This document shows, piece after piece, positions 1-64,000 of a stretch of DNA of 64,000 nucleotides (positions are counted from its first letter, which is position 1; every line of letters begins with the position of its first letter). This stretch comes from Dimorphilus gyrociliatus (taxonomy: Eukaryota > Animalia > Annelida), in contig CAJFCJ010000041.1 of NCBI GenBank assembly GCA_904063045.1, forward strand, positions 80,218 through 144,217, in the 5' to 3' direction. Below the pieces are notes generated by a model. It worked only from the letters and a program-made list of their open reading frames with translations, made no database searches and was not told where the DNA came from. The translations under genes and the position numbers were made by a program.

Positions 1-551
1 ACTTATACCACAACTTAAGGGAAAATTTGTCAAAATCTTTATCAATCTTCAAAGTCTCTAAAAGAACTCTATCTTTTAGACTGCAATTTACATGAAAATG
101 TTTGGTTAAAGTTGACAGATCTTCTGAAATCTTGTTCCCAAATTGAAATAATTTATATACAAGAGAATACAAATATGGGAAGTGGATTATCTGATATTGG
201 TGATGGACTTTTGTATTCATCAAATAGTTTAAGAAAAATAAGCCTTTATAAGTGTTATTTGATTCAAAATCAAAGCAATACTTAGCTAATTAACTTAAAA
301 ATTGCTCTAAAATAGAATTGATCAATCTAGCATATAATGAATTTATGGAATATGGATTATCTGATATTTGTCAAGGACTTTTAAATTCATCAAATACTTT
401 AACAAATGTCAACTTTACAGAATGTTTGTTTAATGAAAAAAATCTAAATGCTATAATAGAGTTAATAAGAATATGTTCCTCATTAAGAACAATCATTCCA
501 GAGAATTTACAAAATATTCTGATCAAAGCAAATGTTTGCAGTATAGTTTGA
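1..551 (+). pseudogene. 3' part of RNI-like leucine-rich-repeat gene, disrupted
   Basis: Manual translation ICQNLYQSSKSLKELYLLDCNL...GLSDIGDGLLYSSNSLRKISL, then a stop/frameshift near 280-295, resuming as KNCSKIELINLAYNEF..GLSDICQGLLNSSNTL (ORF 318-551); RNI-type LRR periodicity. Confidence 0.6.
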
Positions 552-918
552 ATGAATATATATTTTAATCTCTGATTTTCATTTATAATATAATAAAGAC
601 TAGTTATGAGACTTAAAATATTCTTTTCTAATATTTTTTGATCTACAAAGATCTTTACTTTCTTCTCAATGGAACTCTGGTTGGAGCTCCTGAAGGATGA
701 TTCTGTAATCACTTTGGTGATGGAATCTAAACTTGCCCCCTAGCAAAAAGTCACATCCATCAAATCCTCCATACTGCCGTGAATCAAATTTGCCCTCAGC
801 ACACATAGATTTGGACTCAGCAGTTGTAGAGGGTCTACATACAGCTATGTCTGCTACCAAAAACGCATTGCATCTCATATTTGAGGCCCCAACCAGGAAG
901 GTGTCATAACAACTCAAA

Positions 919-1320
919 TTGAAGTGCAAAAAAAGTAATGTAAGTGGCAAATGGTTAGCTGAAAATGCAATACTTCCATTTGCTAATATGGGAAATATTG
1001 TAAAAGTAAACAATTGCAAGGAAATGATCAATCACTGTAGAAGAAAAAATCAATTTAATGAATCAATTGGACGAAATTTTCTCATAAATAATGCATACAT
1101 ACCAGATCACTCTTTAAGAAAAGATATTTTTGAAAATGATGAAAGGATCATTATCTTCTCCACATGAAAACAACTTGATCTGCTTTCATCACCTTTAAAA
1201 TTGTAAAATTTCCTTTTAAAAAATTATTTTCTTTGCATTCATTTTTGAAAAAATGAAGTAAAACAGATGCCCTTAATGTTTGCATTTATGACATCAAAGA
1301 AGAAGAGAGCTTATAATATA
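919..1320 (+). pseudogene. Degenerate MULE transposase fragment
   Basis: YIPDHSLRKDIFENDERIIIFST*KQLDLLS and KQMPLMFAFMTSKKKRAY match the intact MULEs at 31-33 kb and 41-43 kb; stops and deletions present. Confidence 0.7.
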
Positions 1321-1344
1321 TTATTTAATATATCAAGTATAAAG

Positions 1345-2574
1345 GGAAGGAGAAAACTAAGAAGTATTTGTAATAATGATGTCAGGTCATCAGGCAGAAA
1401 AATTGCTGAAGATATTTTATTAAAATGTTCAGCTGAGGAGATTAGTTTGCCAATTATGGAAAATTTGAGAAGATTAGCTAATGTCACCAGACAGAAGAAA
1501 AGACCTATAACATAAAATAATCCATTTTTTGAGATAAATATTGATTTTCTTCCTGATGATTTCCTGCAAGGAGATGTTTCATTTGGAAATCAGAGAATAA
1601 TCATATTTGCTTCCAAGCAACAGTGTGACCTTTTATCCAAAAGCAAAGTTTGGTATCTGGATGGTACATTTAAGGTTGTCAGAGAACCATTTGTTCAACT
1701 TTTCTCCATCCATTCTTTTATCAAAAAAGATGAAGAAACAAAGCAGATTCCTTTGGCATTTATTTTCATGACATCAAAGAAGAAGAAAGCATATAAACAA
1801 GTATTAAGGGTAAGTTAATAAACATTTCATCTAACCTCTAAATTTTATCATATTCTCTAGGAAATTCAAACCATTACAAATTATTCCAAACCAAAAAAGT
1901 TCTTTGCTGATTATGAGTTAGGATTATGCACTGCTTTATCATCTGTTTATCCTAATGTACCAATTCAAGGATGTGTTTTCCATTGGACACAAGCAGTTTT
2001 CAGAAAAATCCAAGTAATATATTATATTACATAGTTTTATTATATAATTATTTCATGTTTTTAGAATTTGGGATATGCAACTGAATATAAAACTAGGCTG
2101 ACCTCTAAAAATATGATGAGAAATTTATTGGCTCTTCCTTTTCTTCCTTCTGAAGTAATACCCCATTTTTTTTCATCTTTAAAAGAAGAAGCTTTTGAGA
2201 AAAATGTATATAAAGATTTGTATGAATATATAGAAAATACCTGGATTAGAAATTCTATTTGGACACCAGAATGCTGGTTTGTTTTTGGAATGAGTATTAG
2301 CACAAATAATGATGTTGAAGCATGGCACAGGAGACTTAATGAAAAAACTTTGCCTAAATCTTGCTTCTACTTATTAGTTGATTGCTTGAAACATGAAGCT
2401 TCTTTGATTCCAGTTTTTCAAAAACTTCTAACTGAAAAGAAATTAAGAAAATATCAAAGGCAAATGACAATAACAAAACAAAAGAAAATTTTTGACATAT
2501 GGGATGAATATAAATTTGGTCAAATAACAGCATTTGATGTATTGGAAAAAATAGCAAACATTTATTCTGATTAA
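1345..2574 (+). mobile_element. 5'-truncated MULE (Mutator) transposase with two 51-bp introns
   Basis: WYLDGTF, ADYE..GCVFHWTQA and TNNDVEAWH motifs; GT-AG introns 1810-1860 and 2014-2064 restore the frame; one in-frame stop near 1513. Confidence 0.8.
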
Positions 2575-2954
2575 CATCTTTAAATTGTGATTTTCATATA
2601 TTTAGCATTTTTATGTTGTGTTTAGTTTATTAACTCTGATAAATTTCTTATTTTTCATTAACTATATTATATACATTTTTCCCATTATTTCTTTTAAAAG
2701 AAGAATATTCAAGTTCCAGCAAAAAGGTTAAAGCTTATAATAAAATGGTGTTCATTGATGGACAAACATTCACAAATCAGATATTTAGAGGTTAGATTTT
2801 AGGTTAAAAAATTATCAGGTAAATTATCAATTAGCTGCCTTTCATAAAATGTATCACAGGTAAACCTAGATTTAATTCTATGTTCCTTCCCATGTACCCA
2901 TCTTAGGGTTAGGGTAAAAGTTAAAGATATGTAGAATGTTTTCCATCATTGAAT

Positions 2955-3377
2955 TGCACAACTTTGGTTATATTTAACATGTTTGAACTCTATTATTTGA
3001 TGCAACTTATACATGTACATCTTAAAACCTACTCAAGAAAATGCTATAACATTGGCCAAACATAAGTTTGATTAGTCAGCTTGAAGGCTCATCTTTAATT
3101 ACCAATAAAGGTTTGGCCAAGGACCTGGGAAAATCATCTGGAAACAACCTCCACTGGAACCATCCATCTACTCCTCAACATTGGAAGACAGTTTGGTAAT
3201 TTGGCAACCTGCTATTATGAACTATCTACTCTGCTATTGAACTCTCATATTGTTACTTGCTTAAGTATTATTATTGCGAATAAACCATTTTAATTTAAAC
3301 ATTTGTTTAAAGGTTTGAGTAGAACCAGTATTGTTATAACTTGCAAATGCATAGATTTTGCCAGCAAGAGCAGTACA
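2955..3377 (+). mobile_element. Solo LTR family B (internally deleted)
   Basis: TG...GTACA termini, 4-bp TSD GAAT (2951-2954 / 3378-3381), near-identical to 34931-35530. Confidence 0.8.
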
Positions 3378-3809
3378 GAATGACTAACAGAAACAATCTG
3401 CAGTTGATTTTTCTCCATATTTTGGTTCCAAATATAAAAAATAGATTTTTTTTTTAATTATTAAAACATGTTTAAAGGATTGTATGGAAATCATCAGAAA
3501 TCTACACTGCTGTTTGACAAAATATAAAGAAAAAGAAACCAATATCCTGGCAGCTGGTCTTTTATTAAGATCTTTGTTACAACATCACATAATCAACAAG
3601 AAAAATATATTTAATAACCAAATGAGATACAAAAAAAACAAACTGTAATTAATTAATTGATTGATAAATCTGGGTTTTGTTTTGTTTTTAAAGTTAAATT
3701 AAATTTTTAAAAATACAATAAAGTTTATTGAAAATTTCCATTTTAATAATGAAAATTTGCAATTTTTTTTTTAATCTTCCTTATTCATTTTTTTCTTTCA
3801 AACTTCCAA

Positions 3810-6800
3810 ATGGCTTTGAATTGTTTGCTGTTAAAATTATTTATATTTCATTTATTTACTCAATGCCTTTTCTTTCACTATTACTATTATGATTCAATGG
3901 TAGTTGTTGTTAAAATTTTTGACCACTTCTTTAATATAAATTTTTTTCTGTTTTTCTCTTCACCAGGCACTTTTGAAAGACTTGGCTGGAAATTTTCAAT
4001 TAGAAAATGGCTCTTGTACCATAAATTATTGCTATGGAAGTTTATTCCATTATTACAAATCAAGAAAAAGTCTAGTTATTCACAATATAAGTAGTGAATC
4101 AAGAGTTTTGCTAAATGAAATTTGTGATAGAATGGGATATGATAAAGTAAAAGCTGAGCCTTTCTACAAGGAAATATCACCTAAAAGTCTATTTAAATTT
4201 ATTATGTTTTTTATAATAGAAAATGTTCATCATTTTAACAGAATTCAACAAGTTGTTTATATATTATAACGAGATAACTGAAGAGTTTCATTATATGATT
4301 GATTTTGACCAATCAGATATCAGTTTTATTGACATTTCTCTTAAATGCTATTTTAGAAATCAGTCTTGTAGAAAGAATATTTATTTCTCTCATTCATTTC
4401 TCTTCCCTTCACACATTTTATCTTTCAGACTACTTTTCTATACATCACTACACTTTTACAAATTCAGAAAATCAATTCATCATATACTTTAAACAATTTA
4501 ACAACAATTCAAAAATTGTATGCTTAATTGATGAACTGAATGATGTTTGCAAAAGGAAATCTTACAAGATAACACTGAACCATTTTGAAAGTCTTTTTGA
4601 TTTGAATGACAATATTAAATTGAAAAATATTCCATACTGCTCTTTAAATTTTTGTACAAATGCCAATAAACAAAGCAACATATCAATAAAATGGATGAAA
4701 GAGATGAATAACAATTGGTTGAAAGATGAGCCAAACAATTTAGATAAATTGATGCCAGTGTATCACAGTTACAATAGTTATGATACAATTCCATTATTAT
4801 TTGAATTTAGAAACAATAGCCAATTGTTAAATACTCTATCAACTTTGTGTAATGAGTACAATCAGAAATTCTATCATACATTTTCTGGACAGAAAACTTA
4901 TGAAATATTTCATTATTGGCATTTATCTTATAGTGAAAATTTTGTAGACGTCATCACTTGTTCCCAATCCAAGGAAACAATTAAACATTGTCGGATTATC
5001 AATCAACACTATAGATACTACGATCATTACACAATTAAATTGAAATGTTTTAATGAAATTCTAAAACCTTTGAGGTTGATTGCAGGTGATACACAAGACA
5101 AGTAAAAAAAAAACACTCTACTCTTTTTTAAAAACAATCTACAGCTTCTTCTTTTAGAATATCAAATTTAAATTCTCATTTATATTCTCATAATTTATCA
5201 AAACACCAATCTTTTAGTGGAGAATTACAAGTTAATTATCAGGGCTATTGGTATAGAATTGCTCATATTCAATTAAATCACAAAGCAGTAAATCTGATTT
5301 GTGAATATTTCCATTTTACAAGTGGTACTGTTGATTTTCAAGATGGGATTGATAAGGAAAATTTTCCAATTCTTTCATTAAAGTGTTCAAATTCGGCAGA
5401 ATCTTTTGACAGCTGTTCAATTGAGAATTTTATGAATCCAATACTCAGTGACCTATTACCATTGAGTATTTCTTGTCACCAAACACATACTCAATGTGAC
5501 AACATCTCAAATGGAACTGTAGCAACTTATAAATATTTAAACAGCTGCTACTATTTATATAAAACACCAAAAGTTGTCAATTTTTTAGAAGCTAATAGAT
5601 TATGTCTGTCAAAAGGAAAGAGATTGTTAGGAGTAACTGGATATGACGAAGCTAGATTTGTTGAAGTTGCTCTCCTCTCCTCCTATATAAATTCCAATGG
5701 AAACCTAATGAAAGAAATGGGAAAGTTGAAGAAAAGTTGGCAAATTCCTACAGGTTGAATAGAATTTTTTGATGTATAGGAGAAAAAAAAGGGCTTTTCA
5801 ACAATATATTAAAAAAATCTTCTATAGGATCAGTAAAAATTTCAAATGGGGAAAAGAAAATTTTGACTAGTGATAATATTTCATATTCACTAATAGGATT
5901 GTGGGCTATTGATGCATCAATAGACAAAAGGTCAATTCAATAGAAAAAAGTTTACAATATATATATATATATATATACATGACGTCATCTTATCTTACCT
6001 TCATTTCTTTGCATAGATGTAGAATCGATATTAATGAACCACAATTGCTTTGGAATAAGAATCCTTGTACAAAAATGCAAAATTACAAAGAATTCAACAT
6101 TCAAGGCCTATATTCAATATCTTGCTCATTGAAACTTTTCAAATCAATTTTCTGCGAAGAGGAAAAGCGTAAGAAAAGCAAAAATGAAAATTTGTTACAA
6201 TTCAATAAATTTAACATTTTAATGTTTGAAATGTTTAATAAAGAATTTTTAAAATTGAATATTTCACCATACCAAGGAATTGTTACTTTGGAAATGATTG
6301 CAAATTTAAAAATGAATGCTTTATTTATGCAAAGAATTGAAAATTATAAAAGAAAAATTGAAAGTAATAAATTAAAAGTATTTCAATGTAATTTGTCAAA
6401 AGATTATATCAGTCTTGTTTATAAATGCGATGGGAATTTTGATTGTCCTGATGGTTCTGATGAGGAAAATTGCCAAAATGGTCAACATTTATCAATCTTT
6501 CAATGTGACAATGCATCCAAGACATTGAGCATTGTACACATTTGTGATCAAACTTACAATTGTTTAGACAGATCAGATGAAAAGTATTGCGGTATGTAAC
6601 ATAAATTTTTCCTTTATAACAAAAAGTTTTTACGAAAAAAAAAATAGAGCATGAAAAGTGTTTAGATCCGTATTGGTAAAAATTCAAAATTCAAAATAAA
6701 AGTTATATTTTTAAAAATATAATTGTTTTTTCTTTTTCAAGGATGTGCCAGAATAAAAGATGCATTTTGAAATATTATTTGTGCAATTCAATTGATGATT

Positions 6801-9800
6801 GTTTAGATGGTTCCGATGAGGAAAATTGCATTTCTCCTGGTATAATAGGGCTATGTGTAAAATTTATTGTTATTTATGTTAAATCAATAGGGTATATAAT
6901 CCTGACATATTGAGCTTAGGGCTACAGTTGGCCAAATTATTCTTCTATAGTTTAAAAACTTACAAATCTCTTTTCTAAGTATCTAAGCGAATGTACTGGT
7001 GTTTGTCGTAAATTTTTCAAATCTTATATAGGGCTAATGCTCTTCAAAAATTCCAATCGTCTTTTTTATGTGTTTTGCCTACTTTTGCATAAATTGACAT
7101 CATTTTAGCTTCTGTTTTTTTTTCAGGAATTTACGGATTCGGATGTTCTGACGGCTCTATTATACATAGTTCCAAAATGTGTGATTTTCAATTCGATTGT
7201 CCACAAGAAACAGATGAGAAAATTACCAAAAATAATTGTTTGTTTTGACATGAAATATTAAAAAGAGAATTTTTTTTTTATAAAAACATATAGGTTTTGA
7301 AAAAATTGAACATTCAAAATGTCATCTTTATTATAAAAATAAAAATTCAAAATCGAGTCATTTTTGGTCGAATTCTTATGGTTTTTATAATTTTCCATAA
7401 GGAATAAAATGTTTTTTGTTCTTTTTCTCTTTATAAATAGAATACTACGAAAATTTTATTTTAAAGTATCCTTTCCATGGTAAAATATTTAAAATACAGT
7501 TATATTACTACTTAAAACTTGTTAGTTTAAAAAAAATACTATTAACAACTACAGATCTATACAAATGCAATTACTATTTTGATGTGAGCAGTCATAGGCA
7601 GATTTTGAATCATCCACCATGGAATTATTTAAAAAATTGTAGACAATCTGATATGTGTCAGCCTGGAAGTTTTAAATGTAGCACTTATGGATATTGTATT
7701 GAAAATAGTAAAGTATGTGATGGAAATTTTGATTGCTTTTTGAAAGACGATGAATTAGGATGTGGTTAATTTCATTTGTTTTTTTTTTTTTTTACTATTT
7801 ACTCAAAATCAATCAATCAATCATATTAATTTTAAAAAGAAAACTTCAAAAGACAGGGATACTATCATTGTAGAAATAGTTCAATTTATATCATCTTGTC
7901 AGACATTTGCCAGGCTAGAATAAGAAAGAGTTGTGAAAGTTATGGAAATTCAATTTGTGACGGCCGGAAATGTCCTTTAGGAGATGATGGAGATAGTAGA
8001 ATTTGCCTGGCGGATTTGTTTTGTCCAACAAATTGTTTCTGTTCATCGCCATTTGATATTAGCTGCACAACAAAGATAATTATAACAAAACTCCATAATC
8101 TATTTATAAAAGGTTTAGAATTGAAATCGATGAAACAACGCTTCGATGAAATTTTAAATTATTTTTTTAAAATTCAAACTCTATCATCACTAATTAAATT
8201 AATAATAAAAAATTCAAATTTATCATCACTATACGAATTGGATAAATTTGAAAATATTAAAATTCTACATTTTGAAAATTGTAGAAATTTATCAAAATTG
8301 AAAAATATCTTTTTTAAACAACATTCAAAATTATATTATTTAAATTTAAGTTTTAATAGAATTTTTGAAATTGAAAAACACTTTTTTTCCAAATTTCAAT
8401 ATTTAACAATTCTTGATTTATCTTTTAATGAAATTACAATATTTCCATCAGTTTTATTTAGAAATCTGGTTAGATTAAGACAACTTTTTATTGAAAATAT
8501 AAATATAATAAATCTTCATAAATCATCATTTCAAAATCTTATTAAAATCACAAAATTATCATTGAAAAATACAAATATTTTAAATATTGTTGATATTAAA
8601 TCGGATATATTTAAAAAAAATATCAATTTGAAAATTTTAAATAGTAAATATATTATTTTATGCTGTTTTGGTGAAAAAATGAGGAAAGGACTGTTTTTTG
8701 ATTGTAAACCAGAGAAAACTATTTTCTTTTCCTGTGGTCAATTAATTAATTCTACTACTTTAAAAAGTTTGCCAAACATAAACATCTTTTTACTATTTTT
8801 TTCTTCTTTTTTTTTCCATTTTAAAAGAGCTCGTTTATATTATGATTTTTCTTGGTTTTTTTGGTAACATTCTGTCATTATACTTTAAGATTAGTTGTCT
8901 GAAAAGACCAACAAATTTACTTCAAATAAATTTAACATTGGCAGATTTACTTTTCATTATATATCTCTTAATAATTGCTATTTATGATTGGAATTTTAGT
9001 GACGACTACCTGAATCATGATTGGGAATGGAGACATAGTAAAATGTGCCAATTTCTTGGAGTTCTTAGCAGTTCAACCTGTCTCCTTTCATCAGTTAGTC
9101 TAGTATTTTGGACATTGGAAAAGGCGGCTGCTGTTAAGAATAATACTAAAATTCTTTTTCTGAGTTATAAATCAATATCACTTATACTAACCCTAACAAT
9201 GTTGTCAGTTGTATCAATAGCTATATTTCCGTCATTTTTCTTTCAGGTTGTTTCAATAGTATACACATTTTATCAATTAGAAAATACATAATCTTTTAAA
9301 TTCATAGAACTATTCAACAAGATATCCACTATGCTTTTCACTTCACCTAACAAATCAAAGAAAGGATGGATGGATTTATTCTCTTATAATGTTTTCCTTA
9401 TTGCCAATATTTCTAATAGGTTTTGTTATATATCTTTATATTGATATATTCAAGGAGGTTGTAAAGAGCAGCAAAATCATTTCAAAACACCAAATGAATT
9501 CAAGATTGATGAATATATTTCTAGTTGCATTCCTAGTTGTTTTAACAAATGTTTTAACATGGCTGCCTATTCTTTTAATAAGTAAGTAAATAAGTAAGTA
9601 AGGCAGGAAGGAAGGAAAGAAAACAACAGAAAAAAACAAATTATAGATAATAAATAATTATTCAGGCATTTTGGCTGCATTTAAAAAAAGTCCATTAACC
9701 CAAGTCACTTATTTATGGATATTTATATGTGTTCTACCAATCAATTCAGCTGTAAATCCTTTAATATACAACCTCTTTGCAATAAGAGATTCAATTCAAC

Positions 9801-9823
9801 AGAGGAAAAAAACAATTAAGTAA
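3810..9823 (+). CDS. Multi-exon GRL101/LGR-type GPCR: signal peptide, SRCR-like, C-type lectin, about 6-7 LDLa repeats, LRRs, 7TM
   Basis: LDLa repeats (CDGNFDCPDGSDEENC etc.), LRRs 8200-8650, hinge CC..C.P..FFSCGQLI, TM motifs NLTLADLL, WRHSKMCQFLG, LPINSAVNPLIY; most exon junctions checked are in phase with GT-AG; stop at 9821-9823. Confidence 0.8.
5957..5977. repeat. (AT)n microsatellite in intron
   Basis: direct reading. Confidence 0.85.
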
Positions 9824-10008
9824 AAAAAAACAACCAAATTAAAATATTTCTTTCTATTTTTCTTTTAAAATCAATAAACAATTTTAAATTGTTTTTTTTT
9901 TAAAAAAAAAGGGAAATTTACTGTAACAACTTAAATGCCAGAAGTATTGAAAATGGTAGATTTAAAATTTTTTTAAATATAATTACTGAAATAAAATGCA
10001 TATTTCAC

Positions 10009-10451
10009 TTGTTTTCTTCCAATAAAATAGTCAAAGAATTTTTCATTAATTCATATAAATATGGAGTAATATTTGATGATAAATCGGTTAGCGAGTATCA
10101 GCTGGTGGATTTTAATGGCAAGAGAAACACTTTGGCCAAATTGTATAAATTTTCTTTAAGAATTATTACTATACTAGAACAAATGAATTGTATTAAAATG
10201 ACTGTAAAACATTTTGACAAGGAATTATTTATTTGCAAAGTAAAAATATTTATTGAATTTTGTTATTCATCCATCTATCTCTTTTTTTCTTTAACCCTTC
10301 TTCTCTATTTCAGAAAGGAAATAATGGTGAAAATCTTTATTGTCTTTTAATGAAAAAATCCAATATTTTATTATCATTGTGCAATGTTCATAGTCGAAAC
10401 AATGTCTCCTTTGTAATATGCTATTTGGACCAATATTTAAAATATTATTAA
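10009..10451 (+). CDS. Possible small spliced gene of unknown function
   Basis: ORF 10009-10350 joins in frame via GT(~10240)-AG(~10314) to KGNNGENLYC...YLDQYLKYY*; no family recognised. Confidence 0.3.
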
Positions 10452-11099
10452 ATACAATTAAAAATATATTCCTCTCTTTGGTGTACAACTTTCATTATAT
10501 TATTAATATGCTTAAAACAATTATAGGATGATATGAATAGCGCTTAGAAAACACGCAGAGGTAGTGTCTGTAGTAGTTGACTTGTGACAGTTTTACCCTC
10601 CTCTATTTGTTCAGTACCAAGGACTTGTCAATGTCTACAAAGAGGTTGAACATTTCCTATTCCAGGGAATTCTCTTCTTTGCCTTTAAATATTTTATAAA
10701 ATAACAAAATTCTAGTTATCTAATGATACTCTGTACAAAAATCTGTATATACTCCGTATAATATTGATTTGGGATGATGTCTTTTGTGGATTGGAAGATT
10801 CAGATGTAGAAAATTACTAAAACATTTGATTTGAATTTTAACTCACATAATTTTTTATTTGAGCAGGAAAGAACTGTTTTAAGAAATGAGTATTGAAATA
10901 GCCTTACAATTTGGGTATAGACAAATAGAAAATTACAAATAGGGATGAAACTGTACCCCTAACTTTGAAAGATAAAAATTTGAAAAAAGTGAAAAATAAA
11001 TTTTAAAAAAAGAATATTTTGGAGCATCAATATATGATGTTTGAACTATTAATTTATCAGCCAAAAGCCCTCCAAGTCTATAATTTTCACAAATTTCAA

Positions 11100-11803
11100 A
11101 TATTTTTCTTTCTATCTCAATATACTGCTTTTTTTTTAACTAAATCAGCTTCTCTCTTCAGCTCATCAATCAATCAATAAAATGATCCTTTAGATTGTAC
11201 TTTATTATTCATTCGATTGTGCCATTCCTCCATACTGTTATTTGTCCTTATGGATAATCCATATATAGACCAATTCTCTGGTTTCCATATGAAGTTCATA
11301 ATCCAAGTTGCTTCAAAATATTCAAACAAATCTGCAAATTTCTCTTTTTCTGTAAGTTGAGATTTCAATCTGTAAAATGGTAGTACAATGAAGAATGAAT
11401 TTCTCAAAAAATATTACCTTAAATGCTGTTTATAACTTTATTTTTTTTGATGTTATAAAAATAAATGCCAATGGAATACGTTTCATTTGGCTATCTTTTT
11501 TGACATAGCTGTGTATAGATAAGAACTGATAAAAAGGATCCTTTACACTTTTAAATGTCCCATCAATGAACCAGTGTTTTGACTGACCAAGACTAACCCT
11601 TTATTGTAAAACTTGAAAAAGGTTTGTCTTTGTTTTAAAGTTGTTTACAAATAATGAATACACAATTTCTTTGGTAAACCCAAAGTTGCATATTATAAAA
11701 AGTTTTCTATTACCTTGTTTTTCAAAATATATATTTGTGTTTAAAAGAAATTTATTTTAACTTATGTTTTCTTTTGGTTCATGGACATTTTCTGTCAACC
11801 CCT
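11100..11803 (-). mobile_element. MULE relic with one TIR end
   Basis: YFEATWI..WKPENWSIYGLSIRTNNSMEEWH and HWFIDGTF; 11595-11760 matches 43385-43510; TIR-like end CATGGACATTTTCTGTCAACCCC at ~11803. Confidence 0.7.
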
Positions 11804-11804
11804 T

Positions 11805-11935
11805 CCAGAAATGACCTCCTCTGGAACAAGCCTTTTACCCATCAATGTAGGAAGACAGTTTAATAATTTGGCGACCTGCTCTTACAAACTATCTACTCTG
11901 CTATTGAACTTTTATATTGCTACTATATTGCAACT
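11805..11935 (+). mobile_element. Diverged LTR family B fragment
   Basis: GGAAGACAGTTT..TAATTTGGC.ACCTGC..TTACAAACTATCTACTCTGCTATTGAAC shared with 35370-35440. Confidence 0.55.
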
Positions 11936-13379
11936 GGTTTCATCTCTTTTTAATTATGTTCATGAACCATTAAAATGACTTATACATAGTGTGCAAGAAA
12001 GTCCATTTGCTGAGAAAGATTACTGCACACATAATTGCATGGATTATCTTCTTGAATAACAAGGAAATTAACCAATTAGAAAGAAGGCAACTAATATGAA
12101 AATTTTTTACAAGAGTAAATCAAATTTAAAGCTATAGTTTAAAATATCAGAATGGAAGGGGGGATGTTGAAAATACATATTTTGCCATTATTTTAGGGTG
12201 AGATTTTGGGTTGGGTAAAGTATTCCAGCAATTGATTTGTAATTAGGTGGGCCCAAACTAAGGGTTAGAAACAATGAAGTGCTTAAAACATGCAAAATGG
12301 AATATTCTATTAAAAATGATGACATTCTTTGGTATTAATCAAAATTGTTTTCAAAATTAAGTATAAAAAAGAGATGCTTAGACCCTTTTATTGATAAGAA
12401 ATATTTATAGACATTTTACTTCAGTACAATGTCTGTATGATTTCTTCTTGACACCCAATGGCTTCACCAACAACCAAACCTATACTTTCATCAAACAAAC
12501 TGTTTGGCATTCATTTGAAAGTGTAATATAAATGTTTGGGTGAATACTATGTATTTGCAAATACTTGTGGACAAACTGTCCATAAATAGGGCAGTGTCCT
12601 TCAGAAATGGGGTGAACTGACCCCATATTTGGTATGTAGATGAATCAACTTTAATACTACTATGGAAAATAGTTTATCCACTCTAATAAGAATCAATAAC
12701 CAATAAATTGGGTTATCCTATTTTAAATGCTAATATGAAGCAACATTTGTCTGATGATTTTCCTAGTTTATTTGTGTCTCTTGAAATGTGCCAACTACAG
12801 TCCTGATAAAGTCTTGGCCAGGGTTGTTCTCAGAGTGGAAAAAGTGAATTATTTAACTAACAGGACTTGCTTAATTATCTTTTTTTGTTTAGAATGAAGG
12901 ATAAGACATTAGACTGTATATTGAACTTGATTTTTTTTAATTAGTATTTATTCTATATTTTTGTAATAATTTTCTTACAATTAATCCTATTGAATAAATG
13001 TCCTCTTTCTCTTTTTTTTTTCTAACAAAATAAGGATCTTTGATTTAATGAAATATTTCTTGTTCTTTTTCTAAAAAAAAAACACAAGGGTGGAGAAGTT
13101 AATAGAGCTCCTAGAAAAGTATAATGAAGGAGAGGATTTTTTTTTTAAAATTGTTGCAGGAAGTAAAACATGAGTATTCTATCATGAACTGTTGACTATA
13201 GAGTTTCTTTAGAATACTACACAAAATTTTCACTATCAAAAAGAGATTATGGTACATAAGTTTGCAAGTAAACTGTTTTTTTGTGCTAGGTAAGAGATTA
13301 TTCTAGTAGAATTTCTAGATTCAAAATTTTTCCTTATAGGAAAATATGGTTTTATATGAGTTTTTCCCAAATATGTATA

Positions 13380-13730
13380 ATTTGCATAACAAGTTCTTAA
13401 TCTAGGTGAAATTGTGAGTTCAGTAATAATGCAATAAGAACAATATTCAGGATTTTCATCTTCACTTCCATCACAATCAACTTCATAGTTGCAATATTGA
13501 AAGTTAGCAATACATATTTCAATACATGAAAATTGAATTTTTTCTCTACAGTCTGTTATTATTTTTGTTTCTTTGTTTTAAAAAATAAGAAAGGGTAATA
13601 GCACGAGAAGTTTTAAAGGAATTTGAAGTAGATGTTAGCTTGGCAACAATATATTGAAAATTTGCTCTACAAGGTACTAGATGCCCTCCATTTTCTACTG
13701 TAACAGTTTCTGTAGCAGCTCCTGGCTGTA
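13380..13730 (-). pseudogene. LDLa-containing gene fragment
   Basis: Minus-strand CREKIQFSCIEICIANFQYCNYEVDCDGSEDENPEYC (LDLa) plus an upstream open exon; downstream part has stops. Confidence 0.5.
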
Positions 13731-13989
13731 AAATTTAGATCTACAGAAGAAATTGTAAATTTGTACAGTATCTTTGGAAAGTCTATCTAAAACATTCCTG
13801 ACAAATTCTATTTCTAGTGAATTCTTTAAATTATATTTTGCAGAATGTTCCAGTTTTGTTGCTGTTGATTTAAATCTAAAACAAGATAGTATTTAGATTA
13901 CATTTAAAAATATAGATTTGCGTGATGAAATTTGATAGCTTGAAATAGTTTTAAAAAATGGATTTAAATGGTTTTCATAGTTTTTTTTG

Positions 13990-14469
13990 ATTGTTGGACT
14001 TATCCTATTAAAATTGTTACATCTTATGCAACTCTCCAACCTTTGAAATTCAACTATTATTTAGAAGAGGAAAACAATAAAAACATGACCATATTTAGAA
14101 CTTTTCTTTGTCTTCAAATGTTACTTTTGTTTTTGTGAACATTGAAATTTGTGAACTATCAACCCTTAAAAGAGTATATAAACCCTACGAAATTAACAGT
14201 TGATAGTTCAGTTTTCTAACCGTCAGCTAGTTGTTTAAACTAGCTTGTTTAGAACTAGAAGCTCATTTTACTCAATACATATTCTTTGGACAAAATACTG
14301 GTGTTTTGTTAATTAATTTCTACCGAAATTGCCTTTGTTAGACTATTTGTGGACGAACTTTAAAGGTTCTATTTGTTTGAGTACTTTGGCAAGTTGGTAA
14401 ATGATTGGAAAGGACAATTACAGTTGTGACGAACCAGAAATTCCTACAATTACAATACAACAAAGTACA
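13990..14469 (+). mobile_element. 3' half of Gypsy LTR family A
   Basis: Reverse complement of 48172-48650, ends in GTACA. Confidence 0.8.
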
Positions 14470-14505
14470 GAGAAATTTCAAGACAAAAATTTGGATTGAG
14501 AAATG

Positions 14506-15855
14506 TGTACAGTTAGAAATATCAACATAATAATATTTAGACTTTAGATATTATAGAACATTAGAAAGGCTTTTATTTATAGCAATTATAATGGTGGAAG
14601 TTTAGAAAAAGTGTTAATTCATGGAAATTATAATTGTAGAGCTTTAGAAAGGCTTGTATTTCGTAGGAAACAGATTCTTTGATCATAACTGATGTTGCAT
14701 TATGGAATTAACAATGGAACAAACTATATAGAAAAATGCATGTCAAACTTGTTACATCTTATTCAAAAACAGATGCAGAACAGCCAGGTTTGTTTTTGCA
14801 GTACTACATGTTAGCCATAAATGATGCAATAGTTTTTCATGTTTGTTATATGTTCATTGCTGTACTGCTCTTGCTGGCAAAATCTATGCATTTGCAAGTT
14901 ATAACAATACTGGTTCTACTCAAACCTTTAAACAAATGTTTAAATTAAAATGGTTTATTCGCAATAATAATACTTAAGCAAGTAACAATATGAGAGTTCG
15001 ATAGCAGAGTAGATAGTTTGTAAAAGCAGGTTGCCAAATTATCAAACTGTCTTCCAATGTTGAGGAGTAGATGGATGGTTCCAGTGGAGGTTGTTTCCAG
15101 ATGATTTTCTCAGGTCCTTGGGTCCAGATGGAAGCTGCATGCCAAATGAGAATAGTGAAGATTTATATACTTTGAGGTTTGTCTCTGACATCCAATCATC
15201 ACTTTACAGTTGCCGAAATGTGTAGTTCATATTTATGTGTAGTAAGAGGATGTTACAAGGTTCAACATTTAGGAAGGTTAATTGAATTATAACTTGGCCA
15301 CACCCTAGGCAAGTTAATTAAATTATAACTTGGCCAAACCTTTATTGGTAATTAAAGATGAGCCTTCAAGCTGACTAATCAGACTTATGTTCGGCCAATG
15401 TTATAGCATTTTCTTGAGTAGGTTTTAAGATGTACATGTATAAGTTGCATAACATAATAGAGTTCAAGCATGTAAAATATAACCAAAGTTGTACATTGTG
15501 AGACTGTTACATGTCAACTTTGTAATCTTTTGACAAAGTGAACACAAGCTTTGGTAAATGTATAAAAGGAAATACATTTCCCCAGTTTGTCAGTTCAGTT
15601 CTTTAACTATTAACTGGTTGTTTAAACTTACTTGTTTAGAACTTGAAACTCATTTACTCAATACATATTCTTTAAATGAAATACTGCCATTTTGTTGGTT
15701 AATTTTTACTGAATTTCATTTGTCAAGGTTACTTGTGGACGAATTTGAAAGGTTCTATTTGGACCAGTACTTTGGTGAGTTGATAAATGATTGGAAAGGA
15801 CAAATACTGTTCAGAAGAAGCAGAAATTCCTACAATTACAAGACAACAAAGTACA
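14506..15855 (+). mobile_element. Solo LTR (family A-related) containing a nested LTR-B
   Basis: TGTACA...GTACA termini, 5-bp TSD AAATG (14501-14505 / 15856-15860); 3' end homologous to LTR-A. Confidence 0.8.
14861..15495 (-). mobile_element. Solo LTR family B, full length, nested
   Basis: Reverse complement of 34931-35530 plus terminus; flanks TTGC/TTGT (4-bp TSD with one mismatch). Confidence 0.85.
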
Positions 15856-15904
15856 AAATGGTTAGGCAGAAGAAAACAGCAACTGATTGGACTTAGGAGT
15901 GTCT

Positions 15905-16205
15905 GCTCTAAGGGTTAGGGGTAATGGAAAAGGTTAGGTACAGCCAAGGACTGGGTTAGGGTTAGGGTAAAAGCACTGATTTGTGGACGTTTTCTGTCAT
16001 ATCCGGACATTGATATGTCTGTCTAGGGGCTGACAGAAAACGTCTGCAAGTGAGATTTTTGAAAGCAAGATTTCGGATTGAAAAATGGTTAGCAGGAGTA
16101 AAGTAGCTTTTGATTTGTAGTTAGGAGGGTTCTATCTAAGGGTTAGGGGCAATCAAAAAGGTTAGAGAGAGACAAGGGCTAGGTTAGGGTTACGGTTAAA
16201 CCATG
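15905..16205 (+). repeat. Two diverged ~90-bp units with telomere-like GGGTTAGGG motifs
   Basis: 15905-15995 and 16135-16225 share TCTAAGGGTTAGGGG..AAAAGGTTAG..GGTTAGGGT..GGA(C/T)GTTTTCTG. Confidence 0.45.
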
Positions 16206-16559
16206 CATTTGGGGATGTTTTCTGACCTGGGAGTGTTTTGCATGTAGCCCCAAACCAACCCAACCAAACCTAAACCCTAACTGCAAGTCCTAACTGAAGG
16301 TGAAATCACCCCTTATCTTAGATTCAGTGATATTTAATGATGTGGTAATGAATATGGCTCTGGCCTTCTTCATGCAAGTAGGATTGGTCATATATGTACA
16401 GAGGAAGGAATGGGACAGGTTGAAAAAGGCTGCTAGTGAATTTTTATAAAAATTGGAAATAGAAAGTTGTTTAATAAATATTATATGGTTTATTGAAAAG
16501 AATAAAAACATTTGACTACATATTTAATTTAACTATGAAAATAGATTTTAGAACAATTT

Positions 16560-17530
16560 TCTATAATTTGTAGTGCAGTAATTTGGCCATTCTTAAATGT
16601 ATCCCAAGTCTCAAATATTTTTCTTTGTAGGTTTACATTAATTTTCTTCTGATATCTTTTTCATTTTCTTTCACACAGCATCTTTTAAAACAGCGGTATC
16701 AGATCTGATTCCCTTTTTAATTCATTAACTAATTTGTAAAAAGATTGAGCACTTCCAATATTTAGGTTTAATCTATTATGGAATCCTTCTACATCATTAT
16801 TAGTTCTGATAGCTAAGTCAAATATTGACCAAGTAGCAGGTGTCCAAGTAGTATTGAATATCCAAGTGTTTTCCATATAATATAAGGGTTAGGGTTAGGG
16901 TTTCCAAGGTATTTAAATGAGCTTTTATTTTGTTAAATTCCTGGAGAATGATATCAGCAGGCAAAAAAGGTAAACCCATGAGAAGCTTTTTTGACTCCCA
17001 TTTTGGAAAATTTTAAATGATCCATCACTCCTTAGAACAACATCATCTACATCTTCAAGTGAGCTGTCTTTAGGTTGGTTTGCATTGTGATCATAAGGAA
17101 AATAATCATCTTTTGTATTCAAATGCTCCATTGTAACTTCTTCAGCAAAAACTCTTTGTGGTATTTGTGCATTTTTAATGACTACATTATCTATTGGTCC
17201 TTCTATTTGCTTAATTCTTCATCATCATTGGCAGATTTGTCTTTTTCATTATATTCAATCAAAAGATCATTAATGTCATCAGCAGGAGCTTCCACTTGAT
17301 TATTTCTAAAAATTTCTTGATGATCAATTCTCTTAGGAAGTTTTACTGTTAAAGTATTTTCATCGCATCTTCTTAAAACAATTTGTAATGAATAGTTGTT
17401 GATTTTCAGGCAAATTTGACAAAAGCCATCTATATATTAAGAAAAAAAGGTGTCAAATTGAAAAATATGAACATTTAACTTACCATTTAAACAAACCCAA
17501 TGAGTTGTATGCTTACATAGAGAGCATACA
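16560..17530 (-). mobile_element. Internally deleted PHD-FLYWCH-MULE relic
   Basis: VCSLCKHTTHWVCL and FCQICL (PHD halves), SFKIFQNGSQK (FLYWCH start), MENTWI..WTPATWS..RTNNDVEGFH (C-terminus). Confidence 0.65.
16885..16902 (+). repeat. Short interstitial telomeric repeat (AGGGTT)3
   Basis: direct reading. Confidence 0.8.
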
Positions 17531-17684
17531 CCTCTTTTTTGTTTATTAATTTTTTTCTTACAAGCATAACAGAGAGATGCCATATTGAAATTATCTTCTG
17601 AAGAAAATGAATTGTTTCACTGTTTAGAGAGTATATCTGGCAAAAATGATGTACAATAAATACATTACAGCATATTTGGTAAGC

Positions 17685-17775
17685 TTGAAGCCTTTTTTAA
17701 TAAGCTTCCAGCCTTTTTCAATCAGCTTCCAGCCTCTTTCAATCAACCTGCAGCCTTTTTCAATTACAGGCTTTC
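17685..17775. repeat. About 22-bp tandem repeat x4
   Basis: AGCTTCCAGCCTTTTTCAATC-like units. Confidence 0.6.
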
Positions 17776-18168
17776 TTAACCTAATCCCTGGATGGGGAAT
17801 CAGGGTTAAGTAATCCTGTTTTATTAGGATATTTGTTTACACTGCTATTGGCAACTCTTGGAAGTTATTTATTCTGATATAATTTTGTATTGATTCATGA
17901 ATGTAGCAGGTACTGTATCTATTTCATAGATCAAAGCATCAACACAGCTTTGGTATATATAAATTAACAAAACACAAGAGACACTATAGAATTATTAGGT
18001 GTTCAATATTCTCTGGCATTGTTTGCAACTGGAGATAAACAATAGGGATTTTCTCTGTTAAGAATTAAGATGTCTTTATGATTTTCTTTCAACATTATAT
18101 ATAAACCACTTTCCAAGGTGACAATTCCATATTTTCCATGTAAAAAATTACCAATCACTTGTTGGAGA

Positions 18169-19218
18169 ATGGACAAATTTTCTCTTAACCATCAAATTTC
18201 AAATCCTCAAAGATCAATTGTTATTGGCATTCCTACATTTTTATCCTTTTTCTCAACACTGATGGCTTTAATCATTCTTCCATATGTTCGAAATATACCA
18301 ACAGTATCAAAAATTCTATTGATTAACATATCAGTAGCTGACCTCTCAGTGAGTGTTGTTTCTTTCTCAACATCATTTCTGGCATCTATTGTGGGAGAGT
18401 ACTATTTCAGTTCCTTACTTTGTCAAATTAATGGTGTTATATTACTGACAGGTGGTATGATGTCCGCATGGAGTGTGTCAATAATATCTTTTGATAGGTA
18501 TATTGCAGTCAAACACTTTGATAAGTAAATTATTTTGTCATTTATGAAAATTTCCTTGAACATTCACTCTATTTGCCTTTTAATTCTTAGGTATAAAAAT
18601 ATTGTAACTAGGAGAAGAATTATCTTTCTTATAATATTCTCTTGGCTTTTTCTTTACTTATTTGGCTTTCTACCTTTAATTAAAATTCTTAATTTAGAAA
18701 GTTTCATTCTCCTCAAATCCGAATTGATTTGCGCTCCAGATTTTAAAATAACTCTACATGCAATGCTTTACTGTTTTGCTGGCCCTTTTCTGACGTTTGC
18801 AATTCTATTCTTTTCAACATTTGAAACTATTATTCACCTGAGGAGGCAAGCATTAAAGATTAATCCGCTAAATTCAACATTATCATCTTCAACTAAGAGA
18901 AATATAAAAGTTATTAAACTTCTAATATTAACAATGTCAGTATTCTATGTATTATGGATGCCATATATAGTCTGTGTTATTGGAAATTTGTTTAGTCATC
19001 ATTTTAGAGTTAAATCATCAGTTTATACCTTTTTTTTCTATTGGCTTGCAAGTCTTAACAGTTTTATCAATACTATAATCTATTCGTTAATCTTTTCATC
19101 TTTCAGGATGAGGATAATATTTATCCTTGACCTTCTCACATTTAAACAATTTTCAAACACCATTAATGGTATTAACCAGAATGTTTCAGTACTGAATTTA
19201 TCTAATGAACAAACATAA
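18169..19218 (+). CDS. Rhodopsin-family (class A) GPCR, 2 exons, about 327 aa
   Basis: join(18169..18524,18591..19218); NISVADL, C in TM3, SFDRY, WMPY and NSFINTIIY motifs; seven hydrophobic segments. Confidence 0.9.
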
Positions 19219-19439
19219 CACTGACCAATAATTGAATACCATTTTATTTCCTTTGTAAGTTTAAATATTAAGGACAATAAATATATTAGCTTTGATCCAT
19301 AATTTAAATTTATTGTCAACAGAAATTGTTTAAAAAACTAACCATCTCTTCAGATAGGTTAAATATTAATTAAGTATAGTTAACAGTTACAAAGGTATAA
19401 GCAATACTTTTAATATCCATTATTATATATACTTCCTCT

Positions 19440-20339
19440 CCATACACTCATCCTAAATTTACTGCACAGAGTCATAACTGGTTAGGTAGAATATAAAAAT
19501 GGTCAAATATACAATCCACATGTTTTCTTGATTGTTGGACTTATCCTATTAAAATTGTTACATCTTATGCAACTCTCCAACCTTTGTAATAAATTGTGCA
19601 CTTTGGAATTATAATATAAAAAATTATAATATAAAGACTTTAGATAGATCTTATTTTAAAGGAATTAGAATAGTGGAACATTAGAAAAAAACCACTTTTT
19701 GATGGAATTAATAACTGAAACCTAAGAAAGACCTTATTTAGTGGAATTAGATGCTTTGAATTCTAGAAAGGCTTTTAGTTTGCACAAAGTATAATTCTCT
19801 GAACAAAACAGATGTTGCCACTGTGGTATAAACAATGGAACAAAGAACAGGAAAAAATGCATGCCAAAATTGTTACATCTTATTCAATAACAGATGCTGA
19901 AAACTAAGGCTTGTTTTCGAAGTACCACATGCATAACCTATATGATATAACTGTTTTTCATACCTTTGATGTATGTTCATTGTAAGATCATTACATTTCA
20001 ACTTTGCGTTCCTTTGAACAATTGAACCCAAGCTTTGGAAAATGTATAAAAGGAAATGCATTTCCTCAGTTCATCAGTTCAGTTTTAACTGTTAGCTAGT
20101 TGTTTAAACTTGCTTGTTTAGAACTAAAACTCATTATACTCAATACATACTCTTTGCACGAAATACTGGCAGTTCATTGATTAATTTTTGCCAGAATTGC
20201 GTTCGTTGAGACTACCTGTGGGATGAACTTGAAAGGTTCTATTTGGACCAGTACTTTGGTTTATTGGTAAATGATTGATGAGGACGAATTCAATCATAAT
20301 GAAATCGAGGTTCCTACAATTACAGTACAATGCTGTACA
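19440..20339 (+). mobile_element. LTR-A fragment followed by solo LTR A' (19595-20339)
   Basis: 19595-20260 nearly identical to 30507-30779 + 33488-33740; ends GTACA; no clean TSD. Confidence 0.75.
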
Positions 20340-21310
20340 ATTTCATCTAAATTATTCTCCCTACTCCTCCTGAAAACTACGCTTTGACCCTCAATGGGTA
20401 CAATTTTACCTGTGTAAAGTGTCAGCCCTATTCTCTGTTAACTTATGGGAAGAATCTTTCACTTTGTTTGTTAATTAATTTATTGTGTTAAAAAAATTTA
20501 TCAATCATGGAATAGAGCTGGCGGATGCATGTGTACAGGCTCACACTGTTGTCATGTAGCTTGACCTGGTATCATGTCCTGTGGATACAACAAAGTAAAG
20601 ATGAAACCTTCAAAATGGTTTCTTAGTCATTTCAACAATTTCCTACCCAGAAGAATTGAAATTAAAATGTGAGCTTACAAAAAGAACATAAATTGACTCT
20701 TTAAACAGTCATTGTGGTTAACTTTTCACAGTTCAACTATTCCAGTACCAACAATCTGCTGGCAAACAACAGTTTACATAAATTCAAACCAGGATCCTAA
20801 CTTTACAGCACCTTCATACCAAGTATTATTTTTCAATTCAAGTCATTATACTTAGGCCAGAGTTGTAAAAAGTCAGAAACAATAACCATTATACAATTAC
20901 TAGTGCTCCTAACATTGAAATTATTCTCATATTTCTAATTATACATTAAAAAATCTATTGGTGAATGATTCATTTTGTTCAAAATAAAATGCTTATGTCA
21001 TAATCACAATATTGAAAAAAGTGACCTTGACATTACAGTATATTATCGTGGGTATACAAAATGTGGTTATTGAAAATACTGAAAACATTAAAACTGTTTC
21101 ACAAAGTCAATTTCTAAAGGAGAAAGATTTTAAATTTGTGTATAAATACAACTGGAGGTAAGTTTTTCTCTATTGATTAATTTCTGTAATATTCATAAAA
21201 TGTAACTGGAGAATTGACAGCACAAACAGGAATAATAAAAGTGTTATGGTTTTAAACAAAATTTCTTATGGTTCAACCTATTATTTTTGCTTTTCAGTTG
21301 GATTATCACT

Positions 21311-23268
21311 ATGGAAAAATCTGATATGTCTGAAACCGATTGTGTTTTTCAAACTGTAAGCAAACTGTCTGAATTGTCTTTGCAGATTTTGTCAACACAC
21401 TTTCAAGAGATGATGACATATTATCTAGACAATGAGGTTAATCTGCCATTTGGAATTTCTCAACAAATTTTCTCATTTGTAAATAATTATTTACTTGGAT
21501 TAAATGATAAACAATTAATGTATTGGAAACATATGCAAACACCTTTAAACAGATTTTCTTTATATGGAAATCACCTTGAAAATGTTGACAGTTTATCATT
21601 CCTCAAAGAACAATCAATAAATTATTTGGAATTGAGATGTTTTGATTATAGCCTTTTCCACCAATTGTTCAATTACATAAACATTCAAGAAATTAAAACT
21701 CTTATTCTAACTGATTGTAGAGGAATTGAAAATATAGTGAAATCTCTTCAATCCATGCAACTACTAAAAGTTTTTGATGTCAGTGGAACAGATTTTAATA
21801 GTTCTGATTTCTCAATATTGTGCAATAATTCCATGTTTTTAGAAGATATAAATATATCTTATACAAGTGTTAGAAAATTAGATTGTATTGTTAATTTGAA
21901 GAATTTAAAAATCTTCCAAATGATGATGAAATATTCACATGTAAATTACAAAGAATTTTATCATCTAATCAAATTAAAGAATTTAGAAAAACTTGAAATA
22001 CAACTAAATGTATTTAAAACTGAAAATTTTGAAAAAATTGCCAATGAAACAATATGGAAGAATCTTCAAATTCTTATTATTGGAAATTTCGATGTAATAG
22101 ATGATGAAATTCATTTAAGGTAGTATTTCTTATTTTTTCTGATTATCCCTTTATTTCTTTTAAAAATACAGAAATTTTATTCATAATCATAAAAAATTAG
22201 AAATTATCAACCTAATTTGCTCTGATTCTATCAATGATAAAATATATTATAGAGAATTGTCAAATGCAAATTCATTGACTTTGATTGATATAAATGAGAT
22301 AAATGTAAGTAAACAATATTTTCTTTTAATGTTATTGTTATTATTTTATTATATTGTAAACCATTAGGAGAACACTTTTCATGATTTAAAAATTCTTTCC
22401 AAAGTATATAAACATTTGAGAAATGTTCCTAATGAAAATTTATTACTGTCATTGCAAAAAAGGATTAGGTTACTAAAAAAGAAATCTCCAAAATCTTTAA
22501 GTAGATCCTACTACACAGTAAGTAATATTTATAAATGAAGCACAATTGATAGTTCTCCGTGTTAAATTATTTGATAACAGATTGTTTATAATGAAATGGA
22601 ATGTCTGACAAAATATGTGCCTTATAGCTTGAGAGAAAGGATTGTCATGGAACGTTTGTCAGATATTTTTAAAACTTTGAGATTGTTTAAGAAGTCTAAT
22701 CAACCAATTTTTGACAATATTATTCTTTTATGCCTCAGATATATCAGAGCTCTTCAGCATAGATTACGTTTTCATGAGAAATTATGCAATTTTTATTCCC
22801 AATTTCTTTCATTAATCATTGCAAATTGGAACTCTTTAAAACATGTAAAAACAATACTTATTTTTGTTTTTCAAAACTCAAATCACAATCATTTTAAAAA
22901 TTATTTTTTTCTCAGATTCAGTTGGAAATATTGACAGTTTTACTTTCAATATTCAATATTAATACTGCTGTATCTCCAAATATGAAAAAACTGAAAAGGC
23001 TAATTGGAAAATGTGATTTTTCTAATGTACATTTTAAATATTATGTAATATTCAGTCAAACAATATTTCTACACTAATTTCCATATTTCAGCATTCCATA
23101 AAAGATATATTAAATTTTTGGGAAGTTATTAGCCCTATTCAAAAGGATCCAAAAACTAATAGTTTAAGCAGACGTCAGAAATTGGCTTTCTGTAAAATTT
23201 TAGATGATATTTGCAAACAATGTCGTGATACTGTAGAGAAGAGATTGTCCAATTTGTACAAACTTTGA
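21311..23268 (+). CDS. ZYG-11/ZER1-like VHL-box LRR protein, 6 exons
   Basis: N-terminal VSKLSELSLQIL...LPFGISQQIF (BC-box and Cul2-box-like), LRRs (LKVFDVSGT, LEDINISYT), helical C-terminus; five GT-AG introns keep the frame to TGA 23266-23268. Confidence 0.75.
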
Positions 23269-23699
23269 TGATTTAAAATCATCTTTTTAGAAGTCAATTT
23301 AATAGGCATGAAATCCCTTGAAATGTTTCAAGTGGGATCCTAATTGACATGGCCAGGTAACTTTAAATGCCTTTTTTATGCATTTGAGTGATAAAATGAT
23401 TACTAAGAAAATTCATCGAGTTCTGTTTTGAAAATCTATTTTTTACTGATTATCATATTGAATATTTTGCCAATTGTTCATATTATTGTTCTTGTTGCTT
23501 AAAGTCAAAAATCTATAGATGCTTTTGAAGATAAAGAGGTATTCTAACATTCAAGATTACAGAGAACTTCTAAGATGTTGGCCTAAACCAATTGTTTATT
23601 GTAAAATGATTTTTAGTATAAAAATACAAATTTCTCTAAGAAAATAATATATGCTCCCTAAAAAGAAATGGTTATAAATAACCATAATAAACATTTTGG

Positions 23700-24600
23700 T
23701 TATAACAATTATCTATTTGTCAAAATTTGATATGGTATCTATTGAACAAAATTGAAAATACAAGTTCAACATAAACAGGAAGTTGAAACTATTGTTAATT
23801 GTATTGAAAAATTTTCTGAAATATTAAACACTGTTTCTTTCAAATTTTGTGATTTGAGTGAAAATCAATGCAAACTCTTTGAAAATTTGTTAAAGAAATG
23901 CTCAAAAATTAAGAATATCAGTATCAGATTTTGTACACATACATTCGTCAGCTATATTCTACAATAGAGAAGTAGTATTGAGCCAGTATTGTACTATGCA
24001 GATAGCACTGATAAAGATAAGCAGTAGTGACCTAGTTTCGCATGGGGCAGTGCATACACATTATGCAGCAATAAAACCTATTGAATTATATAAAGAATAT
24101 TTGCTATTTGCAACCTAGCATTAATATTACAATTTATTAATCCATACATTTATGATTTTGAACTAAAACTAGTTCAATTAATTATCAATTATGCTTAAAT
24201 TCTAAGTTTAGATTATATTCACTATTCAACAGTATTGTATACACAATACTGTTCTTCTTAACATGCATTAATCAGATATACTTCCTCTGCATATGCTGAT
24301 GCTAAGTTTACTAACTCAATCAATTGAATATCATTATTAAGGTAGAATATAAAAACGGTCAAATATACAATCTACATGTTTTCTTCATTGTTGGACTTGT
24401 CCTACTAAAATTGTTACATCTTATGCAACTTTCCAACCTTCAAAATTCAACTATTATTTAGACGATTACAGTTGTGATGAACCAGAAATTCCTACAATTA
24501 CAATACAACAAAGTACAGATTTAATGAAAATATGAAGAATGGAATCTTTGAAATACTGAAAGGACTGGAAATGAACATTTTTACATTAAACTCTTTATTA
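23700..24600 (+). pseudogene. RNI-like LRR gene fragment interrupted by a solo LTR
   Basis: Removing 23932-24517 and one TSD copy gives continuous KCSKIKNISIRFNENMKNGIFEILKGLEMN. Confidence 0.65.
23932..24517 (+). mobile_element. Solo LTR family A (internally deleted)
   Basis: TGT...GTACA, 5-bp TSD GATTT on both sides; matches both ends of the Gypsy LTR 48172-49106. Confidence 0.9.
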
Positions 24601-24629
24601 TTGTATGCTTTCTATTCCAAAAATTTGGA

Positions 24630-24790
24630 GTTTCTATAGAAGCATCTTTACACATCACTTTGATTTTTTTGGGCTCTTTTGTTTTTTTGAGTTTCCAACT
24701 TGGACACCATTGTGATTGGTTTTCTCAGGCTTTCTCTGGCCAGTGTCTGACATCTAGGATGCAAGGTATTTAACAAATGTAGAACATCCT
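24630..24790. repeat. Dispersed repeat also at about 38190-38400
   Basis: GGGCTCTTTTGTTTT..AGTTTCCAACTT.GACACC.TTGTGATTGGTTTT shared. Confidence 0.55.
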
Positions 24791-25120
24791 AATTATAAAC
24801 CTCTTTGAAAAGCTTCCATTAGTTTCATTTCTTTCATTGTTGCAACCAGTTGTGAATTCATTGGCCTGGGTGGAGAAAATTTCTTTATAAATTTATTTGC
24901 TCTGTAACAAAGCAAACCCCACTCTCACATTTACTTCAAGGTAAATAGTTTCTCTTCATACTCCTTTTGATCAAGATAAAATTCCTCATGGAGGGCTTTC
25001 CATATATCCTTTACAGTAGGCTCTTTATCAAGAGCTCGCACCAAACCCCTTGCAGGACCAGTTAAATAGTCCAAAAGATTTGCTTTCACCATATCTTCAC
25101 TAAACTAACCATAGGCTTGA
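24790..25120 (-). mobile_element. Gypsy gag relic
   Basis: LLDYLTGPARGLVRAL..KDIWKALHEEF..and LMEAFQRGL parallel the gag at 47038-48168 (YTTGRARDVI..EIWDALDEEF..TVFRNGL). Confidence 0.6.
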
Positions 25121-25619
25121 CTTGCTTGATTAAAGTCTTCCTTGAATTTTGAAAAAAAATTGAGAGAAATGTCAATTAAAGCAGGGTAAATCCAGCTTTG
25201 TCATCATTGAAGAAAGTATTAGTCCAAAAGGAAAAGATTTTCTCTCGCATGTAGGATATGGGAGCTCAAAATGAAAAAAGCATATAAACTTTTGTTGAAA
25301 GTAAGTAAAACTATTAGTGTAAAACTTATAATCCTTTATTTTCAGTATAATATAATATTATTCTTTATCATATAAGGGTGCCCAGTGATATATTACTCAA
25401 AAATATAATACAGGCAAAGAGAGAACAATACCTGATTCAAAGCACTTGACACAAATTGTAGATATTATCATGGTTATCTGCTTGTTAGAATTTTCGGAAC
25501 CAAATTGTCCTGCTTGTGGAATTTATTACAAGGAATACACTCTTATTCAATTGGATTATATCTAATCATTTTCAGTCTAAACCTTCTCTAGATACAACAA
25601 GGTATTATTGTATTTGTGC

Positions 25620-25865
25620 CATGTACCGATGAAGGATGCCATATACCAAGGAGTACCTTAAAATATCTTAAGAAAGAGGAGGTAATTCTTTTGCAAGATT
25701 GGCCAGCCCAGCGTCCTGATGCAAGTCCTGATGAAAGTTTGCAATAACACCTAAAAGGAAGGGTTGGTAAACATCTCTGCACAAATGTAGATGATCTATA
25801 GAGAGTAACAGAACAAAAATTTTAAAAAATTTTAAAAAGAGACTAATTATTTGTCTTTTCAATAC
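25620..25865 (+). mobile_element. Tc1/mariner transposase relic (C-terminal catalytic part)
   Basis: DEGCH..TLKYLKKEEVILLQDWPAQRPDASPDESL*HLKGRV resembles the WPxxSPDLNPIE motif; stops present. Confidence 0.7.
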
Positions 25866-26179
25866 AATGATTTGAACAAAAACAGTGAGGATTTATATAT
25901 TTTGAGGTTTGCTTCTCATATCCAATCAGCACTTTCCAGTTGCCAAACTCATTCATATCTATGTTCCACTATTAATGATAAAAATACTTAATTATACACT
26001 TTAAAGAAAAAATTAAGAACTTTTTCACAATTGAAGATAATACTCTAAACTTGTTCAACAATCTAAAATTTGAACATTTTAATTGTTTGAATTTGTCTAC
26101 CTTCTTTAACCCTGACAATGATTTTATGTACCTTTGTACTGACTTTTTTGCAATGGTTTTGTTATCAATCATTTGATTG

Positions 26180-27236
26180 TTATTTGAAAGAAAGATGGAT
26201 GAATATTTTATGATAGCTGAGAATATAAGTAATATAAAATATATTACTTGAATCAACATAAAACTTGATGGAGTAAGTTCTAAAATGCTTTACACAATTA
26301 TGCTGACATAGTTGTAAATCAATAATTTGTCCAATCTGAATATTTTCCTTTTGAATATCCATAGATATGGCCTAAAAAAGAGGGAGATTTGTTAATGGTT
26401 GTGTTGGTGTTTTTTGAGAAAGATCCTTTTTATACTTACTGCAGAATCTCCATATGAGTTTCTGGTATTTGCTATAGCATTACCTTTGTTATAATGATTC
26501 AGCACAAAAGGAATATCAATTTCCTCTACAGGCACTGTATCATTTAATTCCAATGTTGGAACACAGTTAATTGGACCATCTGGTAATGTGATTAGAGTAA
26601 TTAATTTATATTTAATCCCTCCCAAGTCTGGCATTCTTCCCCAAATTCCAATATAACTTTTATCTATTTGCTTTCTGTAAAATTTAATTTTTCTTAGAAT
26701 TCCATGACAGAGAAATTTATATTCAGTTAATAAAACTGAATAGTCCCCACCACTTTCTACTCTGTCAATTGGATCCCATTCACACACATTTTGCTGGTTT
26801 GAACAAACTGGATTTTTTTCTATAAAGGAAGGCATCAACTATTTAGAAAGAGAACATTACTAAGAAAATGTTTTATATATTACTGTAGACATTCTTTGTG
26901 ATAAATTGCAAGTTGAAGGCATAATATTTCCCATGGATTTGTGGATTAAAATTGACAGGTATAAAAACTGGTAGATTCAAAGAATATATAGAAAATGTTA
27001 AATTTAAGTAAATAAAATGGGTATTCACCTTGTAAAATGGTACATTTCCTGAGGAATTTCCTACATATTGTACAACTTTGGTTATATTTTACATGCTTGA
27101 GATAAGTTCTCAAACCATCAGCTTTGTTATTTAAACTTCCTTGTTTAGAGCTGGAATTCTTCAAATTGATGACAAAATAAATATTTATCACAATATTTGC
27201 AACATTCAGAAACACAGGTGTAGAAAAAACTATCAT
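26180..27236 (-). other. Open exon-like segments of an unrecognised Cys-containing, probably extracellular protein
   Basis: 148-aa ORF (FLCHGILRKIKFY...YIGIWGR) and flanking LQLCQHNC segment. Confidence 0.35.
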
Positions 27237-27929
27237 TGCCTTGAAAACTTAGTATATCTCTTTTAAAATATACCAATTCAGCATCCATTATTGAAATTAA
27301 TGACAACTAAAGAGCATAAAGAAAAATTCACTGCATTTAATGATAATGCTCCATTAATTTAGTGGAATTATCTTCCAACTTTTTAAATACTTGTGTTTTC
27401 TCCTCTTTCATATGCTACAAATCGAAAATAAAAATAAAATTGGCAAAAAGTTTAGCTCACAGTGTCCTTAAAGATTATCTTATTGATTTATAGGAAAAAA
27501 ATTAATTTTATTGTGACTGTTTTTTTAAGATTTTTTTTCTTTACAATATAAGAATGTGAACACTCTAAGGTTTTTGTTTAATTAAGAAAATTCTTATTCA
27601 TCTATATAGGACAACTATGAATAATAGTTCCTCTTATCATATGTTTAAAAACAATCAATAAGATAAAGGCCTATAGTTTTGCATTAGGCCACTGAGAATG
27701 ACCAATTAAGTGATGACAAAATTTCAAGAGTGACAAGAAAGCAAACATATTAAGTTCAACTTGTTATGTATTTCTGGAAATTTTACAATTTCAAAAGAAA
27801 ATACCAATATTTAAAGGGAAATCCTTATCTTTAAATCCCCAAACCTCTCTTTTCTTATAAAGTTAGTAGATCCTAAAGAGTCTCAAAAAATAAATTACTG
27901 AGTATGTAGGAAAATATTACAAATTTTTC

Positions 27930-28015
27930 CAATGGGAATTGTTTTAAATGTCAATTTTGGTGTATTTTTTCATTGACTGGTTCTCAAAAACAATTGACAC
28001 TCTTGAAATGTGAGA
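27930..28015. repeat. Fragment of repeat family C
   Basis: Matches 38725-38810. Confidence 0.5.
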
Positions 28016-28205
28016 ATGCCCCTACTAGGCCCTGAGACATGACAAAATCTAAAGAAAAACCTTCAGTAATACTGATTTTATTGCATTTAAAATGTAAAAG
28101 AAAATTTATGGCTGAATAACAGTAAGTCATTTGTTCAAGATTTCACATAAACATTCCATTCAATATTTATGCTAAAGTCACCATACCACAAATTCACAGA
28201 ACAAT

Positions 28206-29996
28206 TCAGCCTAAAGTTTTTAAAAAACTATACTTTATTTCTTGTGATTTGTTCATTTGTAACATGTTAACTAGATTTTCAAAAGGACAACCATAAAATG
28301 AATGAAACAAAATTGATAAAGTTTCCAACTTTTGACAGCAATGCAATAGTTCAATCAAGTATGGAATTACTGAATTATCCAAATCACATTTGATTAAAGA
28401 TAAATTGACAATATTCTCACTTGAATATTTCAGAGCATTGAAAAGTTTCTGAAAATTTTCTAGTGACAATTTAGAGGCATTCAAATGAAAAGTTTCTAAT
28501 CTTTTACAATTTTTCAAAAGTTCACATAAACATTCAATATTAATTATGTTGGATGGAAGCTTTTCCCAGTTTTCAATTTTAATTGTTTTCAATGTTTTAC
28601 AGGAAGACATTAATCCAATAAAAAGTTCTCTATTAGAGTAACAATTACTAACTTCAAATTTTGATAGACTTTTCATATCAATTAAACAATCTCCCAAATA
28701 TTTAACTTGTGATAAACTTGTTATGCAGTTAAAAAAAATTAGAGATTTTAAATTATTTGAACAAAGTTTCAATCCATTGCATAATAACAAAAAAAAATAA
28801 TCTGTTAAGCATATACCATTCCAATGCACTGATTCTAAATTTGAAAATGATTGGAAAAAATCTTGTAAACAATCTAACTGATATGTTGCAGAAGGATTTC
28901 CACGATATGTGAAACACTTTAGCCCATTTGCTGTTGATTTTATTGCATCTTTAACATATTCCAACATTCCAGTAATACTATAATTTACTGCATCATTTAA
29001 CATTAAATCTTCTAAATTTGGGCAAATTTTTAGAAATTCATTCAAATAATTCACAATAGTGCTATTACATTTATTTGCTTTAAAATTGAATTTCTTTAAA
29101 TTTTGAAAATTCCTTCCAATCTCTGGATTGCTATTTGTTAAAATTTCTTCAAACAGACATTTTTCACTTGAATCTTCAATTCTAGTTTTCTCTTCAATTG
29201 AATGAATAAAATCTATATCTATGATTTCTAATTCCTCTAGATTCTGGCAAAGTTTTAAAAAAATTGCCCCAACAGATCCACTTTTCCCTGTCAAACAGCA
29301 ATTTTCAATCCTAAACACCTTGATTGATGAACAAGAACACATTAAACCATCAAAGACATATTGAATATCATTTCCAGGATTGTATTTTGGGAAAAAGGTA
29401 AATTCTTGAATATTTTTTAATTTACGAAGAAACTCTCCAAGATGTTGATAATCAATCTGTTCAATACTTGATAAAGTGATATATTTTAAATTTTCACTCC
29501 AAAAATTAAAATTAAATTTTTTTAAAAATGATTTGTTGAATATTGAAAGTTTTCCATAACTCAAGTTTAAAGATTCCAAATTTTTAGACCTCTGCAGAAA
29601 TTTCATTGTATAATTTTTCAATACAATATCTCGGTAAAAAGCCAATTTAATAGATTTTATAGATTTTCCATTAATATATTTTAGTACTTTATTTAAATTA
29701 TCCATTTGAGTCAAATTTAAATGTCTGATTGAATGACCATTTAGAAAGGCTAATCTGTTCAAAATTGTTATGTCATCATTTGTAAAATGGATTTCTGACA
29801 AAAATATTCTTTTTGAAGAGAAGAACAATAGTTCACTTATTGATAGTGGTTGTATTTTCTTGAGTCTTTTCAACAACATATAATTACCAATTGATGGAGG
29901 AATTAAAGTGCTTTTCCTCTTGGTTTCTTTGTGAACTTCCTCTAAATGATTAACAATATAATACATTGTTAAATTGTATAGGGAACAGACAGCCAT
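28206..29996 (-). CDS. Intronless BC-box/LRR (RNI-like) protein, about 596 aa
   Basis: Long open ORF; MAVCSLYNLTMYYIVNHL...LIPPSIGNYML N-terminus; repeated LxxLxL.C LRR motifs. Confidence 0.85.
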   Translation of the reverse strand: MAVCSLYNLTMYYIVNHLEEVHKETKRKSTLIPPSIGNYMLLKRLKKIQPLSISELLFFSSKRIFLSEIHFTNDDITILNRLAFLNGHSIRHLNLTQMDNLNKVLKYINGKSIKSIKLAFYRDIVLKNYTMKFLQRSKNLESLNLSYGKLSIFNKSFLKKFNFNFWSENLKYITLSSIEQIDYQHLGEFLRKLKNIQEFTFFPKYNPGNDIQYVFDGLMCSCSSIKVFRIENCCLTGKSGSVGAIFLKLCQNLEELEIIDIDFIHSIEEKTRIEDSSEKCLFEEILTNSNPEIGRNFQNLKKFNFKANKCNSTIVNYLNEFLKICPNLEDLMLNDAVNYSITGMLEYVKDAIKSTANGLKCFTYRGNPSATYQLDCLQDFFQSFSNLESVHWNGICLTDYFFLLLCNGLKLCSNNLKSLIFFNCITSLSQVKYLGDCLIDMKSLSKFEVSNCYSNRELFIGLMSSCKTLKTIKIENWEKLPSNIINIECLCELLKNCKRLETFHLNASKLSLENFQKLFNALKYSSENIVNLSLIKCDLDNSVIPYLIELLHCCQKLETLSILFHSFYGCPFENLVNMLQMNKSQEIKYSFLKTLG

Positions 29997-31015
29997 TTTC
30001 CAAAAATTCACTTTGACTACACAGTTTATGGTTATACTCACTCAAAATACTTTCCAATCAATAAATGATTGAGTTCAGTGTCCAAAATTGAATTTTTTAA
30101 TCTATTCTAACATATAGCTGGATAAGAGTAATGCAATACTATTTGTATTCTACTTATTCTAACAAAGGAGGAGACTGATCCAACTCTAATCTCCCACTAA
30201 CAAAAACTATATTGTTATGACTTCTCTATATTTGGTTAGATAAAAGATTTTAAATTAAAAGCAACTTATAAAAGTCAATATCCACCTGGCAACCAGTCTA
30301 GACAAGAAATTGTATTTATATTGTACACTGCAGATGTCACCATTTTCAATTTCGCATAAGCCTATTCTATTTTATCTATTGTATTTTTTACAAGTTCCAG
30401 CTTGTTGAGAATACCAACAATCAAGTTTGGAATATATTGATGAGAATCCTGAAATTGATCCAAGATTTATTTAAAATCAACACAATTGAACAACAGTCAC
30501 AGAACCTGTGCACTTTGGAATTATAATATAAAGAATTATAATATAAAGACTTTAGATAGATCTTATTTTAAAGGAATTAGAATAGAGACCTTATTTAGTG
30601 AAATTAGATGCTTTGAATTCTAGAAAGGCTTTTAGTTTGCACAAAGTATAATTCTCTGAACAAAACAGATGTTGCCACTGTGGTATAAACAATGGAACAA
30701 AGAACAGGAAAAAATGCATGTCAAAATTGTTACATCTTATTCAATAACAGATGCTGAAAACTAAGGCTTGTTTTCGAAGGGGTACAGGAGAAAACATCCA
30801 CTGGAGAAAACGTCCACTGGAGAAAACATCCATTATAAAACTTCAAAGTAAGATATAAGATATTTGATAGATGGAGTTTTTAGAGCAATTTGACAGGAAA
30901 AAATGAATAATAAGAATTACAAATATTTAAATATTAATATATTGATTAAGTAAAAAGAAGCAATATAACAAGAATGATTGACAACAGTGTAACAACATTA
31001 AAGAATAAAGGTATT

Positions 31016-32966
31016 TTAAACTGGTGAATAAATGTCAGAAGCTTTATCAAGTAAGTCCAGGGAGGTAATTGAGGCAATTTCAAATTGTTCCCATAAGCTG
31101 AATATTTTGCTCTGAATATTCTGATATGCTTTTCTTTGCTGTCTACAAATTTTCTTTTCACTCAGTAATTTTTTATATAGCTTTATCAGATCAGCTTCTC
31201 TTTTCAGTTCATCTAAAAGCAAATAGAATGCAGTGTTAGAGCAAAGATTCTTGTTAAGCCTGTGATGCCATCCTTCAAGATCATTATTTGTCCTTATAGC
31301 CTCACCATAAACAGACCATACCTCTGGTTTATAAAATCCATTTATCCATTGTGTCTCAATGTACTCCAATAGAGACTTCATTTCAATAGGACTTATTTCT
31401 TTAATAGTCTTAAATGTTGGTTCTATCAGATCAGAGGGCAGGAATGGTAATGCCATTAATTTCTTCATGATTCTATATTCAGCTTTTTTCTCCTTGTACA
31501 TCTTACATAATCCTAATTCCTGGAAATAAATATGTCAGTTCTATCTAGACCTCAAATACTAAATTAAAGTATTACTTGAATCTTTCTGTATATTGCCTGT
31601 GTCCAGTGAAAAACACACCCTTTAATGTTTGCTTCAGGATAAGTGAATGATAGTGCTTTCCAAATAGCTTTTTCAAAGTCTACAACAACTTTTTTGGGGC
31701 TATGCCCATTTGTTAAATCTTGTATTGCCTGTTAATTTAACAAATTAGATTATTCAATTTAAAATTCAAAATTATTGTACCTTAAATAATTTCTTGTAGG
31801 CTGTCTTTCTCTTAGATCCCATAAAAGCAAAAGCCATTGGAATTTGTTTTATTTCTCCATTTTTTTTTATAAATCCATGAATAGAAAAAAGTTGATAAAA
31901 AGGGTCTTTCACACATTTAAATGTGCCATCCATAAACCATATTTTGCCTTTAGATAATAATTCAATTTGCTTTGTAGTTGAAAATATTAGTATTCTATCA
32001 TTCTCCATTTGTATATCCATTTGTAAAAAATCATCAGGAATAAAAGTTTTAGCCAAGTTGAAGTGAATACTTTGAGGTTCAGCTGGTCTAAACTTCTTTC
32101 TTGTCCAGTTTGCCAGTCTTGTACAATTATCTAGAGATGAAATAACTTCACCAGAACTACAATGTTTCACCAGAACATCTTCAGTTAAACATTTTCCTGA
32201 ACTACTGATATCTTTATTACAAGCATTTTTTAGTTCATTCCTAATCATTATTTTTTGTTCCAAATCAGGTACTCTTTCATGAGAATGGGATAACTTTCCA
32301 GGATAAAAACTGTTCCCATGCTGACTAACTGTTGCTGAACATTTGTTTCTTTTGTTCCTAACACTGCGTATCCAGAATGTTGTCTTGTTTCTTTTTTCTT
32401 TAATATTGTAGCAGAAATTGTTGAAAAGTAGCAAATCTTTTCCTTTCTGGCTCATTCCCTTTAAGATTTTAAATGAATAACTTTCTTTCTCACAATCTGA
32501 TTTTGGAGAAACTATAAATGAAACTTCCATCATATTATTTTGCTGAGCTGGAAGATCTTCAACTAAAACATTGTGTGATTCCATAATACTGCCATTTGTA
32601 TCATTTCCACTTGAATTTCCACAATGATTTTCACAAACAATAGTTTGCTCATTTCTATTATTTGCTGTATCAAAATTTGGTGTTTGTCTTATTTCTTCAT
32701 TAGCAGATGCACTAGAAGGTAGCCTTTGAAGTGCAACAATGCATTTCTTCATTGATATGTCACAGCAAATGTTACAATAAAATGATTGATCTGTGAAAAA
32801 ATATAAAAACATATTTGTAAGGAAGGATAGTGACAAAAAACTTAAACAAACCTTTATAATCCAAACATTTTTTATGTATTTTAAATAAATGACAGCAAAG
32901 CTGACATTTCTCTTGATTTTGTCTTCCATATATTCTCTCTTCACAAATGTAACAAATTGGTGCCAT
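31016..32966 (-). CDS. PHD-FLYWCH-MULE transposase, 4 exons, 593 aa, apparently intact
   Basis: Exons 32966-32852, 32790-31781, 31728-31576, 31519-31016 total 1782 nt with no stop; DGTF, DFE..CVFHW and TNNDLEGWH motifs. Confidence 0.9.
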
Positions 32967-33375
32967 GTTCAATTTGGAATCTCTATCAATAACCAACTGT
33001 ATAAATTTAAAAATTAAACAATTAACAATAATGATAAACAAAATGGCTGCTATAAAAATAAAGCTAATTTATAAATAAATCATTTCAACACAATATTCTA
33101 TAACTTACTGATATCAATTCTAAAGTTTGTGTTTTGTCTGATGGTTTTCAATAGTGAAATATATTTCAAACTGCAAAAAATTCTGAAAAATTGTAGATGA
33201 AATATGCACAATATTCACTTTCCATGAAAAACATAGAAGATCCCAGAACTGTTTCCTGTCTGGATTTCAAAATGGCTACCAAAAGTGATTGCATTATGGG
33301 AATGTATTGGATATATCTCAAAATCAATAATAAAAATTTAAATTTGAAAAAGTATTTTTTAATATATTCTTCACA

Positions 33376-33484
33376 TAGTGGACGTTTTCTCCAGTGGACG
33401 TTTTCTCCAACCAGTGGACGTTTTCTCCAATCAGTGGACATTTTCTCCAGTGGACGTTTTCTCCAGTGGACGTTTTCTCCATAA
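33376..33484. repeat. 16-bp subterminal MULE repeats (about 6 copies)
   Basis: AGTGGACGTTTTCTCC units; inverted copies at 30785-30832. Confidence 0.9.
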
Positions 33485-33950
33485 TTCTTTTCGAAGTACC
33501 ACATGCATAACCTATATGATATAACTGTTTTTCATACCTTTGTTGTATGTTCATTATAAGATCATTACATTTCAACTTTGCATTTCTTTGAACAATTGAA
33601 CCCAAGCTTTGGTAAATGTATAAAAGGAAATGCATTTCCTCAATACTGGAGGTTCATTGATTATTTTTTGCCAGAATTGCATTCGCTGAGACTACCTGTG
33701 GGACAAACTTGAAAGGTTCTATTTGGACCAGTACTTTGGTACACAGTACAGAACCATTAGTTAACAGTTAGCAGAAGTTTATCACTATAATGAATGTCTC
33801 TTGGCTTCTTTGCTCTTCCAAGACTACTTGTACTAGTCCTTTGGTTTCAAGGCTACCAAAACACTCAATAAACTTATCTTCATTAGGAATTTCCAGTATG
33901 TTCTTTTTGCAGGGTTAGATCAGAGTGAAAAATTGCCACTTATAGTAAGC

Positions 33951-34803
33951 CAGGGTTAGGTCTTGGGGTTAGGGATTAGCACAATCAGTACAGACTGGTA
34001 ATCCCAAAAGTGCACACACACTTGTAACCAAGATTTGGCTAAGTGTTGGTGTGGCTAATGAGGAGTTGCTATCTTAAGTAGCAATTCCCCAGCCTAAGCT
34101 GTAACTGTATCTCCAACAAAATCACTTACAAATTCTCCACAAGGGTGAAGAGAACCTGTATTTAGCAACTGTAACAATTCACCAATTAAAAAGTACTCAC
34201 AATATTTTGGAGGTATTCCTCCTTTATCAAGTGAGAGGGGAAAAGTGGCTGGTTAGATTGCCACCAGACTGATCTCTGAGAGGCTTACTATACCTTAGTA
34301 TAGGTACTGGTTCAATCCCACACTTTTTTTGCTACAAATCACCTACTTGGTGGTCAGTAAAGCAAGTCGACCACTGACGAAAGTTGAAATTTCAACTTGC
34401 TCTGATCGTTATGACATTTTACACAGTGCTAGATCTAATTGAACTGAGCAACTGTGCAAAATTTGAATGAAATCGGCCCAGCTGTTGCGGAGCTATGAAG
34501 ATTTGAAGTTAATGGTGGTAGGTGAGGATGGCTGACTGGCAGCCTTAGACTCTATCACCAGTATCTCGACCCTACGTTCTATAGTAATTAGGGTCAGCGT
34601 TAGGGTTAGCAAAGGGTTTTTTTTGACTAAATCAAAAAAGAGAAACAAAATTCTCATATTTCAAGAGTCCCAATTGTTTTTGGGAAGGAGTCAAAGAAAA
34701 AATACCCCAAAATCGACATTTAAAACAATTTCCAAGAGAAAAAATTTTTTTCTTAAATTTTTTTTCCCACCTACTTGACCTACTGTGGTTTCGTCCCCCT
34801 CTC
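33951..34803 (+). mobile_element. Repeat family C (non-autonomous element, possibly Helentron-like) starting with a telomere-like motif
   Basis: Inverted near-identical copies at 44930-45572 and 38639-38975; internal palindrome AAGTTGAAATTTCAACTT; class assignment uncertain. Confidence 0.65.
34241..34327 (+). ncRNA. tRNA-like structure inside repeat C
   Basis: 7-bp AAAAGTG/CACTTTT stem, B-box-like GGTTCAATCCC, T-run after it; D and anticodon loops non-canonical; second copy 45191-45277 (-). Confidence 0.3.
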
Positions 34804-34930
34804 GGTAAAAAATAAAAAATAAAAAATCTGGGACTCTTCAGGGTCTATTAAGTTAAAATTAAAAAATGAGAGGTTTGAGAAAACTATTATAGAGCATTCT
34901 CTTCAGATGAATATATTTTTAAGTTAATGA

Positions 34931-35530
34931 TGTACAACTTTGGTTATATTTGACATGCTTGAACTCTATTATTTTATGCAACTTATACATGTACATCTTA
35001 AAACCTATGCAAGAAAATGCTATAACATTGGCCAAACATAAGTCTGATTAGTCAGCTTGAAGGCTCATCTTTAATTACCAATAAAGGTTTGGCCAAGTTA
35101 TAACTTAATTAACTTGCCTAGGGTGTGGCCAAGTTATAATTCAATTAACCTTCCTAAATGTTGAACCTTGTAACATCCTGTTACTAAAGATAAATATGAA
35201 CTACACATTTCGGCAACTGTAAAGTGATGATTGGATGTCAGAGGCAAACCTCAGAGTATATAAATCCTCACTATTCTCATTTGGCATGCAGCTTCCATCT
35301 GGACCCAAGGACCTGGGAAAATCATCTGGAAACAACCTCCACTGGAACCATCCATCTACTCCTCAACATTAGAAGACAGTTTGGTAATTTGGCAACCTGC
35401 TTTTACAAACTATCTACTCTGCTATTGAACTCTCGTATTGTTACTTGCTTAAGTATTATTATTGCGAATAAACCGTTTTAATTTAAACATTTGTTTAAAG
35501 GTTCGAGTAGAACCAGTACTGTTATAACTG
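34931..35530 (+). mobile_element. LTR family B, 3'-truncated
   Basis: Starts TGTACA; TATA (GTATATAAAT ~35237) and AATAAA (~35467). Confidence 0.85.
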
Positions 35531-37475
35531 TTAAAGTTCCATTATTGCCAAACTAAGCAGGGTATAATTGATTTTCATCAGTTTGAATAGAGCTAAATCA
35601 AAATTTTTCTCATTTCTTGTCATATATTGTTTTTGAATTTCAAAAAAATCTTTTGATATAAGATTTTCTACTTTGATTTTATTGTAGCTAATCCTTATTG
35701 ACCTATTTACATCCAAAAAATCATTTTTTAACCTTAAAGTTGCCTTTTGAAATCTATGAATACCATTATCAAAAAATTGTAGCGAAAATGCCAAAATAAC
35801 CAGCAAATGAACTAATGAAGAATTTAATTGATAACATCTCTATTCCCTTCCATTTATAGAATGACAGGAGTTCTTATCAGTCTATTATACTTTTATAAGT
35901 AGAGTATATGTGACATAACACCAAAAATAGCTATTGAGTTATTTGGCAGCAAAATTATTTCCTCTAAAAAATATGCTCAATATGGTTATATCTTAAACTG
36001 GGACCAATTTAAAACACAGCCATTTTTTATTGTAGCAACATTGACTACTAATATTTTGTAGAAAGACAAAAAAAAACACTTAGAATGATTAATCATTTAT
36101 AGTTTTTTTTATGAAATAGACTGTAGATATAAATATATTTAAGTGGTCACCTTCTTTCATAAGATGTAACAATTTTGGTAATCTATTTTATTAGATATGA
36201 CTTTGATAAATATCTTTACATAATTTTACATTTTCAGATAGTTTTGATTTTAAATATTTGGAAAAAAAGATTAAATGTTCATGTTACAAGTGATAAATTG
36301 AATAATGTTTGAACAAGATAAATCCTCAACTCAAATCTGACCCTTAGAATAAGTTGTCTTTGCATTACAAAATTGCTAACAATGTTTCTTTCAATTTGAT
36401 TTGTAACCTCTGTTGCTTCTCTCACACCACTCTGTTGCATTTATTCCTTTTTATCACATGTTGCTAAAAACCCAATCAACACCATTAGTAAAAACACTTA
36501 TTTTGGAAGACATTATTTCACCTGATATTTGGGATATAGTTAACAATTACATTCTGACAATGCTAAAAAAATCCCAAATTGAAAACTACTCCAAGAATAA
36601 GACTGCAAGATTTCAGATTGAAACACAAATTACTATGGGAATATTTTGGATCAATGGCAGTTGAGTCACAATTTTCATCACATTTATCTAAACAATTTTT
36701 TTATTAATATGTAGATATCTTAATATGTATATTTATGGCAAAACTCTTTATCTGATCTGGACAATAAACTCTGATGAAAATCACAGAATAAAAGTCCTGT
36801 GCATATACATCTAAATTCTAAATTTGTGAATATTTAGGTTGTGAAATTTTTAGTTTTAGTACAATTTCCCATAAGATTATAGATATAATGAAGATGTTTG
36901 TATAGCTGGTCCTAGACATTTTGTTACAATCATCAACAAATTCATAGATAATCTATATATGTTCTCAAACTTTTGATTTATTAAAAAAGTATTCAATTTG
37001 GACTAAATTACTTTATTTTCAATAAAATACTTTCAAATGAGATGGAATGTATAGTGGAATTTTTGAATACAAAATATTTCATGATGTCACCTCAATTTCA
37101 CTTTAAATTCAATTTCTTTTTAGAATTGGAACAAAAATTGCCTTCTATACAATTATTTATAAATTTTTTTATTACAGCTAATTTCATTTTACTCTTCAAG
37201 TAATGAACTTCAAAAATTTTCATTCTACACAATATCTGTCTAGTTAAATCCAAAATTTTCACAAATAATTTTATGTTCTTGTTGGTTAACAAATGGAACT
37301 GTTTCTCAATTTTAATTCATATATTTCTGAAAATTATCAGTTATTCTAGCAAGAGAATGTTTTATCCATGGTAAAATAAAAAATGTCCTTATTTCAATTC
37401 TAAAGGTTTGGTCTTTAAATTTTCATGAAAAAACTTAGGAATTTTGAATTTTTATCATCTTTAAATTATTTTTTT

Positions 37476-37830
37476 TTACCTTTGATACAAAACTAACTTT
37501 TCTACTTCTAAATTATCTTTTCTGTTGTGATTATGTTCCAGATTGCCTTTTATAAATATACTTCCATTTTGTTTTATTCTAGATACACATCTTTTCTTCT
37601 TATTTCTCACACTGCACCCAAATTGTAGTTGTAAGTGTTTTATGTTTAACAACAAAAGAGTATCCATCATTTAGAAGAATGTCATGTCCCTTTCTGCTCC
37701 CTCCCTTTACAATCTCAAAATCATTCTTTTTGATTGAATCACAATCATCTTCTGCATTTCCCTCAACTTCTTCCAAACAGTATAGGTCCATTGATTGGCT
37801 ATCTGTATGTACAGGATTTTCATGATCCAA
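37476..37830 (-). pseudogene. MULE FLYWCH-domain relic
   Basis: FEIVKGGSRKGHDILLNDGYSF...W.CSVRNKKKRC...NLEHNH split by a frameshift. Confidence 0.65.
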
Positions 37831-38638
37831 AGTTGAATCTTTAAATTTAGCAGGATCACTTTTATTTTCATTTAAGCTCTTCTTATTATTTTTTTTTGGT
37901 ATTGGTCAAATTCCATATTAGTTAACATCTTAAGGCTAACAGTACATTTTCTTTGGTTAAAACAGATACATTTACAATTAGAGCATCTGTCAAACATGTT
38001 TTTTATTGCTTAAAATTGCTAAATACTCCTATGTAATTAAAAGAAAGGAAAAGGAAACATACATTTGTGAAAATACTCAATTTTTATATCCAAGAAAATA
38101 TTCTTGAATTAGATTTTAAACAAGAAAGAGAAGATATGAACAAAAAAATAACATTTTTGTATTCATACAAAGTCTTTCTACTTCAAAAATTTGGAATTTC
38201 ATTTGAAATATCTTTGCTAATCACTTTCATCTTTCTGGGCTCTTTTGTTTTTATAGTTTCCAACTTAGACACCTTTGTGATTGGTTTTCTCTGGTTCAAT
38301 TTCAATGAAATTTCTGCTTTTTAACATTATCATATAATTCGGTCCATGTCTGACTTCTAGGATGAAGGGTGTTTACCAAATGTAATTCATTTAAAATGTA
38401 TTTTAAAATGTTGAATTCGAAATGTTTCCAATTGTTGTTATTTTTTTCTGACATTAATTTACTTCAATTTGGATCAAAATCTTATGAATATGATATAAGG
38501 TCTAGAGAATTTTTATCACTACATATTCTTATCTCTTGTTGACATCTTTGTAGAAATTTTTCACACACAGGTTTAGTTTCATTATCTGTATTTTTATATA
38601 GGTTAATAGACCCTGATGAGTCCTTGGTATTGAACATA

Positions 38639-38975
38639 GAGAGGATGACGAAACTGTGGTAGGTTGAGTAGGTAGGAAATTATCAAAATTTCAGAAAAAT
38701 TTTTTTGAAAAAGTTTTTTATATTGGAAATTGTTTTTAATGTCGATTTTGGTATATTTTTTCTTTGACTGCTTCCCAAATACAATTGGGACTCTTGAAAT
38801 GTGAGAATTTTGTTTCTCTTTTTTGATTTAGTCAAAAAAAACCCTTTGCTAACCCTAACACTAACCCTAATTACTATAGAACGTAGGGTCGAGATACTGG
38901 TGATAGAGTCTAAGGCTGCCAGTCAGCCATCCTCACCTACCACCGTTAACTTCAAATCTCCATAGCTCTGCAACA
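38639..38975 (-). mobile_element. Partial copy of repeat family C
   Basis: Reverse complement of about 34480-34803. Confidence 0.7.
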
Positions 38976-39584
38976 GCGAGTGCTTAAACAGCTATTGAGC
39001 TGATAGCCTTCCAAGTTTAAAATCTTCTCACAAATAATATAAATTTTTGTTTGAACTTGCACATATTGTTTTCTTTGAGATTTCAATATTTTATATATAA
39101 TAAGTTGTGCATTGGGTGTTTTACTTCAATAAATCAGAAGAATACAAGTCACATGATAAATCTTCACTCAAATATTTCATATTTCTAATGTCTAATATTA
39201 AAAGTTTTCTTTTGATATTTATTATTCCTGTACAAATCAGTGTTATTGTTTTCAAATTTTCATTACTTAGAAATCATGACAAACATGATTTTTGTAAATG
39301 TTTAAAATTCTTCCTTTCTAAAATATCACTTGAATCTGTACTGAAATTTTCATTTGTAGAAAAATTGTGATTAATAAAGATTGTAGGATTGAAAAGAGTT
39401 ATCTTCAATACATCTTGACTTTCGAAATTCAACTCGAAAAAGGATAATTTTGATTGGAAAGGAATACATGTTTTGTATACAAATTCATTAAAGAAATTGT
39501 ACATTGCACAAAACTGGTGTTGAGTAGTTTGAAGAATGCTAACTTTTCTTCCACCTGAAGTCAGAATTTACAAATTTGAAATGG

Positions 39585-40321
39585 TTAAAGAAAAGCAAAG
39601 AAAAGAAGAGAAATTGACAAACCTTTGTGATTAACTCTAATATCATTAATTATAACATCTACAAGATTCTTGAACAGGATTTGTTCTACATTTACAAAAA
39701 AGTCTTCCTCAATTGAAATGTAATTTAGAGATTTCATTGTTGGTTCTCCAAAACCAAATTTCACTTGATCAACATTAAATTCAAACCAAAAATATGTCCA
39801 ATTCATACAATCAGACACTAATTGTGAAATATTGAATTCAACAGTAGAGATTTTATTCAAATTCAACAATTTTAAAAATGATTTCTCTGAACTACTTTTC
39901 ATCATATTCAATCTTAATGCTGCAATAAATGATTGATTATTATTCTCAAATTGAACTATCATAGAAGAGCAACCATTGTTGTTCATCCTATTTTGTTCTC
40001 TAAACTGAAAGCTAAACATAGTGAAATTGTTGTTTAAATATTTTGATAGATAATAATAAACAAAATATGTATGTTGAATGGAAAATATGTTTTCATGAAT
40101 TGCTGAAATAGAAAAAGTTTGTTTGTTTGTTTATTTTCACCACCTTTTGAAAAAACATCTATCAAGTCTATTCCAATTTTATCATTGGAATAACCAGATT
40201 GAATTATTAGCATAACCCAATATTCAATTGCTGAGTTTCTATTGTAATTGAAACATTCTCTTGCTCTAGAATTTGGTAGTTGAATTTGAAAAGAATACTC
40301 AGAGCTCCATCTTACAGACAA
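39585..40321 (-). CDS. Exon-like segments with a FAMeT (Methyltransf_FA)-like domain
   Basis: LVSDCMNWTYFWFEFNVDQVKFGFG resembles the LS..E.R.FWI.W..G.I.VG.G signature; gene model incomplete. Confidence 0.4.
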
Positions 40322-40730
40322 AATCTTTGTCTTACCTCTGTCATGTTGGCTAATTAATGTGTGATCTGGTTAAGGTTTGTTTTTGGATAGCAAAAATATG
40401 AATGATAAATATTGTACTGCTCTTGCTGGCAAAATCTATGCGTTTGCAAGTTATAACAATACTGGTTCTATTTGAACCTTTAAACAAATGTTTAAATTAA
40501 AATGGTTTATTCGCAATAATAATACTTAAGAAAGTAACAATATGAGAGTTCGATAGCAGAGTAGATAGTTTGTAAAAGCAGGTTGCCAAATTACCAAACT
40601 GTCTTCCAATGTTGAGGAGTAGATGGATGGTTCCAGTGGAGGTTGTTTCCAGATGATTTTCCCAGGTCCTTGGGTCCAGATGGAAGCTGCATGCCAAATG
40701 AGAATAGTGAGGATTTATATACTCTGAGGT

Positions 40731-43700
40731 GGATGCAAAAGAAAATGTCCATGAAAGAAAACGTCCATAAACTGAAAGAAAACATCCATGAATCAAATGA
40801 ACACATAAAATAAAGAAATTTTCATTTAAATATAAATATATGTTGAAAAACAAATTAACACAAAACTTTAAAAAAACTGGTAGAAATGAAGAAATCTTCA
40901 GGAAAAGAGATACAAAATATCAACTTCCTCTTTTATTTTCACACTCTTAAGGTAATATGAAATTTTTAATTTTTAGAGGTTTTTTTTGTTCTTAATAATC
41001 TCTGTGATTAAAAACTTATTGATTATTTTATTAATAATCAATCTAACATAAATTTAGCAATTTTATTTGTTAATGAAGTTTTTTTTCAAAATTATTGTCA
41101 AAATACTAATTGTTGCATAAATAATCATAATAATGATATGACAAATTCATTTATTAATTTTAGTTTAGCTCTTCTTTTTCTCCAATATTTTAGAAAAAAT
41201 ATTGAATAATCGACAAGTGTTCTATTTGCAATGATAAATTTGTTGGTAGGCAAATAAAAGGCCAATGCTCATTGTGCCTGCATATTTGTCATATAAAATG
41301 TCTGCATGGTTTGTACTATCTTCTATTTGAAAAACATTTACTGTTTTTTTTTCTTCCAGATTCATCAACAGCATCACCACTCTGTTTTATTTGTTATAAA
41401 ATAACTAAAAAAACCTGTTTTGTGATGTTAAAGAGAATTGATGAACCAAAAATATGCAGGGAAAGTGTACCAATAAAAAGTAATTCTATTGCAAAACTTA
41501 ATGAGAAGGAAGAAGCAATTGTTGAATATCCAGAAAAGAATATTGAGGAGAATAACAGCATGACTGAGGAAAAATTAAAAATTGATGAGAAAGGAGACAA
41601 TAATCAAGGACAAGAAAAGAGTACTGAAGAGTTCACAGAAGAATTGAGGTTATCTATATCATGGAGTAGCAATGACAATAATGATGAAAGTATAAACACA
41701 AAGGTTGACAAAGGAAATATCATTAATGGAAGTGATATTGAATATGATAATGAAATTGAAGTTGAAAATTTTGAAACAATTCAAAATGCATATATAGAAT
41801 CTGAAAAAATTGAGGAAGAATCTTTTGAAAGTGAAACATCTGCCAAAGAAAATTCTTCTGACAATTTTCATTTTAAAATTCTGCCACATGGAAGTCAAAA
41901 AGGCAAAGACTTACTTTTTCACAAAGGTTTTTCATATACTATTAAATTAAAAACAAAAACAACTACTGTATGGACTTGTTCTGTCAGAAGCAAAAAAAGA
42001 AAATGTAAAGCAAGCATCAATCAAAAAGGAAGCAATTTTGCAATTGGGACAAACATTCATTGTCATTCAGCAATAAAAAATTTAGAAACCAGGATTTGTA
42101 TAAGAAATGAAATCAAAGGCAATTGTTCTAGTGATATAAATTCTTCAGGTAAAAGAATTGCTGAAAATGTTCTTGTCAAGTATTCTAGTGCTTCAAACTT
42201 ACCAAATATAATTAATTGTAAAGAAGTGGCAAATTGGAATAGAAGGAAGAACAGGCCTATTGTACCCAATGATAAAAACTTTGAGCTGAATATGACATTC
42301 ATTCCTCCTGAATTTTTAAAGAAGGATATAAATATGAATAATGAGAGGATCATTATCTTTGCAACAAATCATCAATTGGAGCTTTTGTCAAAGGGGAAAA
42401 TTTGGTACCTTGATGGTACTTTTAAGATTGCCAATGGACCTTTCATTCAAATGTACTCTATTCATGTATTTTTGAAAAAAAATGGACAGCTTAAGCAAGT
42501 TCCTTTGCTTTTTTCTTTTCTGTCTTCTAAAAAAAAGAGAGCATATAAACTACTTTTCCAGGTAAGAATTACATTTCATAAATATACTTACTAATAAGCA
42601 ATCATGTTAAATTTTTAAGGCTGTGAAGGATTTAGCTGAAAATTGTGCTCCTAAGAAAATAGTCTTAGACTATGAAAAGGCTGTTTGGAAAACTTTACAA
42701 AATATATGGCCTGATGCTGTCTTGACTGGATGTTCATTTCACTGGTCTCAGGCAATATTTAGAAAAATTCAGGTTTATGGATTTCTAAAATTTTTAACAA
42801 TCCAGTTAATATTTTTTTGTTTAAGGAACTTGGTTATAGCAGGGAATTTAGAAAAAAAGAGGGAGCTTGGGAATCCATGAGAATGATTATGTCTTTGCCA
42901 TATTTGCCTCATGGCATGATTGAAAATCAATTCACTAAAATTCAAAATCAACTGACAAAAGAAAATAAACTGTATGATTTGTTGGACTATGTGTCTAATA
43001 GTTGGATAAAAAATACATTTTGGTCTCCAGAGACTTGGTCTGTTTTTGATCAATGCATAAGGACAAATAATGATCTGGAAGGTTATCATCAAAGGCTCAA
43101 TAAAATTGTTGGAGAAAATGTTTCTTTTTATTTAGTGATTGATGAGTTAAAGAGGGAAGCAGACATGATAAATCTGTACAAAAAGCTTTTAAGTGAGAGA
43201 AAGATAATTAGACTTCAAAGGAAGACTTATAGCCAAATTCAAAAAGATCTTTTCTTAATTTGGGAAAATTTTAAAACAGGTGAAATTAATGCAAACCAGC
43301 TTCTGCAGCTTTGCTCAGAATTATATTATTGAAAATAATTGACAATACCTTGATATCAAAAAACTTTACTTGAAAACACTGGTCATTTAATTGTAAAACT
43401 TGAAAAAAGTTTGTCTTTCTTTTAAAGTTGTTTACAAATAATCAATACACAATTTATATGGTAAACCTAAAGTTGTATATATAAAAAGTTTTCTATTAAC
43501 TTGTTTTTCAATATAGATTTACATTTAAATGAAATTTATTTTTATTCATGTTTTCTTTTAGTTCATGGATATTTATTTTTAGTTTATAGACATTTTCTTT
43601 CACTGTATGGACGTTTTCTTTCACTGTATGGACGTTTTCTTTCACTTTATGGACGTTTTCTTTCACTTTATGGATGTTTTCTTTCACTCCATAAGGAAAT

Positions 43701-43957
43701 ATAATTCCTAAAAAATTAAGCTAATAGGAAAAGTTAAGTGATTTTTTTTGTGAATATTTCATTTATTAATTATATGTTTAACATATTCTTTTACCAAAGG
43801 TTTACTTTTTCAACACATATTTATATTTAAATGAAATTTATTTTAATGGACGTTTTCTTTCAGTTCATGGACGTTTTCTTTCAGTTTATGGACATTTTCT
43901 TTCATGGACATTTTCTTTCATGGACATTTTCTTTCATGGATGTTTTCTGTTGACCCC
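40731..43957 (+). mobile_element. Complete MULE DNA transposon
   Basis: 9-bp TSD CTCTGAGGT (40722-40730 / 43958-43966); long imperfect TIRs with GAAAGAAAACGTCCAT repeats. Confidence 0.95.
41206..43332 (+). CDS. PHD-FLYWCH-MULE transposase, 3 introns; start codon not found
   Basis: Introns 41309-41359, 42562-42619, 42773-42825; CSIC..CSLC..H..C..CFIC, WTCSVRSKKRKC, YLDGTF and TNNDLEGYH motifs. Confidence 0.85.
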
Positions 43958-44339
43958 CTCTGAGGTTTGCCTCTGACATCCAATCATCACTTTACAGTTG
44001 CCGAAATGTGTAGTTCATATTTATCTTTAGTAACAGGATGTTACAAGGTTCAACATTTAGGAAGGTTAATTGAATTATAACTTGGCCACACCCTAGGCAA
44101 GTTAATTAAGTTATAACTTGGCCAAACCTTTATTGGTAATTAAAGATGAGCCTTCAAGCTGACTAATCAGACTTATGTTTGGCCAATGTTATAGCATTTT
44201 CTTGCATAGGTTTTAAGATGTACATGTATATGTTGCATAAAATAATAGAGTTCAAGCATGTAAAATATAACCAAAGTTGTACACTGATATATATAAGTTG
44301 TTGAAAGGTTAACATGGGTCTACAGACCATATGCTACAT

Positions 44340-44790
44340 AGTACCCTAAGGATATATATATCAATGAGTTAGTTTTGATCCAAAAAAATCAGTGCTGTGG
44401 CAAAAATGTCCCAAATCTGGGCCGTTTAGGAGTTTCGTTATGCGTTATCCTAGACGTTTCAATTTTGTTGGAGGTGATAGAGCTCGAAAAGAGCTTTTCA
44501 CTGATATGCTACACGACCATGTAGCTCTTACGGTTCAGGAGTGGCTGAGCTTCGAAAATCGAAAATTTTCCGAGTTTGGGTAGAAAAATAAAAATATTTT
44601 TTTCTATCTTTCCGACGTAGGGGCAAGCTTGGATTCAAGTTTGAAAGCAATCCGACGATTTTGAAAAATTGGCCTTCACTGAGGCTCTGGACTTGTAAAG
44701 ATTTCGCGAAAATCAATAATTTTCTAAGTTCATTGTCAGGTTAATTACCTGTAAAAACGTTACATTCGCCTGGGTACTTAGAAAGATTTT
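44340..44790. mobile_element. CpG-rich non-coding segment resembling a non-autonomous DNA transposon
   Basis: Abrupt CpG enrichment against a CpG-poor background; internal palindrome CAGGTTAATTACCTG; single copy in window. Confidence 0.35.
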
Positions 44791-44929
44791 GGAAAAAATA
44801 TTTTCCGAAAATATTTGAAGTCCAGCCTAACACAGTGTTAGAATTGAATCTAGGTCTTCTTCTGTTACATTTTATGAAAAGTGACTTACCTGATTGTTAT
44901 ACCTGCGATTTTTGAAAGGTTACCCTCTA

Positions 44930-45572
44930 ATTACTATAGAACGTAGGGTCGAGATACTGGCGATAGAGTCTAAGGCGGCTAGTCAGCCATCCTCACCTAC
45001 CACTGTTAACTTCAAAGCTCCATAGCTTCGCAACCGCTGGGCCGATTTCGTTCAAATTTTGCACAGTTGCTCAGTTCAATTAGATCTAGCACTGTGTAAA
45101 ATGTCATAACAATTGGAGCAAGTTGAAATTTCAACTTTCGTCAGTGGTCGACTTGCTTTACTGAGCACCAAGTAGGTGATTTGTAGTGAAAAAAGTGTGG
45201 GATTGAACCAGTACCTACCCTAAGGTATAGTAAGCCTCTCAGAGATCAGTCTGGTGGCAATCTAACCAGCCACTTTTCCCCTCTCACTTGATAAAGGAGG
45301 AATACCTCCAAAATATTGTGAGTTTTAATCTGGTGACATTGTTTTAGTTGCTAAATACAGGTTCTCTTCACCCTTGTGGAGAATTTGTAAGTGGTTTTGT
45401 TGGAGATACAGTTACAGCTTAGGCTGGGGAATTGCTACTCAAGATAGCAACTCCTCAATAGCTACACCAACCCTTAGCCAAAGCTTGGTTATAAGTGTGT
45501 GTGCACTTTTGGGATTACCAGTCTGTACTGATTGTGCTAATCCCTAACCCCAAGGCCTAACCTAACCCTAAC
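44930..45572 (-). mobile_element. Repeat family C copy
   Basis: Reverse complement of 33951-34590; ends in CCTAACCTAACCCTAACCCT. Confidence 0.75.
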
Positions 45573-47037
45573 CCTATCCAATATAGAAAAATATTTGTGG
45601 CCTCCTCCAAGCTTATCAAATAAATCTTCCTGATGTGGGATTGGATAACAATTCTTTTTTGATTGCTTGTTAAGTTTTCTGTAATCCACACACATTCTTA
45701 ATGTTCCTTCTTTCTTTTTCACAAAAACAATGGGTGAAGCCCATTGGCTTTTGCTTGCTCTAATTAGACCATTTTCCAATAATCCATTTAATTGATCCCT
45801 GCATTCCTGCTGTTTGTTGGGTGGCAATCTGTATGGTCTTTGTTTGAAAGGCTTTATATCTTCCAATAATTCAATTGCCATTGGTGGAATTGAACAAATG
45901 TTCAAATTCAATACTTTCCAACTGTAATTCTTCTATTTCAGGAGTTACTGGATTTTTCTTTTGTTCTTTTTCCACTTTGATAGTTATTCCATCTTCTAAT
46001 TCTATGTATTGTGGTTTCATTTCCATTTCCATAGCCAAGTCTTCAGTTTCTTCTTCAGAGGAATTTATGAGAATAACTGAGTCATTGTCAGACTTAGGTA
46101 TATTTCCAGTCTCTTCATCAGATGAGTCTATAACCATTATGGAATCATTGTCAGACTCAATTGTGTTACTGGTCTCTTCTTCAGATGAGTCTATAACAAT
46201 CATTGAATCATTATCAGGCTCAGTTATGTTATCAAGCTCTTCCTCAGATGAGTCTATAACAATCATTGAACCATGATCAGAATCAGTTGAATCACTAATT
46301 TCATCTTCAGATGAGCTTGTACCATTGATTATATCCAAATCTGAGTCTGGGCTGTGATCTGATTCAATACTTGTTTCTGTATCATAATTTTCAGAAGTAC
46401 TGGAACTTTCATCTGTGCCATAATTGCTATTTGAATCAAAACCATTGAATCCCTCATAAACTATGCTTGAACCATGAGTGTTGCTTGTATCATAGCCAGT
46501 ATCTGGATTAGTAACTTCCATTTCTGAGTCCACACTATCTGAAACTTCAGATGGAGTATCAAAAACTTCAGATGGAGTGTCAGAATCTTCATAATACTGT
46601 CCCATCATTCCAACAGTTACTTTTTTTACACTGCCTTGTTTTCCAAATTTTGTTTGGTGATTTTCGTTATATTGCAAAAACTTTCTAACTGGTTGTCCTT
46701 TTCTGATAAAGAATGGAAGACAAACTTGTTTTGTTGCAAAATCAATAAGAGCTCCAGCATTTTCTAAGAAATCACAACCAAGTATTATAGCCATATCTAG
46801 TTTTTCCATAATAAAGAATTCTTCTTCCATAATTCTTCCATTAAATTGAATATTCAGTTTTGTTTTTCCTTTTGTCTTTAAAGCATTTCCCTCTGCTGAA
46901 GTGATGATTGGTAAGCCAGTAGTTTCTTTCTTGATGAATTTAGAATCCATTAACCTGATTTCTTTTTCTGTAATAAATGACAAAAGTGCTCCTGAATCAC
47001 ATAAAGCAATAACCTCTCTTCCATTATGATTTTTCAT
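45573..47037 (-). pseudogene. pol: Gypsy pol: protease, acidic repeat spacer and truncated RT
   Basis: ORFs 45871-47037 and 45537-45911 separated by a frameshift; RT stops at FSILD. Confidence 0.8.
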
Positions 47038-48168
47038 TCAAAATTGGAAATCTTTTCTGCCTTTTACCAAAGAAGTACACTTAAAATGTGCGATTTTCTC
47101 TTCTTTGAGATTAAATATTGCCATTCTTCCTTTAGAAATTTCAGTTTCATTAGGTTCATCAGGTCCAACATGTATTAGTCTGTTAAAGCTGCCTTTTTCA
47201 TTATTTCCTGCATTTCCATTTCTTTGTTGTTGAAATCTATTTTGAGAAAAAGGTTTAAATGTATGTTCATTTTGATTTGAGTTACTCTGATTGTTGTCAA
47301 ATCTCCTTTTGTACTGTTTGAATTCATTTTCACTTTCTTTTCTTGCATTATCAAAAAATATTTCTGCTCTTTTTGCCAATTTAATATACTGATTAACTGA
47401 GTTAATCTTTCCATCTTTTTCCACATGATTAACAATTTTTCCTTTAAGACCATTCCTGAATACAGTTAACAGTTGAAGTTCTCTAACTCTTTCAGTAACA
47501 CAAGCCATTTCAGTAGTATTGAATGGTAGGAATTTTTCCACAAGTTCTTTACTTCTTCTAACAAAACTTTGGACAGTTTCATCATTGAACTGTCTCAATC
47601 TATCAATTTCTTTTTTGTAAGCCATAGGATCTGGATTAAATTCTTCATCCAATGCATCCCAAATTTCATTTTCATTTGCCATGGAGGGTAAACTTTCAAT
47701 AACATCTCTGGCTCTTCCAGTAGTGTATTTTCTCAGCATTCGAACTCTTTTCTCTTCTGTATCCCAAAGGTTTAATTCACAAGCTGTTTGAAAGTTCCTC
47801 TTAAAGGCCCAAGTATCTTTGCTACCAGAATAGGGTCTCAGCAAAGTAGTATTAGGTTTCTCATTAGCATCAATTAGAAGACTTGCAATTGTCTTTTCCA
47901 AAGCATTATCTTGAATGCCATTATAACTGAATTCTGGTTGAGTAGGATCAGGATTAACCATACCTTCAGGAATTGTAGCTGCCCCAGTCATCAAATGGTA
48001 CTTTAAAAAGCTATTACCATCAACTTTGGCTCCACTACTTTTAATTCTCAACATTAATTCATTAATTTTTGAAAGATACTCATCTACTTCCTTGGCTCTG
48101 GCTTTGTCATTCTCATAAACCAAAATAACATTCATTGAAGTAGCATTGTGGGCTGTCGACTGCGCCAT
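47038..48168 (-). CDS. gag: Gypsy gag
   Basis: Open ORF after PBS with capsid-like WAFKRNFQTACELNLW..KRVRML..TGRARDVI segment; no zinc knuckle seen. Confidence 0.8.
   Translation of the reverse strand: MAQSTAHNATSMNVILVYENDKARAKEVDEYLSKINELMLRIKSSGAKVDGNSFLKYHLMTGAATIPEGMVNPDPTQPEFSYNGIQDNALEKTIASLLIDANEKPNTTLLRPYSGSKDTWAFKRNFQTACELNLWDTEEKRVRMLRKYTTGRARDVIESLPSMANENEIWDALDEEFNPDPMAYKKEIDRLRQFNDETVQSFVRRSKELVEKFLPFNTTEMACVTERVRELQLLTVFRNGLKGKIVNHVEKDGKINSVNQYIKLAKRAEIFFDNARKESENEFKQYKRRFDNNQSNSNQNEHTFKPFSQNRFQQQRNGNAGNNEKGSFNRLIHVGPDEPNETEISKGRMAIFNLKEEKIAHFKCTSLVKGRKDFQF
48157..48167 (-). promoter_or_regulatory. Primer-binding site TGGCGCAGTCG (tRNA-Ser-like)
   Basis: 4 nt downstream of LTR end; resembles the complement of a tRNA-Ser 3' end. 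Confidence 0.65.
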
Positions 48169-48171
48169 ATT

Positions 48172-49106
48172 TGTACTGTGTTGTATTGTAATTGTAGGAA
48201 TTTCTGGTTCGTCACAACTGTAATCGTCCTTTCCAATCATTTACCAACTTGCCAAAGTACTGGTCCAAATAGAACCTTTAAAGTTCGTCCACAAATAGTC
48301 TAACAAAGGCAATTTCAGTAGAAATTGATTAACAAAACACCAGTATTTCGTCCAAAGAATATGTATTGAGTAAAATGAGCTTCTAGTTCTAAACAAGCTA
48401 GTTTAAACAACTAGCTAAAGGTTAGAAAACTGAACTATCAACTGTTAATTTCGTAGGGTTTATATACTCTTTTAAGGGTTGATAGTTCACAAATTTCAAT
48501 GTTCACAAAAACAAAAGTAACATTTGAAGACAAAGAAAAGTTCTAAATATGGTCATGTTTTTATTGTTTTCCTCTTCGAAATAATAGTTGAATTTCGAAG
48601 GTTGGAGAGTTGCATAAGATGTAACAATTTTAGTAGGACAAGTCCAACAATGAAGAAAACATGTAGATTGTATATTTGACCGTTTTTATATTCTACCTTA
48701 ATAATGATATTCAATTGATTGAGTTAGTAAATTTAGCATCAGCATATAAGGAGGAAGTATATCTGATTAATGCATGTTAAAAAGAACAGTATTGTGTATA
48801 CAATACTGTTGAACAGTGAATATAATCTAAACTTAGAATTGAAGCATAATTGATAATTAATTGAACTAGTTTTAGTTCGAAATCATAAATTTATGGATTA
48901 ATAAATTGTAATATTAATGCTAGGTTGCAAATAGCAAATATTCTTTATATAATTCAATAGGTTTTATTACTGCATAATGTGTATGCACTGCCCTATGCGA
49001 AACTAGGTCACTACTGCTTATCTTTATCAGTGCTATCTGCATAGTACAATACTGGTTCAATACTACTTCTCTATTGTAGAATATAGCTGACGAATGTATG
49101 TGGACA
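48172..49106 (-). repeat. Gypsy 5' LTR (family A, about 935 bp)
   Basis: Both ends defined by the solo copy at 23932-24517. Confidence 0.85.
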
Positions 49107-49261
49107 AACAACAATATAAGTAATATTGATAGGCTAAGCTTGACAATTTTCAATTTGTTTACTATGTATTGAATACAACTGGTTTTCTTCATAAATACTG
49201 TTAGTTTAAACGTAAAGAGTTGTCTATCAATTTTATTCTCATAATAAAATCATAGTTGAAA

Positions 49262-49971
49262 ATGTGGAAAGCCATTTTACTTGTTGCCATTTGCTTTAAT
49301 TTTGTTAGAGCTTATGAAGAGAATTCTCAGTTAAGCTCTCTTAGAAGTTTTGTTGAGAAGGTCAAAAAGGAAATTGAATTGAACAGTTTACAGCAATTGG
49401 TTAGAAAATCGGTAAAAAAATTCTAATAATTTTTTTGTAGAAAATTCATGATAACATTCAAACATTTCTTTAAAAGTTAATGAAGAGAGAAAACTATGAT
49501 AGTCAGCTTCCAATTTGGCTTGATGAAGAAAGAGAGTACTTTGATGGATATCTACCTGTTGAGCAAATTACTATCATTGGTAAAGATGGAGCCTTTGCAA
49601 CTAAACATTCTGGAGGACTAAATGTACCACTAACTGATCCTCAAAGAGAACTAATTGTTGAAAAGATGAAAGCAAATGATGTTGGATTCTTTATGGTAAT
49701 TTAAATAATTTTAAAAGGTTTAAAATGAAAATTTGCTCTAAAAGAACCAGGGGTATTTTTTTTAAAACAGGGAATTGTTCTTCACATTGAAGGAGGTCAC
49801 TTTCAGTATGTTGCAACTCATGACTCTGTAATTTTTTATTATGACCCCAGAAGGGGATACATGGCAATAGGAAAGTCTGGAAATGGGATTGTAATTGTAC
49901 GTGCCGATCTTACTAAGAATGCACAAAATATGTTTGTTTTTATCCAAAGGATTGGGAGACATATTCAATAA
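49262..49971 (+). CDS. Signal-peptide-containing profilin-like protein, 3 exons, about 185 aa
   Basis: join(49262..49399,49477..49695,49771..49971); MWKAILLVAICFNFVRA signal; ITIIGKDG, MGIVL..GG.FQYV, GYMAIGKSGNGIVIV and RIGRHI match the profilin pattern by eye. Confidence 0.6.
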
Positions 49972-50059
49972 TTATGAGTAAATAATCAGTTTAATGAATT
50001 TAAGACCGCGGATTGAAATGAACACATGCTTTTATTCTGTCAATAATATTTTCTGAATA

Positions 50060-50155
50060 GGTTAGGAACTGAACTATCAACTGTTAATTTCGTAGGGTTT
50101 ATATACTCTTTTAAGAGTTGATAGTTCACCAATTTCAATGTTCACAAAAACAAAA
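50060..50155 (-). mobile_element. LTR-A fragment
   Basis: Matches 48420-48515. Confidence 0.75.
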
Positions 50156-50273
50156 AAGCAGCTTTATCTTGAAAGTACCACCAATGTACAAAACAGTTGG
50201 ATTTTGATAATAAATTCAGCTGATGGTTTGTTGCAAAGATTAAAATTCTCTCTCTTTGTTTAACAACAAAAGA

Positions 50274-50306
50274 AGGGTTAGGGTTAGGGTTAGGGTTAGG
50301 TTAGGG
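50274..50306 (+). repeat. Telomeric repeat tract 1 (TTAGGG with one TTAGG)
   Basis: direct reading; G-rich strand on +. Confidence 0.9.
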
Positions 50307-50363
50307 TTTGGTAAGGGTTATGGGTTAGGCCACTCACACAACTCTGGTAATGTTTTTGGGAAC
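50297..50363 (-). mobile_element. 67-bp 5'-truncated copy of the Penelope-like element 3' end
   Basis: Identical to 50471-50537. Confidence 0.9.
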
Positions 50364-50480
50364 AGGGTTAGGTTAGGTTAGGGTTAGGTTAGGGTTAGGT
50401 TAGGGTTAGGGTTAGGGTTAGGGTTAGGTTAGGGTTAGGGTTAGGGTTAGGTTAGGGTTAGGGTTAGGGTTAGGTTAGGG
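50364..50480 (+). repeat. Telomeric repeat tract 2, mixed TTAGGG/TTAGG
   Basis: About 20 units, direct reading. Confidence 0.95.
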
Positions 50481-50812
50481 TTTGGTAAGGGTTATGGGTT
50501 AGGCCACTCACACAACTCTGGTAATGTTTTTGGGAACTGGTTAGCTAGTGTTCCAGTGTAATACCTAACTTTTACTCAATGTTAGGTAGGGGTTCTCCTT
50601 GGTCAGGATTATAGATCTGGGCTCCCAGTCTTAGTCAGGTTTTGGGAACTGGTTAGTTGGTGTTCCAGGGTTCTACCAATTTTCCAATAGGTAGGAGTTC
50701 TCTATGTCTGAGCTCCTTGGTGCTTCAGTGCTCTGTCAAACTCTTAGTCTTATTCAATAACAATTAAATTTTTTCTTTTTCATCAACTTTTTATTTTAAA
50801 CTTTAAAACATA

Positions 50813-50857
50813 TTACAACAATATTTCGCCTCTACTTGAGGCTTCATCAGGTTGTAA
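50813..50857 (-). ncRNA. Minimal type I hammerhead ribozyme
   Basis: TTACAAC-CTGATGA-A-GCCTC(AAGTA)GAGGC-GAAA-TATT-GTTGTAA. Confidence 0.85.
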
Positions 50858-50880
50858 GTTAAACTGAACACCAACATAAG

Positions 50881-50969
50881 TATTTATACCATCACCACAA
50901 AAAAAAAAAAAAATTTTATATATAAAAAACATGAAAACAAGATGGCTGCCCTTGCACTAGCGCCACCTA
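50881..50969 (-). promoter_or_regulatory. Putative PLE promoter: TATAAATA plus YY1-like and CTCF-like motifs (repeated in each unit)
   Basis: TATAAATA 50881-50888 (-), CAAGATGGCTGC 50938-50949 (+), TAGGTGGCGCTAGTG 50955-50969 (-). Confidence 0.45.
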
Positions 50970-50970
50970 A

Positions 50971-51162
50971 CTACATTTTTCTTTGTTTCTTTGAAGGTAC
51001 TACTTCAAATTCATCACCTGATCTTTTGATTAGGAGTCTTTGTTGTATTCCAATATTGCTATTCTCTTTTGGAGTGCTTTCATATTGATACTCACCATCT
51101 TCCATATCATCATAGTTGTCATCATCTTCTTCCTCCTCAGTCTGTTCCTTGGTAGGGACCAT
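50971..51162 (-). CDS. 63-aa acidic ORF in PLE 3' region (also 59174-59365 and 63277-63468)
   Basis: EEEEDDDNYDDMED run and C-terminal KKQRK; conservation may only reflect unit identity. Confidence 0.35.
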   Translation of the reverse strand: MVPTKEQTEEEEDDDNYDDMEDGEYQYESTPKENSNIGIQQRLLIKRSGDEFEVVPSKKQRKM

Positions 51163-51194
51163 TTCTTTGTCTGACTAAGTTGTAAGAACTGTTG

Positions 51195-51420
51195 AAGCTC
51201 ACTTGAGCTCTTGGAGCTCTATTGAGTTCATGAGCTCTACTGAGCTCTTGGAGCTCTTGGAGCTCTACTGAGTTCTTGGAGCTCTACTGAGCTCTTCAAG
51301 GTCTCCTGTGGTATTGGAGCTCAACTGAGCTACTGTAGCTCCTTGGAGCTCTTGGACCTTATTGTAGCTAACTGTAGCTTTTGGAGTTCCTTGTAGCTTG
51401 TAGAGCTTGTTGTAGCTGCT
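51195..51420. repeat. GAGCTC/AGCT-core 9-10-nt tandem repeats (in every unit)
   Basis: GAGCTCTTG / GAGCTCTACT units. Confidence 0.85.
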
Positions 51421-51428
51421 GAAATTCA

Positions 51429-53705
51429 TTACAGTTCTTGGAGTTCACTTTGGCTTTTCTGGAGTAGAATTTTTTCTATGTGTTTTTCCATCATCTCATC
51501 AACCTTCTTATTGATAAGCCAGTGTCTGGTAGTAGTTGGGATCCTAAAGGCAGTTATTGACTTATACATTTGGAAGTGAGAGCTGTTAGGGGCTAGCTGG
51601 TGGATTGTTCTCTTGACTTTCTCAGCTATTAGTTGGGCTCCATTGTGTTGTGGTATGAGGAGTGGTACCATTTCCTTGGTGGTAAAACCTTCATGTTTAT
51701 TAAGACCATGTGGGAACAGTGTATCCAAATGGTTGATGATTTCAGTTTCTTTTCTCATTAACCAAACTATTACTGAGCTCTCTGTGAGTTCCTTAGGAGC
51801 TACAGCAGCTATGTAGATCTTGAACTTCTTGATATCATGTGTTGCCATATGGTTATATAGTGGTCTATCTATCTTGTTTTTGAAGCCCAAATTATGGGTA
51901 CCCCATCTACACTTGATAGTATCTGTAGTCATACCCACATATGCTAACCCACACATAGAGCATTGTAGGATATAGACACAACCCTTGGTGTTACAGTTAA
52001 TGCTTTGGGTTAAGCTCCAAGAGTTGACCTGGTATAGGTCAAATACCTCATCTCTGGAGTCCAGTCTGAGGCAAGTATCACATCTAGTGTTACAACATTT
52101 ATTGACTTTATACCTCAGTGCCTTTTTTTCTTCAGCTCTGGTGTTGAATTTTTTAATGGTGTCCCTCCCCATTCTCCAGGTGTAGCCATTGACTTTATTG
52201 ATTCTAATGAGATCTTTGAACTGTGAGATAGCCATTTTGGGATCTTTGCAGTTTCTCATATATCTAGTTAGCTGGCTCATTAGGATACCTCTGAATGTGT
52301 GTGGTGGATGATTGGATTTGGTGTGTAGCAGTATTCTGGAGTCAGTAGCCTTAAAATGGGTTTCCCAGGAAAGAGAGTTCCCTAGTATATGTAGGTCCAA
52401 GTCCAGAAAAGTACTTGATTTAGGGTTCTGGGACCAAGTGAGCTTGATATCTGGATTTCTGTTGTTTAGTCTTGTCTGGAACTCCATGATGTCCCTGTCT
52501 GGTTTAGTGACCAAAATGATATCATCAATGTACCTGCCATAGTACTCAATGTCCTCTGTAAAATCTGTGACCAATTCGTGTTCCCAGGTGTGTAACACTA
52601 TGTTTGCATATGCTGGACTAAATGGAGCTCCCATAGCTGTGCCCTTTATTTGCAGGAACCTGTGGTTCCCAAAGGTGAAATCATTGTTGTTGAGACAAAT
52701 CCAAAGGAGTTCCAAGATTAGTTCATCAGGTCTACCTTCATGGTAGTGGGTTAACATGAACTCTTTAACAGCTTTTATGCCCCATTGAGGGTTAATGCTT
52801 GGGTATAGAGCTTCTACATCTGCTGTGAAGATCCCTCTGTTTTGCCAATTATGTATCATAGATAGTTTGCCAATGCAATGTTGGGTGTTTTTAACATAGC
52901 TAGTGGTACTTTTTGCCATTTTGACCAGATAGTGATCAACAAATTTAGATATTTTATATAGATCAGAGCCTACATAGCTCACCACTGGTCTCCCCTTGGG
53001 GATCCTATATGGTACTCTCCATTGGGAGCTGTGTTTATGAATTTTAGGTAGGAGGTAAAACTTTCTATCTCCTGGGCTATTCTGTGGAGCCATCAGAGTT
53101 GCTGTAGATTTGGTAATAATTTTCATTGTAACCAATTCATTAAGGATTTCATTTAACCGGGTCCATTGGGTAGAGCTTATTTTATTGCTGACCTGTTTGT
53201 AGGTTGTTCTGTCACAGAGCTGTGTCATGGCTTCAAAGACATAGTCCTCTTTGTCCATTAAGACAATCCTTCTTCCTTTATCAGCTGGTTTAATGATAAT
53301 GTTAGGATGATTGTTGAGGAAGTTTTTCATTAGGCCTTGATTTTCAAAACCCTTCTGGGCTCTATTAATTTTTTCAGAGCCCTTTATAATGTCATATATC
53401 CTGTCTGTGATATGGTTAATTTCTGGAATATGACTAGAGGGCATGTAATTTAACTCCCTCATTAGTTCAGGTAGAGATGGTGCTTGTATGTCAAGAAGTT
53501 TTTTCTTTAGTGGATTATTTCGAAATCTTGGTGTACCATTTTTCTCAATGATCTTTAGCCATTTTAATGTATAATCCAAGATCCCTGTGAAGTGCAAGTT
53601 TATAAATTTATTTGGGGCCCAAGTCCAGGCAAAGCCTAGACCTTGTGCCATAGTGTTCAGGCAAGAACTCTTGATGTTAGAGTTCCTACATAGGTTAAAA
53701 ACCAT
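51429..53705 (-). CDS. PLE reverse transcriptase + GIY-YIG endonuclease (Neptune-like), 758 aa
   Basis: FYLLPKIHK, GRPVVS, ADVEALYPSI, GTAMGAPFSP, RYIDDI; Cys linker CCNTRCDTC; VYILQCSMCGLAYVGMT. Confidence 0.95.
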   Translation of the reverse strand: MVFNLCRNSNIKSSCLNTMAQGLGFAWTWAPNKFINLHFTGILDYTLKWLKIIEKNGTPRFRNNPLKKKLLDIQAPSLPELMRELNYMPSSHIPEINHITDRIYDIIKGSEKINRAQKGFENQGLMKNFLNNHPNIIIKPADKGRRIVLMDKEDYVFEAMTQLCDRTTYKQVSNKISSTQWTRLNEILNELVTMKIITKSTATLMAPQNSPGDRKFYLLPKIHKHSSQWRVPYRIPKGRPVVSYVGSDLYKISKFVDHYLVKMAKSTTSYVKNTQHCIGKLSMIHNWQNRGIFTADVEALYPSINPQWGIKAVKEFMLTHYHEGRPDELILELLWICLNNNDFTFGNHRFLQIKGTAMGAPFSPAYANIVLHTWEHELVTDFTEDIEYYGRYIDDIILVTKPDRDIMEFQTRLNNRNPDIKLTWSQNPKSSTFLDLDLHILGNSLSWETHFKATDSRILLHTKSNHPPHTFRGILMSQLTRYMRNCKDPKMAISQFKDLIRINKVNGYTWRMGRDTIKKFNTRAEEKKALRYKVNKCCNTRCDTCLRLDSRDEVFDLYQVNSWSLTQSINCNTKGCVYILQCSMCGLAYVGMTTDTIKCRWGTHNLGFKNKIDRPLYNHMATHDIKKFKIYIAAVAPKELTESSVIVWLMRKETEIINHLDTLFPHGLNKHEGFTTKEMVPLLIPQHNGAQLIAEKVKRTIHQLAPNSSHFQMYKSITAFRIPTTTRHWLINKKVDEMMEKHIEKILLQKSQSELQEL

Positions 53706-53776
53706 ACTTGGTTCTGTTTTATTGATAAAAACATGTTTAAAAACATTATAATTGTTATGCTGTTGTGCTTGAAGAG

Positions 53777-54558
53777 TTAGGAGTTTCCCTGGTCCATAGT
53801 CTCCTCATCAGCACTCATTTTCTCTGTAATTCCTTTAAATAAGACAGTCATGATTGCCAATTCCTTTCTTAGTTCTGAGATTTCATCCTTAGAGTTCTTG
53901 TAAGGTTCTTTGTGTCTGGTTTTGTCTGCTGGTTTCTTGGATCTCTGTATGGTAGGGAGCTCTTTGAAATTTTCATGGAGCTCTCTATTGAAAGAGTCAT
54001 CTAAGGGAGCTTTTAGATTTTTGGTAACCAAGTATACACTTTCTTTAAGTTGGGCCCAATTAATCTTTTTGCCATATTTTTGTATCGATCTGGTTTTGGC
54101 TACTTCAATAGCTTTCTTAACCTCTGATTGATTGTAATTTTGCTGATCATTTTTTATCTTGTCCCTCATTTTAGAGAGCCTCTCATTGAGCTCCTCCAGC
54201 ACCACTCTATTTGTTTCTCTAGCACAAGTATTGGCTATTTCATGTAGTTGGTTGAGTCTTTCCCCAGTGATGGGACCTCCTGTGATTCTAATTGAGTCCA
54301 TCATATCCATGGCCTTTTTGGTCCAAGGGTTATATTCCTTAAGTCTCTCAATCTGGTGAATAGAACTGTAAGTTTTACTCATAGCTCTAGTCAGGGCTTT
54401 TTCCTTGTCACTTAGAGAACCTTTAAAACCATTTGCATCAGGTGCAGTCTGGCTCTTTGTGACTTGTACCCATCTGGGTTTGTCTGGAGCTCTGGAGTAG
54501 GGTGTCTTTCTTCCTGTTTTTTTGTTCTTCTAGGAGCTTGGTTTTGTTTAGGGTCCAT
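53777..54558 (-). CDS. PLE ORF1, unit 1 (one T missing in a run near 54520)
   Basis: Identical to unit 2 ORF1 apart from the indel. Confidence 0.7.
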
Positions 54559-54912
54559 TGCCAAAGTCTGTACTGGGTAGGTTAGGGTTGGTAAGGGTTA
54601 TGGGTTAGGCCACTCACACAACTCTGGTAATGTTTTTGGGAACTGGTTAGCTAGTGTTCCAGTGTAATACCTAACTTTTACTCAATGTTAGGTAGGGTTC
54701 TCCTTGGTCAGGATTATAGATCTGGCTCCCAGTCTTAGTCAGGTTTTGGAACTGTTAGTTGGTGTTCAGGGTTCTACCAATTTTCCAATAGGTAGGAGTT
54801 CTCTATGTCTGAGCTCCTTGGTGCTTCAGTGCTCTGTCAAACTCTTAGTCTTATTCAATAACAATTAAATTTTTTCTTTTTCATCAACTTTTTATTTTAA
54901 ACTTTAAACATA

Positions 54913-54955
54913 TTACACAATATTTCGCCTCTACTTGAGGCTTCATCAGTTGTAA
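54913..54955 (-). ncRNA. Hammerhead ribozyme, unit 2 (two 1-bp deletions)
   Basis: Same motif with deletions in stem I. Confidence 0.65.
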
Positions 54956-55522
54956 GTTAAACTGAACACCAACATAAGTATTTATACCATCACCACAAAA
55001 AAAAAAAAAATTTTATATATAAAAAACATGAAAACAAGATGGCTGCCCTTGCACTAGCGCCACCTAACTACATTTTTCTTTGTTTCTTTGAAGGTACTAC
55101 TTCAAATTCATCACCTGATCTTTGATTAGGAGTCTTTGTTGTATTCCAATATTGCTATTCTCTTTGGAGTGCTTTCATATTGATACTCACCATCTTCCAT
55201 ATCATCATAGTTGTCATCATCTTCTTCCTCCTCAGTCTGTTCCTTGGTAGGGACCATTTCTTTGTCTGACTAAGTTGTAAGAACTGTTGAAGCTCACTTG
55301 AGCTCTTGGAGCTCTATTGAGTTCATGAGCTCTACTGAGCTCTTGGAGCTCTTGGAGCTCTACTGAGTTCTTGGAGCTCTACTGAGCCTTCAAGGTCTCC
55401 TGTGGTATTGGAGCTCAACTGAGCTACTGTAGCTCCTTGGAGCTCTTGGACCTTATTGTAGCTAACTGTAGCTTTTGGAGTTCCTTGTAGCTTGTAGAGC
55501 TTGTTGTAGCTGCTGAAATTCA

Positions 55523-57799
55523 TTACAGTTCTTGGAGTTCCACTTTGGCTTTTCTGGAGTAGAATTTTTTCTATGTGTTTTTCCATCATCTCATCAACCT
55601 TCTTATTGATAAGCCAGTGTCTGGTAGTAGTTGGGATCCTAAAGGCAGTTATTGACTTATACATTTGAAGTGAGAGCTGTTAGGGGCTAGCTGGTGGATT
55701 GTCTCTTGACTTTCTCAGCTATTAGTTGGGCTCCATTGTGTTGTGGTATGAGGAGTGGTACCATTTCCTTGGTGGTAAAACCTTCATGTTTATTAAGACC
55801 ATGTGGGAACAGTGTATCCAAATGGTTTGATGATTTCAGTTTCTTTTCTCATTAACCAAACTATTACTGAGCTCTCTGTGAGTTCCTTAGGAGCTACAGC
55901 AGCTATGTAGATCTTGAACTTCTTGATATCATGTGTTGCCATATGGTTATATAGTGGTCTATCTATCTTGTTTTTGAAGCCCAAATTATGGGTACCCCAT
56001 CTACACTTGATAGTATCTGTAGTCATACCCACATATGCTAACCCACACATAGAGCATTGTAGGATATAACACAACCCTTGGTGTTACAGTTAATGCTTTG
56101 GGTTAAGCTCCAAGAGTTGACCTGGTATAGGTCAAATACCTCATCTCTGGAGTCCAGTCTGAGGCAAGTATCACATCTAGTGTTACAACATTTATTGACT
56201 TTATACCTCAGTGCCTTTTTTTCTTCAGCTCTGGTGTTGAATTTTTTAATGGTGTCCCCTCCCCATTCTCCAGGTGTAGCCATTGACTTTATTGATTCTA
56301 ATGAGATCTTTGAACTGTGAGATAGCCATTTTGGGATCTTTGCAGTTTCTCATATATCTAGTTAGCTGGCTCATTAGGATACCTCTGAATGTGTGTGGTG
56401 GATGATTGGATTTGGTGTGTAGCAGTATTCTGGAGTCAGTAGCCTTAAAATGGGTTTCCCAGGAAAGAGAGTTCCCTAGTATATGTAGGTCCAAGTCCAG
56501 AAAAGTACTTGATTTAGGGTTCTGGGACCAAGTGAGCTTGATATCTGGATTTCTGTTGTTTAGTCTTGTCTGGAACTCCATGATGTCCCTGTCTGGTTTA
56601 GTGACCAAAATGATATCATCAATGTACCTGCCATAGTACTCAATGTCCTCTGTAAAATCTGTGACCAATTCGTGTTCCCAGGTGTGTAACACTATGTTTG
56701 CATATGCTGGACTAAATGGAGCTCCCATAGCTGTGCCCTTTATTTGCAGGAACCTGTGGTTCCCAAAGGTGAAATCATTGTTGTTGAGACAAATCCAAAG
56801 GAGTTCCAAGATTAGTTCATCAGGTCTACCTTCATGGTAGTGGGTTAACATGAACTCTTTAACAGCTTTTATGCCCCATTGAGGGTTAATGCTTGGGTAT
56901 AGAGCTTCTACATCTGCTGTGAAGATCCCTCTGTTTTGCCAATTATGTATCATAGATAGTTTGCCAATGCAATGTTGGGTGTTTTTAACATAGCTAGTGG
57001 TACTTTTTGCCATTTTGACCAGATAGTGATCAACAAATTTAGATATTTTATATAGATCAGAGCCTACATAGCTCACCACTGGTCTCCCCTTGGGGATCCT
57101 ATATGGTACTCTCCATTGGGAGCTGTGTTTATGAATTTTAGGTAGGAGGTAAAACTTTCTATCTCCTGGGCTATTCTGTGGAGCCATCAGAGTTGCTGTA
57201 GATTTGGTAATAATTTTCATTGTAACCAATTCATTAAGGATTTCATTTAACCGGGTCCATTGGGTAGAGCTTATTTTATTGCTGACCTGTTTGTAGGTTG
57301 TTCTGTCACAGAGCTGTGTCATGGCTTCAAAGACATAGTCCTCTTTGTCCATTAAGACAATCCTTCTTCCTTTATCAGCTGGTTTAATGATAATGTTAGG
57401 ATGATTGTTGAGGAAGTTTTTCATTAGGCCTTGATTTTCAAAACCCTTCTGGGCTCTATTAATTTTTTCAGAGCCCTTTATAATGTCATATATCCTGTCT
57501 GTGATATGGTTAATTTCTGGAATATGACTAGAGGGCATGTAATTTAACTCCCTCATTAGTTCAGGTAGAGATGGTGCTTGTATGTCAAGAAGTTTTTTCT
57601 TTAGTGGATTATTTCGAAATCTTGGTGTACCATTTTTCTCAATGATCTTTAGCCATTTTAATGTATAATCCAAGATCCCTGTGAAGTGCAAGTTTATAAA
57701 TTTATTTGGGGCCCAAGTCCAGGCAAAGCCTAGACCTTGTGCCATAGTGTTCAGGCAAGAACTCTTGATGTTAGAGTTCCTACATAGGTTAAAAACCAT
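55523..57799 (-). pseudogene. PLE RT-EN, frameshifted copy
   Basis: Split into ORFs 56246-57799, 56038-56283, 55793-56074 and 55332-55664 by 1-bp indels (possibly sequencing error). Confidence 0.85.
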
Positions 57800-57870
57800 A
57801 CTTGGTTCTGTTTTATTGATAAAAACATGTTTAAAAACATTATAATTGTTATGCTGTTGTGCTTGAAGAG

Positions 57871-58653
57871 TTAGGAGTTTCCCTGGTCCATAGTCTCCTC
57901 ATCAGCACTCATTTTCTCTGTAATTCCTTTAAATAAGACAGTCATGATTGCCAATTCCTTTCTTAGTTCTGAGATTTCATCCTTAGAGTTCTTGTAAGGT
58001 TCTTTGTGTCTGGTTTTGTCTGCTGGTTTCTTGGATCTCTGTATGGTAGGGAGCTCTTTGAAATTTTCATGGAGCTCTCTATTGAAAGAGTCATCTAAGG
58101 GAGCTTTTAGATTTTTGGTAACCAAGTATACACTTTCTTTAAGTTGGGCCCAATTAATCTTTTTGCCATATTTTTGTATCGATCTGGTTTTGGCTACTTC
58201 AATAGCTTTCTTAACCTCTGATTGATTGTAATTTTGCTGATCATTTTTTATCTTGTCCCTCATTTTAGAGAGCCTCTCATTGAGCTCCTCCAGCACCACT
58301 CTATTTGTTTCTCTAGCACAAGTATTGGCTATTTCATGTAGTTGGTTGAGTCTTTCCCCAGTGATGGGACCTCCTGTGATTCTAATTGAGTCCATCATAT
58401 CCATGGCCTTTTTGGTCCAAGGGTTATATTCCTTAAGTCTCTCAATCTGGTGAATAGAACTGTAAGTTTTACTCATAGCTCTAGTCAGGGCTTTTTCCTT
58501 GTCACTTAGAGAACCTTTAAAACCATTTGCATCAGGTGCAGTCTGGCTCTTTGTGACTTGTACCCATCTGGGTTTGTCTGGAGCTCTGGAGTAGGGTGTC
58601 TTTCTTCCTGTTTTTTTTGTTCTTCTAGGAGCTTGGTTTTGTTTAGGGTCCAT
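57871..58653 (-). CDS. PLE upstream ORF1, 260 aa from ATG, basic N-terminus and helical/coiled-coil core
   Basis: Open in unit 2; same ORF at 53777-54558 and 61980-62761, each with a single homopolymer indel. Confidence 0.8.
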   Translation of the reverse strand: MDPKQNQAPRRTKKTGRKTPYSRAPDKPRWVQVTKSQTAPDANGFKGSLSDKEKALTRAMSKTYSSIHQIERLKEYNPWTKKAMDMMDSIRITGGPITGERLNQLHEIANTCARETNRVVLEELNERLSKMRDKIKNDQQNYNQSEVKKAIEVAKTRSIQKYGKKINWAQLKESVYLVTKNLKAPLDDSFNRELHENFKELPTIQRSKKPADKTRHKEPYKNSKDEISELRKELAIMTVLFKGITEKMSADEETMDQGNS

Positions 58654-59014
58654 TGCCAAAGTCTGTACTGGGTAGGTTAGGGTTTGGTAAGGGTTATGGG
58701 TTAGGCCACTCACACAACTCTGGTAATGTTTTTGGGAACTGGTTAGCTAGTGTTCCAGTGTAATACCTAACTTTTACTCAATGTTAGGTAGGGGTTCTCC
58801 TTGGTCAGGATTATAGATCTGGGCTCCCAGTCTTAGTCAGGTTTTGGGAACTGGTTAGTTGGTGTTCAAGGGTTCTACCAATTTTCCAATAGGTAGGAGT
58901 TCTCTATGTCTGAGCTCCTTGGTGCTTCAGTGCTCTGTCAAACTCTTAGTCTTATTCAATAACAATTAAATTTTTTCTTTTTCATCAACTTTTTATTTTA
59001 AACTTTAAAACATA

Positions 59015-59059
59015 TTACAACAATATTTCGCCTCTACTTGAGGCTTCATCAGGTTGTAA
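59015..59059 (-). ncRNA. Hammerhead ribozyme, unit 3
   Basis: Identical motif. Confidence 0.85.
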
Positions 59060-59631
59060 GTTAAACTGAACACCAACATAAGTATTTATACCATCACCAC
59101 AAAAAAAAAAAAAAAAATTTTATATATAAAAACATGAAAACAAGATGGCTGCCCTTGCACTAGCGCCACCTAACTACATTTTTCTTTGTTTCTTTGAAGG
59201 TACTACTTCAAATTCATCACCTGATCTTTTGATTAGGAGTCTTTGTTGTATTCCAATATTGCTATTCTCTTTTGGAGTGCTTTCATATTGATACTCACCA
59301 TCTTCCATATCATCATAGTTGTCATCATCTTCTTCCTCCTCAGTCTGTTCCTTGGTAGGGACCATTTCTTTGTCTGACTAAGTTGTAAGAACTGTTGAAG
59401 CTCACTTGAGCTCTTGGAGCTCTATTGAGTTCATGAGCTCTACTGAGCTCTTGGAGCTCTTGGAGCTCTACTGAGTTCTTGGAGCTCTACTGAGCTCTTC
59501 AAGGTCTCCTGTGGTATTGGAGCTCAACTGAGCTACTGTAGCTCCTTGGAGCTCTTGGACCTTATTGTAGCTAACTGTAGCTTTTGGAGTTCCTTGTAGC
59601 TTGTAGAGCTTGTTGTAGCTGCTGAAATTCA

Positions 59632-61908
59632 TTACAGTTCTTGGAGTTCACTTTGGCTTTTCTGGAGTAGAATTTTTTCTATGTGTTTTTCCATCATCTC
59701 ATCAACCTTCTTATTGATAAGCCAGTGTCTGGTAGTAGTTGGGATCCTAAAGGCAGTTATTGACTTATACATTTGGAAGTGAGAGCTGTTAGGGGCTAGC
59801 TGGTGGATTGTTCTCTTGACTTTCTCAGCTATTAGTTGGGCTCCATTGTGTTGTGGTATGAGGAGTGGTACCATTTCCTTGGTGGTAAAACCTTCATGTT
59901 TATTAAGACCATGTGGGAACAGTGTATCCAAATGGTTGATGATTTCAGTTTCTTTTCTCATTAACCAAACTATTACTGAGCTCTCTGTGAGTTCCTTAGG
60001 AGCTACAGCAGCTATGTAGATCTTGAACTTCTTGATATCATGTGTTGCCATATGGTTATATAGTGGTCTATCTATCTTGTTTTTGAAGCCCAAATTATGG
60101 GTACCCCATCTACACTTGATAGTATCTGTAGTCATACCCACATATGCTAACCCACACATAGAGCATTGTAGGATATAGACACAACCCTTGGTGTTACAGT
60201 TAATGCTTTGGGTTAAGCTCCAAGAGTTGACCTGGTATAGGTCAAATACCTCATCTCTGGAGTCCAGTCTGAGGCAAGTATCACATCTAGTGTTACAACA
60301 TTTATTGACTTTATACCTCAGTGCCTTTTTTTCTTCAGCTCTGGTGTTGAATTTTTTAATGGTGTCCCTCCCCATTCTCCAGGTGTAGCCATTGACTTTA
60401 TTGATTCTAATGAGATCTTTGAACTGTGAGATAGCCATTTTGGGATCTTTGCAGTTTCTCATATATCTAGTTAGCTGGCTCATTAGGATACCTCTGAATG
60501 TGTGTGGTGGATGATTGGATTTGGTGTGTAGCAGTATTCTGGAGTCAGTAGCCTTAAAATGGGTTTCCCAGGAAAGAGAGTTCCCTAGTATATGTAGGTC
60601 CAAGTCCAGAAAAGTACTTGATTTAGGGTTCTGGGACCAAGTGAGCTTGATATCTGGATTTCTGTTGTTTAGTCTTGTCTTGAACTCCATGATGTCCCTG
60701 TCTGGTTTAGTGACCAAAATGATATCATCAATGTACCTGCCATAGTACTCAATGTCCTCTGTAAAATCTGTGACCAATTCGTGTTCCCAGGTGTGTAACA
60801 CTATGTTTGCATATGCCGGACTAAATGGAGCTCCCATAGCTGTGCCCTTTATTTGCAGGAACCTGTGGTTCCCAAAGGTGAAATCATTGTTGTTGAGACA
60901 AATCCAAAGGAGTTCCAAGATTAGTTCATCAGGTCTACCTTCATGGTAGTGGGTTAACATGAACTCTTTAACAGCTTTTATGCCCCATTGAGGGTTAATG
61001 CTTGGGTATAGAGCTTCTACATCTGCTGTGAAGATCCCTCTGTTTTGCCAATTATGTATCATAGATAGTTTGCCAATGCAATGTTGGGTGTTTTTAACAT
61101 AGCTGGTGGTACTTTTTGCCATTTTGACCAGATAGTGATCAACAAATTTAGATATTTTATATAGATCAGAGCCTACATAGCTCACCACTGGTCTCCCCTT
61201 GGGGATCCTATATGGTACTCTCCATTGGGAGCTGTGTTTATGAATTTTAGGTAGGAGGTAAAACTTTCTATCTCCTGGGCTATTCTGTGGAGCCATCAGA
61301 GTTGCTGTAGATTTGGTAATAATTTTCATTGTAACCAATTCATTAAGGATTTCATTTAACCGGGTCCATTGGGTAGAGCTTATTTTATTGCTGACCTGTT
61401 TGTAGGTTGTTCTGTCACAGAGCTGTGTCATGGCTTCAAAGACATAGTCCTCTTTGTCCATTAAGACAATCCTTCTTCCTTTATCAGCTGGTTTAATGAT
61501 AATGTTAGGATGATTGTTGAGGAAGTTTTTCATTAGGCCTTGATTTTCAAAACCCTTCTGGGCTCTATTAATTTTTTCAGAGCCCTTTATAATGTCATAT
61601 ATCCTGTCTGTGATATGGTTAATTTCTGGAATATGACTAGAGGGCATGTAATTTAACTCCCTCATTAGTTCAGGTAGAGATGGTGCTTGTATGTCAAGAA
61701 GTTTTTTCTTTAGTGGATTATTTCGAAATCTTGGTGTACCATTTTTCTCAATGATCTTTAGCCATTTTAATGTATAATCCAAGATCCCTGTGAAGTGCAA
61801 GTTTATAAATTTATTTGGGGCCCAAGTCCAGGCAAAGCCTAGACCTTGTGCCATAGTGTTCAGGCAAGAACTCTTGATGTTAGAGTTCCTACATAGGTTA
61901 AAAACCAT
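59632..61908 (-). CDS. PLE reverse transcriptase + GIY-YIG endonuclease, 758 aa
   Basis: As unit 1; one Q>K difference seen. Confidence 0.95.
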   Translation of the reverse strand: MVFNLCRNSNIKSSCLNTMAQGLGFAWTWAPNKFINLHFTGILDYTLKWLKIIEKNGTPRFRNNPLKKKLLDIQAPSLPELMRELNYMPSSHIPEINHITDRIYDIIKGSEKINRAQKGFENQGLMKNFLNNHPNIIIKPADKGRRIVLMDKEDYVFEAMTQLCDRTTYKQVSNKISSTQWTRLNEILNELVTMKIITKSTATLMAPQNSPGDRKFYLLPKIHKHSSQWRVPYRIPKGRPVVSYVGSDLYKISKFVDHYLVKMAKSTTSYVKNTQHCIGKLSMIHNWQNRGIFTADVEALYPSINPQWGIKAVKEFMLTHYHEGRPDELILELLWICLNNNDFTFGNHRFLQIKGTAMGAPFSPAYANIVLHTWEHELVTDFTEDIEYYGRYIDDIILVTKPDRDIMEFKTRLNNRNPDIKLTWSQNPKSSTFLDLDLHILGNSLSWETHFKATDSRILLHTKSNHPPHTFRGILMSQLTRYMRNCKDPKMAISQFKDLIRINKVNGYTWRMGRDTIKKFNTRAEEKKALRYKVNKCCNTRCDTCLRLDSRDEVFDLYQVNSWSLTQSINCNTKGCVYILQCSMCGLAYVGMTTDTIKCRWGTHNLGFKNKIDRPLYNHMATHDIKKFKIYIAAVAPKELTESSVIVWLMRKETEIINHLDTLFPHGLNKHEGFTTKEMVPLLIPQHNGAQLIAEKVKRTIHQLAPNSSHFQMYKSITAFRIPTTTRHWLINKKVDEMMEKHIEKILLQKSQSELQEL

Positions 61909-61979
61909 ACTTGGTTCTGTTTTATTGATAAAAACATGTTTAAAAACATTATAATTGTTATGCTGTTGTGCTTGAAGAG

Positions 61980-62761
61980 TTAGGAGTTTCCCTGGTCCAT
62001 AGTCTCCTCATCAGCACTCATTTTCTCTGTAATTCCTTTAAATAAGACAGTCATGATTGCCAATTCCTTTCTTAGTTCTGAGATTTCATCCTTAGAGTTC
62101 TTGTAAGGTTCTTTGTGTCTGGTTTTGTCTGCTGGTTTCTTGGATCTCTGTATGGTAGGGAGCTCTTTGAAATTTTCATGGAGCTCTCTATTGAAAGAGT
62201 CATCTAAGGGAGCTTTTAGATTTTTGGTAACCAAGTATACACTTTCTTTAAGTTGGGCCCAATTAATCTTTTTGCCATATTTTTGTATCGATCTGGTTTT
62301 AGCTACTTCAATAGCTTTCTTAACCTCTGATTGATTGTAATTTTGCTGATCATTTTTTATCTTGTCCCTCATTTTAGAGAGCCTCTCATTGAGCTCCTCC
62401 AGCACCACTCTATTTGTTTCTCTAGCACAAGTATTGGCTATTTCATGTAGTTGGTTGAGTCTTTCCCCAGTAATGGGACCTCCTGTGATTCTAATTGAGT
62501 CCATCATATCCATGGCCTTTTTGGTCCAAGGTTATATTCCTTAAGTCTCTCAATCTGGTGAATAGAACTGTAAGTTTTACTCATAGCTCTAGTCAGGGCT
62601 TTTTCCTTGTCACTTAGAGAACCTTTAAAACCATTTGCATCAGGTGCAGTCTGGCTCTTTGTGACTTGTACCCATCTGGGTTTGTCTGGAGCTCTGGAGT
62701 AGGGTGTCTTTCTTCCTGTTTTTTTTGTTCTTCTAGGAGCTTGGTTTTGTTTAGGGTCCAT
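61980..62761 (-). CDS. PLE ORF1, unit 3 (one G missing near 62530)
   Basis: Identical apart from the indel and synonymous changes. Confidence 0.7.
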
Positions 62762-62780
62762 TGCCAAAGTCTGTACTGGG

Positions 62781-64000
62781 TAGGTTAGGGTTTGGTAAGG
62801 GTTATGGGTTAGGCCACTCACACAACTCTGGTAATGTTTTTGGGAACTGGTTAGCTAGTGTTCCAGTGTAATACCTAACTTTTACTCAATGTTAGGTAGG
62901 GGTTCTCCTTGGTCAGGATTATAGATCTGGGCTCCCAGTCTTAGTCAGGTTTTGGGAACTGGTTAGTTGGTGTTCCAGGGTTCTACCAATTTTCCAATAG
63001 GTAGGAGTTCTCTATGTCTGAGCTCCTTGGTGCTTCAGTGCTCTGTCAAACTCTTAGTCTTATTCAATAACAATTAAATTTTTTCTTTTTCATCAACTTT
63101 TTATTTTAAACTTTAAAACATATTACAACAATATTTCGCCTCTACTTGAGGCTTCATCAGGTTGTAAGTTAAACTGAACACAAACATAAGTATTTATACC
63201 ATCACCACAAAAAAAAAAAAAATTTATATATAAAACATGAAAACAAGATGGCTGCCCTTGCACTAGCGCCACCTAACTACATTTTTCTTTGTTTCTTTGA
63301 AGGTACTACTTCAAATTCATCACCTGATCTTTTGATTAGGAGTCTTTGTTGTATTCCAATATTGCTATTCTCTTTTGGAGTGCTTTCATATTGATACTCA
63401 CCATCTTCCATATCATCATAGTTGTCATCATCTTCTTCCTCCTCAGTCTGTTCCTTGGTAGGGACCATTTCTTTGTCTGACTAAGTTGTAAGAACTGTTG
63501 AAGCTCACTTGAGCTCTTGGAGCTCTATTGAGTTCTTGAGCTCTACTGAGCTCTTAGAGCTCTTGGAGCTCTACTGAGTTCTTGGAGCTCTACTGAGCTC
63601 TTCAAGGTCTCCTGTGGTATTGGAGCTCAACTGAGCTACTGTAGCTCCTTGGAGCTCTTGGACCTTATTGTAGCTAACTGTAGCTTTTGGAGTTCCTTGT
63701 AGCTTGTAGAGCTTGTTGTAGCTGCTGAAATTCATTACAGTTCTTGGAGTTCACTTTGGCTTTTCTGGAGTAGAATTTTTTCTATGTGTTTTTCCATCAT
63801 CTCATCAACCTTCTTATTGATAAGCCAGTGTCTGGTAGTAGTTGGGATCCTAAAGGCAGTTATTGACTTATACATTTGGAAGTGAGAGCTGTTAGGGGCT
63901 AGCTGGTGGATTGTTCTCTTGACTTTCTCAGCTATTAGTTGGGCTCCATTTGTTGTGGTATGAGGAGTGGTACCATTTCCTTGGTGGTAAAACCTTCATG
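62781..64000 (-). mobile_element. Penelope-like element, tandem unit 4 (runs off window)
   Basis: 3' region and end of RT-EN ORF. Confidence 0.95.
63123..63167 (-). ncRNA. Hammerhead ribozyme, unit 4
   Basis: Identical motif. Confidence 0.85.

What the first reader, a model, noticed from the sequence alone, without database searches (positions are those of the whole stretch)
50274..64000. Endonuclease-bearing Penelope-like element forming a polarised head-to-tail array on a telomeric tract
Seen: a G-rich (TTAGGG)n tract on + is joined directly to the 3' end of a 4.1-kb PLE, followed by at least three more units in the same orientation, with coding strands pointing back toward unique DNA. Known: this polarity and tandem build-up typify telomere-extending retroelements (Drosophila HeT-A/TART; the endonuclease-lacking PLEs Athena and Coprina), whereas GIY-YIG-containing Penelope/Neptune elements usually insert internally. 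Inference: a GIY-YIG-positive Neptune-like PLE has become a telomere-resident element that extends chromosome ends alongside telomerase, or nicks telomeric repeats site-specifically. I cannot confirm novelty without a search.
Basis: partly seen in the sequence, partly recalled or inferred. Interest (0 to 1): 0.9.

Follow-up and report, generated by a model that had tools for sequence, protein, structure and literature searches.

The report
Endonuclease-bearing Penelope element at chromosome ends
In the small annelid Dimorphilus gyrociliatus, a telomerase-related jumping gene that still carries its own DNA-cutting domain ends in a telomere-complementary tail and sits at chromosome tips between telomere repeats, a habit so far described only for relatives that lack the cutter.

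Summary
Window 50274-64000 is the last 13.7 kb of contig C41. It reads: flank, 31 nt of TTAGGG-type repeat, a 59-nt 3' stump of the element, 115 nt of repeat, then three full 4.1-kb units and one cut unit, all on the minus strand.

ORF2 encodes RT, a CX4CxxC linker and a GIY-YIG domain with all catalytic residues. A minimal hammerhead lies 340 nt before a degenerate CCCTAA-like tail.

Across the genome:
- All 40 exact 3' ends, on 21 contigs, run into CCCTAA repeats on the sense strand.
- All eight 5' truncations I could read are capped by telomere repeats.
- One cap is a 626-nt tract that begins contig C162.

The endonuclease is as constrained as the RT between two telomere-tailed families. 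A telomerase gene is present.

The array itself looks like an ordinary Penelope tandem: all 15 unit junctions are identical, which does not fit stepwise HeT-A-style additions. Whether the endonuclease is used at chromosome tips is unresolved.

This scan noted the same family before in at least 12 other pieces of this genome. I found no paper describing an endonuclease-bearing, telomere-tailed Penelope element. I rate it a new variant of a known kind.

The parts
50274..50304 (+). Proximal telomeric linker, about 31 nt of TTAGGG/TTAGG repeat. It joins the flanking repeat DNA to the first, stump copy of the element.
50305..50363 (-). 59-nt 5'-truncated copy holding only the last bases of the 3' UTR and the degenerate tail. 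Its 5' end is capped by the next telomeric tract.
   Evidence: (family D11)
50364..50478 (+). Second telomeric tract, about 115 nt, G strand on +. It lies between the stump and unit 1.
50479..54584 (-). Unit 1, full length, with both ORFs intact.
50479..50510 (-). Fixed degenerate telomere-like tail at the element's 3' end. On the sense strand it reads as CCTAA/CCCATAA/CCCTTA/CCAAA/CCCTAA-type units. It is identical in all 40 copies found.
50813..50857 (-). Minimal type-I hammerhead motif. It has a 7-bp helix I, the CUGAUGA core, a 5-bp helix II, GAAA and a tiny palindromic helix III. The predicted cut lies between 50820 and 50819. Exact copies are at 59015-59059 and 63123-63167.
   Evidence: Rfam does not call it
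51429..53705 (-). ORF2, 758 aa. RT covers about 52437-53039. The CX4CxxC linker and the GIY-YIG domain with CCHH cover about 51699-52040.
53777..54382 (-). ORF1, 201 aa, charged and helical-looking, with no Pfam match. It is in a different frame from ORF2.
54585..58680 (-). Unit 2. ORF2 is interrupted after residue 514 and there are several 1-nt indels, which may be long-read errors.
58681..62788 (-). Unit 3. ORF2 is intact (59632-61908). ORF1 is shortened at its start.
62789..64000 (-). Unit 4, only its 3' 1.2 kb, cut by the end of contig C41.

Best explanation
This is a young, probably active family of endonuclease-bearing Penelope-like retroelements of Dimorphilus gyrociliatus. It has a Neptune/Nematis-type linker and endonuclease, and it lives at chromosome ends.

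Shown:
- The element's RNA-sense strand ends in a fixed degenerate block of CCCTAA-like units followed by perfect CCCTAA repeats, the complement of the telomeric G strand.
- Every 3' end in the genome is joined through such repeats.
- 5'-truncated copies carry telomere repeats on their truncated ends.
- Elements point with their 5' ends toward the chromosome tip.

Inferred mechanism:
1. A longer-than-unit transcript from a tandem copy pairs through its CCCUAA block with a G-strand 3' end. That end may be a short or eroded telomere, a broken end, or a nick made by the element's own GIY-YIG domain.
2. The RT copies the RNA onto that end.
3. Telomerase, which the genome encodes, then extends the new cDNA end.

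The four units in this window were most likely laid down or amplified as a tandem, not added one by one. The endonuclease is kept by selection, so it serves some step. That step could be nicking duplex telomeric or subtelomeric DNA, or seeding internal master copies. Which step it serves is not known.
For: Anatomy. RT plus GIY-YIG lie in one ORF. The residues Y, Y, R, H, E and N, the CCHH motif and the CX4CxxC linker are invariant across eight relatives. The hammerhead folds as expected, z = -3.0.

3' ends across the genome. There are 40 exact 3' tails on 21 contigs. All are followed by at least 8 nt of CCCTAA-type repeat:
- 15 run into the next unit through one invariant junction;
- 2 run into a truncated copy after 3 repeats;
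- 3 run into tracts of 65-271 nt;
- 20 run into non-telomeric DNA after 8-42 nt.

5' ends. All eight 5' truncations that I could read are capped by 20-626 nt of repeat. They start at unit positions 23, 613, 3356, 3721, about 3733 (twice), 3780 and about 4050. One cap is the 626-nt tract that starts contig C162. A short proximal linker with a long distal tract is what addition to a chromosome end would leave.

Orientation. In 8 of 9 single-orientation contigs of known length, the 5' end faces the nearer contig end.

Share of telomere tracts. Five of the 11 contigs with 54-nt perfect tracts have the family directly beside the tract. A sixth, C5, has a copy 3.3 kb away.

Constraint. Between family A and the telomere-tailed family B, synonymous sites are saturated. 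Nonsynonymous divergence is 0.36 in both the RT and the linker+endonuclease.

Activity. Eight ORF2 copies are intact at 99.7-100% amino-acid identity. A likely RNA run holds low-depth ORF2 contigs and abundant 3'-module contigs.

Copy number. Word depth in a DNA run is roughly 22-25 times that of the flank, against about 22 assembled copies. This is a rough figure.

Telomerase. A Telomerase_RBD match lies at C10:286333-286790.
Against: - C41 ends inside the array, so no terminal repeats are seen at this locus.
- Short-read contigs do not bridge 50285-50481, so the flank-telomere-element joints rest on the long-read assembly alone.
- The invariant unit junction shows that arrays are not a record of independent additions.
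- One copy in C162 (21029-25204) and the copies in C35 have the opposite orientation. C107 and C254 hold inverted halves around runs of N.
- Other telomere-tailed families in this window lie in both orientations at internal sites. A CCCTAA tail alone therefore does not confine an element to chromosome tips.
- Thirteen of the 40 junctions were read only as 80-nt pattern matches.
Confidence: 0.6

Rival explanations
1. Pure end attachment of the Athena/Terminon kind. The element only ever primes on free chromosome ends, and the GIY-YIG domain plays no part in transposition.
For: The asymmetric joints fit end healing: an 8-42 nt proximal linker against a distal cap of up to 626 nt. So do the chains of co-oriented telomere-tailed modules in C162, C3, C70 and C85. 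Rotifer Terminons show the same architecture (PMC6431247).
Against: The linker+endonuclease is as constrained as the RT between two tailed families, and every catalytic residue is kept. A useless domain should decay. Endonuclease loss has happened repeatedly in other PLE lineages (PMC8557442).
Confidence: 0.15
2. Endonuclease-driven insertion aimed at duplex telomeric repeats, analogous to TRAS/SART of silkworm. The CX4CxxC linker steers the nuclease to (TTAGGG)n, as proposed for microsatellite targeting by Neptune elements.
For: The endonuclease and linker are intact and constrained. The linker has been proposed to mediate microsatellite bias in Neptune elements (PMC8557442). The C70 copy has telomere repeats on both sides, 272 and 130 nt.
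Against: Only 3 of 25 non-array 3' joints have a proximal tract longer than 42 nt. Twenty abut non-telomeric DNA after 8-42 nt. That is not expected if insertion is into existing long tracts. No fixed cut position can be read, because the tail itself is telomeric.
Confidence: 0.15
3. An ordinary endonuclease-bearing PLE that merely piles up in TE-rich subtelomeres. Its CCCTAA tail is a microsatellite-type 3' tail, and the telomere repeats next to it come from unrelated breakage, healing and recombination between chromosome ends.
For: The subterminal 20 kb of the window is TE-rich, with LTR gag-protease remnants and other tailed elements in both orientations. Identical unit junctions and near-identical copies could partly reflect DNA-level exchange between ends.
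Against: All eight readable 5' truncation points, each at a different position, are joined directly to telomere repeats with 1-3 nt of in-register overlap. About half of the long telomeric tracts in the assembly touch this one family. There are twenty different proximal flanks with variable linker lengths.
Confidence: 0.08
4. Assembly artefact. One copy has been expanded into an array, or telomeric reads have been joined to it chimerically.
For: The assembly is a draft long-read assembly. Unit 2 carries many 1-nt indels. The joints are not bridged by short-read contigs. C254 looks like two ends joined across a run of N.
Against: The same joints recur independently on 21 contigs. The depth ratio in a DNA run matches the assembled copy number. 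A likely RNA contig reproduces a tail, three repeats and a truncated copy as one joint (loose end at 50855).
Confidence: 0.02

Closest known systems
Athena / Terminon (bdelloid rotifers) and Coprina (fungi, protists): endonuclease-deficient telomere-attached PLEs
   Same: - Reverse-complement telomeric repeats at the 3' end.
- A hammerhead motif in the 3' region.
- 5'-truncated copies capped by telomeric repeats.
- Co-oriented head-to-tail chains at chromosome ends, with 5' ends facing the tip.
- Co-existence with telomerase.
   Different: Here the RT ORF carries a fused, intact and constrained C-terminal GIY-YIG domain with linker. Athena and Coprina RT ORFs lack it, and Terminons have at most a separate GIY-YIG-like ORF. 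The hammerhead lies about 340 nt upstream of the tail, not immediately beside it. The host is an annelid with TTAGGG repeats. Units are compact (4.1 or 5.3 kb).
Neptune / Nematis endonuclease-bearing PLEs
   Same: - One RT-endonuclease ORF.
- A CX2-5CxxC linker and CCHH inside the GIY-YIG domain.
- A minimal type-I hammerhead.
- Tandem or partial-tandem (pseudo-LTR) organisation.
- A reported bias for simple repeats.
   Different: The known members are described as dispersed within chromosomes. None that I found in the literature has a telomere-complementary tail or telomere-capped truncations. Clade membership by phylogeny was not tested here.
TRAS1 / SART1 (Bombyx) and HeT-A / TART (Drosophila)
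   Same: They are retroelements tied to telomeres with fixed polarity. TRAS and SART coexist with telomeric repeats.
   Different: Those are non-LTR elements with an APE-type endonuclease or none, and with poly(A) or other tails. TRAS and SART insert at a fixed position with telomere repeats on both sides. HeT-A and TART replace telomerase. Here the enzyme class, the tail and the joint pattern all differ.

Membership tests
Penelope-like element, endonuclease-bearing (Neptune/Nematis type) | PLE-type reverse transcriptase (DKG motif, YIDD active site) | tested here: met
   RVT_1 at E 9e-11. IIIKPADKG and RYIDD are invariant in alignment A1. The closest relatives carry the precomputed families DUF8422 and HTH_animal.
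Penelope-like element, endonuclease-bearing (Neptune/Nematis type) | C-terminal GIY-YIG endonuclease with an internal CCHH motif | tested here: met
   PF01541 at E 3e-6, residues 574-659. Y578, C582, C585, Y589, R600, H604, H619, E653 and N669 are invariant.
Penelope-like element, endonuclease-bearing (Neptune/Nematis type) | CX2-5CxxC zinc-finger-like linker between RT and endonuclease | tested here: met
   A C-x4-C-x2-C motif is present in this element, in family B and in P0001, P0004, P0007 and P0012. It is absent from the two fish hits. The motif definition is from PMC8557442.
Penelope-like element, endonuclease-bearing (Neptune/Nematis type) | Hammerhead motif in the repeated 3'/pseudo-LTR region, with tandem or partial-tandem copies | tested here: met
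   The core and helices were found by eye and by folding. Rfam models miss it.
Penelope-like element, endonuclease-bearing (Neptune/Nematis type) | RT groups with named Neptune or Nematis references in a phylogeny | not testable with these tools
   No named reference sequences could be obtained. The hits carry no clade names.
Athena / Coprina / Terminon (telomere-attached PLEs) | RT ORF lacks an endonuclease domain | tested here: not met
   GIY-YIG is fused to the RT, intact and constrained.
Athena / Coprina / Terminon (telomere-attached PLEs) | [quoted passage not shown] | tested here: met
   All 40 3' ends have it.
Athena / Coprina / Terminon (telomere-attached PLEs) | Hammerhead immediately upstream of the telomeric stretch | tested here: not met
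   The hammerhead lies about 340 nt upstream of the tail. There is no second core nearer to it.
Athena / Coprina / Terminon (telomere-attached PLEs) | 5'-truncated copies capped by telomeric repeats, in co-oriented chains at chromosome ends | tested here: met
   Eight capped truncations were read, one at the terminal tract of C162. Chains are seen in C162, C3, C70 and C85.
TRAS/SART-type telomere-repeat-specific elements | Insertion at one fixed position of the repeat, with telomeric repeats on both sides | tested here: inconclusive
   Both sides are telomeric in only a few copies (C70 and the window's unit 1). Twenty 3' joints reach non-telomeric DNA after 8-42 nt. The cut position cannot be read because the tail itself is telomeric.

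The most novel reading that the evidence does not exclude
This lineage works in two modes. It primes on free or eroded G-strand ends like the endonuclease-less Athena and Coprina elements, so it helps heal and lengthen chromosome ends alongside telomerase. It also uses its conserved GIY-YIG domain to open duplex telomeric or subtelomeric DNA. That would make it a living link between the tip-bound and the dispersed branches of the sister group of telomerase.
Probability: 0.3. Interest if true: 0.8.

Novelty: new variant of a known kind. Interest (0 to 1): 0.62.

Why it matters
Current reviews split Penelope-like elements in two. Those with an endonuclease spread inside chromosomes. Those without one are confined to chromosome ends, where they prime on telomeric overhangs (PMC8557442).

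A family that has the telomere-pairing tail, telomere-capped truncations and tip-facing polarity, while keeping a selected endonuclease, blurs that split. It gives a tractable case for two questions: how telomere attachment evolved in the sister group of telomerase, and what the endonuclease adds.

The host has a 78-Mb genome and can be cultured. The element is compact and young, so biochemical and population tests are realistic.

Tried and rejected
- **Rfam.** Gathering-free scans of 48000-64000 and of 50480-51000 gave no hammerhead. The motif was found by eye and supported by folding, so the blank reflects the models, not the RNA.
- **Hammerhead-cut RNA as template.** I tested whether short 3' modules start at the predicted cleavage site (unit position 3767/3768). 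They start at 3721, about 3733 and 3780, near the site but not at it. There is no support for hammerhead-cut RNA being the template.
- **Target-site duplications.** I looked around the two 520-bp derivative copies in C85 and C37 and found nothing convincing.
- **Fetching more genome.** I did not try again. I read the remaining 13 joints through pattern matches only. The lengths of nine of the 21 tail-bearing contigs, and of five other contigs with long telomeric tracts, stay unknown.
- **Short-read contigs.** They do not cross the telomeric tract, so they neither confirm nor refute the joints. After that call I sent no telomeric letters to any search tool.
- **Relatives outside this species.** The closest one (L025, 43% identity) starts with a degenerate CCCTAA-like stretch upstream of ORF1. 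L026 and L028 show none, and L027 shows only scattered AACCTAACC motifs. This is weak evidence that the tail is older than this species. No contig was on record for P0007.
- **Runs of N.** Runs of 51-4474 bases lie next to several copies and tracts. They could be gaps or withheld stretches, and I could not tell which.
- **Not attempted.** I did no structure prediction, complex prediction or RT tree, because none would separate the rival mechanisms.
Full report
**What is in the window**

The window is G000:C41:80218-144217, and C41 is 144217 bases long, so the finding occupies the last 13.7 kb of a contig. A hit named DgyrCDS14535 lies on a 304891-base contig, the length of C46. This identifies the genome as Dimorphilus gyrociliatus.

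Reading rightward on the + strand:
- a high-copy repeat ends at 50273;
- about 31 nt of TTAGGG/TTAGG repeat (50274-50304);
- a 59-nt piece that is the extreme 3' end of the element (50305-50363);
- about 115 nt of repeat (50364-50478);
- units at 50479-54584, 54585-58680 and 58681-62788;
- a partial unit at 62789-64000, cut by the contig end.

Units are 99.3-100% alike. All lie on the minus strand, so 3' ends face the unique side and 5' ends face the contig end. The G-rich strand runs 5' to 3' toward the contig end, as at a right-hand telomere.

**The element**

- ORF1 has 201 aa, is charged, and has no Pfam match.
- ORF2 has 758 aa. It matches RVT_1 and GIY-YIG.
- In an alignment with family B, the nearest foreign relative and five other hits, these are invariant: the DKG and YIDD motifs, the GIY-YIG residues Y578, Y589, R600, H604, E653 and N669, and the CCHH residues C582, C585, H604 and H619.
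- A C-x4-C-x2-C linker precedes the nuclease. It is the Neptune/Nematis-type linker of PMC8557442.
- ORF2 is intact in units 1 and 3 and broken in unit 2. Eight intact copies at 99.7-100% amino-acid identity were seen in the fetched DNA.
- On the sense strand, about 340 nt before the 3' end, there is a type-I hammerhead core. It has a 7-bp helix I, a 5-bp helix II and a minimal palindromic helix III. This is the metazoan PLE form of PMC4209133. Rfam does not call it.
- The 3' end is a fixed block of five degenerate CCCTAA-like units, followed by perfect repeats.

A 40-nt probe for the tail finds 40 exact or near-exact 3' ends on 21 contigs. I read what follows each one:
- 15 continue into the next unit through one invariant junction;
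- 2 continue into a 5'-truncated copy after three repeats;
- 3 continue into 65-271 nt of repeat;
- 20 reach non-telomeric DNA after 8-42 nt of repeat.

None lacks the repeat.

All eight 5' truncations I could read are joined directly to CCCTAA repeats on the sense strand, with 1-3 nt of in-register overlap. Their unit positions are 23, 613, 3356, 3721, about 3733 (twice), 3780 and about 4050. The caps measure 20 to 626 nt. The 626-nt cap is the tract that begins contig C162, and the element there points its 5' end at it.

Of 11 contigs with 54-nt perfect tracts, five have the family directly beside the tract, and a sixth (C5) has a copy 3.3 kb away. In 8 of 9 single-orientation contigs of known length, the 5' end faces the nearer contig end. 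'Most copies dispersed internally without telomeric flanks' is therefore not what is seen.

**What the joints say about mechanism**

A simple insertion into a long telomere would leave long tracts on both sides. A simple internal insertion would leave unique DNA on both sides.

The common pattern here is a short proximal linker and a long distal tract, or a further co-oriented tailed module. That is the signature of addition to a short or broken chromosome end followed by telomerase extension, as described for Athena and Terminons (PMC6431247, PMC3846280). A Telomerase_RBD match shows the host has telomerase.

Against a stepwise reading of the array itself, the 15 unit-to-unit junctions are identical, untruncated and shared by the 4.1-kb and 5.3-kb variants. 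The tandem is therefore part of the template or was amplified as DNA. Tandems are normal for all PLEs, whose RT starts inside a longer-than-unit RNA (PMC11167929). Here the internal start site would be the CCCUAA block.

**Is the endonuclease a relic?**

A second telomere-tailed family (B, in C107) has a 759-aa ORF2 that is 51% identical. Synonymous sites between the two families are saturated. Nonsynonymous divergence is 0.36 in both the RT and the linker+endonuclease, and all catalytic residues are kept. The nuclease has therefore been under selection while both families carried telomeric tails, so it is used.

Where it is used is open. Other tailed families in this same window lie in both orientations at internal sites: a tail at 45556-45574 on +, a copy at 33954-34591 on -, and a tail at 16269-16281. 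A CCCTAA tail is thus compatible with nuclease-driven internal insertion. One family A copy in C162 and those in C35 also break the polarity.

**Independent data**

- A 2020 DNA run holds the element at a word depth about 22-25 times that of the flank. The assembly holds about 22 ORF2-bearing copies. This argues against over-expansion, although such depths are rough.
- A 2017 run is evidently RNA, because its contig over 49300-50022 skips two GT..AG introns. It has low-depth contigs on ORF2 and a deep contig over the hammerhead-to-tail module. That contig continues into three telomere repeats and another tail.
- No short-read contig crosses 50285-50481.

**Limits**

- C41 stops inside the array.
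- Several inverted arrangements sit next to runs of N of unknown nature.
- No named PLE references were available for a tree.

**Literature and earlier notes**

In the held library I found no report of an endonuclease-bearing PLE with a telomere-complementary tail. The standard statement is the opposite dichotomy (PMC8557442).

This scan has already noted the same family in at least 12 other pieces of this genome. Those are unchecked AI notes, and I count only what I tested here.

**Verdict**

The core interpretation, a telomere-resident endonuclease-bearing PLE, is well supported genome-wide. The array is not evidence of stepwise addition, and the role of the nuclease is unresolved. I rate it a new variant of a known kind.

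Noticed in passing
window 44311-45574 (+) and 33954-34591 (-); also C162:14736-16183 and C125:7708-7913: A different repeat of about 1.3 kb ('family C') ends in its own CCCTAACCCC-type tail plus 12-19 nt of telomeric repeat. It occurs in both orientations within the last 30 kb of the contig, so telomere-tailed elements are not all polarised.
   Followed up: partly
window 16269-16281 (+), 15953-15967 (-), 2903-2914 (-): Further short CCCTAA-type stretches sit at the ends of other repeats. One has a tail resembling that of family B. Several tailed families appear to share this genome.
   Followed up: no
C107:35588-45064 (L018/L019): Family B is a 4.7-kb tandem PLE with ORF1 (259 aa), ORF2 (759 aa, RT plus GIY-YIG, 51% identical to this element) and a small ORF3. 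Its own tail is followed by 14-24 nt of telomeric repeat.
   Followed up: partly
C162:30954-36211 and copies in C254 and C107: A 5.26-kb variant of the same family carries about 1.1 kb extra (a third ORF) between unit positions 3381 and 3413. The window's 4.1-kb units lack it. The nearest foreign relative (L025) also has three ORFs.
   Followed up: partly
C85:3753-4266 and C37:22556-23068: A 515-bp derivative (97.7% alike between the two loci, about 91% to the element) consists of a short distinct head plus the hammerhead-to-tail module. It looks like a non-autonomous companion.
   Followed up: partly
window 45871-48240 (-) and 41272-42594 (+): There are LTR-retrotransposon gag and aspartyl-protease remnants and an ORF with a FLYWCH zinc finger. 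The subterminal region is TE-rich.
   Followed up: partly
window 49300-50022: An expressed, spliced gene lies within 300 bp of the telomeric tract. Introns at 49411-49475 and 49695-49769 are seen in one contig of a 2017 run.
   Followed up: no
window 50067-50254: The DNA abutting the telomeric tract is a very high-copy repeat, with word depth about 100 times the unique flank. It also lies beside the inverted copy in C162.
   Followed up: no
G000:C23:755867-758684: G-strand telomeric tracts are followed within 1.2 kb by C-strand tracts, head to head. This is either two chromosome ends joined by scaffolding or a fusion point.
   Followed up: no
C254:9145-10420, C22:795604-798308: Long telomeric caps run straight into runs of N (666 and 2283 bases). 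I could not tell whether these are gaps or withheld stretches.
   Followed up: partly
run X6 laid on window 49300-55200: A 2024 run under the same species label matches this stretch only in short pieces at about 90-95% identity, even in the flank. It may be a divergent strain or a cryptic species.
   Followed up: no
C41:78896-80239 (overlaps window 1-22): A diverged PLE fragment, 74-75% identical to ORF2 DNA, sits at the left edge of the window.
   Followed up: no
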